Shown in pieces: positions 1 to 64,000 of a stretch of 64,000 nt of DNA. Position numbers and translations under genes: made by a program. The notes under the pieces were generated by a model. That model was not told the origin of the DNA. It saw only the letters and a list, made by a program, of their open reading frames with translations, and did no database searches. This DNA is from a virus: IMG/VR virus record IMGVR_UViG_3300010396_000010, positions 1-64,000 of that record; one strand, written 5' to 3'. How positions within the stretch are numbered: position 1 is the stretch's first letter; every line of letters begins with the position of its first letter.

Positions 1-1
1 G

Positions 2-388
2 AAAACACATTGGCTTGACGCGGCATGCGTGGGGGCGTCCACGCCCGCTACCTTGCATGTGGGACAGATCGTTCCTCTGGCGGTCACGGCGATGGGGCGG
101 CATAGTCGGCAGATGTGCCGAACTGATGCACATGGTTTCCCGAACAAGGCACCCAAAGCGACAAGCGTTGTTGGTGGATTCCGTACTGGCGATATGGTGC
201 GAGCGGTCGTGCCAGTCAGCAGCACCAAAGCGGGAGTCTATGTGGGGCGCATTGCCATTCGCGCGACAGGCTCCTGCAACATCAAGACCGCACAGGGAAC
301 CATTCAGCATATTCATGTGCGCTATTGCCATCCGCTCCATCGCGGCGACGGCTATTCCTACACGAACACGAAAGAGAGGTCCGCTTAA
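2..388 (+). CDS. iscB: IscB (IS200/IS605 OMEGA nuclease), C-terminal part; 5' end lies outside the window
   Basis: Frame from nt 2 reads KTHWLDAACVG (RuvC-III-like), then GRHSRQMCRTDAHGFP, GFRTGDMVRAVVP, YVGRIAIRATGS and LHRGDGYSY, which match the IscB C-terminus. Confidence 0.85.
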   Translation, partial: KTHWLDAACVGASTPATLHVGQIVPLAVTAMGRHSRQMCRTDAHGFPNKAPKATSVVGGFRTGDMVRAVVPVSSTKAGVYVGRIAIRATGSCNIKTAQGTIQHIHVRYCHPLHRGDGYSYTNTKERSA

Positions 389-394
389 TGGCGG

Positions 395-440
395 GCGGCG
401 TTTCCACCCCATACCTATAAGGCACGGGTAGCCACGCCGC
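395..440 (+). mobile_element. IS200/IS605-type right-end subterminal hairpin of the IscB element
   Basis: GCGGCG-TTTCCACCCC...GGGTAGCCA-CGCCGC imperfect hairpin just after the iscB stop. Confidence 0.6.
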
Positions 441-448
441 GAATTTAG

Positions 449-706
449 ATGCTCAGTTATCACGACATCGCCAATGCATTTGCTGCTGATGCTGCTACTG
501 CTGCGCCGGTCGATGCAGTGCTGGCGGCGAACCACGTCACCCTCGAAGATCTCTCGAAAGCCGATTATCCCCTTGCCGCATTGCTCGGCACAGCAGGTGT
601 GGCGCATGCCAACGTGCAGTGGGCGGTAAAGGCGGAGCAGCGGAATATCTGGCGTGAGCGCCTACAGGATGTCCTCGATGACATCAAAGCGTATTTAACG
701 AAATAA
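449..706 (+). CDS. hypothetical protein
   Basis: 85-aa ORF packed in operon. Confidence 0.5.
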   Translation: MLSYHDIANAFAADAATAAPVDAVLAANHVTLEDLSKADYPLAALLGTAGVAHANVQWAVKAEQRNIWRERLQDVLDDIKAYLTK

Positions 707-722
707 CGAAATGAGGATCAAC

Positions 723-1061
723 ATGGCGAAACTTCAACGCAAAGCCACCACCACCATGACGGTTGCGGAGGCCGGTCAGCGCGGCGGCGCAGCCACCAAG
801 GCGAAGTATGGCCCGGAGCATTACCCGAAGATCGGCAAGAAGGGCGGCGAACTGTTACGCGACAATCGCGGCTCGGAACATTTTGCCGCCATCGGCAAAA
901 TGGGCGGAAACGCCGTCAAAGAGAAATATGGCAGTGAGTTCTTCTCCGCCATCGGCAAGAAGGGCGGAGCTGCCGTCAAGACGAAGGGCAGGGAATATTA
1001 TCAGGAGATAGGCCGCAAGGGCGGCATGGCATCCCGCAAGAAGAAAGCGACAGAATCCTAA
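723..1061 (+). CDS. KGG-repeat general stress protein (GsiB/Em-like)
   Basis: Five ~22-aa repeats: EAGQRGG, KIGKKGG, AIGKMGG, AIGKKGG, EIGRKGG. Confidence 0.85.
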   Translation: MAKLQRKATTTMTVAEAGQRGGAATKAKYGPEHYPKIGKKGGELLRDNRGSEHFAAIGKMGGNAVKEKYGSEFFSAIGKKGGAAVKTKGREYYQEIGRKGGMASRKKKATES

Positions 1062-1109
1062 CCGGAGCGGCGCTTGCCGCTCCATCACACCACAGAAAGA
1101 AGCAGCAGC

Positions 1110-1652
1110 ATGGCAACACCATTTGATCCCAATGATACCGCAGTGTATGACTCTATTTTACTTGAAGTCGTCACGCCAGAGAAAAGCGCAGCGCGGAAGA
1201 AGCGCGACAACAAAACGGTTCTCATCTTCGCCATTATCGTGATACTCATTGGCGTTGCCGTCACCTTTGGTGGAATCGCCATAGGCGACCACACGGAGGC
1301 AACCTTTGCCGCCAGTGAGACAAGGCCAGTCACGCGCTTGGTCTACGTCTCGCCCTCCGTCACCATTTGGGTGCAGCGCGTCAACCCGACGCATCCCGAA
1401 GTGGATTTCTCGATAATCGTCGCCAGCACCGACGCGCACCACATCACCCACACCTACACGTTCGTGATGAGCGACGATCCGCCGGCCGATGGGCGCACCT
1501 ATGTCCTCCACTGTACCTACAATGGTCGGTTCTTCCTGATCGCGGCAGATCTTTTCCTGGATCATCCCATGATCGGCACACAATTCAACGGCGCAGGGAC
1601 GCTCTATCTCACCCTCGGTCGGCAAGGGAAGTACCTTTTGCGCATGCCATGA
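1110..1652 (+). CDS. single-TM membrane/exported protein
   Basis: Basic stretch followed by hydrophobic VLIFAIIVILIGVAVTFGGIAI. Confidence 0.65.
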   Translation: MATPFDPNDTAVYDSILLEVVTPEKSAARKKRDNKTVLIFAIIVILIGVAVTFGGIAIGDHTEATFAASETRPVTRLVYVSPSVTIWVQRVNPTHPEVDFSIIVASTDAHHITHTYTFVMSDDPPADGRTYVLHCTYNGRFFLIAADLFLDHPMIGTQFNGAGTLYLTLGRQGKYLLRMP

Positions 1653-1767
1653 CGCACACACCCTTACCTCAAAAGGACACCAGCATTGCCCCGCTGGTGT
1701 CCTTTTGTTGACAAGGCGCAGAGGATGTGCCATACTAAGACTGATATCAAGTATATGAGGAAATCCG

Positions 1768-2034
1768 ATGGCAAACAACGCTTACATCTCCACGCTCGAT
1801 AATACGATTCTATCCGTGCGCAGGAAGCCGGGACCGGCAGCCTACGCGCTACCGCAGTGCGCCTACACCTCACCGAGCGGGGAACGCTGCACGAAGCTGG
1901 TCAAACGACTCAAATCCGAGTATTGTTGCGCGAGTCATGCCCACATGAATCGCCCGCGTACCACCACCCCCAAGCCCGCACCGCTCCCACGCGCCTCCCG
2001 CGCCAGCGCCTTCATCACGTCTCTCGAAGATTAG
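1768..2034 (+). CDS. small Cys/His-containing hypothetical protein
   Basis: GAGG RBS; upstream TTGACA-17-CATACT promoter near 1708. Confidence 0.55.
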   Translation: MANNAYISTLDNTILSVRRKPGPAAYALPQCAYTSPSGERCTKLVKRLKSEYCCASHAHMNRPRTTTPKPAPLPRASRASAFITSLED

Positions 2035-2101
2035 CCGCGCCCCTTGGAGGGGATGCGGCACATCCACACCCCAGCTTTACCCCATTCACCCTATCTACTT
2101 A

Positions 2102-2137
2102 CTAATAGTTGACATGATGTAATTGGCGTGGTATAGT
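2102..2137 (+). promoter_or_regulatory. sigma70-type promoter with 13-bp CTAATAGTTGACA motif
   Basis: TTGACA (2109-2114), 17-nt spacer, TATAGT (2132-2137). Confidence 0.75.
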
Positions 2138-2169
2138 GTAGGCATCACACGAATAAAGGAGATGCTTAC

Positions 2170-3045
2170 ATGAACGAGTCCAAACAATTTCCCGCCACCT
2201 GGGCCGCACTGCTGACGGACTACGATCCCAATGACCACTTGTTGCAACTGGAACGGTTCGACAAGCGCACACAAAAGAAGATCATCAACGATTATCTGAA
2301 CGTGCAAAATCGCCTGATGTGGTTCTTAAAGGACCAGCGTGCATTGATCCTGGCTGGCGTTGCCACCACCGCGTATGTCATTCAAACGGAAATGGTGGAG
2401 CATGACCAGCAAGAAAAATGGGCCAACTTCAAAACCTATGTGCGCGACGTGCTGGGCAATGAGGCGACCATGTACGGTTCGGAGTCGGTGCGGGACTTCG
2501 GGGACTATCTGGAAAAAGCCAGCACCAAATCGTTGGGACGCGCCCTCTTGCTGCTAGGCTATGGCACAGCGTTCGCTGACGAATTGGACGAGGGGGAGCG
2601 CGTCGTAGATGCGCCGACCGAGCGCAAAGAAGGCAGCGAGAAGAAGTCCGCACCTACTCGCCCGCAACAGCAACAGAACACCGCCCCTGCGCAACCACAG
2701 ACACGCACAGCACCAGCACCGCAACCGCAAGAGACACCGCAAACTACGATGTCCTCCGAGGAATATGTCAAATCGTTCATCGAGAGGTTCGGCATTGGCA
2801 AACTCGCTATGTCCTCGTTCGTGTCGCGGGAAAAGCTCACAAAAGAGTGGGATGTCCTAGCGGCAGCCCTGCGCAACCCGGAGAAAGCGGCACATTGCTG
2901 CGTCACGTCCTGGACGATGGCCCACAAGTTCACCATCGATCAGATCGTGGACCTGATGCGGCGTGAGAAGATGACAAACTACCAGCAGGTGTGGGCGGCG
3001 ATCCAGAAGGACGACCGTGATATCATGGCTGGCCTGACTGCCTAA
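2170..3045 (+). CDS. Rad52/Sak-like ssDNA-annealing recombinase
   Basis: YLNVQNRLMWF and DYLEKASTKSLGRALLLLGYG motifs; Pro/Gln linker; AAGGAG RBS. Confidence 0.6.
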   Translation: MNESKQFPATWAALLTDYDPNDHLLQLERFDKRTQKKIINDYLNVQNRLMWFLKDQRALILAGVATTAYVIQTEMVEHDQQEKWANFKTYVRDVLGNEATMYGSESVRDFGDYLEKASTKSLGRALLLLGYGTAFADELDEGERVVDAPTERKEGSEKKSAPTRPQQQQNTAPAQPQTRTAPAPQPQETPQTTMSSEEYVKSFIERFGIGKLAMSSFVSREKLTKEWDVLAAALRNPEKAAHCCVTSWTMAHKFTIDQIVDLMRREKMTNYQQVWAAIQKDDRDIMAGLTA

Positions 3046-3103
3046 TAATAGACATTCCGTCCTAGTATATTGACTACGATACCGCGAAAGGACGATACTA
3101 CAG

Positions 3104-3556
3104 ATGAGTGAACCCTACATGGGGACGGGATCGGGACGGTTAATTTCCGTCCCGGTGTCCACTGCATTTCTCTTGCGCTGCTTCAACCGCTGGCGCAACG
3201 AGGATGTGATTCCATCGCTGCGCGAAGCAGCAAAAGGCATCAGTCTGATTGATAAGGGTGAGGCGGAGCGGCGGCGGATAGAGAACGGTGATGCCATTGA
3301 CCTCAGCGGCCTCCGCATCAGTTATCAAACGGTGGTCAACATCGACGTGCAGATGCGTGAAATCGTCGAGCGCCAGCAGCAGGGCGAACCTCCGCCCGCG
3401 ACGGTGCAAGTGGGACTGATCTCCTACCTGCTGATTAGCGCATGGATGGGCGAAGCCCCGGCACTGCCCAACGACGATCCACGCATCACGGCTGTAGCAA
3501 ACTTGTGGCGCATCATCTACAACGAAGAACGCAGAAGGCAAGGAAAAATCGAATGA
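3104..3556 (+). CDS. hypothetical protein (possible DNA-binding)
   Basis: ORF after TTGACT-18-GATACT promoter; overlaps next gene. Confidence 0.55.
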   Translation: MSEPYMGTGSGRLISVPVSTAFLLRCFNRWRNEDVIPSLREAAKGISLIDKGEAERRRIENGDAIDLSGLRISYQTVVNIDVQMREIVERQQQGEPPPATVQVGLISYLLISAWMGEAPALPNDDPRITAVANLWRIIYNEERRRQGKIE

Positions 3557-3891
3557 AAACCAAACTCCGCGACATGCCGGTGCCTGATCCCTATTGCGAC
3601 GTGGGCGATGAGTGGACGCGCGCCATGCGCTCAGAGATCCGTCACCTCGCCCGCGAAACGAAGACGGCCTATGAGGCTGGCGGCATCGAAGAACGCAACA
3701 TCCTCCTGGAACCCATGACGCCCTATGTGGTGGCGCTGATGAACCGCCATTGCCTCACGGTTGAGGATGCCTACGCCCAGGTGTGGGTGTATTGTGCGAC
3801 GACCATTGCCGAGGAAACCTACGACGAGATTCAAGCCATGCTGAGGAATAAACATCGTGCAAAAGAAAGCGAACTTGCTCACGCCTCCTGA
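3553..3891 (+). CDS. hypothetical protein
   Basis: ATGA overlap with the upstream gene. Confidence 0.6.
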   Translation: MKTKLRDMPVPDPYCDVGDEWTRAMRSEIRHLARETKTAYEAGGIEERNILLEPMTPYVVALMNRHCLTVEDAYAQVWVYCATTIAEETYDEIQAMLRNKHRAKESELAHAS

Positions 3892-4252
3892 GCGGTTGAG
3901 CGTTGAGGATGTGCGGATGCTGCTCTGGCGGCAGATGCCCGAAGACGATCTGGAAGAATTTATCCGCGAAATGGCAAAGGCGCACCATTGGATGCGGTAT
4001 CACACCCGGCGCTCCCAGCACTCGGAGTCGGGGTGGCCCGATGATGTGCTGGTCCGGGGCGGCGACATGATCATCGTGGAGAATAAGCGCGAGGGGACGC
4101 GCTACCGCCCGTCAGCGGCGCAGCAGCAATGGCTTGACGCGCTGCGGCAGGTGCAGCGTATCCATGTCGATTTCTGGCAACCCCACGACCAGGATCGGAT
4201 TGCACGCCTACTGGAACACGGCATAGCAAACGGCCAGCACATCACAAGATAG
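3857..4252 (+). CDS. VRR-NUC domain nuclease (Holliday junction resolvase-like)
   Basis: GWPDDVLVRGG...IVENK...SAAQQQWLDAL PD-(D/E)xK signature. Confidence 0.8.
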   Translation: MQKKANLLTPPERLSVEDVRMLLWRQMPEDDLEEFIREMAKAHHWMRYHTRRSQHSESGWPDDVLVRGGDMIIVENKREGTRYRPSAAQQQWLDALRQVQRIHVDFWQPHDQDRIARLLEHGIANGQHITR

Positions 4253-4266
4253 AAAGAGACAAGGCG

Positions 4267-4506
4267 ATGCAAAAACCAGACAGCGCATTCGTGCGGTGCA
4301 TCTGCTGTGTGCGCGGGTGCTACGGCGACCGCTCGTGCGGTGCAGGGGCATTCACCCGCGACGAAACCAGCGGATGCTTTAACGGCAGAGTGCGCCCAAC
4401 AGGCTATGCACAAAAGAAAAACGCTGCCATCAACCAGCGTGAGTTCAGCGATCTCATTTATCCCAAAGGTGTGACGTGGCAAGGTCGCACGAAGGATCAG
4501 GCATGA
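4267..4506 (+). CDS. hypothetical protein
   Basis: ORF with CxxC; ATGA overlap with the initiator gene. Confidence 0.45.
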   Translation: MQKPDSAFVRCICCVRGCYGDRSCGAGAFTRDETSGCFNGRVRPTGYAQKKNAAINQREFSDLIYPKGVTWQGRTKDQA

Positions 4507-5708
4507 GCGCACTTCTCATGGGGCAGGTGTGGAGCCATCTATTTCAAAGTCGCGCAGAGATGGATATCGTTCTTGCTCTAGCGGATCACGGCCACGACGA
4601 TGGCACCCACATCCACCCAAGCGTGCTGTACTTGGCATGGAAGGCGGTCCTCTCAGAACGTCAGGTGCAGCGCATCCTGCGCGAACTGGAAGAACGCGGC
4701 ATTATCAAACCAGCAGCGAACGAACAGGGCGGGCGCGGCAAAACAACCGAGTGGGAAATGCACCTAGAAAATGCCCCACCCAAGCCTCCATTCCAGCGCG
4801 GAAACCCTGATTGCCTTATCGGTGTCACCTATCAGAAAAAGGGTGACATTTCGGCGGATGAGGTTATTTCAAAATCAGAAAAGGGTGACATTTCGACGCA
4901 AGAAAGGGTGACATTTTCAGGGGTAATACAGAAAAAGGGTGACATTTCCAGCGTAAAGGGTGACATTTCGGCGCACAAAACTGGCAACGACGCCAGCACC
5001 CATGAGGAATTGTGCAACCCTAACCATAGAACCATCATAGATCAACCATCAGATCATGAACCATCATCTTCTCAGGAAAAATCTGCTGACGCTCCCCAGG
5101 AGGGTGAGTGGCACCTTCCCGAACACCCACTCCAAGCAGATCCCGCAGATAACGGAACCCTGACGGGAGAGGAAACCCCTCCCCCTGTTGCGCCCGCCCC
5201 CTCCCCAGCGGCGAAGGGCAAGCGTGGGCGCAGCAAGAAGCCAGCAACGGAGAAACCCGTCATAGACCCGACTACTCCGAAGCACAAGGAAGATAGCGAT
5301 GCAATGAAGTTGGCGCTATACCTGCGTAAGCGCATCCTCGACAACTACCCCAACGCCGATGTCCCGAAGGGCGGATGGGATGATAAGAAGGTGCAAGCGT
5401 GGGCAACGGAACTGGATCAGATGCTGCGCCTCGACGGACAACAGGGGCGTGACAAAGTGGAGGCCGCGCACGTCATTGACGCGATGGCGACCGATACCTT
5501 CTGGCGTGGCCGCTGCTTCAATGCCAAGTATTTCCGCAGCCACTACGACACGTTCAACGGCATCCGCTTGGAGAAGCTGACTAATATTAGGCAAGATGGA
5601 GGGAAACATGGCTACACAGCGACGCGCCGATCTGGCATTGGTCAAGCACCACGCGGTCCTAACGCCTACGCGAATGACCGCAACGACATCATCCCGCCGT
5701 GCGACTGA
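4503..5708 (+). CDS. phage replication initiator (N-terminal winged HTH)
   Basis: LALADHGHDDG..HPSVLYLA...SERQVQRILRELEERGII HTH; internal iterons; followed by a DnaC-like gene. Confidence 0.8.
   Translation: MSALLMGQVWSHLFQSRAEMDIVLALADHGHDDGTHIHPSVLYLAWKAVLSERQVQRILRELEERGIIKPAANEQGGRGKTTEWEMHLENAPPKPPFQRGNPDCLIGVTYQKKGDISADEVISKSEKGDISTQERVTFSGVIQKKGDISSVKGDISAHKTGNDASTHEELCNPNHRTIIDQPSDHEPSSSQEKSADAPQEGEWHLPEHPLQADPADNGTLTGEETPPPVAPAPSPAAKGKRGRSKKPATEKPVIDPTTPKHKEDSDAMKLALYLRKRILDNYPNADVPKGGWDDKKVQAWATELDQMLRLDGQQGRDKVEAAHVIDAMATDTFWRGRCFNAKYFRSHYDTFNGIRLEKLTNIRQDGGKHGYTATRRSGIGQAPRGPNAYANDRNDIIPPCD
4838..4968 (+). repeat. replication-origin iterons, 5 x AAAGGGTGACATTT
   Basis: Exact 14-mer at 4838, 4880, 4903, 4934 and 4955; inverted partial TGTCACC near 4823; inside the initiator as in lambda O. 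Confidence 0.85.
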
Positions 5709-6591
5709 GGCGGAAGACGACGCCCTCGATATTGCGCTGGCGCTCTACGATGCGCAACCGCATATGCCCATTGTGCGCGAGGTCCGACACAAACCAGCGG
5801 GCAAGAGTCGCATGCAGATTGCCATCGAGAATGCGCGGGCGACGTATGCCGCTGAGGAAGCACAGCGATTTGAAGCGTATCCCTGCTGCGGAGGTGTGGG
5901 CTACGTGCATGCGGACGTGGACATCCACCATCCCAGGTTCGGGAAACTGGCCCCTTGCCAAGGCGGCAAGTGCAAAGCCTATCAGGCGATCATGGTCGCA
6001 CGCCTAGAAAAGCTGAGCATCGTTCCCCGCGATCTGGTGGCGATGAAAGCGACCTGGGCCACGTTCCCCACTACCATAGATCGCAAGGCACTCACCAACG
6101 TGCGCAACTACGCGACGGCGATCATCAAGGGCAAGCAGGATCGGCGCGGGCTGGTGATGCGCGGCATGAACCAGATCGGCAAAACCGGCATGGCATTCTG
6201 CGTCCATCGGGATTTGCGGGCGGCGACCGTGCCGAGTGTATTTATCCGCACGATTGATTTTCTGGACCGCATGCACGTGGCGCTGATGGACGACGACGAC
6301 AAGACCCGCCATCTGACACTCATGAGCAACTTCGCCAGCGTGACGCACCTCGTGCTGGACGACCTGGGCGCAGAGAAGCCCACAGAGAAGCGCGAGGAAT
6401 GGCTGTACAACCTGCTGGACCAGCGCATGAAAGATCCCGACTGCTGGACGACGATCACCACCAACCTCGAAGGCGACGCCCTGCGCGAGAAGTTGGGCGA
6501 CCGCATCTATTCGCGCATCGCGGGCAGCCGCAGCGACCTATTTCTGATCAAAGTCGAGGGCGAGATGAACGCGCTGAAAGGTGGCGCGTGA
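5596..6591 (+). CDS. DnaC/IstB-like helicase-loader ATPase (start uncertain)
   Basis: Cys motif CCGG...PC; Walker A GMNQIGKT; Walker B LVLDDLG; TTN and RIYSRI motifs. Confidence 0.85.
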   Translation: MEGNMATQRRADLALVKHHAVLTPTRMTATTSSRRATEAEDDALDIALALYDAQPHMPIVREVRHKPAGKSRMQIAIENARATYAAEEAQRFEAYPCCGGVGYVHADVDIHHPRFGKLAPCQGGKCKAYQAIMVARLEKLSIVPRDLVAMKATWATFPTTIDRKALTNVRNYATAIIKGKQDRRGLVMRGMNQIGKTGMAFCVHRDLRAATVPSVFIRTIDFLDRMHVALMDDDDKTRHLTLMSNFASVTHLVLDDLGAEKPTEKREEWLYNLLDQRMKDPDCWTTITTNLEGDALREKLGDRIYSRIAGSRSDLFLIKVEGEMNALKGGA

Positions 6592-7508
6592 TGGCCACTC
6601 TGCCGCGTCATGATAAACCCGCGCCGATCACCGGGCGGTCCAAAGCACCCTTCGCCTACTTCGGCGGGAAGTCTGCCATGATTCACAACCTGCTGCCCCT
6701 GCTGCCGCCGCACGAAGTCTACGTGGACGTGTGCGGTGGATCGGGTGCGTTGCTCTTTGCCAAAGACGCGGCGGAACTGGAAGTGTTCAATGACGCTGAT
6801 TCGGCGCTGGTGAATTTCTTTCGTGTGTTGCGCGACAGACAGCAATGCGCTGATCTGGTGCAACTGCTGGACCTGTCGCCCTTTTCCCGCGAAGACTACC
6901 TGTTTTGTCGCGTCCATTACAACGACAGCGACGACGAGGTTGAGCGGGCGCGGCGCTGGTACATCGCCGCGCAACAAGCGTTCTCCGGTCATTTCGGACG
7001 CAGTGGATGGAAGCAATCGAAGACGATTTCCGGCCACGCGGTGAAATCATTCCGCCACAACGTTGAGCGATTCAGCCAGTTCACGGAACGACTGCACTAT
7101 GTACAGATCGAAAACCTCAGTTTCGAGCGCATCATACGCGACTACGATGCCGAGGATGTGCTGTATTATTGCGACCCGCCCTACCTGCCGGAGACACGCC
7201 GTGACGGGGGCTATCGCCATGAGATGACGGTGGAGCAGCATCGGCAACTGCTCCAGCTCATCACCACCTGCAAGGGGATGGTCATCCTGAGTGGCTATGA
7301 CAATCCACTGTATCGCTCATTCCTTGGCGACTGGCAACTGCATCAGTTTGAAGTCACCGCCCACTCAGCGGCCAAGACCAAAGCCACCGGCCTACAGGGC
7401 AAGGGCGCGATGAAGAATCAGACGCGGGTAGAGTCGATCTGGATTAAACCAAACACGATTAAACCACCAAGCAAACAATTGAGCTTATGGGGGCAGTCAG
7501 ATGAATAG
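6591..7508 (+). CDS. DNA adenine methyltransferase (Dam/D12 class)
   Basis: FAYFGGKS, YVDVCGGSG, EVFND and YCDPPY motifs. Confidence 0.92.
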   Translation: MATLPRHDKPAPITGRSKAPFAYFGGKSAMIHNLLPLLPPHEVYVDVCGGSGALLFAKDAAELEVFNDADSALVNFFRVLRDRQQCADLVQLLDLSPFSREDYLFCRVHYNDSDDEVERARRWYIAAQQAFSGHFGRSGWKQSKTISGHAVKSFRHNVERFSQFTERLHYVQIENLSFERIIRDYDAEDVLYYCDPPYLPETRRDGGYRHEMTVEQHRQLLQLITTCKGMVILSGYDNPLYRSFLGDWQLHQFEVTAHSAAKTKATGLQGKGAMKNQTRVESIWIKPNTIKPPSKQLSLWGQSDE

Positions 7509-8010
7509 TAACGGTTGTACCAGCCATAATAAGTGCCTTCGGGCCAACAAGCGATTTAAGTCCTATATCCAAGTCGATCCTGAAACAGGATGCTGGCTAT
7601 GGACAAAGGGAAAGTCGCGTGATGGCTACGGAGAATTCAATGCTGGAAGGAGGTGGAAAGCACATAGATTTGCGTTCCACATGGCAGGGAATGAACTCAT
7701 TCCAGGATTGACACTAGACCATTTATGTCGCGTTAGGCATTGCGTCAATCCAGATCATTTGGAGCAAGTCGATCTGAGAACGAATATTCTACGCGGAGAG
7801 AACCCAAGCGCGAAAGCAGCACGTGTTATTTGTTGCCCCAAAGGCCATCCTTACGATGAGCAAAATACGAACACCTATCAGGGATACCGTCGCTGCAAGG
7901 CATGTCGGCGGGAACTTGACAAGCGACGGTTGCAAGATCCAGTCTTTCGTAAACAAGTTTCGATTCGCCAAGCGAAATGGTATCAGGCGAAGAAAACAAG
8001 GGCATCATAA
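7501..8010 (+). CDS. HNH homing endonuclease
   Basis: GCWLW..GYG..AHR..LDHLCRVRHCVNPDHL..N, plus C-terminal CPKGH..RRCKAC; AT-richer than its flanks. Confidence 0.9.
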   Translation: MNSNGCTSHNKCLRANKRFKSYIQVDPETGCWLWTKGKSRDGYGEFNAGRRWKAHRFAFHMAGNELIPGLTLDHLCRVRHCVNPDHLEQVDLRTNILRGENPSAKAARVICCPKGHPYDEQNTNTYQGYRRCKACRRELDKRRLQDPVFRKQVSIRQAKWYQAKKTRAS

Positions 8011-8076
8011 AGTGTTTGGATCAAGCCCAACACGATCAAGCAGCCCAAGGAAATCAAGAATCTCACCCTGTGGTGA
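8011..8076 (+). pseudogene. displaced original 3' end of the dam gene
   Basis: Encodes SVWIKPNTIKQPKEIKNLTLW*, a paralogue of the current Dam tail SIWIKPNTIKPPSKQLSLW (7434-7490). Confidence 0.8.
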
Positions 8077-8090
8077 AGAAAGGAACCATC

Positions 8091-8387
8091 ATGCGTAACC
8101 AGAAACCCAAGACGCTGCAAGAACGATTTGAGGAGTTTGACGCGGCGCACCCGGAGATTTATGCCACGTTCAAGCAATACGCGCTGCGAATCCGCATGCG
8201 CCGTATCCATTACTCGGCACGCCTCATTCTCAGTGGCATCAGCTTCAACACGATGCTCGACGGGCGCGACATTGACGAATACAAGATCAACAACGACTTT
8301 TCCAGCAGGTATGCGCGGAAACTGATCAAAGAAGATCCGTTGAACTTCGGGCAGTTCTTCGAGACACGCCGACTGAAAGCCGCATAG
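8091..8387 (+). CDS. phage hypothetical protein
   Basis: AAAGGA RBS; YKINNDFSSRYAR motif seen in phage proteins. Confidence 0.7.
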   Translation: MRNQKPKTLQERFEEFDAAHPEIYATFKQYALRIRMRRIHYSARLILSGISFNTMLDGRDIDEYKINNDFSSRYARKLIKEDPLNFGQFFETRRLKAA

Positions 8388-8399
8388 GAGGGTACGCCA

Positions 8400-9290
8400 A
8401 TGGCCGCGCAACGCGACGACGATCTGTATGAGGATATGCCTGATGATGAGGCGATGCCTGATGCGCAGATGGGTGATGACGTACAAGCGTATCTCTTGGA
8501 AATCGGGCGTTATCCGCTGCTGACCGACGCAGAAGAATTGGCGCTGGCACAGCGCATCGCGCAAGGCGACGCCGATGCTAAGCGGATCTTCATCGAGTGC
8601 AACCTGCGATTGGTGGTCAGCATTGCCAAACGATTTGTGCGTTACACGCACTCGCTGCCGCTGCTCGATCTCATCCAAGAGGGGAACATTGGCCTGATAC
8701 GGGCCGTGGAGAAGTTCGACTGGCGGCGAGGGAATCGGTTCAGCACGCATGCGACGTGGTGGATTCGCCAGGACATTACACGTGGCATCATGAGTAAGGG
8801 GCGTGCCATTCGTCTGCCTGAGCATGTGGCGATAGCCCTGAATCGCCTCAAGCGTCTGCGCAACGCCCTCATGCGTGACACGGGCGTGTTGCCCACCTAC
8901 GAGGAGATCGCCGCCAAGGCGGAGATGCCGACCCGGCGCGTGAGGGAACTGTTCGGATTCGATGATGGCCCCCTGTCGCTCGATGCCGCAGAGTACGGCG
9001 ACGACCACGACACGCCGTTGGCTGACATCCTGCCGGACACCACCAGCGCCGCGCCAGATGCTATCGCCACCTTGGCGGATATTAGCGCATTGGATGATGC
9101 ATTGGAACGGCTCTCGCCCCGCGAACGTGAGGTGTTGCGACTGCGCAAGGGCGTGGTCGATGGGCATGAATGGACGCTGGCCGAGATCGGTCAGAAATTT
9201 GGGCGCACCCGCGAGTGCATCCGCCAGATCGAAACCAGGGCGCTGCGCAAACTCCGCGCACCCGCCATGATGCATGCCCTCGTTGACTAA
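8400..9290 (+). CDS. RpoD-like sigma70 factor lacking region 1.1
   Basis: [11 protein letters not shown] (r1.2), [39 protein letters not shown] (r2), [15 protein letters not shown] (r4). Confidence 0.95.
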
Positions 9291-9342
9291 TTTTAGGCAA
9301 CAGTGCTATACTACAGAGTGAAAAGCTGCTACGGAGGAAATC

Positions 9343-9714
9343 ATGATCACGCCCAGCGTCCCCTATCGCCTCCACGTCCGTACCCTGGACCGCGCCGGAT
9401 GCCCTGATCTGCATCCGGCCTTCGTGCGCCTGTTGGACCAGTCGCCGCGCCGATCCTTGGGCTGGTGGGAGTTCGCTCCGATTGCTGACGCGCTGCGCCA
9501 GCAGGGGTATGGCAAGGGGCTGGACGTGATCGCGCTGCTGCGTGGCACCCCCTCCGTGAGCATCGAGAGCATGTGCAAGATCCTGACCATCAGTGCTTCG
9601 ACCGCCAAGAAGCGATTCAAGGAAACGTGGAACGCGGCGTATGACCAATACCAGGAACACTACCCCGGCAAGATCCGGACGCCGTTCTACGCGGAATTGT
9701 GGGGCCAACAGTGA
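9343..9714 (+). CDS. hypothetical protein with possible HTH
   Basis: GGAGG RBS; SIESMCKILTISASTAKKRF HTH-like; TTGACT-18-TATACT promoter upstream. Confidence 0.55.
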   Translation: MITPSVPYRLHVRTLDRAGCPDLHPAFVRLLDQSPRRSLGWWEFAPIADALRQQGYGKGLDVIALLRGTPSVSIESMCKILTISASTAKKRFKETWNAAYDQYQEHYPGKIRTPFYAELWGQQ

Positions 9715-10106
9715 TCGTGGAGATATCCTCTGAGGTCGAAGACTATTTGCTCTATGACATCCGCGAAGTCAACGGCCATCCGTTTCACCACGCGAACGAA
9801 CATAGCCGTCTGTTCCATCAGCAGTTGTGGGAGTTGGACTGGCGCGACGAGGAGGGCAAGCCCCTCATCGACAAAATGACTGTCACCCGCGAGACACGCT
9901 GGGTGGGCGACCGCAACTATGACCTGTTGATCTTCACGATGCAGCGCCAGGGCTACCAGCCGAAAGAAATTTGTGTTCGTGCCAGCGATGTGCAGGATCG
10001 CCATCCACTGACCAATGATTTGCTGTTTCGCGGCCATCGTACCATCGAAGAATTGCTCTTGCCCGCTGCGCGGAGCGGCTGGGCGAAAGAGGCCCAAGGC
10101 CAATGA
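9711..10106 (+). CDS. hypothetical protein
   Basis: GTGA and ATGA overlaps on both sides. Confidence 0.55.
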   Translation: MIVEISSEVEDYLLYDIREVNGHPFHHANEHSRLFHQQLWELDWRDEEGKPLIDKMTVTRETRWVGDRNYDLLIFTMQRQGYQPKEICVRASDVQDRHPLTNDLLFRGHRTIEELLLPAARSGWAKEAQGQ

Positions 10107-10756
10107 GTATTACCATCATCTCGTTCTCGCCGGGAACCACGATCAAGAGTGCGGATGTCACGAGCGATGTTACGGCGATCACCAATGCATTATCCGGTGT
10201 CGTGGCGAACCAGTTTACGTTTCTGGCGACAGCGACCACCAACCCCGCACTGATAACCCAACTTCCCTCTACGCCAGGTAGCGATCAAGATGCCGTCCGC
10301 GCTGGAGTCCCTGGCGACTCTTCGCCGCGCATCGGTTTCTATTTGCGCTCTGATGGGTCTGGCGGCATTCGTGGCGGGTTTGGCAGTGGCATCGGCGCAG
10401 TCCTCTATGCGCAAACCGGCTTGTGGCAGACGCCCGATCAATTCTGGATCACGCAAACCATCGGCACCGGCAACAAACTCTTTTACCGCATCGATACGAC
10501 GGATCGCAAGAGCTTTGGTATCGCCTACAATAAGTTCAGCGATGCGCCGTATTGGTTCAACTACACGGACAGCATCTACATGACCGAACTTGGTCATGAC
10601 GGCAGCATGTATGTCGGCACCGGGACCGCAACGCCTGGCAACTACTACCCGCAACTTGCCAGTGCTGGCGGTGGTGCGGCGGGCAAGAAGATTTGGGTTG
10701 GCACGACTGATCCGGGCGGCGCGGCTTCTGAGGGCGATTTTTGGCTCAACGGCTGA
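10103..10756 (+). CDS. minor tail/tail-fibre protein
   Basis: N-terminal FSPGTTIKSADV fibre-anchor motif; C-terminal IWVGTTDP...EGDFW motif; Gly/Thr-rich. Confidence 0.65.
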   Translation: MSITIISFSPGTTIKSADVTSDVTAITNALSGVVANQFTFLATATTNPALITQLPSTPGSDQDAVRAGVPGDSSPRIGFYLRSDGSGGIRGGFGSGIGAVLYAQTGLWQTPDQFWITQTIGTGNKLFYRIDTTDRKSFGIAYNKFSDAPYWFNYTDSIYMTELGHDGSMYVGTGTATPGNYYPQLASAGGGAAGKKIWVGTTDPGGAASEGDFWLNG

Positions 10757-10776
10757 GTGCTTTGTGAGGGAATGAG

Positions 10777-11280
10777 ATGCCATCGACAGGGATTTACACG
10801 GTTACAAGCCCAACTAGCGGCACGCAGTATAACGCGCCCGCTGCCTATTGGGTTGTCCCGACCAATGGCACCAGCATTAGTTGTGAGGTCAAGAGCTACA
10901 ATGCATCCAGTGTCCTCACAACGGTTGCTAACCTCACCGTGTATATTCGCAACGTCTCATCCGCAGTCAACTTGGCGAGCTTCAACGGCGGCACAGCGAA
11001 CACAACGGACATTGGGCCGGACAGCGACGCGACGATCAACGGAACCAATGTCTTCACCGTTGGCGCGAGCGTGGGCGGCACCATCGATCATATCGCCATG
11101 CAGGTGACGAACTACACCGGCAGTGCCTACAGTGGCGGCGGCGGTGGCACAGGCAATGATAAGGTCCGGCGCAGTGGTGCATGGGGCGCTGCGGTGACGA
11201 TCAAGGTCCGGCGCTCTGGCGCGTGGACCAGTGTATCCGGTTACGTGCGCCGGTCGAATGCATGGAGCCAAGTAGCATAA
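10777..11280 (+). CDS. virion fibre-associated protein
   Basis: Three C-terminal (K/Y)VRRSGAW-type repeats resembling gp38-like fibre-tip attachment motifs. Confidence 0.55.
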   Translation: MPSTGIYTVTSPTSGTQYNAPAAYWVVPTNGTSISCEVKSYNASSVLTTVANLTVYIRNVSSAVNLASFNGGTANTTDIGPDSDATINGTNVFTVGASVGGTIDHIAMQVTNYTGSAYSGGGGGTGNDKVRRSGAWGAAVTIKVRRSGAWTSVSGYVRRSNAWSQVA

Positions 11281-11292
11281 AGGAGCAAAACA

Positions 11293-11793
11293 ATGCAAAT
11301 CCCTGTTCAAGCCCTGGTTGAAGCCCCGCACAGCATCACACTTACCCTTCAAGGCAACCAACTCATCGACGTGATGAGCCGCCTCTCGACTGAGGATCTG
11401 TGCGCGGCACTCAAAGCGGCTGTCGCCAACCTCGAAGCGCAGATCGCCGCGCAGCACGTGACGGATGAAGCGCAGCCGAAAGAGAATGCGTCACAAAACA
11501 AGACAATGCCCATCAATAGCATGCAACTCACACAAATACAAAAGTTGTGCGCGGCGGTTGGCACCCCCATGCCAGATACATCTCATATGACCCAAGACGA
11601 GGCACAGGAATTTTTGAATAATTTCCAATCCGTCGAACTGCCGCCACTGGACGTTGCCCCCGGCCAGAGCGCCACGCAGACGGTGACGCAGACCTTGCCC
11701 GATGGCACCACCCTCAACATCACGCACACGCACACCAACACGGGCGAGGCAGAAACGGAGGATGCAGCCCCCGAAGGGACAGATGGGGCATGA
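11293..11793 (+). CDS. hypothetical protein
   Basis: AAGGAG RBS; ATGA overlap with next gene. Confidence 0.6.
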   Translation: MQIPVQALVEAPHSITLTLQGNQLIDVMSRLSTEDLCAALKAAVANLEAQIAAQHVTDEAQPKENASQNKTMPINSMQLTQIQKLCAAVGTPMPDTSHMTQDEAQEFLNNFQSVELPPLDVAPGQSATQTVTQTLPDGTTLNITHTHTNTGEAETEDAAPEGTDGA

Positions 11794-12209
11794 GAAACAA
11801 TCCGTCCCTGACGCTCGCCGATATCCAAGCCGTCTTAACGAACACGATCAAAGCTGCCGTCGATCCACTTTCATCGCAGATGAGCAAACTCACTGAAAAG
11901 GTGGACACCCTCACCGCCGATCATGTTAAACAGATAGACATGCAAGATCTGCGACGCGAGATGCAACAAGGATTCGCGGGACTGGAAACCAAATACCTGA
12001 TCCGCGAAATGGCGGAACAGCAACGCAAAGAACTGGTGAACGGGCAAGAGGATATCCGAAAAGAATTGAAAGATATGAAGGATGCGGCAGCGAGTAGCGG
12101 ACTCAAGCAATGGCAAATGCTGAGTATTGTTGCAAGCATCATCTTTACGTTCTTGGGATTCCTCATCTCGCTCTACGCTAATGTCCTTGTCCACCTGAGC
12201 TATAAATAA
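11790..12209 (+). CDS. coiled-coil protein with C-terminal TM (XhlA/holin-like)
   Basis: Heptad region plus C-terminal hydrophobic helix; lies before the endolysin. Confidence 0.6.
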   Translation: MRNNPSLTLADIQAVLTNTIKAAVDPLSSQMSKLTEKVDTLTADHVKQIDMQDLRREMQQGFAGLETKYLIREMAEQQRKELVNGQEDIRKELKDMKDAAASSGLKQWQMLSIVASIIFTFLGFLISLYANVLVHLSYK

Positions 12210-12228
12210 TCCCTAGAAAGGAGGAACC

Positions 12229-12708
12229 ATGCTCAAATATATCGCGCCCTTACAAGAGCAATTGCGCCACCTGCCCACACCGCATCTCTTTCGCGCTCAT
12301 GATGCCAGCGACAAGACCAAAGGCCAGCGCGTCGCGGAGATCGCCGCGTCTCGCATCGGTTCCTGGCCGTTCCTCATCGGGCAGAGCGTCGTGCTAGCGG
12401 CGTGGATTATCTTCAATAGCGTTGCCGTGTTTCCCCACTTCGATAACCCGCCGTACATTTTGCTCAATCTCATGCTCAGCTTCCAGGCTGCTTTTACCGG
12501 GCCAGTCCTGTTGATTGCGGCGAACGTCGGGGCGATGCGCGACCATAAGCAATATGACCGCATGGAACAGATGGAAACACGCATCATTGATGAATTGACC
12601 GCGACACGCAATGAACTGGCTGAGGCCCGCGTCGAGAATGCAGAACTGCGGCAGATGATCGCCGTTGTCTGCGAGCATTTTGCATTGGAGTTGACTCATG
12701 CTTCCTAG
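12229..12708 (+). CDS. DUF1003 membrane protein
   Basis: GQRVAE..GSWPF..WIIFN..FDNPPYILLNLMLSFQAAFTGPVLL matches DUF1003. Confidence 0.85.
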   Translation: MLKYIAPLQEQLRHLPTPHLFRAHDASDKTKGQRVAEIAASRIGSWPFLIGQSVVLAAWIIFNSVAVFPHFDNPPYILLNLMLSFQAAFTGPVLLIAANVGAMRDHKQYDRMEQMETRIIDELTATRNELAEARVENAELRQMIAVVCEHFALELTHAS

Positions 12709-13849
12709 TGGATGGTCCGATAACGGCCTGGCGCTCATCCCGCCCAAAGCGCCGGATGGCAAGCAATATTTCTTTTCTGACGCCTCCGGCATGCGCGAAC
12801 TGGCGCTACACCTGCTGGCGGAAAACGTCATCAGTGGCGACGACACGGCTATCGAGAACGCCGCGCAGGTGTCGCCGGATCGCGTCGAGCAATGCACGCA
12901 ATATGGCTGTCTGGTCATTCAGCGTGACAGCAAGGATGATCCGTGGACCGGCTTCCGTAGCAACCTCGGCGCGGAACACCTGAAGAACAGCGGGCGCACG
13001 CCGAAGGCATCGCCCATCCCACAGCCACCCACACCAGCCGATCCCAACAAGGTCAAACTGGCACGCACGCAGAAGGCGCTTGGCACCGACACGTTAGGCG
13101 TCTACTTCGGCACGTGGACCTATGGCAAGCCAGCAGTGGCCTTCACACCCTTTGCAAAACAGGCAAAAGGCATGGGATTCGACTATGTGATGGTCAAGTT
13201 TGGCGAGGATGGCACGCGCTGGTATCCTGACTCGCCCGCACAGATTGCCAAAGTCTTTGCTGACAATGGTTTGAAGATGGTCCCCTTCTGGTATTGCCGC
13301 CCGAATTACTGGCAACAGGACGCCGATCATTGCGCCCAACTGGCGCAGGAGTTTGGGGTCATCGATCTCGACATCGAAGAAGTGTTCTTGAATATCCAGG
13401 GCAAGCAGATCGTCGGCAGCTATGGAACACAACTCGCAGCACTGGTAAACCGCATCCGCAACGCCGCACCAGAAGCCTTGATCATCGCTGACGGCTATGG
13501 CGACCCCATGACCGCTTTCGCTGGGACGTTCCCCTATTGGGCCATCACTGAGGCGGACTGCTATCAGCCGCAGTGGTACGAGTCGTTCTATGGGGCGCGC
13601 ACCTGGGATGAGTGGCGCAACGGACTGGCGCGGCACGACGCCGAATGCGGCGAAGTGTTCCAGCAAGCGAAACTTGGCTTGTCGTTCCCCATCCGCCCCT
13701 GTGTCTCATCGTTCGCCGTCACGCCAGATGTCGCCTACGATATCGGCCATTACCTCAGTAGCTTCCACACTGGCCTCATGCTGTGGGAGTTCACGCAATG
13801 TGCCGCTGATGTGGCCCGCGCCTTCAAGAGCGGGCTGCACGCGAAATAG
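12698..13849 (+). CDS. putative endolysin (glycoside hydrolase TIM-barrel, GH25-like)
   Basis: GFDYVMVKFGEDG, PFWYCRP and IDLDIEE motifs; position next to holin. Confidence 0.55.
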   Translation: MLPSGWSDNGLALIPPKAPDGKQYFFSDASGMRELALHLLAENVISGDDTAIENAAQVSPDRVEQCTQYGCLVIQRDSKDDPWTGFRSNLGAEHLKNSGRTPKASPIPQPPTPADPNKVKLARTQKALGTDTLGVYFGTWTYGKPAVAFTPFAKQAKGMGFDYVMVKFGEDGTRWYPDSPAQIAKVFADNGLKMVPFWYCRPNYWQQDADHCAQLAQEFGVIDLDIEEVFLNIQGKQIVGSYGTQLAALVNRIRNAAPEALIIADGYGDPMTAFAGTFPYWAITEADCYQPQWYESFYGARTWDEWRNGLARHDAECGEVFQQAKLGLSFPIRPCVSSFAVTPDVAYDIGHYLSSFHTGLMLWEFTQCAADVARAFKSGLHAK

Positions 13850-13862
13850 AAAGGAACCTTTG

Positions 13863-14315
13863 ATGAACCTCTTTGAACGCGCCCAGCAGGGCATGAACCT
13901 CACCGCCGCCGAGCGCGGCATCTACCAGTTCGCGCAACTGATGTTGAAATCCCTTGGTCCCTTGGGCGCGCTGCCCTTCGTGGCCGATCTGCTCAAAGCC
14001 GTCAACGTGTGGCTGTCCACCGGCACCTGGCACACCTTCGACTACCTGGGCGATCTGCGCGTGCTGCTGGCTGCTGTCGTTGCCTCCGCCATCGCCGCAT
14101 GGCAGCACTGGCAGAGTGCGCAGGGCGATGCACCGCTGCTGTCCTCTGCTAATGCCGAAAGCGATGCGGTCACGTTCACGCCCCGCGATCCCGCCGCGTC
14201 CAAGGCGGGCGAAACGCTCACCCTCGCTAAGCCTCCCGTCGTCGAGGATGCGCCAGTAGTGGCCTCTGCTGACAGCACGCCCGCACCAACGCCTGAGCCT
14301 GTAGTCACCGCGTAA
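13863..14315 (+). CDS. putative holin
   Basis: Two hydrophobic segments; follows the endolysin; GAAAGGA RBS. Confidence 0.5.
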   Translation: MNLFERAQQGMNLTAAERGIYQFAQLMLKSLGPLGALPFVADLLKAVNVWLSTGTWHTFDYLGDLRVLLAAVVASAIAAWQHWQSAQGDAPLLSSANAESDAVTFTPRDPAASKAGETLTLAKPPVVEDAPVVASADSTPAPTPEPVVTA

Positions 14316-14335
14316 TTACCGATCCCTCACCTTAT

Positions 14336-14372
14336 GCCCCTGTATCACACAAATACAGGGGTTTTTCTTTTC
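14336..14372 (+). terminator. intrinsic terminator ending the lysis operon
   Basis: GCCCCTGTAT/ATACAGGGGT stem followed by a T-tract. Confidence 0.85.
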
Positions 14373-14563
14373 TTCACATCCGCCTATTTCCTGAGTAGAA
14401 TGGTTGTTTTTCTTCACCATCTTACCTACTGATTGACAATCCGTAGAGGATAGCATATGGTGGGTGCATCAACTACGCGCAAGTGTTGGATACGGGCCGC
14501 ACCGTGCCGCTCAGTCGCATTTTCGTGTTGACGGTAATCTTCCGAGGACGTGGAGGAAAAACA

Positions 14564-15469
14564 ATGCAGCAACCATCAGAGCCGATGGACGACGAAGTGA
14601 CACAGATTATTCGGCCCAAAGCGGGAATGCGTTTTGCGGAATTTGTGTTTGATCGCCAGATCGGTGAGGGCGCGGCAAGTGAAGTGTGGTTAGCCCATGA
14701 CTTCTTTGGCGAGCGAGCAGCCATTAAGATTGTGACGCGCAGCGAGGACCGGCAGTTCGAGGATCGTCATTATGCGCGGCGCTTGCTGATTGAGGGGGAA
14801 ACGATGCTGAACCTGCATCACCCCAACATCCTGCATGTAAAGCGTACCGGGATGGATATCCATTGGTACTACATGATCATGGCGTATGTCACAGGCGGGA
14901 CCGTCGCAAGCGCATTGGAGCGCAAGGGGCGCATGCCACTACATCAGGCGCTTGCCGTCACCAACAATGTGCTGCATGCTCTGGAATATGCCCATGCACG
15001 CGGCATCGTCCATCGGGACATCAAGCCGCAGAACATTCTGCTGGACCCGCCAGCAGGGCGCGTGCTGCTGGCGGACTTCGGCATCCTCTACCGCCAGCGT
15101 AAGGCTAGCGACCGCATGACGCTTCCCGGCAAGGTGCTAGGAACTGCCGCGTATATGGCCCCGGAACAGGTACGTGGCCGCGACCTCGATGCCCGCACTG
15201 ATCTCTATGCAGTCGGCTGCATGCTGTACGAAATGCTCTATGGGCAACCGCCATTTGGCAAGAAGTACGGCGACGATCTCGCCATTGCGCGACGCCAGGT
15301 GAGCGAGCCGGTGGTCTTCCCCGCGACGCCGGCCCTGTCGCATCAACTGCAAGCAGTGATCGGGCGCGTACTGGAAAAGGAACCCGCCAAACGCTATCAG
15401 CATGCCGCAGCGTTCCGTCGCGCCCTCGCGCCGTTCTACACGGTGTTCCCACAGAAAGGCGACCGCTGA
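14564..15469 (+). CDS. Hanks-type Ser/Thr protein kinase (soluble)
   Basis: IGEGAASEV, AAIK, HRDIKPQN, DFG, YMAPE and DLYAVG subdomains all intact; GGAGG RBS. Confidence 0.95.
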   Translation: MQQPSEPMDDEVTQIIRPKAGMRFAEFVFDRQIGEGAASEVWLAHDFFGERAAIKIVTRSEDRQFEDRHYARRLLIEGETMLNLHHPNILHVKRTGMDIHWYYMIMAYVTGGTVASALERKGRMPLHQALAVTNNVLHALEYAHARGIVHRDIKPQNILLDPPAGRVLLADFGILYRQRKASDRMTLPGKVLGTAAYMAPEQVRGRDLDARTDLYAVGCMLYEMLYGQPPFGKKYGDDLAIARRQVSEPVVFPATPALSHQLQAVIGRVLEKEPAKRYQHAAAFRRALAPFYTVFPQKGDR

Positions 15470-15876
15470 TGGCTCTCTATCGCGGATATGGCGCACCGAC
15501 CCCGATGCCACGCCCCGTCATTCCAGAGCAACCACAGTTGCCAAGGATTCATCCCAAGACGGTTCCCTATCGTCAATTCGCGCAAGCTGCCAAACTTGCG
15601 CAGTCACGCACACGTCTCGGCGTCTGGCGACTGAACGCCTATATTGTGCAGGATGCCTATCTCGTGGGCGATAGACGCCGGGGCTATTACTATGGTGTGG
15701 TAGGAAAACAGATCTTCGAGGGGAAGCGACTGCGCGATGTGTACAACCACATGGTGCAATATTGCCTCGACACCCAGAGAGCCAAACTGAATCATGACTC
15801 GTGGGCGTTCGCCATCGCGCCACGCTGGGAACTGGCGGCGTTCCGTAAGACGATCATGATGGATGCGTTGGAGTAG
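15469..15876 (+). CDS. hypothetical protein coupled to the kinase
   Basis: TGATG overlap with the kinase stop. Confidence 0.65.
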   Translation: MALYRGYGAPTPMPRPVIPEQPQLPRIHPKTVPYRQFAQAAKLAQSRTRLGVWRLNAYIVQDAYLVGDRRRGYYYGVVGKQIFEGKRLRDVYNHMVQYCLDTQRAKLNHDSWAFAIAPRWELAAFRKTIMMDALE

Positions 15877-16072
15877 CGTCACGTGGGGGCTTGCGCCACG
15901 TGACCTCAAGCCCCTGCGCCTCAGCCAGTAGGCCCACTTCGATGAGATGCACCCCCGCACTGGCTATTGATCGCCGCTGCGCCTGGATATAGGCGAAAAA
16001 GATCTCCGCGATATCCGGTGGCAGCGGCACCGTGATTTTATTCTGCGTCGTTCGTTTGCGTGGCACGCCCAT
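15854..16072 (-). CDS. ribbon-helix-helix-like small regulator
   Basis: KITVPLPPDI...RRSIAS..HLIEVGL pattern; divergent from the HTH gene. Confidence 0.5.
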   Translation of the reverse strand: MGVPRKRTTQNKITVPLPPDIAEIFFAYIQAQRRSIASAGVHLIEVGLLAEAQGLEVTWRKPPRDATPTHPS

Positions 16073-16228
16073 CAGTTTTTTCCTTTACGCATGGTTCTCT
16101 TTGTAGTATAGCGCCCTGCCTACGCAATAGGCAATTTGCGTGATTCTGTTGTTTTTTTCCTCATTGGTCGCGTATACTGGTGACAGAGGTACGACAGAAG
16201 TACCAAAGCGGGACCAAGGGGAGCTATC

Positions 16229-16948
16229 ATGGATTCATCAATGCCTATTTATCGTCAATATGTCGAGGTTCCACCGCCACAGCGGTTTCTGCAAACCATC
16301 GACGCCTATTTGGATTTGCTACGAGAAACGGATGGCACGTGGTCAGGGCGTCGCCTGGCGCGGGAGTCCGGACTGTCGCATAATTATTTCTCCGCATTCA
16401 AAGCCAGATTGAAAGATTTGCCCGACTATAGCCCCGGCGTCAATACCATCGACCCCATCATTGCCGCGCTGAACCGGCACTTGCCCGGAGAGCAACGCTG
16501 GCCGCGTCTGGAAGCCCTGGAAGCCGCGAACGTCAAACCCGCCGACATCGAAGCCCAGCAAGTGCATATCCACGCCGAGCGCAGCAAGCCCGTAGCGCCA
16601 CCCACTAACATCGACGTGTTGCCACCGCTCCCCGCGCAGATCGCGCTTCCTGTGCTGTCAGGCAGCATCATGGAGGCCAAGGGCATGGCTGCTGCGGTGG
16701 ATACCCGCGCCGTGTTCCAGGTCAAGAGCAACATGGCGCTGGTGCAAGATCCCCTTCCAGGGTATACGCCGCAGCGCGAGGGGGATTGGGCGCTGATTCA
16801 GTCGCCCGACGCGCCGACCCCGCAAGGAGTTCAGCCTTGGGCGCTGGTCCGCGAGGGGCAACACCTGCGGGCCGTCCCCTATGGCACGGCGAAGAGGCAG
16901 CAGATCGTGGCGTGGATCTTGGGGACACTCTGCCTCGATCCCGACTGA
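16229..16948 (+). CDS. XRE-type HTH regulator (repressor candidate)
   Basis: WSGRRLARESGLSHNYFSAF HTH; C-terminus vaguely S24-like but degenerate. Confidence 0.55.
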   Translation: MDSSMPIYRQYVEVPPPQRFLQTIDAYLDLLRETDGTWSGRRLARESGLSHNYFSAFKARLKDLPDYSPGVNTIDPIIAALNRHLPGEQRWPRLEALEAANVKPADIEAQQVHIHAERSKPVAPPTNIDVLPPLPAQIALPVLSGSIMEAKGMAAAVDTRAVFQVKSNMALVQDPLPGYTPQREGDWALIQSPDAPTPQGVQPWALVREGQHLRAVPYGTAKRQQIVAWILGTLCLDPD

Positions 16949-17193
16949 TCCTCTGCTGATCCAATTCTGATCCAACGCCGATCTTTTTGCTGCGTTTTCC
17001 TGCATGATCAGCGGTATTCCTTGCGACAAGAAACGTGGAAAAATGCGCTCTTGCACTATGCAGCAGGATGCGCTATGATAATCCTGAGTTATCTAACCAC
17101 TTTTGTGTATGCAGAAATTTTTCCCTGGATAGATGCGAAGTGCAGCCTGGCGAGGGCTGCACCGTTTGGGGGATTTGATCCAATTCTGATCCA
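16945..17193. repeat. attP-like region with arm-type direct repeats
   Basis: CTGATCC at 16945, 16956 and 16967 (11-bp period); TGATCCAATTCTGATCCA at 16957-16974 and 17176-17193; non-coding between convergent genes about 1 kb from the integrase. Confidence 0.5.
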
Positions 17194-17238
17194 GTTGGCC
17201 GTAGCTAACGGAAATTTCCGGGTTCAGCTACACCTTCC

Positions 17239-17508
17239 TTAGTTCTGCGATGGATCGCTATCTTCTGGTGGTGTGTCCAACTTTTCGTCAAGGGGCTGAA
17301 CGCCATCTAGAATGTTATCGAGGGCTTGTCCTGATTCCACCATCAACTGCGCCATTTGGTTTACAAAGACTGCGAACCCTTCTGTAAAAACCATACTGAA
17401 CGACTCAGCAAGGCTTTGTACCGCCCTTTCCAGTTCGTTGAACATTTCTTCTATTGCGTCCATTCCATCGTTTACGCTCACGTATTTACCTCCTTCTATC
17501 AACTCCAA
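17239..17508 (-). CDS. acidic hypothetical protein
   Basis: Low-GC ORF. Confidence 0.5.
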   Translation of the reverse strand: MELIEGGKYVSVNDGMDAIEEMFNELERAVQSLAESFSMVFTEGFAVFVNQMAQLMVESGQALDNILDGVQPLDEKLDTPPEDSDPSQN

Positions 17509-18143
17509 GGACCGAGATTAACGATGTACTCCAGTGCTTCTGCGTTGCCGATCACCTTGTAAGCATGATCGCCGCAATCCCAGCAATCAAAGCGCGCTAG
17601 CCATTTCTTTGTTTTCCATCCTGTGTGCTGCTTGGCTTGATCTCCTGTGAGATCCAGTTTGGGATTGTAGTAAAACAACGTCACTGTGTTATCTGTTGTT
17701 TCTTTACAATCCCAGCAGAAATGCCCTGCCCTTTCTTTGGCAGTCCAAGCATCCCCGTTTTGCAGTAACTTCATGTGTTCTTTCGCACTTGCAAAAGTTT
17801 TTGGCCTTCTTTTCGTGTTTTGTTCCTGCCTATCCAGACGGCCATGCTCAGGAAATAGCAGCCCCAATGCATCTGCATTGGGGAGCATACCTAGATGATA
17901 ATCTTCACTTTCGTTGTAGCGTGCCGCTCCATCAAGTGCATCATCAAGGACGTAGAAAACGCCGTTCATGATACGACCAAGGACACGATCAAAAACGACA
18001 TAGCCGTTACTGATTGGCAATACGGCATGACGCGCCTTTAAGAAGTTTGGTGTACCAGCGTTCTCTTGTGCTGGTTTCCATCCGGTCATCCTTAGTACCG
18101 TCTCTGCTATCTGCAAGGATTTTGAATTGACTTGCTGTGTCAT
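17499..18143 (-). CDS. hypothetical protein with CWDC x2 zinc-finger
   Basis: Two CWDC motifs; low GC; ATGA overlap with the integrase. Confidence 0.6.
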   Translation of the reverse strand: MTQQVNSKSLQIAETVLRMTGWKPAQENAGTPNFLKARHAVLPISNGYVVFDRVLGRIMNGVFYVLDDALDGAARYNESEDYHLGMLPNADALGLLFPEHGRLDRQEQNTKRRPKTFASAKEHMKLLQNGDAWTAKERAGHFCWDCKETTDNTVTLFYYNPKLDLTGDQAKQHTGWKTKKWLARFDCWDCGDHAYKVIGNAEALEYIVNLGPWS

Positions 18144-19486
18144 GCTTCGTTCCCTTCTCTGAGATAAAGTGTTGCCTGGTTTTCGCCCTCTTGCGTCCAC
18201 CGCTGCCAGAAGGTGTGCCAATCCTGCTGCATCAGTGCCGCGACGATGGCGTGGCAGTCAGCCTCAGAATCAGCATAGATGGCGATGGCACGCCTCAGTA
18301 CTTCCCATTGCTTCTCGGTGAGCGAGGGGCAAGAAGCGGCAATGGCGAGGGGCGGCATCTCGCCACTAAGGATCTGCTGCATCACCACTGTTGCCGCCTG
18401 GTGCATGGCGGGCGTCGCGTGCGAGTAGAGGTCGAGCGTGACGGCGATACTACTGTGTCCTAACATCTCGCTCACCAGTTTGGGGTGCATCCCCGCTTCG
18501 AGCAAGAGCGTGGCGGCAGTGTGGCGCATGTCGTGAAAGCGAATCTCCGGTATGCCCGCCCGCTTAATAGCAGGCTTGAAGTACCGGGTGGTTGCGCTTT
18601 CCGGGCCAACGGGCGTTCCTAGCGTCGTCGTGAAGACTAAGCCATGCTCGTTATGCCAGCGGTCGCCCATCGCCTCGGCTTCCTCTTGCTGCCGCTCACA
18701 ATGGCGTTGTAAGGCGTCAATCGCCAACGAGGTCAGACAAACGGTATGCGTGGACGCATGCGTCTTGGGCTGCTTCATCGTGAGCTTGCCCTTGATGCGC
18801 TGCAAGTTGCCCCGCACTTGAATCCATCCCCGTTCCAAATCGACGGTTGACCAGCGTAGACCAAAAAGTTCCCCTTCGCGCATGCCGGTTGAGAGTGCGA
18901 GAACAAACAAGGCTTCGTAACGGTCGCCCTTGATGACATCAAGAAACCGCCGCGCCTCATTGACGCTCCACGTTGTATGTTCCTTGCGGTCCTTGCGGGG
19001 TGCCTCAATCATGTCGGCGGGATTGCGTAGGAGCACGCCCTGCTTTACCGCTGCTTCAAGGGCGATGTGCAGGATGCGGTGAATATGATTCACTGTTGTT
19101 CCTGACAGCCCCTCTTTGAATCGCTGTGCATAGAGCTTTTGCAGATGCGCAGCGGTGAGTTTGCTTGGGGCAATGTCCATCAGTTCTTGGAAGTAGAGGC
19201 GAACACATTTGCGGTAGTTTTCCGCTGTTTTTCCTGGTCGGCTCTGTTCCTTGTTCGCCAGCCATACCTCAAAGAACTGCCGCAACGTGGTGAAGTCGTT
19301 ACCGGGCATCATGCCCCGCTGGTGTTCCGCCTCAGCCAGCAGCGCCTTGATCTTGGCCTGGACGCCAGCGCGTGTGTCATCCCGAACGGTTCTGCGTTTG
19401 CCGTCTGGCATCGACACGCGCCCCATCCAACGCCCATCGGGTTGTTTCGTGTAGGTGCCTTCGTTGTTGCCTCTGCGACCGGCCAT
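18140..19486 (-). CDS. int: tyrosine integrase
   Basis: N-terminal arm-binding GEGT-like motif; TGMREGEL, RFHDMRH, LGHS and LDLYSH catalytic motifs. Confidence 0.95.
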   Translation of the reverse strand: MAGRRGNNEGTYTKQPDGRWMGRVSMPDGKRRTVRDDTRAGVQAKIKALLAEAEHQRGMMPGNDFTTLRQFFEVWLANKEQSRPGKTAENYRKCVRLYFQELMDIAPSKLTAAHLQKLYAQRFKEGLSGTTVNHIHRILHIALEAAVKQGVLLRNPADMIEAPRKDRKEHTTWSVNEARRFLDVIKGDRYEALFVLALSTGMREGELFGLRWSTVDLERGWIQVRGNLQRIKGKLTMKQPKTHASTHTVCLTSLAIDALQRHCERQQEEAEAMGDRWHNEHGLVFTTTLGTPVGPESATTRYFKPAIKRAGIPEIRFHDMRHTAATLLLEAGMHPKLVSEMLGHSSIAVTLDLYSHATPAMHQAATVVMQQILSGEMPPLAIAASCPSLTEKQWEVLRRAIAIYADSEADCHAIVAALMQQDWHTFWQRWTQEGENQATLYLREGNEA

Positions 19487-19698
19487 TAGAAGTCGCCCCC
19501 GGCGAGGCGGTCCAGTTCCTTTTGCGAGATGCGGCGCACACGCGGGCTGATTTGCTTGGCGCGAATGATGCCAATGGTGATCATGCGGCGCACCGTGTCT
19601 TGGCTGACTTTCAGGATAGTTGCCGCCTCTTTGACGGTGTAGAACTGCTCTTTACGTGCAGGTGGCAGCATAGCGATGCTTTGAAGTGCTGGTTGCAT
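19486..19698 (-). CDS. xis: excisionase-like HTH_17 protein
   Basis: YTVKEAATILKVSQDTVRRMI..RRIS; coupled to int. Confidence 0.8.
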   Translation of the reverse strand: MQPALQSIAMLPPARKEQFYTVKEAATILKVSQDTVRRMITIGIIRAKQISPRVRRISQKELDRLAGGDF

Positions 19699-19818
19699 GG
19701 GTTTTTGTCCTTTCTGTTACGCTGTAATCACGTTGACCTGGCTACAGTATGCCATAACGACTAATACTTGTCAATAGGACATGATATATGGTATGGTGTA
19801 GGCAGAAAGGATCAGGAC

Positions 19819-20385
19819 ATGCTCTTAACAAGGCTTGAAGCGGCTGCGGGTAAGCAGGGCGGATGGATCATCGAATGTGACAACCCTATGTGGCTTGCGC
19901 GATTCCTGCGATCATTGCCGCCTACCGATGCACGCCCTTTTAGCTTCGGTGGCGTGTGGTGGGTATCTGATGAGACGCTGGAAATGTTTGAATTTCGCTG
20001 CGATAACTTTGCGACGATGTGCCGCAGTGTTGGGCGCGAACCATCAGTGCGCCAGAAAGAGCGAGAGCGCAACCGCCAGTATTGGCAGGAGCGTAGGCGT
20101 GATCAGCAAGAGCGTGAAGAACACGAACGCCAGCAGCGCGAAGCAGAAGAACGGATACGCCAGCAGAAGCGCGAACGCCAGCAGCGCAAGCCCGCGCCAC
20201 CTCCGCCACGCGGCGTGATGAATCCCTATAGACTGCTGGGCATCAAGTCAGGGGCGACGCTACCGGAAATCAAGAAAGCCTATCGCGCCCTCGCCCTAAA
20301 GCATCATCCCGATCATGGGGGCGACATTGAACTGATGAAGCGAATCAACCTGGCCTACGAGAAACTGACGAAAGGACGAAGATGA
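19819..20385 (+). CDS. J-domain (DnaJ-like) protein
   Basis: NPYRLLGI..IKKAYRALALKHHPDHGG..INLAYEKL C-terminal J-domain. Confidence 0.9.
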   Translation: MLLTRLEAAAGKQGGWIIECDNPMWLARFLRSLPPTDARPFSFGGVWWVSDETLEMFEFRCDNFATMCRSVGREPSVRQKERERNRQYWQERRRDQQEREEHERQQREAEERIRQQKRERQQRKPAPPPPRGVMNPYRLLGIKSGATLPEIKKAYRALALKHHPDHGGDIELMKRINLAYEKLTKGRR

Positions 20386-20630
20386 AAGACAACCAATTTG
20401 CCCATGCGAATGTAGGGTGGGCGCTCTGCCCCAAGTGCGGCGGTCGTAAACGGTTTATCCACCACAAGGACTGTCGTTGCCCTACGTGCCAGCGAGAGTA
20501 TACGTGGCAAGAAGTGATGCGAGATGGCCCACAGGGCAAACTTGCCTGTGGGCATGATTGGGGGGCGCTGCACCTCGAAAGCGAAGTGGTGTTTTGTCCT
20601 GAGTGTGGCGGAACGGGGTTACGAGGATGA
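20382..20630 (+). CDS. zinc-finger protein
   Basis: CPKCGG, CPTC and CPECGGTG motifs. Confidence 0.6.
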   Translation: MKDNQFAHANVGWALCPKCGGRKRFIHHKDCRCPTCQREYTWQEVMRDGPQGKLACGHDWGALHLESEVVFCPECGGTGLRG

Positions 20631-20645
20631 AGGAGAACAATAGTC

Positions 20646-20909
20646 ATGACGCCTGATCCTCGACAAACTCTTATTGAGCAAATCGCCCATTCCCGCGCCA
20701 TCGACAACGACGCAGGATGGTGGGAATGCATGCACTGCGAAATGGACGGACCGCGCATCGAAGTCTTGGTCCAGTTCACGCCTTTGTCCCCTGCGAGGTT
20801 TCGTGGACGCCCCACCCATAACCTCAACTGCCCTGTCATACAATGCCGCTTGCTTCTAGGGTGGGATCTGGAAAAGGCGATGCGGTATGATTGGGAACAC
20901 GACGACTAA
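20646..20909 (+). CDS. hypothetical protein
   Basis: AAGGAG RBS; CMHC...HNLNC. Confidence 0.55.
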   Translation: MTPDPRQTLIEQIAHSRAIDNDAGWWECMHCEMDGPRIEVLVQFTPLSPARFRGRPTHNLNCPVIQCRLLLGWDLEKAMRYDWEHDD

Positions 20910-21145
20910 CCCCCAACCGTCGCGCCCTAGTGAGGCAAGGACGCCTTCGCCATGTCGAGTAGACTCATTGTCCATCGTGATCCAGAATCGTGCCTACAGC
21001 GCGTTACACGACTGCCCGTCCGTGTGCTGTGTAGGCAATATGCAGGAATTACCCCAAAACGCTGTTGACAGTAGCCAACGAAAAGTGGTAAGATGTGTCT
21101 AAGAAACATTAGTAATCTTTGCATAAACGGCGCGAAAGGAGGCTA

Positions 21146-22123
21146 GTGGTGGATAGTGAACTGACAACTCATTCGCTTGATGACATGATCGAGCAATGGG
21201 TTAGGGCAAAGTTCCAAATAACCAAAAGCGAAAGAACGGCAAAGGCATATATCGAAACACTGATACGGTTTCGCTCTTGGCTGCAACGCCATGATCTTGA
21301 TTTGGATAGTCCAGCACAAGTTATTGTGCCAAAGGCTCTTGAATGGCTAGCGCAGTCACGGCATCCAAGTAAGAAGGAAGTTACCGCAGGTACATTCAAT
21401 CAGCGTCGAGCCATTCTTTCCAGTTTCTACACCTACGCCATTCGTCAAGGCTACGCCATTGAAGTGAATCCAATGCTGCGCATCGATCCCATGCGTGGTG
21501 CTGCCCGTCGAGGAACGCAAGGTGTTTCAATTGAAACCGTCAGGCAAAATCTTCTTGCCATCAATCAGTCAACATTGGTGGGTTTGCGTGACTTTGCCCT
21601 TATAGAATTTGCAGCTATGACGGGCAAACGCGCACATGAGTTGATCGCACTCAACTTGGGCGATCTTCACGTTCAAAATGACGGCGTTCTCATTGCATGG
21701 GAAACACTGAAAGGTGGAGATAAGCAGGAGCGGTTATATGAGTACCCGCACGCGGCTAACCTCCTGCGCTATCTCATGGTACAGTATGGCCCCGAATGGC
21801 CCTCGCTCCCGAAGGGTACTCCGGTTTGGTCGTCACAATCCTTCAATACAGGAAAAGACGGCAAGCGCCTAACTCGCAATGGGTTGGCGTATATCTACGA
21901 ACGCCGCATTGGAACGACGAAGGTTCATGACACGCGCCGCATATTCGCACAAACAGCGTTTCGTGTGGGCGCATCAGCACCACAGGTTCAGCAGCTTATG
22001 GGGCATCGCACTCTTGCGGCAACACAACGCTATGCAGAGGCAGAACAAACAGCCATCAACCCATTTGCTAACAAAATGGGAAAATTGCTCGGCTTAACTG
22101 CCGACGAACAGAAAGAGGATTAG
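21146..22123 (+). CDS. second tyrosine recombinase (XerC/D-like)
   Basis: RDFAL..TGKRAHEL, KGG, HDTRR, MGH and TQRY catalytic set; no arm domain; own TTGACA-18-TAAGAT promoter. Confidence 0.9.
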   Translation: MVDSELTTHSLDDMIEQWVRAKFQITKSERTAKAYIETLIRFRSWLQRHDLDLDSPAQVIVPKALEWLAQSRHPSKKEVTAGTFNQRRAILSSFYTYAIRQGYAIEVNPMLRIDPMRGAARRGTQGVSIETVRQNLLAINQSTLVGLRDFALIEFAAMTGKRAHELIALNLGDLHVQNDGVLIAWETLKGGDKQERLYEYPHAANLLRYLMVQYGPEWPSLPKGTPVWSSQSFNTGKDGKRLTRNGLAYIYERRIGTTKVHDTRRIFAQTAFRVGASAPQVQQLMGHRTLAATQRYAEAEQTAINPFANKMGKLLGLTADEQKED

Positions 22124-22126
22124 GAC

Positions 22127-22972
22127 ATGAAAGTTATCAAATCGGGACTCATCGACTCTGAGGACACGCTTGTTCGACTTGGCATTATTGACTTCGGGCG
22201 TAACAATGATAAGTTATTTGATGGACCCCACAATGCGATTCGCTTGGTCAGCCTGTTTTGTGTGCAAACTATGTCATATACCGTGCTTGAACAAGACCTC
22301 GAACAATATGAAGCGCAACCGGGAATGCCAGATTGGCATCATGTAGGCGTTCATGAGGGTATCGGTCGCAGGTATTGGAATATGTTCAAGACTCATTTCC
22401 CTTCCAGCATTCTCAAATTTCATGATTCACCTGACTTCTCAGGAGAGTTGCGCGAACCTCATATGGATGTCGATTTTGCGGGAGATATAGGTACTGTTTC
22501 AGCAAGCGCATTTTTGGATAGTATCAGGCGAATGCTGCCCGGCGATCTATGGATTTCCGTAGGCGACAAGACGCAAGTGATCTTGGAGGCGCATTTATCT
22601 CACCCACTGCTATCTCGAAGGTATTCAACCAATTTTCTTGCTGAAAATGATCCCTTTCCTAATATGGCTAAGTCATGGAAGGATTTTGTCAATGACTATG
22701 GATACGATGTGAATTGGGGTGAGGAGGAATACGGGAAGATAAAGGATGCTTATCTTTCCCAAAGAGCGGATTTACGCAAGCGCATGAGAGCAGAAAACAC
22801 CGATCCGTTTGCCATTCAAGCGGCAGATTTTGGGTTTTACTGGACGTTTATGCGCCGACTAAAAGAAAACAGTGTGCAAGCTGCCGCCCCGAATAATCCG
22901 CTGCGTAGCGAACTCCAACAACTTCGCGCACGTATGGCAGAAATTGAACGCCAACTAGCAGAGAAGGGCTAG
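22127..22972 (+). CDS. hypothetical protein (low-GC moron)
   Basis: 281-aa ORF directly after the recombinase. Confidence 0.65.
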   Translation: MKVIKSGLIDSEDTLVRLGIIDFGRNNDKLFDGPHNAIRLVSLFCVQTMSYTVLEQDLEQYEAQPGMPDWHHVGVHEGIGRRYWNMFKTHFPSSILKFHDSPDFSGELREPHMDVDFAGDIGTVSASAFLDSIRRMLPGDLWISVGDKTQVILEAHLSHPLLSRRYSTNFLAENDPFPNMAKSWKDFVNDYGYDVNWGEEEYGKIKDAYLSQRADLRKRMRAENTDPFAIQAADFGFYWTFMRRLKENSVQAAAPNNPLRSELQQLRARMAEIERQLAEKG

Positions 22973-23076
22973 GGCATTTTTCCAAGATTAGGGAATAGTG
23001 GGTGCTATGTCGGATACTTGACATAGCACCCTTTCCTTTGGCGGTGCGCGAAAAAGATAACGTGAAGGAGATGTAC

Positions 23077-23292
23077 ATGCAAAAGTGGGAATACCTCGTT
23101 ATGACCGTTGGCCCGAACGATAAGTTGAATGTTCGGGCTATGGGTGAAATGGGGGCTGATGGATGGGAACTCGCAGGGATAATGCCTAACGTGAAACCAT
23201 TTCAACAATCAGCCGGAACGATCAGTATCGGATCTCAACTTGGCACTGAAAACAAACTGATCTTTAAGCGTCCGGTTCAAGAAGGGGAATAA
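23077..23292 (+). CDS. DUF4177-like protein
   Basis: MQKWEYL...MGADGWELAG...IFKRP. Confidence 0.8.
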   Translation: MQKWEYLVMTVGPNDKLNVRAMGEMGADGWELAGIMPNVKPFQQSAGTISIGSQLGTENKLIFKRPVQEGE

Positions 23293-23297
23293 ACACA

Positions 23298-23337
23298 AAA
23301 GCGGAGGGCGGGATCAGGTGATCCCGCCCTCCGCTTT
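23298..23337. terminator. bidirectional terminator
   Basis: 19-bp perfect inverted repeat AAAGCGGAGGGCGGGATCA / TGATCCCGCCCTCCGCTTT. Confidence 0.85.
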
Positions 23338-23453
23338 GCCGAGGCTCCAACACACCCCACCTGCGCATGGTGGTTGCCTCTGCCGTGTGTCGGCGGCGCT
23401 GGCGCACCACACCTAGCTTATGCGATGCTCAACCGATGGGTGAATGGTACCGG

Positions 23454-23527
23454 CGGGGCCAGTCGGACTTGCACCTACTCTATCACTCGTGGAAAAGCGA
23501 CGTGCTACTCTTACACTATCTAGCCCC
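23454..23527 (-). tRNA. atypical tRNA-like RNA (Gly-TCC-like)
   Basis: GGGGCTA(G)/(C)TGGCCCC acceptor, GTGT/GCAC D-stem, TCGCT/AGTGA anticodon stem with 8-nt loop TTTCCACG, T-loop TGCAAGT; no CCA. Confidence 0.55.
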
Positions 23528-23683
23528 ATGTATGCCCCAGGCGCTATGTACTCCCCTTCGCTGGCTTGTCACTATTCGCTAGTGCAACAACCGGTAGTCG
23601 CGTTCGGACTGCATGCCGGTCCTCGGAGAGCCGTTCGTCATCACCAGAAGGGCATACGTTCCAGTGATGCAGTAGGCACTTCC

Positions 23684-23712
23684 ATCATAGCATATCGCCT
23701 ACATGTTGTCAA
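23684..23712 (-). promoter_or_regulatory. sigma70 promoter driving the non-coding unit
   Basis: TTGACA-17-TATGAT on the minus strand, with TG extension. Confidence 0.75.
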
Positions 23713-23723
23713 CAACCTACACG

Positions 23724-23771
23724 AAAACGCCCACCCGCTCAACGTCTGCGCAGACCGGAGCGGATGGGCGT
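23724..23771 (-). terminator. terminator of the late morphogenesis operon
   Basis: Minus-strand ACGCCCATCCGCTC...GAGCGGGTGGGCGT hairpin followed by TTT. Confidence 0.65.
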
Positions 23772-23862
23772 CTATCACAAGATGCAGCGGGAGACAAAAC
23801 CTACTGCACGTGTTCAGTGTCGCATAGACCAGCGCGTGCGTCAAGCGCCATAGACAGAATGC

Positions 23863-25167
23863 CTAGTTAAATTGGCTGGCGGCATATTGCAGCGCGAGGT
23901 CCAGCAGGAACCGATCCTGTGAAGGCTGCAAGATAGCGAGCTCCAGTTGCACGCTATCGAACTGGTAGGTGAGTCCGGCGATAGTGACGGTCTGATTGAT
24001 CTGCGCCCCCGGCGAGGCGTCCCACACGTCCACATCCCATACCGCCTGATCCCAAAGCGTATTTCCGGCATTGTGGTTGGGGTTCTCGATGCGGCAGGTT
24101 TGCCCCACCTGGATCGTTTCGATGTCGTAGCCCAGCCCGGAGGTGTCGCCCCGATTATCGACAATGGTGATCGTGCTGCGATATTGCACCACATCTTGCT
24201 CGGCCAGGGTGGCTTGCGCGTAGCGTGTGGCCGTCGCGGCGTCGATCAGGCGTGGCTCCACGATGACCAGCGTGCGCCGACCATAGATGCTCACATCCGC
24301 CGAGGTTGCCCGCGCCGTCACGCCCGTTCCCACCACATAGATATCATTCTTTAAGGTGGTGTAATCCTTCTCATATTGGGGCTGGTTGATGTGCTTGCCG
24401 ACGATGAAGGTGTGCGTCGGTGTCGTCGCGGCCTGGGCGAAGGTGACGGTCTTGGTGGCGTGGTTGGTGCGCCAGAACCAATTTTGTGGCGCGATGGTGC
24501 GTACTGCCTCGAAGAACTCCGCGAGGCTTTGGTTGTGAAACTGCAACTGATAGGTTGCGCCACTGCTGGACGGGTTGGCGGGATCGAGGGTAAGCGGATT
24601 GGGATACGGGTTTCCTGTCACGGGATCGTTATTGCCGAAGGGCCAGTTAAACATGGTCACTGGATCAACATAGGTGCCAGGGCTGCCCGCCGTGCCGAAG
24701 TTCTGCGTGCCGATGAATTTGACATCGCCCAACACGGTATCGAAGGGCGTGAGGGTGATCTGGATCGTCTCGGTGTTGGATTCATCAATGGAGGGCATGT
24801 ATTTGTCGATATAGCCCTGGTAGACCAGCCGCCCCGCCGTGAGGGTGGCGTTGTCATAGATCCAGAACTGCACCACGTTCCCGGCTTGCACGGTGCCGCG
24901 CCCTCGGTCGTCCCCAGCCTCATCGAAGTTATCAAAGGCGCGGGGCAGGGTGACGGTGATCTGATTGGTGACGGCATTGACGGCGAACTTGGGGGCGGAG
25001 GTGCCGCTACTATTGCTCTGATCGCCCAAGAGCGATGCGTCGCGCCACACATCGAGAAATTGCCCCGCCGCGTTATAGACCTTCACCACCTGCTGCTTGA
25101 CGATCAAGCGTGGCGCAGGTGGCGTGGGAATCGTGACGAGGGGATAGACCCCTAAGAGAATCGACAT
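23863..25167 (-). CDS. tail hub/minor tail protein (Tal/ReqiPepy6 Gp37-like)
   Basis: Follows Dit; LKNDIYVVG, YGRR and WDQAVWDVDVWD motifs. Confidence 0.7.
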   Translation of the reverse strand: MSILLGVYPLVTIPTPPAPRLIVKQQVVKVYNAAGQFLDVWRDASLLGDQSNSSGTSAPKFAVNAVTNQITVTLPRAFDNFDEAGDDRGRGTVQAGNVVQFWIYDNATLTAGRLVYQGYIDKYMPSIDESNTETIQITLTPFDTVLGDVKFIGTQNFGTAGSPGTYVDPVTMFNWPFGNNDPVTGNPYPNPLTLDPANPSSSGATYQLQFHNQSLAEFFEAVRTIAPQNWFWRTNHATKTVTFAQAATTPTHTFIVGKHINQPQYEKDYTTLKNDIYVVGTGVTARATSADVSIYGRRTLVIVEPRLIDAATATRYAQATLAEQDVVQYRSTITIVDNRGDTSGLGYDIETIQVGQTCRIENPNHNAGNTLWDQAVWDVDVWDASPGAQINQTVTIAGLTYQFDSVQLELAILQPSQDRFLLDLALQYAASQFN

Positions 25168-25171
25168 CAGC

Positions 25172-25981
25172 TCACCCTAAATACCGATTGGTCCAGGACC
25201 AGTTCATCGTGACCAGTGGCGCGGATGCGGCGTTGCCCTGCAACTGCCAGGTCGAGGTTCCCGTATCTAGCACCGGAAAGACGCCGGAGAAATCATAGAG
25301 GGTCGCCGTCGAGCCATTCTTGTAGATCAGATAGCCGTTATTGGTGGAGAGCAGCGGATCGCAGACAATGGTCACGTAGTCCCCAGCGTTGAGCGTCAGG
25401 GCTGTAATCGACAGCACGGTATTATCCGTCTGATTGGTCAGCACGAGATTGGAGATCGCAGGAGTGCCAACATTGGTAATGGTGATGGTCGGGCGACTAA
25501 AGACCGTGCCGCCCCCGGTCACGGCAGTGGTGAAGGTGTACGGGTTGCTGCCCAAGCCAAAGAGCGTGGCGCTAGAACTGCTCGGCGCGGGCGCATACGC
25601 AAACGGCTGCTGACACTCGAAGTCGAGTTCCATTGCAACATACGACGGGTGGTTAATCACGCGCTTGCTGCTGACGCAATCGGCCACGAAATAGCGCCCA
25701 TCGCCATGCAGCACCAGCGGTTGTTGTCGCTGGTAGAGGGCGAGGTCCAGCGTATCCAGCGCGGCTTCCAGCGCGGCGCGTGTCCCCGCCAGCGGCATCA
25801 CGGCAACGGTGAGCTTGACCTTGCGATCATCCTGACTCTCGCCCGATTTCTTCATGCCTTCCATGCGGGCGATCTTGGTCATCACCTGCGTGATGTCCAC
25901 CCAGGACAGATCCACCGCCTCCATGAAGAAGGTGAGGTTATCATGTAGCAGGAAGCCGCCATAGCTATAGGGGATCGTCAT
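25172..25981 (-). CDS. distal tail protein (Dit)
   Basis: Directly after TMP; FECQQPFAY, FPVLDTG and WTNRYL motifs. Confidence 0.75.
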   Translation of the reverse strand: MTIPYSYGGFLLHDNLTFFMEAVDLSWVDITQVMTKIARMEGMKKSGESQDDRKVKLTVAVMPLAGTRAALEAALDTLDLALYQRQQPLVLHGDGRYFVADCVSSKRVINHPSYVAMELDFECQQPFAYAPAPSSSSATLFGLGSNPYTFTTAVTGGGTVFSRPTITITNVGTPAISNLVLTNQTDNTVLSITALTLNAGDYVTIVCDPLLSTNNGYLIYKNGSTATLYDFSGVFPVLDTGTSTWQLQGNAASAPLVTMNWSWTNRYLG

Positions 25982-28900
25982 TAGTACGCCTTCCCTCCGC
26001 GTGCGCCATGCTCTTGGATGCGCCCCGCTGTCTTATTCAGTTCGCGGTAGATCCCGGCGACATTTTGCACCCCATGCACATGCACCGGCCCGGTGATGAT
26101 GATGGGGCGCATCGCGCCGCTCCGTTCACGGCCCGCGCCAGCACCAACGCCTCCCATCAACGCTTCTCGAATCTGGCGGTTACTCACCACTGCGCCGGGA
26201 TGGGACGAGAAGAACAACTCCGGCCCCTGCTCACCCACGATGCTGATCGCATTGCCAGGGTAGTGACCGCCTTGGGCGAAACCGAGTGCGCCATGCACCG
26301 GTCCTTGGAGTGGTCCGGGCAAGACCGTATTGACCAAGTTATCAATGATATTCTTGATCGTGACGAGGATCGCCCCCCACAAGCCTTTCAGTTTATCGGG
26401 AACGGTTTTCGTGAAAAAGTTGCCGACGCCATCGCCAAAGTCCGTCAGCTTCTTCATCATTTCCATGAGGGCGTTGACGATCCAAGCGACCAGCCGGGTA
26501 CGCAGATCATTCAATTTGCCGCTGATGTTGCCCCATATGCCGCCCACATACTTGCCGAAGTCCTCGGCCATCTCAATGACGTGGCCGATCACGCCCATTT
26601 TCATCAAGTCGGCGTGGTGCTTCGCCTCCGCCGCCAGTTCCTTCATGTGGGCAATGACTTTGAGCTTTTGCTCTTGCGCCTTTTTGATGGTCTGTTCCGC
26701 AGTGGCCTCAGCAGCGGTGATTTGCGCGATCTGCATTTCCAGCGCATGCCGTTTGACGGGATCTTTGGTTTCCGCCAACTCGCGGATCAGTCCCTCTTTC
26801 TGCATCCGCATATGCAGGATCACGCCCTCTGCCGACTTCTGCGCCGCGTTGATCTGATGCAGTTTCATTTCGTCGGCATGCATGCCCGCAGCAAGCGCGG
26901 CCTTCTTCGTGTCACCGGAGATGATGCCCAACAGCGCATGAAAGCCCTTGCCCACCGATTGCACCAGATGCACCACTGCCATAATCATGGCGAACTCTAA
27001 GGACAGGATGGCATGCAAAATGCTCGTGGGCAGTGTCCACAGAAAGAACTTTGCCACGTTGCCTAACAGGCTGAGTAGTGGCCCGGTGATGAGATTCCAC
27101 AGACCAGCAAAAAAGCCGAGCAGGATGCCGCCCAGCATTTGCAGCAGTCCCTTCAAAATTTGCAGAATGCCGTCCCACACGCCGTGCAGCAGTTTACCGA
27201 GATCCTTCCATGCCAGCCCCCACTTGCCCCCCAAGAGATCCAGGCCGATCAGGATGATGCCAGAGACAATTGACCAGGCAACCTTAATGACGCCAGCGAT
27301 CACATTCCAGACGCCCTTAAAGACCAACTCGATCCCAGGCCACATTGCCGCCCACAGATGGGCGAACAACATGATGCCGTTGTAGACCAGTGATCCCGGA
27401 CCAAATGCCGGACCCAGGCGGGATTCGACCTGATGCACAAAATCATTGATCGCTTTTTCGGCTTGCTTCAACTGCCCCCCGAAAAAGTTCATCAGCATAT
27501 GGATGAAGGGCATGATCTTGTCTTTGTTCATCACCAGGACGGCGATCAGTCCTGCGATGGCCCCCACCAGCAAGAGGATGGGGCCAGCCGCAGCCGCGAT
27601 GCCCAGGAGGGCCGGGCCCATACCCGCCAGCATTGGGCCGATGCCTGCCACCAGCATGCCCATGATGCCGCCGCCACCACCCGCTGCTCCTGCTGCGCCA
27701 CCGGCAGCGGCACCACCACCACCCAAGAGTTGTGTAAGCATGGTGCTGATGCCACCACCACCTGCCCCGCCGCCGCCGCCGAATAGTCCCCCCAACATGC
27801 CTGTGCTGCCACTACCCGCCGCTGATCCGCCCCCCAATACACTGGATGGGAACCAGTTAAAGACACTGCTATAGGGGTTGTTGCCGCGCAACATAGTCGG
27901 GCTTGTTCCTGATCCACCACCAAGGAGTGTTTGTGGAAGGAGCGTTCGCAAGAGGGTCGGATATTGCAGTGTCCGCAAGAGGGTTCCCGATCCGCGTATC
28001 GCGGTAAGATCCTCTAATCCCGCGCCCGCATTGCCCCCATTTAAGAGCGTGTTTGGTAACAGCGTGCGCAACCATGTTGCCGGTTGAAAGGTTCGTAAGA
28101 GTGTATTCGGCAACAGCGATTGTGCTTCGTCCTCCACACCACCCGCTGCGCCACGTAACATCGTTCCCGGCAAGAGGGTACGGAGCCATGTAGGCGTAAG
28201 AAGGGTGCGTAGTGCAGTGGGTGTACCGCCTAACGTTGTGGGTGTCCCAAAGGCCGCGAAGGGACTGGTCCCAAAAGGATACGCTACGCCTGTTGGGGGA
28301 CGGGGATAGAATGCCGTGTTCGGGAGATAGGGCGTGCCACCTGCTGCGCCACCACCCAGGATTTGCGTAAGCATGGTGCTGATGCCACCGCCACCAGCGC
28401 CACCACCAAAGAATCCCCCACCACCTGCGCCTCCGAAGGGGGGCGGGGGTGCGCCAGCGGGACCACCGCCGTAAGGACTACCACCACCCGCCCAAGGAAA
28501 TGGCGGCATCCAGGGGCCACCCGCGCCACCTGCGCCGGGTGCGCCATGCCCTAGCGGGCCAAACAGATTCCATAAATTGCCAAGCAGCCCCATCCCGCCG
28601 CGTCCCGCCGCACCTAATCCCCCCGCATAGGCGTTATATGCACCGCCGAGCAATGGCCCCGCCAACGCGCCGGGGGTCAGTGCGCCGTGATGCTGTAGCG
28701 CCCAATTCCAGAAGGCGTTTTGTCCCGCTTGTGCCGGGCCTTGCAGCATGCCGCCAATCATGCCCAGCGGACCACCGGACAGGAATCCCCGACCAACGCC
28801 CATCACGCCGCCTGCGAGGCCACCCAGCAGTTTGCCACCGACCTGTGCGCCAATCACGGCCAGCAGGATATGCAAGATGTCTTTGTGCTGGCCCAGCCAA

Positions 28901-30717
28901 TGCAGCGCGTCGCCGATCTCGTGGAAGCCCTTGCCGATGTCATGGAGAATCGCCCTCGCCTGTGACCCTTGCAGCCACGTGATGAAGCCGTTGAACTTGC
29001 CCAGCAGCCATTCCGCAACGGTTTTCCCAAAGGCAATGATCTGATCGCGGTGTGATTCGATATAGCCGATCAGGCGATTCAGCGCGTCCATGAACTTGCT
29101 GATCATCGACGTGGGATCAGCGGCATTGCCGACAATGGCGGTAACAACACTGGTCCAGAAATCATGCATGCGTGTGGCGGCACCCTGCGGCGTGAGCATG
29201 GATTGCTTCTCGCCCTGCCCTGCGAAGGCGGGAGATAGGCCGATTTGCTCCAAGGCATTGAGGACCGCGCCGGGGTTCTCAATGGTTTTGCCGCCGCGCC
29301 CGCCAAACTTGACACCGTACTTTTGGAGCAGTTGCGGGCTGATGCCCAGCGCCGCCAACTGCCGTTCCAGGCCAACGGTGTTGCCCGATTCGGCTTTCTC
29401 GAAGATGCTGAGGATGCTGTTATACGCAGCGGTGGGATCTTTGCCATTGATCAACTGCGCATTGACCATGAGGTTGCTGATCACATCGAGTAGGTTGCCG
29501 CCGCCGAGGTTCTTCGTGGGGTCTTGCCCATAGGCCATGCCCTGCGTGATCACGCCCCACAACTGCTGAATGGTCATCTGGCTATTGGGCGCGTAGCCCT
29601 GGCCGAAGTTCACGCCGTCATAGGTGCCGCCGGTCAACCACGCCTGTAGCGCGTTCTCGCCTTCAATCGCGCCTTTCGCCGTGTTCGGATCGATGCCAAG
29701 TTTCTTGAAGAGCGCAATGATCTGATCAGTTGGTGGTGAGCCATACGGCGCTGCTCCACCCGATCCGCCGCCCGTCGAGATGAGATGTGACCGCTCCTCG
29801 TTGATGCGCTGCACCTGCTCGGCGTATTGCTGATCCTCTTTGGCAAGATGCGCTTTGAGCTTGGCTTCTTCTTCTTTGTAGTGGCGTTCGAGGTTCGATT
29901 CTTCTTCGTCATAATGCTTTTTGAGATAGGCGAGTTGCTCTTTATATTGCGCTTGCTCTTTGGTCAACCGATCTTGGAGGCGCTGCAAGGCGAGTTGATG
30001 ACTGTCGTACCCCTTCTTGTCGAGGTACTGATACATCGGTTCAATGGTGTTCTGGATATATTTCTGATAGGACGCATTCTCTGCCGTCAGTTGATTTTCC
30101 AGGGACTTGGCTTGATCGGCATGCCCGGTGGAAACCAGTGCGTCGATCTGTTGTTCCAGCGCCGTTGTTAACTGCTGATGCTGCATAGCGCGAGGATCGC
30201 CCAGCGCGACCAGGCGCTTATCAATCTGATCCTCATACGATGCGGTCAGTTGTTGCTCTTGGTCCTGGATCTGCTGCATCGCATACTGATGGCTCTCCAC
30301 CAGCTTTTGCAGCGATTCATCATAACTCTCGGTGCGCTGCGCGATGGACTCTTTGGTGTTCTCGGTCAGATCGGCTTCCTGTTGCTTGATCTGCGCCACC
30401 ATGTCCGCGTGCGCCCGCGCCGCGTCCTGCGCCCGTTCCCCTAACTGCTGCAACTGATAGGCAAGGTTACTGGCCGATGAACCCGCCGCGCCCATTGATG
30501 AACTGCTATCGTCCATCGTGCCGGAGAGTGCGCCGAAGTTCTGGATGAGCGATCCGAGTCCTGCTGTCATGGTGGCCCATTGCGACGCGATGCTGGCGAA
30601 GCTGGAAACCACGCTGGATGCCGCGCTTTCCAGTTCCCCGAACGCCGCCATCATGGCATCGACGCCCGCGACGACACCAGCCACCTGGGCATCAAAGGAA
30701 AAGACCACATTGGACAT
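25981..30717 (-). CDS. tape measure protein
   Basis: About 1580 aa; coiled coil, W-spaced amphipathic repeats, C-terminal FAQGG..VGEQGPELF. Confidence 0.9.
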   Translation of the reverse strand: MSNVVFSFDAQVAGVVAGVDAMMAAFGELESAASSVVSSFASIASQWATMTAGLGSLIQNFGALSGTMDDSSSSMGAAGSSASNLAYQLQQLGERAQDAARAHADMVAQIKQQEADLTENTKESIAQRTESYDESLQKLVESHQYAMQQIQDQEQQLTASYEDQIDKRLVALGDPRAMQHQQLTTALEQQIDALVSTGHADQAKSLENQLTAENASYQKYIQNTIEPMYQYLDKKGYDSHQLALQRLQDRLTKEQAQYKEQLAYLKKHYDEEESNLERHYKEEEAKLKAHLAKEDQQYAEQVQRINEERSHLISTGGGSGGAAPYGSPPTDQIIALFKKLGIDPNTAKGAIEGENALQAWLTGGTYDGVNFGQGYAPNSQMTIQQLWGVITQGMAYGQDPTKNLGGGNLLDVISNLMVNAQLINGKDPTAAYNSILSIFEKAESGNTVGLERQLAALGISPQLLQKYGVKFGGRGGKTIENPGAVLNALEQIGLSPAFAGQGEKQSMLTPQGAATRMHDFWTSVVTAIVGNAADPTSMISKFMDALNRLIGYIESHRDQIIAFGKTVAEWLLGKFNGFITWLQGSQARAILHDIGKGFHEIGDALHWLGQHKDILHILLAVIGAQVGGKLLGGLAGGVMGVGRGFLSGGPLGMIGGMLQGPAQAGQNAFWNWALQHHGALTPGALAGPLLGGAYNAYAGGLGAAGRGGMGLLGNLWNLFGPLGHGAPGAGGAGGPWMPPFPWAGGGSPYGGGPAGAPPPPFGGAGGGGFFGGGAGGGGISTMLTQILGGGAAGGTPYLPNTAFYPRPPTGVAYPFGTSPFAAFGTPTTLGGTPTALRTLLTPTWLRTLLPGTMLRGAAGGVEDEAQSLLPNTLLRTFQPATWLRTLLPNTLLNGGNAGAGLEDLTAIRGSGTLLRTLQYPTLLRTLLPQTLLGGGSGTSPTMLRGNNPYSSVFNWFPSSVLGGGSAAGSGSTGMLGGLFGGGGGAGGGGISTMLTQLLGGGGAAAGGAAGAAGGGGGIMGMLVAGIGPMLAGMGPALLGIAAAAGPILLLVGAIAGLIAVLVMNKDKIMPFIHMLMNFFGGQLKQAEKAINDFVHQVESRLGPAFGPGSLVYNGIMLFAHLWAAMWPGIELVFKGVWNVIAGVIKVAWSIVSGIILIGLDLLGGKWGLAWKDLGKLLHGVWDGILQILKGLLQMLGGILLGFFAGLWNLITGPLLSLLGNVAKFFLWTLPTSILHAILSLEFAMIMAVVHLVQSVGKGFHALLGIISGDTKKAALAAGMHADEMKLHQINAAQKSAEGVILHMRMQKEGLIRELAETKDPVKRHALEMQIAQITAAEATAEQTIKKAQEQKLKVIAHMKELAAEAKHHADLMKMGVIGHVIEMAEDFGKYVGGIWGNISGKLNDLRTRLVAWIVNALMEMMKKLTDFGDGVGNFFTKTVPDKLKGLWGAILVTIKNIIDNLVNTVLPGPLQGPVHGALGFAQGGHYPGNAISIVGEQGPELFFSSHPGAVVSNRQIREALMGGVGAGAGRERSGAMRPIIITGPVHVHGVQNVAGIYRELNKTAGRIQEHGARGGKAY

Positions 30718-30786
30718 AGGACGCCTCATAGCAGAAAACGCCCGCACCCCCTGAACAGAGATGCGGGCGTGAGCGTGAAGTGGGGG

Positions 30787-31131
30787 CTACTCTTCGTGGG
30801 TGAAGATGTGGCCGCTGGCAATTAGCGAATCAATGATGGGGTCCAGTTCCCGCGTCACCAGGAACCGTTCGCCCCGTTTAATGCGCAGCAGGAGTGTATC
30901 GCTTGGTCCGTCATACGTCACCACCGTATGCTTCGTGCAAGCAACAGGAGGTTCGGCGGTAACAGGTTCCGCAGCCGCAGTAGGTTCCGCCTCCGGTGTG
31001 ATGGCGGGCGCAGGGACCGGGACCGGGGGCGGTTCATCCATCGGTGCCGATAACGGGTTCATCGGAGCCGTTTCCGCCTCCGCCCCCTCCGGCGTCGCTT
31101 CCGGCTGCGTTAGCAGTTCTTCGTCGTTCAT
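30787..31131 (-). CDS. Pro/Ala/Glu-rich hypothetical protein
   Basis: Likely start MNDEELL; low-complexity N-terminus. Confidence 0.55.
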   Translation of the reverse strand: MNDEELLTQPEATPEGAEAETAPMNPLSAPMDEPPPVPVPAPAITPEAEPTAAAEPVTAEPPVACTKHTVVTYDGPSDTLLLRIKRGERFLVTRELDPIIDSLIASGHIFTHEE

Positions 31132-31486
31132 GGAATCTTCTTTCAAGGGACCGTTTGAGTTCGTGGAGATCGCGCTTGGGGAGGACGCTGGTGAGTCCGG
31201 CAACATCGGTGACGGCGTTGGGGTTTCTGATCCACGCGGCGTCGCTATCGTCGTCTTCTTGGGCATCGCTGAGTTCCCCCACCATCTGATCGTAGAGTTC
31301 CATCCCCTTTTCGGGATCGTTGAACAACACCCCGGAGAGCATCGCCGCTTGCAGTTGCAGCCGCGCATTGAGGCGCGTCCGCGTGAGCTCATCGCGGGCA
31401 TGCACTTCCAGGGCGTAGTTCATCCAATACGGGGAATGGTTGAGGCATTCATGCTCTGCGTAGCCATAGGTGCGCAGATCCGCCAT
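31034..31486 (-). CDS. tail assembly chaperone T-part (-1 frameshift product)
   Basis: -1 frame is open from the slippery site at 31579-31585 into this ORF. Confidence 0.6.
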   Translation of the reverse strand: MADLRTYGYAEHECLNHSPYWMNYALEVHARDELTRTRLNARLQLQAAMLSGVLFNDPEKGMELYDQMVGELSDAQEDDDSDAAWIRNPNAVTDVAGLTSVLPKRDLHELKRSLERRFHERRRTANAAGSDAGGGGGGNGSDEPVIGTDG

Positions 31487-31494
31487 CTGGCGCT

Positions 31495-32091
31495 CTAGTT
31501 GCTCGTAGAATCCAAGGTCGTGGAGGTTTCGGCTGGCGCTGGTTCTTGCATACGGTAGATAGTCGCCAGCCGTTGCAAGTTTTTTGCGAGGCTTGGCAAG
31601 TGATTGGATTGCAGGAAATAGGTCAACGCTTCAATCAGCCAGTCCAGGGCGAAATGCTTGCGCACGAAATCGAGGGTGATGCGGGTATCCGTGTCCCGAT
31701 CCAGGATCAGACGCGCCACATCTTCAATCTGGCGCTCGGAAAGGGTGCTGAGGACATCCAGCACGATCCCCATTTGATCGGTGCCATAGCCTGATTCATC
31801 GGCAAGTTGCGTCATGCGGATCTGCATGACCTGCGCTTCTTCGAGATCGGCGGCACTGATGCCCAACTGCTGCGCTAACCCCTCGCGGAACGTCAGATCC
31901 TCGGCGTCGCGTTTGGCGTGCATCGTGATCTCGGCGTTGCGCTGCGCAGCCCGCACGCGCCACCCCAGCAGGATATCTACCACGAGGTTCTTGGCGCAAA
32001 ACAACTGATGCACGGTGACGGGGCCAATGGGGAACTCTTTGCCGCCCACAACCACGCGGGGCAGGGCGGCAGTTTCGGCAGTCTTTGCCAT
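31495..32091 (-). CDS. tail assembly chaperone (G-like)
   Basis: Between tail tube and TMP; contains A AAA AAC slippery heptamer. Confidence 0.7.
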   Translation of the reverse strand: MAKTAETAALPRVVVGGKEFPIGPVTVHQLFCAKNLVVDILLGWRVRAAQRNAEITMHAKRDAEDLTFREGLAQQLGISAADLEEAQVMQIRMTQLADESGYGTDQMGIVLDVLSTLSERQIEDVARLILDRDTDTRITLDFVRKHFALDWLIEALTYFLQSNHLPSLAKNLQRLATIYRMQEPAPAETSTTLDSTSN

Positions 32092-32112
32092 GACGACTCT
32101 TTCTAGCAGCCT

Positions 32113-32637
32113 CTAATACTGCTCGTACACATAACCCAACTGCTGACCGGCAGCCTGGGAGGGATCAGCGAGACAATCAAACTCGACCTTGTATTCAGTG
32201 TCCTTGTCGCGGGCGAAGTTCAGCGACGCGCCCTTGGACGAGTAGACCTTGTTGAGATGCACCACAACATTGTTGGTGGTATTGTCGTTTTTCGGCACCG
32301 TCGCGTCGAAGGTGAAGATCGGCGTGTAGACACGGCCACCGAAGGTGAACTGGTCTTTGTTGGGGGAACCGCCTGTGGTGGTCACGTCGCCCAGCCCAAA
32401 GACGCCATACGCCGCTGAAACGAGTGCCATCTGCACCTGATAGATGGTGGTTTCGATGCTGCATTCTTCCTCAGATTTGAATGCCGCAACGGGCGCAAGC
32501 GCCTGGTCGCATTTGAGCGCCATGTACTTCGGGTTGTATTTGAGGATCATGCCGCCTTTCGATGCCCCCAGGTCTTGCGACCCCAAGAGCATTTGCGACG
32601 CGGCCCCCATGCGGAGTTTCGCGGGTGCAATAGCCAT
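32113..32637 (-). CDS. major tail tube protein
   Basis: DLGASKGG, CDQALAPV and LNFARDKDTEYKVEF motifs; position. Confidence 0.75.
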   Translation of the reverse strand: MAIAPAKLRMGAASQMLLGSQDLGASKGGMILKYNPKYMALKCDQALAPVAAFKSEEECSIETTIYQVQMALVSAAYGVFGLGDVTTTGGSPNKDQFTFGGRVYTPIFTFDATVPKNDNTTNNVVVHLNKVYSSKGASLNFARDKDTEYKVEFDCLADPSQAAGQQLGYVYEQY

Positions 32638-32649
32638 GAGTGTTTCTCC

Positions 32650-33081
32650 TTACCTTGGCCCGTTGCGGAGCCATTCTTCATCAGACATGTTCGCCAGAGA
32701 CGGATCGTGCGCTTCGGGCAAGTCACTTTCGCGCAGCCCCAAGGTATTGAGGCGGTCGCCGCGTATGCCCTTGATCCAGTCATGGTAGGGCAGATCGGTT
32801 CTCGTGGGGCTGTAGGCATCGTAGGCCGTTGCTAGCCACTGGCCCTGGTCGATGCCCCCTTGCAGAAATTCCGTCGCCTCTTGCGCCTCCAAGAGTGTGT
32901 GGCAGCGCACGACACACCCATTGCTGGTCACGCGCTCCCAATGCTGCGGAATCTCCCGCGCAATGAGGCCAGCGGGGGTACGCAGTGCGCGAGTGGGGAG
33001 CAGCACCAAGAGGCAATAGGCGTTGGTCTTGGTGATTGGCGCGGCTTGCACCCGCGCCGGGAGGATGAGCAGCGATCCCAT
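32650..33081 (-). CDS. hypothetical protein
   Basis: ORF in the late operon with RBS. Confidence 0.55.
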   Translation of the reverse strand: MGSLLILPARVQAAPITKTNAYCLLVLLPTRALRTPAGLIAREIPQHWERVTSNGCVVRCHTLLEAQEATEFLQGGIDQGQWLATAYDAYSPTRTDLPYHDWIKGIRGDRLNTLGLRESDLPEAHDPSLANMSDEEWLRNGPR

Positions 33082-33094
33082 CAGTGGTCCCCTT

Positions 33095-35221
33095 CTAGGC
33101 CGCGATCACCCGGACGGGTTTCAGGCGGAATTTCACGATGTCGGCGTTGGTCGCGCTGCCGGTGGTGACGGCGATGCTTTGGATGGAGGCGACATTCGGC
33201 CCCGGATTGGGTGTGGGAGTCAGCACCGTGTTGACGGTTGTCCCGCTGGGAACCGCGACGGTGAAGGTCTGCCCGGCCACGCCCAGGTTATTGGTGTAGG
33301 TGACGGTGATGGTATAGGTCGATGCGCCGATAGTGCCACCGGCATACGCTTCGACCGTGCCGCCCCCCGGTGCGGTAATGCCACCAGACTTGACGGCGAG
33401 GGACGCCGTTCCTGCCGTCAGGTTGCCGGTGCTGGCTCCGGTCGCTGTCCACACGTTGAGTGTGTCCACATTCGCGTGGGTGAAGATTTGGGCGCTGGGG
33501 ATCGGCGCGGGAACGGATGTGCCGTAGCGCCGTGCGAACGCGCCGGATGCGACGTTGAGGCAGAACTGATTGAAGGCATCCGCAAAATACTGATCAACCA
33601 CCAGCGTATTGTTCAATAGGTAGTTCGCCAGTCCAGTGTTTGCGGAAACCTGACTGCATACGAAGTCCAGCGCATCCAGAATAAAGCCGGGCCCCTTTTG
33701 CAGCAACGTAGTATAGGTGATGGTCGAAAGCCAGGTAATGAGATTGCCACTCGCCAAATTGGCTAAGGCGCTGGTACGCTGTTCAATCGTGTAGGCGGAT
33801 TCCAGCACACTTTGCGCCAGGGAATCGGTGAATGACTGGATGCGCGTGACTTCGGTGGCATAGTCGGTGTTGATGCCGGTAATGTTCGCTGGCAGCAGCG
33901 CCAGGGCATCGGTGATGGTCTGGGCAATGTTGTCACACATCGTGTTGCATTGCGTGGTGGTAAATGTCGCCATGCTTGCTACTCCTGCGAGGTACTGATT
34001 TTTCGCCGCAACGACGGCCAGCAGCGCCGTGTCGGTGGTGTTGAGTGCGCCAACGGTGGGGTCCGTCTGCGTAATACCGGCGTCGATGCCGAAATTCACA
34101 TCGGGAAATCCGGGGTTGTCATAGTTCCACAGCAATGCGCCGCCATAATGCTGCAAACTATTGGTGGGGAAGATCTGCGTGAATAGGTCGCTAAAGAAGG
34201 CGCTACGCGGGTAGAATGGCACACCCTGGTTGGTGAGGGTGTTGCGTTTATCGATGCCGATTTCCCCGACTACCAATGGCTTGCCCATCGTTTGCGCCCA
34301 TCCCAGGTATTGCTTCAATTGCGCCTGATAGGCGGCAGCGGAGGGCCAGATGAGCGTGCAATCCGCTACGCCATGTCCAGAACTGTTATAGCCGTTGGCG
34401 GCGTACAGGTGGAAGTCGGCGTAGTCGATGGTGGCGATGCTGTGCTGTGTCAGGAAATCCTCGCCATAGTACGTGCCATTGTGGACCGGATCAGTGTTGA
34501 TATAGTCATACGCCTGATTGATGCTGCCGGTACCAAGGAGGTGGTTGCTATCAATCCCCTTGATGAAGGCGCTGATCGTGGTCCACCAGCTCGTCATGGT
34601 CGCCAGGCGCGTAGAACTCAGCGTATTGGGGTTCGTATCGGTGCCCGCATTGTTGTTCTGTGTGTAGCGGAACTCGTTACCAACCTCCCAGGCAAAGATC
34701 GTGGGATCGTTCTTGTAGGCGATGCCCGACACCGTGTTCGTGCGATTGAGGATCTTGGTCAGGAACGCCTCGAACAAGGTGATGATGCCCGCCGTGTCGT
34801 GGAAATTGTCGCCAAAGGTGGTGTCTAAGCTGGTCGAGTTGGCATGGTTCCAGTATTTGACATAGGTAGGCTTGCCGCCGAAATCGTCATAGTTGTTGCA
34901 CAGCGTCAGGATCAGCTTCATGCCGATGCTGGCGGCGTTGGCAATCGCATTGTCCAGAAAGACAAAGGCCGACTCGTTCCACGATCCGCCATTCAAGCCA
35001 TATTGCATCAGCCCTGCTTGTGGGCTGGCGTTGAAAGCGTTGCCATAGGCCCAGGTGCGAACGACGGTTGCGCCATATCGCTGCATCTCTTGGAGGCGCG
35101 AGAGTTGCAGCGAGGAACTATTGGTTCCGGTCACGCCCAGATCATAGGCGTTGAAGCCGATAAACGGGAAACGCTGACTATTCAGCCAAAATTGGCCGTT
35201 GATGGCGCGAACGAATGCCAT
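33095..35221 (-). CDS. GH5 (beta-mannanase-like) glycoside hydrolase fused to a structural domain
   Basis: FIGFNAY, VVRTWA, AWEVGNEFR (acid/base) and PLVVGEIG (nucleophile) motifs; internal RBS+ATG at 33973. Confidence 0.85.
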   Translation of the reverse strand: MAFVRAINGQFWLNSQRFPFIGFNAYDLGVTGTNSSSLQLSRLQEMQRYGATVVRTWAYGNAFNASPQAGLMQYGLNGGSWNESAFVFLDNAIANAASIGMKLILTLCNNYDDFGGKPTYVKYWNHANSTSLDTTFGDNFHDTAGIITLFEAFLTKILNRTNTVSGIAYKNDPTIFAWEVGNEFRYTQNNNAGTDTNPNTLSSTRLATMTSWWTTISAFIKGIDSNHLLGTGSINQAYDYINTDPVHNGTYYGEDFLTQHSIATIDYADFHLYAANGYNSSGHGVADCTLIWPSAAAYQAQLKQYLGWAQTMGKPLVVGEIGIDKRNTLTNQGVPFYPRSAFFSDLFTQIFPTNSLQHYGGALLWNYDNPGFPDVNFGIDAGITQTDPTVGALNTTDTALLAVVAAKNQYLAGVASMATFTTTQCNTMCDNIAQTITDALALLPANITGINTDYATEVTRIQSFTDSLAQSVLESAYTIEQRTSALANLASGNLITWLSTITYTTLLQKGPGFILDALDFVCSQVSANTGLANYLLNNTLVVDQYFADAFNQFCLNVASGAFARRYGTSVPAPIPSAQIFTHANVDTLNVWTATGASTGNLTAGTASLAVKSGGITAPGGGTVEAYAGGTIGASTYTITVTYTNNLGVAGQTFTVAVPSGTTVNTVLTPTPNPGPNVASIQSIAVTTGSATNADIVKFRLKPVRVIAA

Positions 35222-35228
35222 AGGAACC

Positions 35229-35777
35229 TCACGAACGCAATTCTTTGGTGTACACCACAAAGATCGCGTGATAGGGAATGACGACGCTCGGCAACTGCAT
35301 CCCTGGCATGAGCGTTTTGGCGAAGGCGACGGTGGACGCGCCGACTGCGCGCGGGATGCCGCCGAAGATATACTGGTTGCGCTCGATGAGTTTCTTGGCT
35401 GCCGCCATTAGTCGCCCGGTGGTCATTTCCGCATCTTCGGGCAACTTGGCATTGCCAAAGATGCTGAGGCCGATCTGATGCTGGCCGCTCACGAAATCGA
35501 ACTCCTGGTCCTTTTCGGGATACTCCGAGGTCAGATGATAGACATACGCGACCGGGTAGGTGCCACCCGGTTTGCGCGGTGGTTCGCTCATCTCCACCCG
35601 TTTGAACGGTTCCAGCACCAGGGGATGATCGAGTTTGAGTGGCGTCACCACGCCGTTGAGATCCTTGGCATTGACCATGACGCCAGAGCGAAAATCTTGC
35701 TCATAGGCGTCCAGTTCCGCCTTCATGGCGGGGGACAGCAGCAGGTTCTTGGTGATTTCGATGATTTGCGTATACAT
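35229..35777 (-). CDS. putative tail terminator/completion protein
   Basis: Size and position; YPVAYVY motif. Confidence 0.5.
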   Translation of the reverse strand: MYTQIIEITKNLLLSPAMKAELDAYEQDFRSGVMVNAKDLNGVVTPLKLDHPLVLEPFKRVEMSEPPRKPGGTYPVAYVYHLTSEYPEKDQEFDFVSGQHQIGLSIFGNAKLPEDAEMTTGRLMAAAKKLIERNQYIFGGIPRAVGASTVAFAKTLMPGMQLPSVVIPYHAIFVVYTKELRS

Positions 35778-36301
35778 TAGGACACCGTTCCTACGCCGAC
35801 TGCGGCAGTCATGCCATAGGCGGCGGAATTGATGAGCGGAGCCACCTGCGCCAAGATCTCATCCAGGGCTTCTTGTTCCCAAGGATTCGCCACCTGCCCG
35901 CGCACCGAGGTAAAAGCGTAGCGTCCGCCTGGGCCTTGGGGGAGTGGTCCCTTGCGCCAGCGATCCGCGCCAAAGACCAGGGCGCGGGCGTTGATGGGAT
36001 AGATGCGCCCGGTGCCATTGCTGGCCGTGCCTTCGCGCAAGAAGATCAGCACGGCCTCATCTTCGGGGCGCGTGACGACAGCAAAGCCAACCTCGGAACC
36101 AAATTCTTCCAGGTGCAGCCCCGCCGCGAAGTCCCCGCTATCTTTGGGCGCATGTTCCTGAGCGATCAGTACAGCGGTATGCCCCGCCTGGAGCATAATA
36201 CCGGCAGCACGCAGTAGTGCAATGGGATCATCCCAGCGGGCGAACTGCCCTAGGAAGTTGCGCAACTGTGAGACATCAACGGTAAACGATATGCCACTCA
36301 T
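35777..36301 (-). CDS. HK97 gp10-like neck protein
   Basis: APKDSG, FLREGT, IYPINARALVF and VRGQVANPW motifs. Confidence 0.7.
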   Translation of the reverse strand: MSGISFTVDVSQLRNFLGQFARWDDPIALLRAAGIMLQAGHTAVLIAQEHAPKDSGDFAAGLHLEEFGSEVGFAVVTRPEDEAVLIFLREGTASNGTGRIYPINARALVFGADRWRKGPLPQGPGGRYAFTSVRGQVANPWEQEALDEILAQVAPLINSAAYGMTAAVGVGTVS

Positions 36302-36489
36302 TAGCCGTTCACCCAGCCGCGCACGCCGACACCGGAAATGCTGCCGATAGACGTGCCGCCCTTCTTGGTTTCCGTCTTGACACCCTTGGACATCTTGATT
36401 TTCTTGCGATGGGCATTGTGTGCCGCCGTCTTGTTCTTATTGCCATAGGCAGACTTGCCCCATCCCGTCTCGCCGGGTTTACGCCGCAT
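36301..36489 (-). CDS. small basic (Lys/Arg-rich) protein
   Basis: GGAGG RBS; coupled on both sides. Confidence 0.55.
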   Translation of the reverse strand: MRRKPGETGWGKSAYGNKNKTAAHNAHRKKIKMSKGVKTETKKGGTSIGSISGVGVRGWVNG

Positions 36490-36499
36490 GTGTCGCCTC

Positions 36500-38086
36500 C
36501 TAGTCAATCACGATGTACGTGAATCCATAGACGGTGTTGCCCTGACTCGCCGTAGGCGCGGTCTGGCAGGACACGGTAAAGTCGGTAGTGGTGGTGAGCG
36601 AGGGGTTCAGGTAGATCCCCAAGGCAATCGTTGCGCCGGTTGCCTCGTGGATCACGACTTTGGGCGCAGCGGTGAAGGCGTGGGCAAAGGTGATCTTGAT
36701 CAGTGCTGCCGCTGATGGGCTGGTGCCAGTGCCAAAGGTGACGAATCCCCGCATGGATGATCCGGTCAGCACCGCAGCGGGCGGGCTGGTCCCCGCGCCC
36801 GTTTGCATCGCCGCCGAGCAGTTCGCGGTTTCCTGATGCCGCACACGCCCCCATGCATCCACAATGAAACCGGGATTATCACTGCTATCATGGGCTTCAA
36901 TGAGGTTATTGGTTTGCCCGCCGAAGTAGCCCCTGGTGGTCAGCGGCACTTGATCCGCTGGCGGCACGACATTGACCTTGCCGACGAACTGATAGCGCGA
37001 GTTCGCACTTGGCCCCGCGTCGGCATGCTCGAAGTAGGCCAAGCGATTGAATCCGCTCGGCGTGCCGCCGATGCCGGTAGGCGACGTGGAGCGATAATTA
37101 TGAATCTCCACATCGTTGTTGTCGCCCGCGTTCGTATAGTCGATGGCGAATCCACTAAAGCCATCGCACCGAGCGCGGATGCGACAGGAGGTGGTGCCGT
37201 CACTGGCAAGACCCAGGACGATGCCACTGGATGCCACGCCCGCGCCGAAAAACCAGCAATCATCAATCTGGACGAAGCCCGCACGAATCAGGCATTGCGC
37301 GATGGTCGCGCCCTCGCCGAGGCAGCCGACCATCTTTACGGTGGTGTTGCAGTAATACTGGTAGCCTACCGCTCCGCCCCAACAGTGTGTGCCGACGATG
37401 ATAAGCCCCGTTGCCGCAGCGCCAGCGGCATAGATGCCATAGTTCGCGTTGGTCGTGCCATTGAGGAAGACCTGGCCGTTGACCATGACGCTATCATGGG
37501 GGCCATTCCAGTTGATCCCATGCCCGCCGCAGTCATGTATTTTAAAATTATTGACATGCGCTTCCATCGAGTCAACGCCAGGACTGCTGCTCGACGTGGA
37601 CCACTCCGAATAGATGCCATGTGAGGCCATATTGCGAATGCGCAGGTTTTCCAACAAGAAGCCATAGCCATAGATGCTCATGCCGCGCCCGCTGGTATTG
37701 CCCGCTTTATTGCCGTCCAGCGTCAGATCGCGGATGGCGAAGTTCGACACGCCACCAGTGGTGTTGCCCCCAACCAACGTGTCAAAGTTATTGCTTTTAA
37801 TCATGTCGCAATTGCTGCCAGATTTCAGTTTGATGACCGTATTGCCATAGCCTGTCCCCGCCAGTTCCACATTGTTATATTTGGGCAGGGAGGCGCTAGT
37901 GATATAGGGGGTGGTTTGCCCGCGCCCTGGCACCAGCACACGCCCGCCCCCTGCGGCATTGGCCGCACTGAGTGCATTGAGAAACGGCGTCGTATCATCA
38001 TGGCTGCCATCGCCCTGCGCCTGGAAGTCGCGCACATTGTAATCGCGCTGGGAGACTTGTTGTACCAGCAGTCCGGTGTTGGGCAT
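36500..38086 (-). CDS. right-handed beta-helix spike/depolymerase (pectate lyase 3-like)
   Basis: YNVRDFQAQGDGSHDDT..GGGRVLVP, IRDLTLDGNK; beta-helix periodicity. Confidence 0.85.
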   Translation of the reverse strand: MPNTGLLVQQVSQRDYNVRDFQAQGDGSHDDTTPFLNALSAANAAGGGRVLVPGRGQTTPYITSASLPKYNNVELAGTGYGNTVIKLKSGSNCDMIKSNNFDTLVGGNTTGGVSNFAIRDLTLDGNKAGNTSGRGMSIYGYGFLLENLRIRNMASHGIYSEWSTSSSSPGVDSMEAHVNNFKIHDCGGHGINWNGPHDSVMVNGQVFLNGTTNANYGIYAAGAAATGLIIVGTHCWGGAVGYQYYCNTTVKMVGCLGEGATIAQCLIRAGFVQIDDCWFFGAGVASSGIVLGLASDGTTSCRIRARCDGFSGFAIDYTNAGDNNDVEIHNYRSTSPTGIGGTPSGFNRLAYFEHADAGPSANSRYQFVGKVNVVPPADQVPLTTRGYFGGQTNNLIEAHDSSDNPGFIVDAWGRVRHQETANCSAAMQTGAGTSPPAAVLTGSSMRGFVTFGTGTSPSAAALIKITFAHAFTAAPKVVIHEATGATIALGIYLNPSLTTTTDFTVSCQTAPTASQGNTVYGFTYIVID

Positions 38087-38087
38087 C

Positions 38088-38552
38088 TTACACTCTCCCG
38101 ATCAAGACAATCGGCGTCGCGCCAGTATTGACATTCTGTGCGGCAACCGTAAAGAGATGCACCACTGTCACCGGCCAGTCCCACCACACCTGAGCGCCGG
38201 GGACCAGCAGAAAGGTGCTGGCGCTGGCGGCAGCATCAAGGTTGTAAAAGACATTCGCGCCGGTGTTGTTCTGGATCGTCCAATGGTTGACGGTCGCGCC
38301 AAAGGTTGCCGAGGTGTCGGTGTTTGCCACCGTCACATTGCTTGGCACCGTGACGGTGGTATTCGCCCCAGCGGTGATGTTCGTCTGTTGCACCAGCATT
38401 GGCGCGACGGGTTGCCCCGCGTTGCTGACCACCGTTCCGGCCTGGAACGCCACGAACTGCTGCCCCGCCACGTCGAACAGCCCTTGAAAGGCAACTGTCT
38501 GCCCATTACCATTACCCAGCGGCAGCGGCGCGGTATACGTGTTTGTTGTCAT
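38088..38552 (-). CDS. small virion beta-rich protein
   Basis: Thr/Val/Ala-rich ORF in the head region. Confidence 0.55.
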   Translation of the reverse strand: MTTNTYTAPLPLGNGNGQTVAFQGLFDVAGQQFVAFQAGTVVSNAGQPVAPMLVQQTNITAGANTTVTVPSNVTVANTDTSATFGATVNHWTIQNNTGANVFYNLDAAASASTFLLVPGAQVWWDWPVTVVHLFTVAAQNVNTGATPIVLIGRV

Positions 38553-38562
38553 ACGTCCATCC

Positions 38563-39087
38563 TTACCACTGCTGCTTGTTCATCTGAAACTGCGCCTGTT
38601 TCGGTTTGCCATCACTATTGGGGAGCAAGTTACCGGATGCATAATAAGCAACGCGATTGACGGTGGTAGCCCATCCCGCCGAGATACACCCCATTGCCAC
38701 GAGGTTAATGTCCCCGCGTTCGAGCATGCCCATCATCGCATCGTAGCTGTTTTGCAATGCCGCCGAGCGTTTGCCCAGATCTTCTTCACCCGACTCGAAC
38801 CGCGTGTGTTCCACGAACGCTGCCGCGCCGAGGGCGCACGTCTCTTGCAGGAGCGGCATGATCGCCGCCCCGGCTGGCGGAGGCACTATCACACCCGCTT
38901 TGAGCAACACGGCGTCAATTTCCCGGCTGATATAGACGAGGAATTGATGCACCTGGCGCATGTTCACCGCGTCATCGGCTTCAATCCGCATCGACACGAA
39001 GTGGGATTGCACCGCCTGGATGTCCGCGTAGACACCGTTGTTGGGCGACGTAAAGATCGTGTCGCTCACGCTATAGGGATAGGACAT
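38563..39087 (-). CDS. head-tail adaptor (gp15/Mu gp36-like)
   Basis: YADIQAV..ISREIDAVL..VPP..LGAAA pattern. Confidence 0.65.
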   Translation of the reverse strand: MSYPYSVSDTIFTSPNNGVYADIQAVQSHFVSMRIEADDAVNMRQVHQFLVYISREIDAVLLKAGVIVPPPAGAAIMPLLQETCALGAAAFVEHTRFESGEEDLGKRSAALQNSYDAMMGMLERGDINLVAMGCISAGWATTVNRVAYYASGNLLPNSDGKPKQAQFQMNKQQW

Positions 39088-39096
39088 GGGTGCCTC

Positions 39097-39444
39097 CTAG
39101 TAGACGCAGCGCACGATGAAGAAGCGCGAGAGGGTTTGGAATGGGGCTGAGGGGGCGCTATTCCAGGTGATGGTGACGCGATAGCCATAGCCCACCGTGA
39201 AGGCATGTAAGGTGATGGTCAGGATGTTGCCCGCAAGGGACGGCGTTCCACTGACGGTTGTGCTGGTGAGGTCCGTCCACAGATCCTCGCAGTCCAGCGG
39301 CCCGCCCATGACCTTGATCACCTGGCCGTTGATGCTGCCCCCGGCAAGATAACTGGTCAGATCGACGGTCTGGATCACCTGCATGGCGCTATTGGCCTCG
39401 ATGGCCGAGAAGGGCAGTTCGAGCAGTGAACGAGTCCAAGGCAT
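39097..39444 (-). CDS. virion structural protein
   Basis: Beta-rich; coupled in operon. Confidence 0.5.
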   Translation of the reverse strand: MPWTRSLLELPFSAIEANSAMQVIQTVDLTSYLAGGSINGQVIKVMGGPLDCEDLWTDLTSTTVSGTPSLAGNILTITLHAFTVGYGYRVTITWNSAPSAPFQTLSRFFIVRCVY

Positions 39445-39893
39445 TACTGACTCCTCAGCACGACACCAACCGTGATCAGACCACTTGTCGGCTGAACCGT
39501 GAATGCCACGCGGAAACTGACGTAGGGATAGGCGTGCTGGAGATTGGCAAGAGTGCTAAACGTTGTCCAGTTCTTCGTGAGCGTATTGACCGACTGCCCC
39601 GCGCCCTGTGACTGCATATCGGAGGTGAGTCCCGTAAAACTTGCCAGCATCGTGACCGTTGCGGTCTGATCGGTTTGGTTATTGACATAGAGCAGCTTGG
39701 GACCGGAGAATTGCCGACAGTCCACCAGAATAAAGTTCGCTGCATCCGTTGACGGATCGTGGTTGGCTGTGTCTCGAATTGCCACGCCCGCTGGAGGGGT
39801 GATGTAGAATGGAGCGGCCAGTGTTGATGCAATGGCGGCTAAATCGTTCGGTGGCGCGTATCGCGTGTCCAGTGGGTTTGCGAGGGTAATCAT
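39444..39893 (-). CDS. virion structural protein
   Basis: Beta-rich; resembles the adjacent gene (YVNNQTDQ vs FVVNGLNA; PTSG vs PSSG). Confidence 0.5.
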   Translation of the reverse strand: MITLANPLDTRYAPPNDLAAIASTLAAPFYITPPAGVAIRDTANHDPSTDAANFILVDCRQFSGPKLLYVNNQTDQTATVTMLASFTGLTSDMQSQGAGQSVNTLTKNWTTFSTLANLQHAYPYVSFRVAFTVQPTSGLITVGVVLRSQ

Positions 39894-39902
39894 GATGAAC
39901 TC

Positions 39903-40325
39903 CTAGCAGCTTCGCGCCGTAATATAGGTGGTGACGCTGCCGCTGGATGGGGTACTCTGTGCGATCACCCGCACACTGAGGTAGCCCAACGGGTCCATCA
40001 ACTGCGGCCACGTCTGCGGATCGATGATCTGCGTGGTGGCAGCCTTGACGAGCATCGGTGGGCCAAAGGCTACCGGATCAATCGTGGTGAGTGGCGTTCC
40101 CATCAACTGTATGCTGATGTCGGCATTCAAGCCATTGACGACAAAGACGAGGCGATAGCCACCTAGCAGCGTGCAGTTCGCAACCGCGACGCCCGCATTG
40201 GAGGTGGGGTCATAGGTGGCGGTGTCGCGGATCGCCAGTGCAGCGATCACCTGCTGCACCACCACTTTGGCCTGAGAGACATCGCCGGGATCGGTGCCGA
40301 CGAGGATGGTTCCAAGGATGGACAT
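39903..40325 (-). CDS. virion structural protein
   Basis: GGAGG RBS; beta-rich. Confidence 0.5.
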   Translation of the reverse strand: MSILGTILVGTDPGDVSQAKVVVQQVIAALAIRDTATYDPTSNAGVAVANCTLLGGYRLVFVVNGLNADISIQLMGTPLTTIDPVAFGPPMLVKAATTQIIDPQTWPQLMDPLGYLSVRVIAQSTPSSGSVTTYITARSC

Positions 40326-40346
40326 AGCGACCTCCTAGCGACGCGG

Positions 40347-40757
40347 CTAGGCGTCGTCCCCTTCTTCGTCCGTAGGCTGGGGATCATCCACTGGACCTGT
40401 GTGTTCCTCGGCCTCAGCGATGTTCGCCAGGCGTGCCGCTTCGGCGGTATCCTGGGTGCGGGCCTCGTGCGCTTCCAGGCGTGCGCGTTGCTCTGGCGTC
40501 AGGTTCAGGAACCGCTTCCAGATGTCCGACATTTCGGTTTTTGTGAGGCCGCGCATGCCCAACTGGCGTTGCGCATATGCCTGTTGTTCGAGGATTTCCT
40601 GCGCATCCGGGCCTTCGAGCCAACCGCCCTTGCGCAGTTCTTTGATTTGTTCGTCGCTGACTTCTGGGCCAAAGGTGATGCTATCGCCCTTCTGGTAGAG
40701 TTGATGATTGAGGTTGATGGGCTGCACCACCAGATGTGTGCGCTTGATACGAGCCAT
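40347..40757 (-). CDS. hypothetical head-region protein
   Basis: YQKGDSI motif of small post-capsid proteins. Confidence 0.55.
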   Translation of the reverse strand: MARIKRTHLVVQPINLNHQLYQKGDSITFGPEVSDEQIKELRKGGWLEGPDAQEILEQQAYAQRQLGMRGLTKTEMSDIWKRFLNLTPEQRARLEAHEARTQDTAEAARLANIAEAEEHTGPVDDPQPTDEEGDDA

Positions 40758-40771
40758 AGCGGAGTTCCTTT

Positions 40772-41092
40772 CTAGTGGCCGAGGGTGATATTGGCCGTGC
40801 GGCTCGCCGCGTCGGCTTTGAGATAGATATTCGTCGCATCCGGCGCAGCCGATTGCTGAATATTCCCTGCCGAGGTCATGACAATGCCATAGATGACGGG
40901 GGTATAGGTCAGTCCGTGCGCCACTGCGACCTGAACGGTGCCGATTGCCCCGCTGGCAAGCAGTGTGTGCAATGGCGCTGGGGTCGGCACCGCGCCGCCA
41001 AAGGTGGGCGCGGTTTGCCCTGTCGCCGCTTCCAGGGCTTCAAAGCGGCGTTCCAGGTAGGATGGCTCACTATTCGCCTGAGTATTCGGCAT
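40772..41092 (-). CDS. head fibre/decoration-like protein
   Basis: VAHGLTYTP motif; GGAGG RBS. Confidence 0.55.
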   Translation of the reverse strand: MPNTQANSEPSYLERRFEALEAATGQTAPTFGGAVPTPAPLHTLLASGAIGTVQVAVAHGLTYTPVIYGIVMTSAGNIQQSAAPDATNIYLKADAASRTANITLGH

Positions 41093-41104
41093 GGGGTGTT
41101 CCTC

Positions 41105-42049
41105 CTACGCGATACAGGTGCCAAAGAGGTAGCCGCTCAGGGGGGCAACCGTCTTAATGACGTAGGTGATGCTGACCTCAACGTAGGTGCCTTTGCGTTC
41201 TTCGCTGCGATAGGTGCGCGTCGCAAAGCCCGTCGCGCCCGTTGTGCTATCGGGTGCCGCGAACATATAGGCCAGCGAAACACTTTTGAGGGTGGGCGTC
41301 GGGTTCAGGTACATCACAATCGCGTTCTTGCCCCAAATGGAGGCACCAGAGAAGGCGCGACCTTCGACGGCGCTATCGTAGACGGAACTCGGTTCAATGA
41401 CGCGCAAGCCCCGCACGATACCCGGCAAGCCGCTCTCATTCAAGCTCTTCGGGTCGGTGTACTTGATGAGATCCTTGATCTGCGGATGGTCCGCCAGCAC
41501 CAGGGACACATCGTAGGGCGAGACAAAGGTGTTGGCGCGTTTCATCACGCCGAAGCGCACGCCGACCTTGGCGGCTTTCAGGTTGGTGAGCGGCGTCGAG
41601 TTGGCGTAGTCACTCCACTGCGCCGTTCCCGCCAGCGCCGTGTTCTGCGTCAGGTTGGCGGTGTTGGTGACGTAGGTGGCGATCTCATATTCAATCGCGG
41701 CTTGGATGTTATCGGTGATCATCTGCGTGGCGTCGATCTGCTCGTTGAGGGGCGCGTCCTGCTCCATCTCGTTATCATCGAGGATCAGGTGGCGCTCGGT
41801 GCGCTCTTGGGCCATGAACGAGCTCGTGGTCAGCGTATAGTTGAAATCGTTCGCAAGGCCACTCGGCATGCGGCGCAGATCGCGGTAGCGGAAGTTTTCT
41901 TTCCCGTACACGAACCACACGTCGCTGCGCTTTTTGACGGGGACCATCGGCACGACCTGATTTCCCACGTACTCCTCGTTCAGGAACGCTTGGGAGAAAT
42001 TGGTCAATGCCTGGTCGATATGGATCTGTGTTGCCTGGGGTGACGGCAT
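41105..42049 (-). CDS. major capsid protein (phage cap E-like)
   Basis: IDQALTNFSQAF, VVPMVPV, QWSD..PL, HPQI and YLFGTCI motifs; 314 aa. Confidence 0.9.
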   Translation of the reverse strand: MPSPQATQIHIDQALTNFSQAFLNEEYVGNQVVPMVPVKKRSDVWFVYGKENFRYRDLRRMPSGLANDFNYTLTTSSFMAQERTERHLILDDNEMEQDAPLNEQIDATQMITDNIQAAIEYEIATYVTNTANLTQNTALAGTAQWSDYANSTPLTNLKAAKVGVRFGVMKRANTFVSPYDVSLVLADHPQIKDLIKYTDPKSLNESGLPGIVRGLRVIEPSSVYDSAVEGRAFSGASIWGKNAIVMYLNPTPTLKSVSLAYMFAAPDSTTGATGFATRTYRSEERKGTYVEVSITYVIKTVAPLSGYLFGTCIA

Positions 42050-42067
42050 GGGTCACGCTCCTTTCCG

Positions 42068-42547
42068 TTAGTAGGACACGCCAGGGGTGAGGCGCACATA
42101 GACGATATCGCCATCCGCCGACGACTCGGTGACGGCAAAGCCCACGATGGGGAAGGGCTGCGATCCCGCCGCCGTTTGCGTGGAGGCTTGCACCGTATAG
42201 ACGGTAATAGCTGCGGAATAGCCCGCTGGGGTGATGCTGATGGTGGGACCGCACTTGACGGCGTTCCCGGCGTGGATCGTGCCTTTGGCGTAGCAGCGTG
42301 CAACGCCATATTCCTGCACGCCCATGACGGTGATGTTCGCCGCTTCGGCCTCACTGCTGGGTACCGAGGGGCCAGCATCCACCTCAGCGATGCCGACAAT
42401 GACATCCGCCGCTGTGCCAGCGGGATTGGTCACCATGTAGGGGTTGCCCGATCCTTTGAGGACCACCGGAGCGCCCTGGTAGGCGGTGACAGTAGTATCC
42501 CAATAGTAGCTATTGGGCGGCAGAGGGGTATAGTTGGATGCAGCCAT
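42068..42547 (-). CDS. capsid decoration/cement protein (DUF2190-like)
   Basis: IVGIA..GTIHAGNAV..VGFAVT..ADGDIVYVRL. Confidence 0.65.
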   Translation of the reverse strand: MAASNYTPLPPNSYYWDTTVTAYQGAPVVLKGSGNPYMVTNPAGTAADVIVGIAEVDAGPSVPSSEAEAANITVMGVQEYGVARCYAKGTIHAGNAVKCGPTISITPAGYSAAITVYTVQASTQTAAGSQPFPIVGFAVTESSADGDIVYVRLTPGVSY

Positions 42548-43962
42548 TAGGCGCGTCCTCCTTTGAGTTCTTTTTCCGCCATCAACAGGGCGTCACGATG
42601 CGGCACTTTTTTTTCGCCCTTGATTTTCTCCGCCAGTTCCACCAACTGGACATCGTAGCGCACGCCATTGACGCTGCCCTGTTCGCCCGAAGTTGCGCCC
42701 GATCCGACTTCGCCCAGCGACACCGACTTGGGGCGGCTCGGAATCTCGCTCAACAGATATTCGCGGACAGGCTGTGCCATCGTTGGCACCTTTTTCTCGT
42801 AGTCTTCGCGCTGCGCCGGGGTAATGCGCCCGTCGCGGGTCGCCTTTTCCAGCATGTCGCTGAATTGCAACAGCAACCGTGTTTCGCGCTCGATGCCGAT
42901 CTGCTTCGTCGCCTCAGATAGTTGTGTTTCGAGGGCGGCACTCTTGGTTTCTGCGGCAGTCAATTTTTCACTCAGCTCGGTTTTTGCCACTTCCGCCGCC
43001 TCTGCCTTTTTGACGAGTTCGCTCAGTTGGGTTTGCATGGCTTCTTGTTTTGCCGCCATTTCGGCCAACTGCACTTCGGGGGTCTTGTCCGGCACGTTCG
43101 TACTCCTTGGGTCAGAATGGGGTTCGCTCATTGAGGATTTGCCGAGGTCACGCCAGGATTTCTCTTGAATATGGATGCCAAAGCGCCGCGCCGCGCTCTT
43201 GAGTCGCGCCCATGCCGCGTCGCGTTCGGTGTCCGAGACACCTTGCACCTGCATGAAGCGTCCCAACGCCGCTTTGACGTTGCCGGGGCGCGAGAGGATG
43301 ATTTTGCGCTGCGCGGTAAAGGCAAACGCCGAGGTCGGCATGCGATCCCGCACGCTTTGCGGGGTCGTATGCTCGTGTTCCGCCATCAGCAGCGCGGCGA
43401 TCTCGGCATCGGTGAAGGTTTGCCAGTCATCCATCCCCACAAAGTCGCTGAGCGCGGCTGGCAGGGCGTTGGGCTGGCTGTCGAGGGGTTCCACTTGCGG
43501 TTCCGCGCAGGAAATCGCTTGCATATCCTTGATGCGGGGGAAATTGGTCAAGGTGATGCCGCTCAGCACATTCTTATGGACCTGGCCGCTCTCCGGGTCT
43601 TCCCATTCGCGGTAGAGTTCCGCCGAAATGTACTTCCACGCGCCCTCATTGACTTCCCGTTCGCCGGAATCGGTGTATTTCGGTGTCGCGTAGATCGCTT
43701 CACCATCATCGGAGAGGGCAAGGTCTGTTGCCCATCCCGCAGCGCCATACTGCGGCAGGTGTTCGCGGGTAATAGGGGTGTCCTGACGCCGCACACGCGC
43801 CTTGTGGTTGGCGACGAACTCTTTCAAGTCGTCTTTGGTGACGACCAGTCGGCCAATGTCCTTGAAATTCCACGTGCCGGTGCGCAACACCTGCACTGGC
43901 TTTCCTGCTTCGCCCAGCGCAAAGGGCGCGACTAGCCCCCACCGCCCTTTGATATCGGGCAT
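42547..43962 (-). CDS. Mu gpI-like prohead protease/scaffold
   Basis: EH..AAGW..WKYISAE..ITLTNFPRIKDM, then coiled-coil scaffold with GRITPAQ. Confidence 0.85.
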   Translation of the reverse strand: MPDIKGRWGLVAPFALGEAGKPVQVLRTGTWNFKDIGRLVVTKDDLKEFVANHKARVRRQDTPITREHLPQYGAAGWATDLALSDDGEAIYATPKYTDSGEREVNEGAWKYISAELYREWEDPESGQVHKNVLSGITLTNFPRIKDMQAISCAEPQVEPLDSQPNALPAALSDFVGMDDWQTFTDAEIAALLMAEHEHTTPQSVRDRMPTSAFAFTAQRKIILSRPGNVKAALGRFMQVQGVSDTERDAAWARLKSAARRFGIHIQEKSWRDLGKSSMSEPHSDPRSTNVPDKTPEVQLAEMAAKQEAMQTQLSELVKKAEAAEVAKTELSEKLTAAETKSAALETQLSEATKQIGIERETRLLLQFSDMLEKATRDGRITPAQREDYEKKVPTMAQPVREYLLSEIPSRPKSVSLGEVGSGATSGEQGSVNGVRYDVQLVELAEKIKGEKKVPHRDALLMAEKELKGGRA

Positions 43963-43971
43963 GGCATGCTC

Positions 43972-44289
43972 CTAAGATGAATAGTCAACCGGGGGATATG
44001 AAGCGTTCCACGTGGTCAATTGCTCAATACTCGTTTCATCGAGTTGATGCATGTGCCAGTCTTCATAGCGACGGTGATCGTCTTTATTGCAGTAGAGATG
44101 TGGCACCATGACGCCCGGATTGCGTTGACCAGGCCAGACAATCATGGCAGGGTGCATGGTTTCTTGGTCGCCATCGACAAAAACCGATGCTATTTGATGT
44201 CCGGTTCGGTCAATGCGATCAACCACGACCGTCATGTTTCCCACGTGTAGGGTAAACATTTCTTTTGTCAAGCGTTCAAAAAGAGTCAT
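43972..44289 (-). CDS. hypothetical protein
   Basis: ATGA overlap with portal. Confidence 0.5.
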   Translation of the reverse strand: MTLFERLTKEMFTLHVGNMTVVVDRIDRTGHQIASVFVDGDQETMHPAMIVWPGQRNPGVMVPHLYCNKDDHRRYEDWHMHQLDETSIEQLTTWNASYPPVDYSS

Positions 44290-46001
44290 GATGCGCTCCG
44301 AATCTCATAGGGGCGTCGTTGACGCGCCGCTTTGTCCGATGGCCGCTCTGGGTGCCAGTTGAGAGCCGTGTTCTTCATGGCCTCAATTTCGCTCATGAAG
44401 GTCACATACGCCCGTTCGCGGTCCTTCTCACTCATATTGGCAACCGAATTGGCCCCCACTGCCGCGCCCCCCACGCTCTTGTTGCGCATCTTGGGACGGG
44501 GAGCGACCGCCCGTTGCACCTGACTGCCCTTGCCGCCACTGGCAGCACCCTTGGCCTTGGCGGATTGTGGCTGTTGGCTGTCATCCGGTGTGCTATTCGG
44601 CTTCGTGGTATTCAACAAGGTATCGTTAGCAGCCTGGGCGGTCGCTTCCAGGGCGTCCATTGCGACTTGCTGGTGATAGTCCTCGTCGCGCTCTGGTAGG
44701 TCCATGATGGCGCGTAGCACGTTCTCCGTGCGGGGGTCGGGACTGAGGAACCCGTACTGCGCGAAGGCGTTGAGCGCCATCGCCATGTTGTTCAATGCCC
44801 GTTGGCCGATGTCACCGTGCGCCAGGCGCGGCATCTTCGAGCGGTCCACGTTGGGGAAGTTATGTTCAAGCAACTGCATAGTCGCCTGTAAGTGAAACTC
44901 CGACGCCACGTAGTTTGCTTCGCCATTCAGGGCATCGAGGAACATTTGCGATTGCGCCTCGGATAACGCATACGAGCCGGTGGTGCCGCTACTGCGCGTC
45001 CCCAGGTTCACGAACTGCGCTAGGCCGCTCTTGATGATCTGTTCGTCGTGGTGTTCAATCGCCAACTGCAAGGCTTCCGCGTTAAACTTGCCGTCCAGAA
45101 AACCGATCTCGACCTCGTTGCCATCGAACGCCACATATGCCTGATCATCAATGCGCAGGTTGGTGAGCATGCTTTTCACGTACTCGATGGTCGCGGGAGC
45201 GACATCCATCAAATACCGTGCATACGGCACACCCACTGCTGCTCGTTCCAGACCGATCCCCTGAATTTTATAGAGGATATCCTTGATCAACCAATGCTTA
45301 TAGGTGGGACGTAAGAGGCTGATGCCGTCGAGGTTATCGCCCTCTTTGTTGTGACTGAACACTACCAACTTCGCAGCGGGGATATCCGTCATGTGGTAAT
45401 CGGGCGGAGCGAGCTGGGTCATGCTCGTAAAGCGGCGATGAATCACGCCACCGGGGCCACGCACCGGATCGAAGTTCCAGCGCCAGCGCGTGTTTTGGTA
45501 GCGATAGGCGAACTTGAACCAGCCCAGTTTGCCCTCCCACTCGCCCTCCATCCAGTCGAAGACCTTCTCAAACACCGAGAACCCAAAGGGCAGATAGTTG
45601 AATGCCTCTCGCGCAAAGCCATCAAATGTCTGATCGCCATAACTCCATAGGTTGTCATGCAGAAAGTCTGCCATGCGGATGCTAGCGGGTGAATCATCGA
45701 ATGGCTGGATATACCACTTACTCGACCGGAGCGGCATGCAGTACGAAGCAATGAGTGCTGCCACCGTCGCATCGGATCGGCGCATCTGGTCATAGACAAT
45801 CGGGGCTTGATAGGCGCTTAGTGCGGGAAGATACTCATCACTGATGATGCCAGAAAAGTTCTTGGTGCCAGAAACGCCACTCTCGGACAGCATTTGCGAG
45901 ATGGGTTTGCCGCCCACATCCTGGCGCGGCTTCGGCGTGGATGCCCGACTGGCTCGGCGCTTCGGCTTGGCCGGTGCCGCGTCGTCTATCGCTATTGCCA
46001 T
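44286..46001 (-). CDS. portal protein (DUF935/Mu gp29-like)
   Basis: YDQMRRSD, FGFSVFEKV, GISLLRPTY, GIGLERAAVGVP and GSYALS motifs. Confidence 0.9.
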   Translation of the reverse strand: MAIAIDDAAPAKPKRRASRASTPKPRQDVGGKPISQMLSESGVSGTKNFSGIISDEYLPALSAYQAPIVYDQMRRSDATVAALIASYCMPLRSSKWYIQPFDDSPASIRMADFLHDNLWSYGDQTFDGFAREAFNYLPFGFSVFEKVFDWMEGEWEGKLGWFKFAYRYQNTRWRWNFDPVRGPGGVIHRRFTSMTQLAPPDYHMTDIPAAKLVVFSHNKEGDNLDGISLLRPTYKHWLIKDILYKIQGIGLERAAVGVPYARYLMDVAPATIEYVKSMLTNLRIDDQAYVAFDGNEVEIGFLDGKFNAEALQLAIEHHDEQIIKSGLAQFVNLGTRSSGTTGSYALSEAQSQMFLDALNGEANYVASEFHLQATMQLLEHNFPNVDRSKMPRLAHGDIGQRALNNMAMALNAFAQYGFLSPDPRTENVLRAIMDLPERDEDYHQQVAMDALEATAQAANDTLLNTTKPNSTPDDSQQPQSAKAKGAASGGKGSQVQRAVAPRPKMRNKSVGGAAVGANSVANMSEKDRERAYVTFMSEIEAMKNTALNWHPERPSDKAARQRRPYEIRSAS

Positions 46002-46003
46002 GC

Positions 46004-46240
46004 CTACACCTCATCCAGTTCGACCACGTGATGCTTGAAGGCGTAGACCATCAGCCCCACGCGGTTGCGCACGCCTACTTTGCTCAGCAGCACACCAATA
46101 TAATTCTTGACGGTTTTTCCGGCTAATCCCATATCTTTGCCGATCTCATCCTGGTTCTTCCCTTGCGCTAACCCCAGGATGATATGGATGTCCGTCGCGT
46201 TCAGCGCCTTTAATCGCTCACGACACTGCGCACAATGCAT
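46004..46240 (-). CDS. stand-alone LuxR/GerE HTH regulator
   Basis: LAQGKNQDEIG..LAGKTVKNYIGVLLSKVGVRNR. Confidence 0.85.
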   Translation of the reverse strand: MHCAQCRERLKALNATDIHIILGLAQGKNQDEIGKDMGLAGKTVKNYIGVLLSKVGVRNRVGLMVYAFKHHVVELDEV

Positions 46241-46253
46241 AGCGATCCACTTT

Positions 46254-47768
46254 CTACCAGTTCGCGGTGTGGAATACGCGGGTATCCTGATGGTCTTTCA
46301 CCAACGCTAGCCGTTTTTCCAGACTGAGGAACGCCGCGCGTCCCGCCATCGCCGTGATCGCGTCACCCACGCCGTCAGCCTGATCATCATGCCGACCATT
46401 GGGAATTTGAATCAGTTCGGTTTCATAGTCATAGATCCAGGGAGCGCCACGCCGATGGTAGACGGACTTTGCCCGATAGTGCGCCGCCGTTGTTGCCTGG
46501 CGACTCTCTTTATCCCCATGCCGCTCTAGTTCGATGATGGGCAGTCCTAACCGCCGCGCATACTGGATGAGGGTAAGCTGGTAGGCGACCTTCTCAATGC
46601 CCACCGCGTAAGGATGCCATCGCGTATATGCTGTGTTGATCTCGTCCGGTTGTTCAGGACCAGGGAGTTTCTTGCGAACGATATCCACCACGAAGAAGCG
46701 GCCTTGGTGTGAGGCCACCGTCGCAATGACGAAATAGTCCGCCTTGGTCTTGACACTTGCCGCAGGGTCCACCGCCTGAAACCAGCGACAGGCACGGAAA
46801 CTGACCGTCTCCTCAACGCCACTACTGTTCGTGAAGGTGATGCATTCGCGCTGCTCATCGACTTCGGCATACTGGAACCACTCCCGCTTGAAGGTGTTGC
46901 CTTCTTCGCTGCCGGGGTTGCCCTGGTAGAGACAGAGGAAATCAATGGGGTCCAGATCCTTCCGAATCTCGCGCAGCGCGTCAATGCCCCACACATCCGG
47001 CCAGTAGGATTCTTCGTTATCCGCCTCGCCCGTAATGGCGGGGAACGTCACGAGGTCAAATCCCATCTTTGCTAGTCGCGGCACCGCATCATCATAGTGC
47101 CAGCGGTTGCAGACAAAGATGATGCGCCCACCGGGTTTGAGGCGACTCTTGATCACGGTCATAAAACGCCGGATAAACCGCGCCCGCCACGTCGGACTCT
47201 CAATCTCGTTCGGGTCAAACGGGTCGTCCAGAATAATCAGGTCGGCGCGACGCCCAAGAGCGCCACCCATGAAGCCCATGCTGGAATACTGCGGGTCTTT
47301 CGCGCCCTGGTGACTCCACCCATCCTTGTCAACTATCGGCCATTTGCCGCTATGATCCCGCCACTTGAAGTACAAGCCCCGACTGGACCAGCCACGTTCT
47401 TTGTCCGGCATCACATCAGGAAAGATTTCCTCATGCCGCCCGTTTTGCTCATACACCTGCTGCAACGCCGTCAAGTAGGCGACAGCTTTATCATCGTTGG
47501 CGTGCAGGTGTAGCACAATCCAGTCAGGGTGATTGCCAATAATCCACGCTGGGGCGATCTCCGAGATCCACGTGCTTTTGCCGCTGCCGGGTGGACATAC
47601 CACCACCGATCCCTTATTCCACTCCCTTGGCGCGACGGCATTGATAATGCCCTGATGGTGTGGCGCTGGTCGCAGCCCACGTGTCAGGACGCCATAGATG
47701 GCAAGAGATTCCCTCCCCCGGAGGATTTCGAGGGGTTTGAGTGCAGTGGGATCATCCATGTATTTCAC
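46254..47768 (-). CDS. terL: terminase large subunit
   Basis: PPGSGKS, GRRADLIILDDP, RWHYDD, YQGNP, AVDPA and HDDQAD motifs. Confidence 0.95.
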   Translation of the reverse strand: MKYMDDPTALKPLEILRGRESLAIYGVLTRGLRPAPHHQGIINAVAPREWNKGSVVVCPPGSGKSTWISEIAPAWIIGNHPDWIVLHLHANDDKAVAYLTALQQVYEQNGRHEEIFPDVMPDKERGWSSRGLYFKWRDHSGKWPIVDKDGWSHQGAKDPQYSSMGFMGGALGRRADLIILDDPFDPNEIESPTWRARFIRRFMTVIKSRLKPGGRIIFVCNRWHYDDAVPRLAKMGFDLVTFPAITGEADNEESYWPDVWGIDALREIRKDLDPIDFLCLYQGNPGSEEGNTFKREWFQYAEVDEQRECITFTNSSGVEETVSFRACRWFQAVDPAASVKTKADYFVIATVASHQGRFFVVDIVRKKLPGPEQPDEINTAYTRWHPYAVGIEKVAYQLTLIQYARRLGLPIIELERHGDKESRQATTAAHYRAKSVYHRRGAPWIYDYETELIQIPNGRHDDQADGVGDAITAMAGRAAFLSLEKRLALVKDHQDTRVFHTANW

Positions 47769-47781
47769 CTAATACTTGTCA

Positions 47782-47991
47782 TTAATCCCACATAGGCTTC
47801 GTCGCCACTTTCCCGCATTCCCAATCCGCAGTTCCCCAATCCAGATACGACATACCATGCACACCACTCTGTTGCAGCGTGTGCTTCACGGCATGCCGGA
47901 ACTGCTTATGAGCATGCCGCTTATGCCGTTTCCTGCTGCCGTTATGGCAGTGCTGACACGAACAGGACTTGTACTCCCGGAACTTGTTCAT
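47782..47991 (-). CDS. small basic Cys/His protein
   Basis: CSCQHC plus His/Lys/Arg-rich helix. Confidence 0.55.
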   Translation of the reverse strand: MNKFREYKSCSCQHCHNGSRKRHKRHAHKQFRHAVKHTLQQSGVHGMSYLDWGTADWECGKVATKPMWD

Positions 47992-47994
47992 TGC

Positions 47995-48213
47995 TTACGC
48001 CTCTTTCGGCGCTTCCCGCTTATTTGCTCGGATAATCAAGGTCTTTGGTAGTCCTCTCGCTGTCAATAGTTCGCGCAATTCATCATACGAAAACACTCTC
48101 GCCCCTTCGGGAATGGTGCATATCTCGCAGAGTGGCGATGGCATCATAAAACCACCACGGATATCATGTGCAACCATATCCGCAATCGCCTCTTGATATT
48201 CATCATTCGTCAT
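47995..48213 (-). CDS. hypothetical protein
   Basis: Coupled ORF. Confidence 0.5.
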   Translation of the reverse strand: MTNDEYQEAIADMVAHDIRGGFMMPSPLCEICTIPEGARVFSYDELRELLTARGLPKTLIIRANKREAPKEA

Positions 48214-48512
48214 GGCTTCTCATTCCTGGCTATAGCCGCATTCGCCCACATGACCGCTTCTTCCAATGCTGTCAACGCCAAACTCCGCTCTCGTGACTCC
48301 GGGGCCAGTTCGAGAAAGAGTAGCGCCAACGCTTTCCCCGCATCCCGTAGTTGCCCATACCGCACCACCTGCGTTCCCTGTGGTGCATGATAGGTGAAGT
48401 TATGGATCACCCGATCCCGATTAACGGGCGTCACCTTTGACTTCTTGGCTGCCACTGGCTTTCCCTTTAGTTGTGTTGCAGGGATGAATAACTCTTTGTC
48501 GTCACTAGCCAT
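48210..48512 (-). CDS. Acb2/Tad1-like cyclic-nucleotide sponge candidate
   Basis: NFTYHAP..RY..LR..APESRERSLALTALEEAVMWANAAIARNE hairpin motif. Confidence 0.65.
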   Translation of the reverse strand: MASDDKELFIPATQLKGKPVAAKKSKVTPVNRDRVIHNFTYHAPQGTQVVRYGQLRDAGKALALLFLELAPESRERSLALTALEEAVMWANAAIARNEKP

Positions 48513-48515
48513 TGC

Positions 48516-48851
48516 TTATTCCTCACCCATCATGGCACGAAACACGATCTCATATTGGCGCGTGAACTCTCGGTCCGCCTCGCGCATCACGTTATAGATC
48601 CGTCCTGCTTCTTCCCGCCAGTGCTGCTGCATCTGCCGCTCGGCCTCATCACCGAAATCATCATGCAATCCTGCTACGATGCGCTCTATTTCCCGTAGCG
48701 TCTCTTCACTTATCACTGCCTGCCCCTTCGTCTGCTCCAATGAAATTTCTTTGTAGAATTTAGCGCGGTGCTTAGCCTTATCCACCGCGCCCCTTGTGCA
48801 ATCATCGGCCCCTATGCAGTTACACAGCCGCCCCTCGGTGACACGTGACAC
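48516..48851 (-). CDS. hypothetical protein
   Basis: ORF upstream in the same operon. Confidence 0.5.
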   Translation of the reverse strand: MSRVTEGRLCNCIGADDCTRGAVDKAKHRAKFYKEISLEQTKGQAVISEETLREIERIVAGLHDDFGDEAERQMQQHWREEAGRIYNVMREADREFTRQYEIVFRAMMGEE

Positions 48852-49026
48852 GGCGCATGCTGCGGCGAAGACATCTTATCAGCGATGGGCGACGGCACCA
48901 CATGACGGCGCTCACAGCGCGTCACGGCATGCACCTCGCAGGTATGGCGTCTATACGCGCATGCGCCTACGCACACACGGATATCGAACGGTAGGCGCAT
49001 AATGGATATGACTATTGGCAGTATAT

Positions 49027-49055
49027 TTGACATGGATACTCAGATGTGTGATACT
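49027..49055 (+). promoter_or_regulatory. sigma70 promoter of the inverted early cassette
   Basis: TTGACA-17-GATACT. Confidence 0.7.
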
Positions 49056-49059
49056 GAAT

Positions 49060-49368
49060 CAACAACTGAATACCACCTGATGAGCGAAGGGGACACGCGG
49101 GACCACGAACACCGTTACCAAGACTGGTCCATCTTGGTTACTTGAACAATTGAATCAGCAGAGACGTATTAGAGCGGACCTATCCGATCTTATGAGTAGC
49201 GTGCAGTGTGAATGCATGCCGAGATCTCAGAGTAGGGGGACGATCCTCAACCTGTGAGAGCCGGGACTCTGATATGCATAGCGGCAAGCAAAACCAGTGT
49301 TTGGTAGGACTCATAATCCTGCCTGTGCAGATGCGACTTCTGCGCTTGTCGCCCGGCTCAGATGAGCC
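49060..49368 (+). ncRNA. structured leader RNA of unknown family
   Basis: Nested stems TTATGAGT/ACTCATAA, ATGCAT/ATGCAT, TCAGAGT/ACTCTGA; hairpin ACCAAGA/TCTTGGT; boxA-like AACAA(C/T)TGAAT twice. Confidence 0.45.
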
Positions 49369-49398
49369 TATCACAAGAAAAGAAACGAGACAACGACC

Positions 49399-49569
49399 AT
49401 GTCAAAGGAACAACTGCTCAAGATCATTGCTCATGCACAAGCACAAATCGATGAGATGGAAGCAGAGGAATCACTGTACGAGTATGAGTACCGCGAAGAG
49501 CGCGCTTTGGATATGCGTATGGAAGCATACGCCTATTATAGCGGACTCAATGACGACTACGATTATTAG
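49399..49569 (+). CDS. 56-aa acidic, Tyr-rich protein (not in the ORF track)
   Basis: MSKEQLLKIIAHAQAQIDEMEAEESLYEYEYREERALDMRMEAYAYYSGLNDDYDY; preceded by the conserved leader. Confidence 0.7.
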   Translation: MSKEQLLKIIAHAQAQIDEMEAEESLYEYEYREERALDMRMEAYAYYSGLNDDYDY

Positions 49570-49633
49570 GCCGAAACCTAGGGGACTATACATCCCTGAT
49601 GGTCTGCTGGTTATGCCAGCACTGAGGATGGCC
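49569..49633 (+). ncRNA. type II hammerhead ribozyme
   Basis: GGCC-GAAA-CC...GG-TC (cleavage after 49604)-TGCTGG/CCAGCA-CTGAGGA-T-GGCC: all core nucleotides and stems I-III present. Confidence 0.8.
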
Positions 49634-49679
49634 GCTCTCACTGAGAGCTAGTATCGCAAGAAAAAAAAAGAGACAAACC

Positions 49680-49943
49680 ATGAACGTCTATCAGCAGACC
49701 TTGTACGACCGTGCAGCAGATGGCACTTTCCAACCCAGCGTAACGGAATCCGGTGTCGCCTGTCAGTCGTGCGTACAAGACTGGATCAATGGCAGCAGTC
49801 AACAGCGTCGGCAAGATGATGGATCGCTCGTCTTGGTTGAGTGGCATCATTACAATCTGATCTCCATCATCATCATCAACCAGCCAAACCAATACCTTGA
49901 CGCATGCGAGACGTTGCACACTGCATCATGCGTGTGCTGCTAA
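49680..49943 (+). CDS. small early protein
   Basis: Preceded by the conserved leader; CQSC and CETLH motifs. Confidence 0.6.
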   Translation: MNVYQQTLYDRAADGTFQPSVTESGVACQSCVQDWINGSSQQRRQDDGSLVLVEWHHYNLISIIIINQPNQYLDACETLHTASCVCC

Positions 49944-49982
49944 GACAGCACACATCACAAGAAAGAAAAGAGACAAACCACC

Positions 49983-50192
49983 ATGAAAACCATCATGCTG
50001 CTGATCGTATCCATCATCCTGTTGTGCGCCATTGGCACCGCACACATGCACACAGCAACCTACCCCAGCAACGTGTGTGCCAGCAATCAGCACATTGCCT
50101 CGTATGCACAGCCAACCACCGTGCGGGTACTGGTGCCAGGCAGCACCGATCCCCAAGTGGTCGATATCCAGCAGTGCGTAGCCAACCACTAG
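49983..50192 (+). CDS. small secreted/membrane peptide
   Basis: Signal-like MKTIMLLIVSIILLCAIG; conserved leader. Confidence 0.6.
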   Translation: MKTIMLLIVSIILLCAIGTAHMHTATYPSNVCASNQHIASYAQPTTVRVLVPGSTDPQVVDIQQCVANH

Positions 50193-50289
50193 CCATAGCG
50201 CATGCCGGTACAGCCGTAGCCTTCGATGGCAGCATGCGTACCGATCCTCAGAGCGAGGATCTATCACAAGAGAAACGAGACAAGAAACA

Positions 50290-50580
50290 ATGATGCAAGC
50301 AAACAAGGCGTACCACTTCATCACGAGCGCGGGCGAAATGGGCATATACAGTACCCGCAATCGTAACACGGCCATCATCCATGCCATCGTGCGCGATACT
50401 ACCGCATATGACGATCTGGCTCGGTATGCATCGAGCGATTATCCAGTTTTCGCTCGCTGCGTGCGGGGGTACATCAACGATTTCCACGAGTCGCTATCCC
50501 CGATCTTGTATCAGCTTGCAACGATCCCCAATCTCTGCTGGCTGTATGACATGCTCCGGCAGATGGCCGATATCGGATAG
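50290..50580 (+). CDS. small early protein
   Basis: Conserved leader; last ORF of the cassette. Confidence 0.6.
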   Translation: MMQANKAYHFITSAGEMGIYSTRNRNTAIIHAIVRDTTAYDDLARYASSDYPVFARCVRGYINDFHESLSPILYQLATIPNLCWLYDMLRQMADIG

Positions 50581-50588
50581 GGTGAGGA

Positions 50589-50648
50589 TGGGGGATATAC
50601 TTCTCTAGAGAGGATATATATATCCTCTCTAGAGAAGTATATCCCCCA
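50589..50648. repeat. perfect 60-bp palindrome with no spacer
   Basis: TGGGGGATATACTTCTCTAGAGAGGATATA|TATATCCTCTCTAGAGAAGTATATCCCCCA. Confidence 0.95.
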
Positions 50649-50741
50649 GATCTGCCGCATTGCAAGGCAATGCGAAAGTTTCACCACGAACTGCATAACA
50701 TTGCATGAGAGTACCGCAAAAACACCGCACAATGCGGAACA

Positions 50742-51251
50742 TTATGCCTCATCATCGGATGGCGTGATCTGGCGTGGTGCTTCACTGCGAGACTGGATGA
50801 TCTGCGCGTCGATCATGGCGATCTGATCGTCACTGATGATCCCGGCGCGTTGTGCTTCGGCGAGGATGTGGACGTGCAGGTGTTGCTGTGGCTGTGGTGG
50901 TGTCTGGTCCTGGGGACGTTGCTTGGCATAGGACTCAGGATGGCGGCGCTCTAAGAGCCACGCTGCGGCTTTCCAATCGGTGTCGGCTGCGGCTGTGACT
51001 TTGACCAGTAGGGCATGAGCGCCAAGGGCTTGCGCACGTTGGAGAGACGCAACTAATGCAACATATGGTTGCTCTCCTGACTCACCTTTCCGTAGCCATT
51101 GCCGTAGCGTCTCATGCGAGATACCGCAAGCCTCAGCAGCAAGGTGGTACGTCATGCCGTCAGCAATGAGCGCGACCAGTTGCACCATGAGGCTATCGGT
51201 GAGTTTGGTAGGTCGCCCTCCAGCGTAGCGCGTGATATCGCTCTCACTCAT
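50742..51251 (-). CDS. terS: terminase small subunit-like HTH protein
   Basis: GGRPTKLT..AAEACGISHETLRQWL..DWKAAAWLLERRHPESY. Confidence 0.75.
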   Translation of the reverse strand: MSESDITRYAGGRPTKLTDSLMVQLVALIADGMTYHLAAEACGISHETLRQWLRKGESGEQPYVALVASLQRAQALGAHALLVKVTAAADTDWKAAAWLLERRHPESYAKQRPQDQTPPQPQQHLHVHILAEAQRAGIISDDQIAMIDAQIIQSRSEAPRQITPSDDEA

Positions 51252-51335
51252 GGTACTATCCTTTTGACTAATACTTGACATGAGTAGCAGGATATGCGAG
51301 AATGAAGTATCACAAGTGAATCGAGACAAGAGACA

Positions 51336-51977
51336 ATGCAAGTTACTGTTACCGTGCAAGTGCCTGACAAGCACCGCACACGTGTTCGTCTGTTGCGCAT
51401 GCAGGTGCGACCCGGCGCAGTGGCGCTAGGGAAGGCGCACAGCCGGGCATTGCCAGCAACGCAAGAGATGCCGGTTATCGCGTCACCACTGGACGATCCT
51501 AATTTCATGGGCGGAGTGATGGCGTTACTGTATACGCCAGATCCCACACCCGGTCCCAAGCCACGTAAGGCATCGTGTGATATTGATGCGAAGCTCCTGG
51601 TTGAACTGTGCGATTTCCGTGAGACAGCGCAACGCAACGCCGATCAAGAGCAACAATTTGCCCAGGATCGCGCCGATGAACGCAGCACAGAAAACAAACT
51701 TCGGCAACGTCACGGCAAGGAATTGATTCCCGCTGATCCGGAAATGGAGCAAGAATCGGCTGGTAAGATTGCCGGATACTTGCTCGTTGCGGATGCGATG
51801 CAAGAAGTTATCACGGCATGTAAACGCGGTTTCGATGATTATCTCGCATGCTTACCAGCGCAAGTGGAATATCTAGAAAGCAACATGACCAATCAGAACG
51901 ACCCTTTTAGCAGCATGCGCGACAAAATTATTGCCGCCGAAGTCTCTGAAATCACGCGCCGATGGATGGGGGAATAA
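51336..51977 (+). CDS. hypothetical protein
   Basis: Follows the promoter at 51275 and a TATCACAAG leader. Confidence 0.6.
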   Translation: MQVTVTVQVPDKHRTRVRLLRMQVRPGAVALGKAHSRALPATQEMPVIASPLDDPNFMGGVMALLYTPDPTPGPKPRKASCDIDAKLLVELCDFRETAQRNADQEQQFAQDRADERSTENKLRQRHGKELIPADPEMEQESAGKIAGYLLVADAMQEVITACKRGFDDYLACLPAQVEYLESNMTNQNDPFSSMRDKIIAAEVSEITRRWMGE

Positions 51978-51981
51978 GACG

Positions 51982-52968
51982 ATGGCAACGCCAGTTACCT
52001 ACGATCTCCGTGTTGTCGATATCGCCCTTGTGGATGACAACCCGTTTCAGCCGCGCAAGAGTTACGACGAAAAGTATATCTCTGAATTAGGTGCTTCATT
52101 CCGAGAAGAAGCAGCAGCACAAGGGCAAGACGATCCCGGCTATGGCGTGAAACAACCGCCTCCGGCCCGCGAAGTCGATGGTCGTTACCAGTTGGCAGCG
52201 GGCCACTGCCGGAAGCGCGGTGTGCTGAAAGCAGATGGTAAAGTGTTCCGGCTGATTGTTGAGGATCTCTCCGATGCCGATATGCGCCGTATCGCTATGA
52301 TTGAAAACATGCAGCGTCAGGACATGAGCCATTCCGATACCGCAACCGGCATTATGGATTATCTCAGAAGTCAAGGCTGGAAAAAGGGTGGTATTGAACC
52401 AACAAATGAACGCGCCATCAAAAAGACGGCTAAGGATCTTGGCAAGCCATGCAGTGAGATTCGCGATTATATCGCGTTCTCTGCCTTGCCAGGCATGGTG
52501 CAAGGCATGGTCGATGCCGGACATCTCTCATTCCGACTGGTGGGCGATCTGGCAAAACTGCCGTTCGCTCAGAGAATGAAAACCTTGCGCATGATCACCA
52601 CTGGCGGTAAAACAGTGGCAGAAGCAGAAGTTTTGATTAAAGCGGCGATCAAGGAAATGGACCGGCAAGAGCAGATGCAACGCTTGGGCATGGCGGGCGA
52701 TCAAGGCGCACTATTCGATGTGCCTGAGACGACGCCAGAGACGCGCCAGGCACAGGCAAAGTATGCCGCCGATATGCAGATGGTCGCAACCATCCTTGCC
52801 AAGTATGGCGATGCTGAGGGGGATGCGCTCACAGCCGCCATGCCGCTCTTAAACTTAGACATCGAACGGGAACGCATCAGGATTATCATTGCCACCGCGA
52901 AGCGGATGGACAGCACGCTCATGGCCGCGCAGTCACAACGCGATATCGCAACCATCATGGGAAAGTGA
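51982..52968 (+). CDS. ParB/Spo0J-like protein
   Basis: NPFQPRK, YQLAAGHCRKR and IENMQRQDM motifs, followed by an HTH. Confidence 0.85.
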   Translation: MATPVTYDLRVVDIALVDDNPFQPRKSYDEKYISELGASFREEAAAQGQDDPGYGVKQPPPAREVDGRYQLAAGHCRKRGVLKADGKVFRLIVEDLSDADMRRIAMIENMQRQDMSHSDTATGIMDYLRSQGWKKGGIEPTNERAIKKTAKDLGKPCSEIRDYIAFSALPGMVQGMVDAGHLSFRLVGDLAKLPFAQRMKTLRMITTGGKTVAEAEVLIKAAIKEMDRQEQMQRLGMAGDQGALFDVPETTPETRQAQAKYAADMQMVATILAKYGDAEGDALTAAMPLLNLDIERERIRIIIATAKRMDSTLMAAQSQRDIATIMGK

Positions 52969-53404
52969 TACTAATAGTTGACAGTGATGGCAGGATGTGA
53001 CACGCTAGCATTGTCAAGAGCGAACGAGAAAGGAAATGACATCGTGTTATCTTTACATCAAATCATTAGGCTGCGCTGGATGCGCTCACTCGGCTATCAG
53101 ATCCCGCCATTCGATTCGATGACACCGTTTGCTGCTGATCTGTGGATCGACAAGGGCGAACGGGAAACGGGTGGACTGGAAAAGGCGTATCGCCAACAGA
53201 TCATTAATCGGGTATTCAACACCAGCGTATATGCTCTGCATATCGCGCGGAATGCTGAGAGTATCGACATTTCACAGGAGTTGATTGAAAGGATTCGGTA
53301 TATTGCAGAAACGCGCGAGATGCGATATTACACGCTAATTCGTGCGTGGTCATGAAAGTCAGGAAGTCGCCAGGATTGTAGGAAAGTAGAAAGGAAACGA
53401 GACG

Positions 53405-53614
53405 ATGAGCCTTGCATGGCAAAAGGCAAAAGCCATCATTGGGTATTACACCACGAAGTTGACCATGCGCCACACTGATCCCGACTTCCAAGAAACCGTA
53501 GTCAAAGACATTGCGGCTATTGAGAAGTTGGCAGAACTGGATCCAGGGGAATTACAAAACTTGCTCCGCACCTACGCGGAGCAACTACGCCAGAACTATT
53601 TGAAAGTCAGGTGA
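53405..53614 (+). CDS. hypothetical protein
   Basis: GAAAGG RBS. Confidence 0.55.
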   Translation: MSLAWQKAKAIIGYYTTKLTMRHTDPDFQETVVKDIAAIEKLAELDPGELQNLLRTYAEQLRQNYLKVR

Positions 53615-53865
53615 ACACCATGCGCGTGAAATTCTTTCGCAATCCGGTTGTGCGCCTGACGATGAAAGCGATCATCCTCAGCGCCATTGCCAAGAAGAAG
53701 AAAACCACGAAGCGCAAGTAACAACGTCAGGCAGGGACGCCACTCACAGCCCATTGTGTCAAATATTGACACAATCCGTCTGGTACACTATCAGCAGCAA
53801 GAAATATCCCGACTGAGGGATTGGTCACAGCGGCCAATATATTCAACAACAAGGAGAATAGAACT

Positions 53866-54114
53866 ATGACACTCCAAGAAGCGTATCAAATCATCAACGA
53901 CGTTGACGAGGGAACCCGAACAGATCGCTACTATCGGCAACTCGCCCAAACATCGCCCATTCCGTTTCACTCTGCTGAGGAGTTGGAAGAGGCATGGCGG
54001 ATCGTCAACGAAGACACGGAAAAACGGATACAGGCAGAACAGGACGCCATGCGGGAGCGGGGATTTGTTGAGGTTGATGGTCAATGGATGAAAATAGAGG
54101 GCGAAGGGAAGTAA
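53866..54114 (+). CDS. acidic hypothetical protein
   Basis: AAGGAG RBS. Confidence 0.6.
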   Translation: MTLQEAYQIINDVDEGTRTDRYYRQLAQTSPIPFHSAEELEEAWRIVNEDTEKRIQAEQDAMRERGFVEVDGQWMKIEGEGK

Positions 54115-54131
54115 CAGAAAGGAACACAACC

Positions 54132-54365
54132 ATGATCGACCAGGAAAAGCTCTTTCAGGAGATCGTGCGAGAGATCGAGGGACTCATTGCAGAGCAAACA
54201 AGATTGCTTGGATCTCCATTACCAACCGCCGTCATCATCCATGACAAGGTTCAGCAAAACTGGTATTCGATTAATAATCGACCTGAATTTGTAGCGCGAC
54301 TACGCGAGCATTTCGGGGTAACTGGCGCGGATATCAGCGGATATATCAATCTACCGCGCCTGTGA
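54132..54365 (+). CDS. hypothetical protein
   Basis: GAAAGG RBS. Confidence 0.55.
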   Translation: MIDQEKLFQEIVREIEGLIAEQTRLLGSPLPTAVIIHDKVQQNWYSINNRPEFVARLREHFGVTGADISGYINLPRL

Positions 54366-55040
54366 AAGAACATGTGCGCTGCTCCCGAACAGATCAGCGC
54401 ACATCAGCAGAAACGACACAGCAGACAACGACGACAGCCACAGACAGAGAACCTTGCCACCAGCAGTATACCCAAGCCTAGTACAGAAAAGCAAGACTCC
54501 CCCAAGAAACCACCGCGAACTGCTGAGAATTGCAGCGATTCGCGGTGGTTTTCCTTATGCAAACGCATACTGAGGCCACGCGGGAAGATACCGCTGCTGC
54601 TGCTCGAAGTAATAGCGGTCGGCGCGATGCAGCAACGCCACCTGCGCGTCAATCAGCGCGGCGAGTTGGTCTCCTGATAATCCCTGCCAGCGGTTCACCA
54701 CCAGCACCACATGACGGCCCAGCTTCACATCGACCAACGGCGCTTTCCTCGATGCCACAAACCGGACCCTGACCCCGCGCATCCGCGCATCATCCACTGC
54801 TGTTGCAAGCCCTGTAGCCATATGGACTACTCCCCCTTCATCGGAATCCCGAATCAATTTTGCTACTAATGCCAATCAAACTCGCAATCGTTCTGCTCCT
54901 ATTATGCCAGCAACATTATCATTTGTCAAGTATATGATACCAAAGACGCTACTAACTCACTGTAAAGGCAGGTCTTGAATTGTGGTATACTATGAGCGGA
55001 ACACACAAACGACACGGCAGCAGCAACGAAAGAGGACCAT

Positions 55041-55289
55041 ATGACGCTCAAAGAACTGCGCGAGATCCGAGGGTACGCCCAGCGCGAAGTAGCAGATCGT
55101 CTGGGGATTAAGACGCCGAACACGATTAGTAATTGGGAGCGTGGGGCCACTCAGCCCGTCCTACCGATGCGTCGCCTATTAGCGGAGTTGTACGGCGTGA
55201 GCATCGTGGAAATTAACCAGGCGATTGATGAGACAGCGGCATCGCGCACCGGCACGACTACGCAGATAGACGCCATACAGGATCAATGA
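55041..55289 (+). CDS. XRE-family HTH regulator (Cro-like)
   Basis: LKELREIRGYAQREVADRLGIKTPNTISNWERG. Confidence 0.9.
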   Translation: MTLKELREIRGYAQREVADRLGIKTPNTISNWERGATQPVLPMRRLLAELYGVSIVEINQAIDETAASRTGTTTQIDAIQDQ

Positions 55290-55338
55290 ACGCAGGGGCG
55301 ATCTCCCCGAACGAGATCGCCCCTGCTGGTATTCACTC

Positions 55339-55740
55339 TTATTCGCGGGGCATCGTGACCTCATGCTGATGCCCGTTGGCGCACTCCCACACCTCAATGC
55401 CGGGATACGTCTCAATGGTATGGATAATGCGCTCCATCGCACCGCAGCGGGCGCAGGTGGACACGTCAATGATCGTTCCACGCTGGAGGTTGGGCGCGAG
55501 TGTCTCCACACTGGCACGCTCAATGAGCGCAGCTTGCACCTGCGCGATGTGGTGCTGGCACGCGAAATTGCCCAACAGTGACCCGCCCACTTGAATCAAC
55601 ACCGTAGCCAGTTGAAAGCATCGCACCGATCCAGCGAGTTCACAGCGAAAATCGTGCGTTCCTGTGATCGGCGTGCGAACAATTTGATAGATGCGTCCGT
55701 TGTGTTCCACCGACTGTTCTTGCTCTTGCATCTGCTTCAC
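55339..55740 (-). CDS. zinc-finger hypothetical protein
   Basis: CARCG...WECANGH motifs. Confidence 0.55.
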   Translation of the reverse strand: MKQMQEQEQSVEHNGRIYQIVRTPITGTHDFRCELAGSVRCFQLATVLIQVGGSLLGNFACQHHIAQVQAALIERASVETLAPNLQRGTIIDVSTCARCGAMERIIHTIETYPGIEVWECANGHQHEVTMPRE

Positions 55741-55743
55741 TCC

Positions 55744-56043
55744 TTATGCCCTTGCCAGAATGGCCTGTGTTTGTTGTTGCACCTGATCGAGGAAGGACTT
55801 GTAGCGCACCATGAATGAGACGATACACTGAAACGTTTCTGCTGATTCCGACAGCGCCAACAGTCCCTCTGCCTCATTCCTGAAATGGCACACTTCCCGC
55901 AGCACGCTTTCGGCGTATGCGCGAAACGCGCTGAACTGTGGACCTGCTGACCCATTGACTATCGCCCGCTGCTGCATCTCCATCTGGTCCATGCTCTGAA
56001 CCATTATTCGCAGTTGCGCCTGTACCATTGCATAGGGTGGCAT
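55744..56043 (-). CDS. helical hypothetical protein
   Basis: GGAG RBS. Confidence 0.5.
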   Translation of the reverse strand: MPPYAMVQAQLRIMVQSMDQMEMQQRAIVNGSAGPQFSAFRAYAESVLREVCHFRNEAEGLLALSESAETFQCIVSFMVRYKSFLDQVQQQTQAILARA

Positions 56044-56054
56044 CGTTTGTTCTC

Positions 56055-56285
56055 CTATCCTTGTGGTTCCACTAAGCGTCGTTCGCCGTTCTCCGACACC
56101 AATTCCACATGCGTCTTGTCGCCAAACTTCGCCCACCAGTTGACGGCCAGCGCCATCGCGTAATGCTCGTCACCGTCATAGGTTGACCAGTCCAAGAGGT
56201 TCCCCTTCTCATCCAGCACGCGCAACGTTTTCGTGTTGGTAGGGGGATCAGGAATGGGATCGTTAGCTACCGTTACACTTGCCAT
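56055..56285 (-). CDS. hypothetical protein
   Basis: AAGGAG RBS. Confidence 0.55.
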   Translation of the reverse strand: MASVTVANDPIPDPPTNTKTLRVLDEKGNLLDWSTYDGDEHYAMALAVNWWAKFGDKTHVELVSENGERRLVEPQG

Positions 56286-56358
56286 GTCGTTTCTCCTTAG
56301 AAATACCGTGTGCTTGCTCTAGGTTGCGATTTGTCAACCTCTAGAAGTGCGGTTTGCT

Positions 56359-57816
56359 TTAGGCTTCCTGTCGGTTATCTTCGCCCTTGTCGTCGCCTTG
56401 GCCTTTGCTTTGCTGGCGCGAGAACCAGTCTAAGAGCGACGGATGCAGTTTGCCCAGCGAACCTAGGGACTGGATAACGGCGCGGGCTGGCGCGGCGTAC
56501 ATCGTGCCAAACTTGTACCCCTGGCCTTGGCTAGATATAGTGGAGGACACGTAATCATCCGGCAATGTCCCGTCACTGAGCTTGGCTACGTCCTCTGTCG
56601 TCACCCAGATACCCCGCGCCTTGGTGGTGAGTTTTTCGCCGCTAGGCGCTTTCTTCCACAGATCCTTGACACGCTCAGGATCAACACTTAACGCAGCCAA
56701 GAGTGCGCCAAGTTCGTCTCTAGGCTTTCTCTGGACCCCTGGCAAACCCTGGCTAGCACTAGGTTTGCGCGATCCCTTGAACATTTTAGCCATATCCATT
56801 CCTGCGAGTTCAGGAAACTCTAGCGTCACCCATTCCGGCCACTCGCCGGTTCCTAGCACCGCTAAAATGGCAGCAGGAACTTTCCTTGCCGACTCCGCTT
56901 GCTGTTGCTGGATCTGGCGTTGGATGCGCTCTATCTCGTCTCTAGCTTCTCGCTTGGCGTTCTCTACCTCTTGCCGTGCCATGCTCTCAACGGCTCCTGG
57001 CATCACGGCATTGATACGCTGCATCAGAATATCGTCTGATTGCTTGTCTTTGTCGGTATAGCCGCCTAAGAGATGTCCAAAGAGCGGGTAAAGGACGGGC
57101 AAGTCTTTCAAGCCAAGTTGTCCAAGGCGGATATTTTGAAAAATGGTTTTCATTGCCCCGCCGACTTCTACCGCCAAGGATGTTTTCATTTCATCCTTGG
57201 TTGGCACCCGTTCGCCCGTCATGGACAGGTCAATCGCTACAACGGGCGCAGCAGCAGCGCGAAAGATCACCATGAGCCATGCGCCAAGATCGTGCGGATG
57301 TTCCTGGTTTGCCAACATCATCCCAAACGTGATACCCTCGATGGCTCCGATAAAGAGGACATAGAACGCATCGCCCACGCACTCGCCAAATGGTTTGTTG
57401 AGGCTACTCTTGTCGCGCCACGAGAAGGCATGCTTGATCATGACGATATCCATACCGAAGATCAAGGCTAGGATGATAAAGGTTTGAAACACCGAGACGG
57501 GATCGAGTGCGCCGATGCCATGCAGTTGATACGTGCGAACATCAGCCCTGATCGCGTTCCCGGCAAGCTGCATCAATGCGCCGAAGCTGAACAGAAACAT
57601 GAGTGGCAACGAAAGAGCGCGGGCAACCTTGCGCACCCACGCACCATGATCGGTGACGCCTAATTCCTCTTGCTTCTCGCCAAAGAGAAACACGCGCAAA
57701 CCGCCGATGAGGCCATGTCGCAGTTTTGGTGGTGGCGTGCGATTCTGTTGTCCCTCCCCCTGACCGTGTTGATCAGGGGGAGAAACGGTGCGAACGATTG
57801 TCGGTTGCGCGGCCAT
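56359..57816 (-). CDS. multi-pass membrane protein with cytoplasmic coiled-coil domain
   Basis: About four TM segments in the N-terminal half; GGAGG RBS. Confidence 0.7.
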   Translation of the reverse strand: MAAQPTIVRTVSPPDQHGQGEGQQNRTPPPKLRHGLIGGLRVFLFGEKQEELGVTDHGAWVRKVARALSLPLMFLFSFGALMQLAGNAIRADVRTYQLHGIGALDPVSVFQTFIILALIFGMDIVMIKHAFSWRDKSSLNKPFGECVGDAFYVLFIGAIEGITFGMMLANQEHPHDLGAWLMVIFRAAAAPVVAIDLSMTGERVPTKDEMKTSLAVEVGGAMKTIFQNIRLGQLGLKDLPVLYPLFGHLLGGYTDKDKQSDDILMQRINAVMPGAVESMARQEVENAKREARDEIERIQRQIQQQQAESARKVPAAILAVLGTGEWPEWVTLEFPELAGMDMAKMFKGSRKPSASQGLPGVQRKPRDELGALLAALSVDPERVKDLWKKAPSGEKLTTKARGIWVTTEDVAKLSDGTLPDDYVSSTISSQGQGYKFGTMYAAPARAVIQSLGSLGKLHPSLLDWFSRQQSKGQGDDKGEDNRQEA

Positions 57817-57818
57817 TG

Positions 57819-58280
57819 CTATACCTCCGTCGCCACGCGACCACGAATCCGCTGCAACAGTTCCTCCCTTGTCGGTGCAGGGGGAATGTCTCGATACAGT
57901 GCCAGTTGCGATTGCGCCGAAACCATTTCACGCTGCACCACCGCAAGGTCGTCCTGAATCTGCTGCATCTGCGCATCGGTGAGCGGTTCACCATTAAACC
58001 TATTCAGCATCCAGTTACCACCAGCGCCGCTCAGTGCCTCTATGCCGCTTAGTCCTGAATGCATCAACGCATGAACGGCATCACTGAGTGGCCTGGCATA
58101 GTCAGCGGCTTCTTTTGCCCATGCGGCAAGGGCGGACTCCTGATGACCGCCCTGCGCCAACAGATCCAACGTCTGCTGTTCAATGCGTGCAAAAGCAGCG
58201 GTGATCTGCGTGGCATCGGCCAGCAGAGGAAAGACGTTTTGGCAGATGAAATCTGCCTGGGTTTCTTGGAGTGTTGGCAT
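57819..58280 (-). CDS. hypothetical protein
   Basis: Tightly packed operon. Confidence 0.55.
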   Translation of the reverse strand: MPTLQETQADFICQNVFPLLADATQITAAFARIEQQTLDLLAQGGHQESALAAWAKEAADYARPLSDAVHALMHSGLSGIEALSGAGGNWMLNRFNGEPLTDAQMQQIQDDLAVVQREMVSAQSQLALYRDIPPAPTREELLQRIRGRVATEV

Positions 58281-58491
58281 CGTTATTTTCCTGCGCCTTG
58301 CGCTTCAACGCTGGTGGCGAGTGCTACGATCTTTTGCCGCGCACTCTCTGCACGTTGCGCAGCGGTTTCCAGCGTAGTTGCATCGACTTGCCCAGCCTGA
58401 TAGGCTTGCGCGGCGCGGCCATAGGCTTCACAGGCGTCGGCGTGTTCATCGAGCAGCGTTTGCAATGCCGCTTCAAATGGTTGTTGGGGCA

Positions 58492-58947
58492 TTAGAAATG
58501 CCCTCCTTCCAACTCGGCAGGATCTTTGTCGCAATAGGCGCAGTGGTTGACCACGTCATGAATGCGGCGATGGGCGCGTGCCTGGTAGCCTGGGCCGTAT
58601 GTGGTGGCATCATCACGGTCATACTGCGCATGAAGTTCAATATGAAATCGGATGTCGCGCTCTTGATCGCCGCGCCGGACAATCACATGCCATTCGCCGT
58701 CACCCATGAAGTAGCAACTGGCTATGCTCCATCGCTTCTCAATCAACGCCTGCACGATCCGAGTATCGGTGTCCCAAATGTTCCACGTGCCGCGCGGCCC
58801 GGCTGACTGATAGGCGTACACGTCCTCACCAACGAGCGCACGCTGGCGATAGAGGGCGCGTTCATAGTTGCTAATAAACTGCGCCGGGATGAGGTCGATG
58901 GATTCCGCATTCGTGGGCTTGTGGTAACGCTGGAATAATCTATTCAT
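58492..58947 (-). CDS. hypothetical protein
   Basis: Packed operon; HCAYC motif. Confidence 0.55.
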   Translation of the reverse strand: MNRLFQRYHKPTNAESIDLIPAQFISNYERALYRQRALVGEDVYAYQSAGPRGTWNIWDTDTRIVQALIEKRWSIASCYFMGDGEWHVIVRRGDQERDIRFHIELHAQYDRDDATTYGPGYQARAHRRIHDVVNHCAYCDKDPAELEGGHF

Positions 58948-58953
58948 GGTGCA

Positions 58954-59430
58954 TCACTTCCTCAGCACGTAATCCGTTGCAGTGCTGACACACGACGCAA
59001 GGACGGTGATCTGTTCATCGGAGATGACGCCTTGCAGCACATGGGGCAGCATAGTAACCAGATTATCAACAATGGTCACGCTTCCATTGCCATAAGCGTT
59101 GAAGGCGTTGATCTCGAACCCATCTTCATCGACATACTGCGCGTCAACACCCCACATGGCAGCAGCTTCATTGACACGTAACGGCGATTGATAATCACGC
59201 CGACCAAAACGGAACAACAGATCGACGTGCGTGATGATACTGTGCGTTTCCTTCACGGACAGGCGTGGCGTGCTATCGGGCCAGCGCACGCGCCCCAACA
59301 CACACACATAGGGATACTCAGGGGTAATGCGATGCAAAGTCATAAGGCGACGCACCGCGCCGATGATAGCTTGGCGCACGACCTCCGAGCGATCTTGCTG
59401 ATCAACAACGATAGGTGGTAAACTGGACAT
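58954..59430 (-). CDS. hypothetical protein
   Basis: AAAGGAG RBS. Confidence 0.6.
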   Translation of the reverse strand: MSSLPPIVVDQQDRSEVVRQAIIGAVRRLMTLHRITPEYPYVCVLGRVRWPDSTPRLSVKETHSIITHVDLLFRFGRRDYQSPLRVNEAAAMWGVDAQYVDEDGFEINAFNAYGNGSVTIVDNLVTMLPHVLQGVISDEQITVLASCVSTATDYVLRK

Positions 59431-59514
59431 GACAACTCCTTTCCAGAGTGAATCACTGGATGGGATGAGTGGAGAGCGCCCAGACTCTTGACGGGGGACG
59501 GGGCGCTTCTTTCA

Positions 59515-60009
59515 TTACGCTGCGGTTTTCATCATCCGCAAGGCTTTTTCGATGGCCTTCACGCCTTTTTCGAGCGAGGTCTTCTTGCCTTTGAGCGCCT
59601 TCGCTTGCGCGGAAAGACCAGCTTCCGCGAGTTTGGCACGCATACCGGCGACGAGCTGGATCGCATCATCGACGTTCAGCGCCTTGGTGTTGATGATCAG
59701 TGGCGCATCTTTGATGTTCGCGCCACTGATCTCATTGTTCACTGCTTTGTTGAACGTCGTTTTGCTTTGCTTCAATTCGCGTTCGCACTCCACCAGCGCA
59801 TCCACCAGCGCGTTATAGGCGTCGAGCGGGCCTTCCAGTGCGCGAAAGACGCCGTTGGCGGCGATGTCCAACGTCACTGGGAGATTGATCGCCTGACCAC
59901 GTTTCCCTTTCTTCGCCTCGGGTGCTGCGGGCGCACTCTGTACAGCAGACTTTGCCGCTTCTTCCGCTTCCATTTCCCGCAAGATCTCGTCGTCGGTTTT
60001 CTCTGCCAT
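59515..60009 (-). CDS. Lys/Ala-rich coiled-coil protein
   Basis: AAGGAG RBS. Confidence 0.6.
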   Translation of the reverse strand: MAEKTDDEILREMEAEEAAKSAVQSAPAAPEAKKGKRGQAINLPVTLDIAANGVFRALEGPLDAYNALVDALVECERELKQSKTTFNKAVNNEISGANIKDAPLIINTKALNVDDAIQLVAGMRAKLAEAGLSAQAKALKGKKTSLEKGVKAIEKALRMMKTAA

Positions 60010-60160
60010 TGTCGTTGCTCCTTATCATGTTCCTGTTGGCAATCTTGCCGTTCTCGCAAATCTGTGGCATACTCAAAGAGTAGCTTAGTAGCATTGTACC
60101 GAACAATGCCTACGTTGTCAAGGGGTAACTTCTACAAATTGACTACAGGAGGACAGACGC

Positions 60161-60391
60161 ATGGGAGATGAGCAAATGGAAGTCATACGCAAGGGCAGTG
60201 AGATCAAGGTCGATGGCAACGTTTTCATCTCGGTCAACCAAGTGGCACGCAATCCCCTCTACACCACAGACGGCCTCGATGACCTGGTGAAGTCCGGAAA
60301 AGTGCGGGCATTCCAGGCGCACGGCAAGGTGTACTACAGCAAAGACGACCTCGACAAAGCGTTCCCTATCGGTTTCGTGCAACCCGAATAA
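60161..60391 (+). CDS. small winged-HTH/Xis-like protein
   Basis: ISVNQVA..LVKSGKVRAF..GKVYYSKDDLD; GGAGG RBS. Confidence 0.5.
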   Translation: MGDEQMEVIRKGSEIKVDGNVFISVNQVARNPLYTTDGLDDLVKSGKVRAFQAHGKVYYSKDDLDKAFPIGFVQPE

Positions 60392-60931
60392 CCCCATAGC
60401 CCGACAAGCGCATGTCGGGCTATTCCTTTAGCCCATATTACTAATAGTTGACATGAAGATGCTGATATGCTAGAATGCCTATATCACCTGTAGGCACAGG
60501 GATTTTACAAATTGGTTGGAGGACGACATGGACACCATTCAGGAAAAGTACAGCAAGAACAAGGCTTTTCGCCTGGCGAAACAGGACTTGTACGGCGACT
60601 GCGCGAAGTGTCGCAAAGAGTTCGCGCAAGGCGAAATGGCTTACAAGGATGTCATGACGGGCAAGGCTTCACACGTCACGTGCAGGGCGAAGGGGAAATA
60701 GCATGACGGAACAAACACCAGAGGAACAAATACGTATCCTCACGAGCAACCTCAATCGGGAAATAGCCGAGAATAATAGGTTACGCCGCAGGAAGAACGC
60801 ATTGATCATAGAAAACTGCGAACTGCACTTGCGGCTCATCGCACTGTCACCAATAGCAGGGATACGCCGCGTGGCAGCGCGGATCAAGTCCCAACGCGCT
60901 AAGAAAGACTAGCAGAAAGCAGGAACCAGTA

Positions 60932-61582
60932 ATGTACGTAGGGTGGGATAACCAGGAACACGAAGATCTGGAAATGGAAAACATGCTGCGCGATGTCGCT
61001 GAGGAACGGCGCGAACGACTGCGCGGCCCACAAAGCCTTGATGACATCTACGCCTACGCGCTCATCGTGTTTGACTTAGATGGGGTGTTAGTGAAACCCA
61101 TCGTCGGCGACAAGCGCACCGGACACTTCCGCGCCCATGCCCATGACTGGAAGCTACTCCCTGGACACTATGACGCCATCCGCGCACTGCATGAGCAGGT
61201 CCAGATCGCCATCGCCACAAACCAGGGCAGCGCGGCATTCAACATCATGCACCCCAACGACATCAAGCGCGCCGTCGATGATGCGGCGTACCTCTTGGGC
61301 ATCTACCTCGTCTACATCTGCTTCGACCACCCGAAAGGCACCAATCCCAAATGGGCGCATGAAACCTACATGCGCAAGCCTGGTCCGGGTATGTTGCAGC
61401 GGGCGATGTTCGATGCAAACACCGAACCAGAGCGCACATTGTTTGTCGGCGACCGCGAGGAAGATGCTCAGGCAGCGCACAACGCCGGTTGCGCCTTCAT
61501 GCGGGCTGACCAGTTCTTCGCACTGCTAACGGGCGCGTCACCAGCAGTGGCAGCAGTACCAGCAGAAGATTATCCATTCTGA
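60932..61582 (+). CDS. HAD-IIIA phosphatase (GmhB/HisB-N-like)
   Basis: FDLDGVL, IATNQGS, RKPGPGML and FVGDREED motifs. Confidence 0.88.
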   Translation: MYVGWDNQEHEDLEMENMLRDVAEERRERLRGPQSLDDIYAYALIVFDLDGVLVKPIVGDKRTGHFRAHAHDWKLLPGHYDAIRALHEQVQIAIATNQGSAAFNIMHPNDIKRAVDDAAYLLGIYLVYICFDHPKGTNPKWAHETYMRKPGPGMLQRAMFDANTEPERTLFVGDREEDAQAAHNAGCAFMRADQFFALLTGASPAVAAVPAEDYPF

Positions 61583-61598
61583 GAAAGGCACCGACACG

Positions 61599-61868
61599 AT
61601 GGCAAACACCAACCTAGAATCAGTCATTGCTGAGACGGAACGAGATTTACATGGCGTGCGTTCCCGCCTGAAAGTGGCGATGAGTCACCTGGCCGAAGAA
61701 CTGGAATATTATGCCAGAGCTTTAGGTGAGGGAGGCTACGAAGTTAGCAAACAAGGCATCATACGAGACAAAGGCACTGAGATTGATACACTCTGCGCCC
61801 GCTATTTCACACTGAAAGAAACGGTGGAGCGGTTGCAGTGGCTAAAGAGCAAGGAAGAAGGGAAGTAG
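61599..61868 (+). CDS. hypothetical protein
   Basis: GAAAGG RBS; packed. Confidence 0.55.
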   Translation: MANTNLESVIAETERDLHGVRSRLKVAMSHLAEELEYYARALGEGGYEVSKQGIIRDKGTEIDTLCARYFTLKETVERLQWLKSKEEGK

Positions 61869-61873
61869 CGGCG

Positions 61874-62335
61874 ATGCGACCACCTTGCGAATGCTGCGGC
61901 GAAACGATGGATGATGATTATTGCCGCACCTGCGAACCACACATTGAATCGCGCCCGCATCCCCAAAGCCAATCGGGGGCGCACCTACCCTACTGCACCA
62001 AGCACAATCGCTGGCTGGCAGAGCCAACACTCAGCGACATGAAAGATTGGAAGACAACGACAATGGCGAAACCCAAGCAGTACAAAGCCTGTGGGCAGAA
62101 CGTGGACCGTGCGACATTCCGCAGCCTCTTGATTCAGTCACAGGCGAAACGTCTCTTGGAGGAATTTGAGGAAGATAATCCCAAGTCTCGCAAGGGATCG
62201 ACGTACAAAGAAGATGCGATGTGGAACAGCATCTTAGAAATGCGCAAGGTGGTGAAGGAGATGGCTGAACGCCTTCGCGCCTGGGCCAAACAGGAAAAGG
62301 ACGTAGATCTCGCAGATTATTGGAAAGAGGACTAG
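61874..62335 (+). CDS. zinc-finger hypothetical protein
   Basis: CECCG..YCRTC..YCTKH motifs. Confidence 0.55.
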   Translation: MRPPCECCGETMDDDYCRTCEPHIESRPHPQSQSGAHLPYCTKHNRWLAEPTLSDMKDWKTTTMAKPKQYKACGQNVDRATFRSLLIQSQAKRLLEEFEEDNPKSRKGSTYKEDAMWNSILEMRKVVKEMAERLRAWAKQEKDVDLADYWKED

Positions 62336-62807
62336 CCATGACACAGCCGACGAAACCAACAGACATCATCGTGCCTGAACTGATCCGCGACGCCAGTAGC
62401 TACTTCGAGACGACCGGCGAGATGCCCGTCATCACCGCTGAGCAAGATCCCCTCCTCAACGATGTGGTCGCGCACATCGAGGGATGCGCGACTTGTCGGA
62501 GTGGCGTGGCGTGTCCGACATACGATGCCTTCTTTTATAAAGTCACCTTCATGGAGATTGGGGGGAACAATGACACGCAAGACACAACTAGCCAAGAACA
62601 TTGAAGAGGCGGGATGGGGTAAGTCGCCAGCATCGCAGAAGTGGCACTACTTCCCTGCCCAAGAAACAACATCTCTGTGCAGTCGCATCGGCTTCTTCTT
62701 CGGGGAGCGCGAGACGGGGAACGATGAATCATCCAGCAATTGCGCGGCATGCAAGAAGAAACTGGCAGCACAGCAGAAACGCGAAGCGAAGAAAGTGAAG
62801 GCAACTC

Positions 62808-63428
62808 ATGAATAAGGAACACCGCAAGCGCAAGATGGCTAAGGTCCGCCTGTATATCCAAGAGCGGTCGCACAAACTTGGAGAGAACATCGGCGTGTTT
62901 CTGGTAATCATGGTCATTTTCGCAGTGGCCTACACCATTTGCTATGCCGCCATCGGGGCGTTCACACACTGGCTGCACTTTGGCAGTGATGATGGGAATC
63001 AGATTGTCAGCTTCATCGCTGGCATCATCTTGGGTGTCTGGCTGATAGCCAACCTAAAGTACCTGATAACCTTCATCGAGTGGTGGCAGGAACCAGAAGA
63101 AGATGATGTGCCACGCACACCTGTCACCACGCCGCGCCCTGTCACGGCTACGTTTACCGGCGACGTGATGACGGGCGAAGGTCACACATGGCTGGAAGTG
63201 CCAATCTCCACGATGGACGGCGGGGATCGCATCTATTACGTGCGCCTCCACACGGACAGCGACCTTTGCGCAATGGTGCTGCGCAAAAGCGAGGGCAAGG
63301 AACTGAGAGTCGGCGGTTCGGTGTTCATGCCGGACGACGACGAGCGCGACGAATACGATCTGCTCATGGTGGTAACGGATGTCAGTACCGTGAGCGAACA
63401 GAACGCGAAAGAGGAAGTAAAGGCATGA
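62808..63428 (+). CDS. two-TM membrane protein
   Basis: Two hydrophobic helices plus a soluble C-terminal domain. Confidence 0.6.
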   Translation: MNKEHRKRKMAKVRLYIQERSHKLGENIGVFLVIMVIFAVAYTICYAAIGAFTHWLHFGSDDGNQIVSFIAGIILGVWLIANLKYLITFIEWWQEPEEDDVPRTPVTTPRPVTATFTGDVMTGEGHTWLEVPISTMDGGDRIYYVRLHTDSDLCAMVLRKSEGKELRVGGSVFMPDDDERDEYDLLMVVTDVSTVSEQNAKEEVKA

Positions 63429-63778
63429 GCTGGGGAAAAGCCAGGCGCGTAGACACGCCAGATGGGTTTATGTTCCTCACACCGCCCCGATGGTTCAATG
63501 CACTGCATCTATTGGGCAAGAAGAAACAACGAGGCTACGCTGGTTTGGCATATATCGCCTACTGGATGCAGCACGAGCCATCACGTCTATCCTTCGGGAA
63601 GAAACCTCTGACCTGGTTGCTGGTGAACTATTATCCGATTTACTGGCTGATCGTCAGCCTCCGAACGCTGGGCAAGCGCCTGTTGGGAGTGGCGATCCTC
63701 CTTGCCGTCCTGGGCGTGCCGTTCATGCTTGGCTACCTTGTCGGAGCCATCCACCACATCAGCATCACTATCAAGTAG
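63425..63778 (+). CDS. membrane protein
   Basis: ATGA overlap; hydrophobic C-terminus. Confidence 0.55.
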   Translation: MSWGKARRVDTPDGFMFLTPPRWFNALHLLGKKKQRGYAGLAYIAYWMQHEPSRLSFGKKPLTWLLVNYYPIYWLIVSLRTLGKRLLGVAILLAVLGVPFMLGYLVGAIHHISITIK

Positions 63779-64000
63779 TTACACAAGTACGATTTCCCGC
63801 TGTGGCGGGCGAGAGGAAAAACGACGATGGCAGAACAAGAACAGCCAAAAGAAAACTTCGGTCCCTGGGAGTTTCAGCAGTACATCAACAACGCCATCAA
63901 CGAGGCGATTATGATGTATGAGCGCGACTGTCCCCATAGTGTCGCAAAAGTGAATTGGAATTTTACGTTCACCGACCGCGAATACTTGGAACGCAAGAAA

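Follow-up and report, generated by a model that had tools for sequence, protein, structure and literature searches.

Start-associated sequences (SAS) of Cluster K mycobacteriophages are copies of one 13-bp box, GGGATAGGAGCCC, with an AGGAG core. The asymmetric repeat is oriented and located 3-7 bp upstream of the mostly ATG starts of non-structural genes (PMC3203893). About half of the SAS have 17-bp imperfect inverted repeats, termed ESAS, upstream. Because the ESAS arms are conserved and variants occur without compensation, the authors of that account favour DNA binding; they also draw a contrast between SAS and stoperators (PMC3203893). SAS have been known since 2011 (PMC3203893), yet as late as 2025 their role was described as unverified. 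In T4-type phages cassettes of promoter-early stem-loop (PeSL) units have been described (PMC2839356; PMC4122927). PeSL recombination and mini-circles were shown experimentally in a report which also discusses morons (PMC2839356). Further, translation without Shine-Dalgarno (SD) pairing in locally unstructured leaders was already published (PMC3121790).

Here we describe a repeated two-box leader in a temperate, integrase-encoding phage that is known only from a soil metagenome. The window analysed comprises 64,000 nucleotides (positions 1 to 64,000 of IMG/VR record IMGVR_UViG_3300010396_000010); the complete genome has 72,349 bp. In our best reading, drawn from analogy, the element appears functionally closest to SAS/ESAS and PeSL. 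The initial annotation of this DNA had stated that no named element like it was known and had overlooked SAS/ESAS (PMC3203893). From literature searches of main texts we know of no description of the two-box motif itself. A full-text search with both boxes and 'phage' returned no phage paper among the matches listed, and a description of a phage of the Ktedonobacter group was equally absent among the literature matches listed.

Results

A composite of ATC(A/G)CAAG, a purine run and GAGACAA was found in seven copies in the complete phage genome. It is asymmetric and lies on the + strand in all seven. The first box has the form (T/C)ATC(A/G)CAAG and starts at 49369, 49652, 49953 and 50262 as well as at 51308, 4240 and 23773. 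In every copy 6-10 bases, mostly purines, separate it from GAGACAA, and in six of seven an ATG follows 0-6 nt past the last GAGACAA; the copy at 23774 is the exception and has no ATG. By manual count on the sequences the distance from the start of the first box to the ATG is 26-29 nt in each of the six ATG-bearing copies, despite an inner box-to-box spacing which varies from 14 to 17 nt. The motifs which the initial annotation had listed in front of four small ORFs, and the extra copies at 51308, 4241 and 23773, were thus all recovered. Taken singly, both boxes exceed expectation only about twofold (ATCRCAAG, 11 matches vs 5.6 expected; GAGACAA, 13 vs 6.6). Therefore, the non-randomness resides in the combination. 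An nhmmer profile built from 11 leaders detected these seven places only (E 8e-5 to 1.1), with the next match at E = 10. As degenerate copies were absent in this search, the motif is discrete. In an independent repeat search the five local copies constituted the top direct-repeat family. AGACAA was the top 6-mer with a strand bias of 27:3; without the leader copies this bias did not exceed what an extreme value may be expected to show. Not a single structural gene is preceded by the leader, i.e. the leader-bearing genes are a chosen non-structural subset.

Four of the copies reside in a cassette (49027-50648) which separates terS from terL, is encoded on the strand opposite to theirs and adjoins a gene with an Acb2/Tad1 domain. 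The naming of the flanking genes as terS and terL was upheld. The cassette opens with a sigma-70-type promoter (49027..49055, + strand; TTGACA, 17 nt, TG-GATACT; 10/12 against the consensus), a member of a promoter family with shared flanks at 49027, 2109, 51275, 60448 and 64989. It is followed by an untranslated stretch of about 290 nt (49062..49354, +) lacking any ORF with a positive coding score. The sequence AACAAYTGAA occurs exactly twice in the whole window, both times in this stretch (49061 and 49145). Unit 1 (49355..49398, +) is composed of a hairpin (49355-49368), TATCACAAG, a purine run, GAGACAA and 5 nt before the ATG of ORF1 (49399..49569, +), which encodes a very acidic protein of 56 aa (coding score +0.56 bits per codon). 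In unit 2 (49634..49679, +) the hairpin (49634-49648) is separated by 4 nt from ATCGCAAG, followed by A9, GAGACAA and 3 nt up to the ATG of ORF2 (49680..49943, +; 87 aa, Cys-rich, with a weak coding score of +0.05). The stop codon of ORF2 falls into the loop of the 8-bp hairpin of unit 3 (49932..49982, +; hairpin 49932-49953), which continues directly with ATCACAAG, a purine run, GAGACAA, 6 nt and the ATG of ORF3 (49983..50192, +; 69 aa, with an N-terminus judged by eye to be hydrophobic). Finally, unit 4 (50243..50289, +) has a 7-bp hairpin (50243-50261), 1 nt, ATCACAAG, GAGACAA and 6 nt before the ATG of ORF4 (50290..50580, +; 96 aa); it is 90% identical to the copy at 51308 over 31 nt. Between the convergent cassette and terS a perfect, unstranded 60-nt palindrome with 30-nt arms (50589..50648) is presumed to be a bidirectional terminator. 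The contigs of the probable source run break at this palindrome.

The ORFs 1 to 4 had no family match in Pfam or PHROG, and ORF4 had no usable match in the Protein Atlas. Coding scores of the leader-led ORFs ranged from +0.05 to +0.56 bits per codon, and all alternative frames that overlap them were negative. This indicated that the leader-led ORFs are the coding frames. The promoters at 49027 and 51275, both named in the initial annotation, each score 10/12 against the consensus, and inside the cassette none is predicted. The hammerhead which it had placed in a spacer was not confirmed: the gathering threshold was reached by no Rfam family of any kind in the window, and in 48800-51500 no hammerhead was detected at E <= 10. 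The nine weak Rfam matches in 48800-51500 at E <= 10 were seven microRNA models, located on the palindrome, one sRNA and one snoRNA.

Three copies are found outside of the cassette. At 51275..51335 (+) a promoter (TTGACA, 17 nt, GAGAAT; 10/12) is coupled to a leader (51309-51335) in such a way that the predicted transcript start is the first base of the leader; here GAGACAA is present twice. The gene downstream (51336..51977, +) codes for a protein of 213 aa with unassigned function and is located upstream of a ParB-like gene. In the Protein Atlas it gave a feature match of 0.76 to a hypothetical cluster and nothing else. The copy at 4240..4266 (+) lacks a hairpin and overlaps the stop codon of an HNH-like gene (3857-4252). 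It precedes a Cys-rich ORF of 79 aa (4267..4506, +) whose stop overlaps an in-frame ATG (4503) of a replication-initiator ORF. An orphan copy (23729..23797, +) consists of a 41-nt hairpin, 4 nt, ATCACAAG and GAGACAA without a start codon. Not every copy can thus be a translation signal. Its hairpin (23729-23769) pairs better on the - strand and is accompanied there by a T run; it is therefore a likely late-operon terminator. That copies flank terS led us to consider a pac site. This was rejected, since the motif is closely tied to ATG and also occurs at 4241 and 23774.

The sole close relative was found as phage contigs in a Ktedonobacterales MAG (terL identity 73%). The comparison comprises two genomes, of which the relative is fragmentary (four small contigs), and the host assignment rests on the metagenomic bin. 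A search for attB, carried out for host assignment, matched only another contig of the relative, and a search for tRNA genes found none. No further close relative emerged. Blastn of 48000-52000 against a phage collection gave no match, and tblastn with terL gave at best <30% identity. Searches of IMG/VR by terL and by terL and portal alignments gave nothing above 38% identity, and metagenome contigs with terL nothing above 32%. The leader was absent at E <= 10 from all 80 distant-relative loci (886 kb of viral, metagenome and class-genome loci).

The relative has five leaders, and all five end 0-6 nt before an ATG. Four of them are located about 20-30 nt downstream of TTGACA-17-TAnnnT promoters. 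In four units the leader follows a hairpin that begins at, or a few bases from, the predicted start. Promoter, hairpin and leader are common to the units over about 100 nt; in one copy the boxes are contained in the 3'-terminal part of the preceding coding sequence. The position downstream of sigma-70-type promoters indicated that the element is a transcribed leader and not itself a promoter. This bears on the possibility that the motif is a promoter for the phage's own sigma factor with each cassette gene transcribed separately. A sigma-70-family protein is indeed encoded at 8400-9290, and TATCAC is faintly like a -10 element. However, this sigma factor is RpoD-like, consensus-type promoters are abundant in the genome and precede the motif in the relative, the boxes are too close together, and their distance too variable, to form a -35/-10 pair, and GAGACAA as a -10 element would put the transcript start at or past the ATG. 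We consider such a promoter extremely improbable. A single-subunit RNA polymerase was not detected in the phage; the same search rang in no control genome and carries no weight.

The core common to both phages is CACAAG plus GAGACAA, whereas the spacers differ. Orthologous cargo was present in one compared slot only, the 213-aa gene (51336..51977), which is leader-bearing in both phages. As the boxes are kept at 44% identity of the ortholog pair while spacers differ, the boxes are under selection. The slot of the 79-aa ORF (4267..4506) is occupied in the relative by a gene which from our own sequence reading is C5 DNA methyltransferase-like. The terS-terL gap holds one 103-aa ORF in the relative vs four ORFs here, and two leader-bearing genes of the relative (101 aa and about 360 aa) are absent here. 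The initial annotation had proposed to look for different ORFs in the slots of related phages, and between these two phages the gene content differs.

Could the leaders, together with the promoters in the relative, chiefly be recombination linkers for insertion, loss and swap of accessory ORFs, similar to PeSL? The cargo differs at the compared slots with one orthologous slot only, an orphan leader without a gene exists at 23774, the leader-bearing ORFs are ORFans, and the relative's common promoter-hairpin-leader of about 100 nt resembles PeSLs (PMC2839356). Yet identity between copies is limited to 8 + 7 nt, which is far below the usual need of homologous recombination and, with differing spacers, argues for selection on a signal and not for recent copying. 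In addition, leaderless genes in the same terS-terL gap were also rearranged between the two phages, and variable cargo is expected in any early or accessory region. Among sequencing runs the region was listed for one DNA run, the probable source, and for no RNA run; the contigs of this DNA run displayed no joints, variants or alternative forms. We consider a mainly recombinational role very unlikely. In an integron attC array promoterless ORFs alternate with structured sites that have a conserved core and inverse core, and an integron integrase is adjacent. The present cassette differs from this, as the hairpins lack conserved arms and the tyrosine recombinases are 27-31 kb away.

Next we consider the hairpins. 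A hairpin is located 5' of the motif in five of the seven copies, ending 0-4 nt before it (the four cassette units and 23729-23769); the copies at 4241 and 51309 have none. The hairpins claimed for each of the four cassette ORFs were reproduced in coordinates and folds. The predicted stabilities were -7.0 to -11.9 kcal/mol in the cassette and -25.5 kcal/mol for the 45-nt upstream stretch that holds hairpin 23729-23769. As a control, a hairpin of -7 or better was likewise placed at 13.7% of 1500 random positions. The arms are 5-12 bp long and have no sequence in common, while structure and position are kept. A test for intrinsic terminators was negative: the cassette hairpins are followed by UAUCACAAGA without a U run, and none was reported in a terminator scan. 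In unit 1 and in four copies of the relative no cistron precedes the hairpin in the transcript. Therefore, the hairpin belongs to the unit.

This arrangement might also reflect RNA processing or stability, i.e. an endonuclease cut just 3' of the hairpin at the first box, by which the cistrons would get a 5' end like the primary one of the 51275 transcript and the hairpin would protect the 3' end of the upstream fragment. In favour of this, the hairpin of five of the seven window copies ends only 0-4 nt away from the motif, and the predicted 51275 start is the motif's first base, by which either route would yield an identical 5' UTR of about 27 nt; further, a polycistron with one promoter needs means to set the yield of each cistron. 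RNase III needs longer stems than the 5-8 bp observed, and no cleavage consensus is recognisable at the junction bases. A hairpin at the 5' end of a monocistronic transcript, as seen in the relative, would be removed to no obvious use, and the copy at 4241 as well as that in L146 do without a hairpin. We regard such processing as unlikely. An ACA-specific nuclease was rejected, since the ORFs are not depleted of ACA (12-29 per kb vs 13.5 genome-wide).

How might the leader contribute to initiation? GGAGG is absent from every leader, in agreement with the initial annotation; other genes of the same phage have AGGAG or GGAGG. Duplexes with 16S tails, taken from five genomes of the Ktedonobacteria class, ranged from -2.9 to -6.9 kcal/mol for six leaders, compared with a mean of -9.0 for 33 other ATG genes and of -5.2 for random 25-mers. 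Pairing with the anti-SD is thus at random level and the leader is not an SD site. Other contacts with 16S RNA were not apparent. The five class 16S genes contain no exact complement of the boxes, duplexes of the whole leader with 16S were no better than those of shuffles (-15.1 vs -17.1 kcal/mol), and the value of the first box (-7.0) was equalled or beaten by 57% of shuffles. By contrast, the mean unpaired probability from -25 to +6 was 0.61 for the leaders vs 0.43 for the 33 other genes (Mann-Whitney p = 0.006). The low openness of the leader at 51336 (0.33) is attributed to non-transcribed upstream sequence included in the fold. The initial annotation had considered either recombination junctions or an RNA-level processing or translation signal that cuts a host-takeover transcript into uniform units. 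The RNA level gained support from the position downstream of promoters in the relative, the near-fixed ATG distance, the poor SD pairing and the unpaired state. The designation 'host takeover' found none: the phage is temperate with an integrase, and the cassette is laid out as a multi-gene moron.

Openness and A-richness alone fail to explain two conserved boxes, which implies a sequence-specific reader as a candidate. The boxes may then be the operator of a trans-acting regulator, either an RNA-binding translational repressor or activator, or a DNA-binding protein at oriented intergenic sites. Precedents exist for both. T4 RegA is an RNA-binding regulator of early mRNAs as a set, and stoperators of Cluster A mycobacteriophages are oriented asymmetric intergenic sites bound by the phage repressor. 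An operator would account for a sequence conservation that exceeds the needs of openness, for the single orientation of all the asymmetric copies, for the copy 51309 at a promoter start and the gene-less copy at 23774, and for a discrete motif without degenerate copies; in a temperate phage, control in the prophage state is plausible. Yet the variable box spacing (14-17 nt here and more in the relative) is awkward for one rigid DNA-binding protein and sets the leader apart from stoperators, with which it shares orientation and intergenic placement. The core common to both phages is short, a near-fixed ATG distance is not required of a DNA operator, and no candidate binding protein was identified. 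On balance, an operator is possible, if rather unlikely. A RegA-family gene was not detected; the search rang in no control genome either and has no weight.

Finally, we asked whether the leader is a habit of the presumed hosts. The leader model was run against 151 genomes of the Ktedonobacteria class. Multiple significant matches were obtained only in the MAG containing the relative; elsewhere matches were single and weak. By this search the leader does not appear to be a host habit. The exact pattern had 77 matches in 168 class genomes (the relative's MAG excluded), and a reversed-pattern control had 38 over all 169. More than two exact matches per genome were seen, besides G001, only in G142 (4) and G138 (3). 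Identical sequences which recur in related class genomes look like orthologous host sites. A mere host-type ribosome-binding context, named in the initial annotation as the outcome that would undo its reading, was thus not encountered in the 169 class genomes searched. A pattern scan of IMG/VR yielded single-copy matches only among the matches listed.

Discussion

The explanation which we prefer, and which we hold with belief and doubt in balance, is a leader for translation initiation which is SD-poor, specific to this phage lineage, equipped with an insulating or stabilising hairpin and carried on portable accessory-gene units. From the observed copies, their placement and conservation, poor SD pairing, openness and variable cargo we infer all functional steps, including translation, 5' ends and stability. 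The unit would have three parts. The first is a stable hairpin of arbitrary sequence or, in its place, either the 5' end of the transcript itself or an upstream gene that is translated. The second is about 27 nt of unpaired A-rich RNA with the boxes (AU)CACAAG and GAGACAA, and the third is AUG. The hairpin may bound and insulate the landing pad and block 5' decay, and the open leader may recruit the 30S subunit with little or no SD pairing. The conserved boxes would add further specificity by a mechanism which is not yet understood. In this manner the leader would serve initiation in selected genes, all of them non-structural and most of them accessory. Such a unit is self-contained and thus portable. 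In the relative it would travel together with a promoter of its own and serve one accessory gene at a time, and here four units behind one promoter would form a multi-gene moron between terS and terL.

The similarities to SAS/ESAS are extensive: a short asymmetric repeat that is present many times per genome, almost always in the same orientation, lies only a few bases ahead of mostly ATG starts and is restricted to non-structural genes; different gene families in different phages with occasional gene-less copies; an inverted repeat before about half of the copies (here a hairpin at five of seven); and temperate siphovirus-type genomes. SAS are virtually absent from the host genome; the host considered here is assigned from a metagenomic bin. 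In contrast to SAS, the leader has two boxes (ATCACAAG and GAGACAA) with variable spacing and no SD core, and seven copies vs 11-19. Its hairpins are unrelated in sequence, whereas the ESAS arms are sequence-conserved, and neither the phage lineages nor the presumed host phyla are related.

PeSL are likewise composite intergenic units with an AT-rich tract, a sigma-70-type promoter, an adjacent stable stem-loop, a ribosome site and an ATG in front of small ORFans; they occur in variable regions and their cargo differs between relatives (here between two genomes). A described PeSL subclass with the stem-loop just downstream of the -10 element is like the four units of the relative. The PeSL promoter per unit has its counterpart in four of the five relative units and at 51275, but not in units 2-4 or at 4241. 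Further, PeSL as described end in a normal SD sequence, their stem-loops are terminators, often with G and C tracts, and they belong to lytic myoviruses, whereas this phage is temperate.

Morons of lambdoid phages are independent insertions between late genes in which one or more genes are provided with a promoter and a terminator. The cassette between terS and terL matches this layout, yet it has four cistrons and a common leader sequence, for which morons have no described counterpart. Stem-loops at the 5' terminus stabilise mRNA, and the hairpin of the relative lies at most a few bases from the predicted 5' end. The leader also shares an A-rich unpaired initiation region devoid of SD pairing with SD-independent initiation on unstructured leaders (PMC3121790). 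Neither mechanism is known to need conserved boxes, whereas two are conserved here.

The leader is a second, unrelated instance of start-associated sequences in a different phage lineage and probably in a different host phylum. This suggests that phages repeatedly evolve private leaders for accessory genes. As an SD core is missing here, the question becomes separable from SD pairing, a confounder in the mycobacteriophage case. Moreover, the leader marks slots of accessory and anti-defence genes, for which a motif search can take the place of a homology search. A more far-reaching proposal, which we put forward tentatively and rather doubt, is a phage-private non-SD initiation code that would be read by a dedicated phage or host factor, would co-control accessory genes and would double as a portable adaptor for immediate expression of newly captured ORFs. 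If true, start-associated sequences would be a general, independently evolved phage strategy beyond Cluster K.

A cassette inverted between the terminase genes

The phage genome comprises 72,349 bp with a terminal overlap and 56% G+C; the window is its first 64 kb, and IMG/VR classes it as complete with direct terminal repeats. The phage is temperate. It encodes a tyrosine integrase (18140-19486, -) and a second recombinase (21119-22123, +), and its virion genes are on the minus strand, where they begin at about 48.9 kb and extend to 23.9 kb. Matches to annotated large terminases in tblastn placed terL at 46254-47768 (-), and PHROG 4102 (E 3e-26) placed terS at 50742-51254 (-). Therefore, the block at 49027-50648 (+), in which one promoter precedes four ORFs, each behind a hairpin and a leader, does sit inverted between terminase genes as the initial annotation had stated. 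It ends in a perfect 60-nt palindrome (50589-50648, 30-nt arms, AT-rich centre) and, with a promoter of its own, has the layout of a multi-gene moron. The palindrome is also the exact break point of contigs in the run that holds the phage. None of the four ORFs matched a Pfam or PHROGs family, and ORF4 had no usable match in the Atlas.

On the late strand a gene adjoining the cassette (48210-48512, -) has a product of 100 aa in which an Acb2/Tad1 hairpin domain was recognised (Pfam PF24729, E 2e-20; PHROG 1454). The protein is likely a sponge for anti-phage signalling nucleotides; the related phage described below has no counterpart at the same place. The left arm carries a DNA methyltransferase gene (6399-7508, +; PHROG 56, E 3e-60) and a serine/threonine kinase-like gene (14483-15469, +; PHROG 2361, E 5e-47).

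The leader is a discrete element in front of start codons

The composite ATC(A/G)CAAG, 6-10 mostly purine bases and GAGACAA occurred seven times in a whole-genome pattern count, always on the plus strand, with starts at 4241, 23774, 49370, 49653, 49954, 50263 and 51309. Each half alone was about twice as frequent as in shuffled sequences (11 vs 5.6 and 13 vs 6.6 expected). An nhmmer profile of 11 leaders returned the same seven places at E 8e-5 to 1.1, the next match having E = 10. The combination is discrete. GAGACAA by itself was present 13 times on the plus strand and never on the minus strand of the whole genome; AGACAA (27 vs 3) was its most strand-biased 6-mer, at sites which include some antisense to virion genes.

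In six of the seven copies an ATG follows 0-6 nt past the last GAGACAA. From the first box to this ATG we counted 26, 29, 27, 29, 27 and 27 nt, a near-constant distance despite a box-to-box distance that varies from 14 to 17 nt. Codon usage scored positive for the ORFs starting at leaders (+0.05 to +0.56 bits per codon) and negative for every alternative ORF that overlaps them. The copy at 23774 adjoins the late-operon terminator and is without a start codon; it is best explained as what is left of a lost unit. It lies in about 570 nt (23293-23862) without a convincing ORF, which also hold a strong bidirectional terminator (23299-23338) and the late-operon terminator. A TTGACA-17-TATGAT promoter in the same stretch (23712, -) would yield about 340 nt of RNA in which no ORF is evident. 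The region could be a non-coding RNA or an attachment region.

A hairpin ended 0-4 nt 5' of the motif in five of the seven copies. Energies ranged from -7.0 to -11.9 kcal/mol in the four hairpins of the cassette. For the copy at 23774, the 45 nt preceding the motif, a 41-nt hairpin included, folded at -25.5 kcal/mol; hairpins of -7 or better were likewise placed in only 13.7% of 1500 random positions. Their sequences are unrelated among copies. The leader is not a terminator: no U run follows the hairpins and the terminator scan lists none. A hammerhead, which the initial annotation had placed in one spacer, was not recovered: across the window every Rfam family stayed below its gathering score, and even the matches at E <= 10 in 48800-51500 included no hammerhead model.

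The two best sites of the promoter scan were 49027 and 51275, each with 10 of 12, and no site was found inside the cassette. The predicted transcription start of the 51275 promoter is the first base of the motif. Thus, the free leader there is about 27 nt long, equal to the hairpin-to-ATG length in the cassette. Promoters at 2109, 49027, 51275, 60448 and 64989 (+) share flanks beyond the hexamers: (AC)TAATA(G/C) precedes TTGACATGA, and GATATG precedes the -10 element. They probably form a single class under common regulation. Downstream of the 49027 promoter, the untranslated stretch that leads to unit 1 contains the only two exact AACAAYTGAA copies of the window (49061-49070 and 49145-49154, +). 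In five Ktedonobacteria genomes this sequence or a 9-of-10 variant is part of a conserved block that lies 115-206 nt before the 16S gene, and the pair may be an rrn-boxA-like antitermination signal. This is only a lead because neither a 17-column matrix nor an nhmmer profile of the 16S-upstream block singled out the sites at 49061 and 49145.

A related phage carries the same leaders with different cargo

The phage collection and IMG/VR contained nothing close to the window phage. A contig of a Ktedonobacterales MAG (G001), however, encodes a terL 73% identical to that of the window, and three more small contigs of this relative are in the same MAG. It has five such leaders, each made up of (N)CACAAG and one to three GAGAC(A/G) boxes, with an ATG 0-6 nt on. 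In four of them a TTGACA-17-TAnnnT promoter is followed by a small hairpin from about the predicted start and then by the leader; thus, the element is transcribed and lies within the 5' UTR. No hairpin was present at the fifth copy or at 4241, both of which fall where a preceding coding sequence ends. In the fifth copy the boxes are kept inside that sequence, whose stop overlaps the next ATG. All four promoter units of the relative carry TTTTGTCTG about 40-50 nt upstream of TTGACA, close to the -35 element on its 5' side; read on the opposite strand, this sequence is an AGACAAA-type box. The window phage lacks a box of the TTTTGTCTG type (TTTGTCT, 0 matches).

It is unlikely that the leader itself is a promoter. 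An RpoD-like sigma factor is encoded by the window phage (8400-9290, +; 296 aa, Sigma70_r2 match E 1e-20), but the motif lies 3' of promoters of the consensus type, and the distance between its boxes is too short and too variable. A longer antisense ORF without a family match (7983-9275, 430 aa) overlaps the sigma gene and misled the length-based gene map.

The only leader-bearing gene shared by both phages is that for a 213-aa protein (51336-51977, leader at 51309). After an HNH-like gene (70% identical) the window phage has a 79-aa Cys-rich ORF and the relative a C5 DNA methyltransferase-like gene, a call made by eye from the sequence. Between terS and terL four ORFs under one promoter stand against one ORF of 103 aa that has a promoter to itself. 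An extra 101-aa ORF with leader separates terS from the 213-aa gene in the relative, where the window phage has nothing, and after ParB the relative has a leader-bearing ORF of about 360 aa where here no such gene exists. Leader-less genes in the terS-terL gap are also rearranged, including the Acb2/Tad1-domain gene present only here; this region is variable in general.

The leader is not a Shine-Dalgarno site and is probably not widespread in the presumed host group

The canonical tail is present at the end of the 16S gene in five Ktedonobacteria-class genomes. Six leaders paired with it at -2.9 to -6.9 kcal/mol, compared to means of -9.0 for 33 other ATG genes of the same phage and -5.2 for random 25-mers. 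A Shine-Dalgarno site is thereby rejected; other phage genes have AGGAG or GGAGG at the usual distance. The rest of the 16S rRNA showed no complementarity beyond chance.

Among 169 class genomes, including one flagged as unpublished (G123, one match), the exact pattern had 81 matches, four of them in G001 (reversed control, 38). This is about 0.5 per genome, against five exact matches in the 72 kb of the phage. Besides G001, only G142 (4) and G138 (3) exceeded two. Identical matched sequences recur among related genomes (G142/G143/G144; G135/G137/G138), and so these matches look like orthologous host sites. A leader sequence model gave multiple significant matches only in G001; five other single matches among the 151 genomes had E 0.04-0.1. 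In the genomes searched, the leader thus does not look like a general habit of the presumed host group.

What the leader may do

Common to all leader contexts are the position just before the AUG, the near-constant length and openness. The mean unpaired probability from -25 to +6 was 0.61 for leaders vs 0.43 for the 33 other genes (p = 0.006). Since no cistron precedes the hairpin in unit 1 and in four copies of the relative, it follows that the hairpin is part of the leader unit and not of the preceding gene. We prefer to view the leader as a unit for translation initiation that is complete in itself. Its limit would be set by a hairpin, by a 5' end or by a ribosome at work upstream, leaving about 27 nt of A-rich, unpaired RNA where a 30S subunit could load without SD pairing; the hairpin may shield against 5' decay and insulate the unit from upstream sequence. 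Initiation of this type on locally unstructured mRNA has been described (PMC3121790). This leaves the conservation of two specific boxes unaccounted for. The shared leader-bearing proteins are only 44% identical, yet both boxes are kept, which would imply a sequence-specific reader. Consequently, a dedicated regulator which reads the boxes, cleavage at the hairpin-motif junction and recombination at leaders are live rivals; they are not mutually exclusive.

Relation to known elements

The closest described elements are the start-associated sequences (SAS) of Cluster K mycobacteriophages. As reported in PMC3203893, these are 13-bp asymmetric repeats that occur in 11-19 copies of a single orientation and end 3-7 bp from the start codon, mostly ATG, of non-structural genes. 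The gene families behind them change from phage to phage, the host has almost none of them, and an inverted repeat precedes about half of the copies. What they do was unknown in 2011, and in 2025 their function was still described as unverified (PMC3203893, PMC12699233). The present leader matches this account in every positional respect. However, it is not a member of SAS because its sequence is unrelated, it has two boxes and no AGGAG core, and its hairpins are conserved in structure, not in sequence. The units of the relative (promoter, hairpin, leader, ORFan) also resemble the PeSLs of T4-type phages, including a subclass with a stem-loop just after the -10 element; PeSL recombination was demonstrated by experiment (PMC2839356). 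In contrast to PeSLs as described there, three of the four cassette units here lack a promoter and the ribosome site is not an SD.

On evidence that is computational throughout, covering one complete genome and one fragmentary relative with a host inferred from the bin only, the leader is real, discrete and conserved in this lineage. As it is of the start-associated or regulatory-cassette kind it has precedent, here in a new form.
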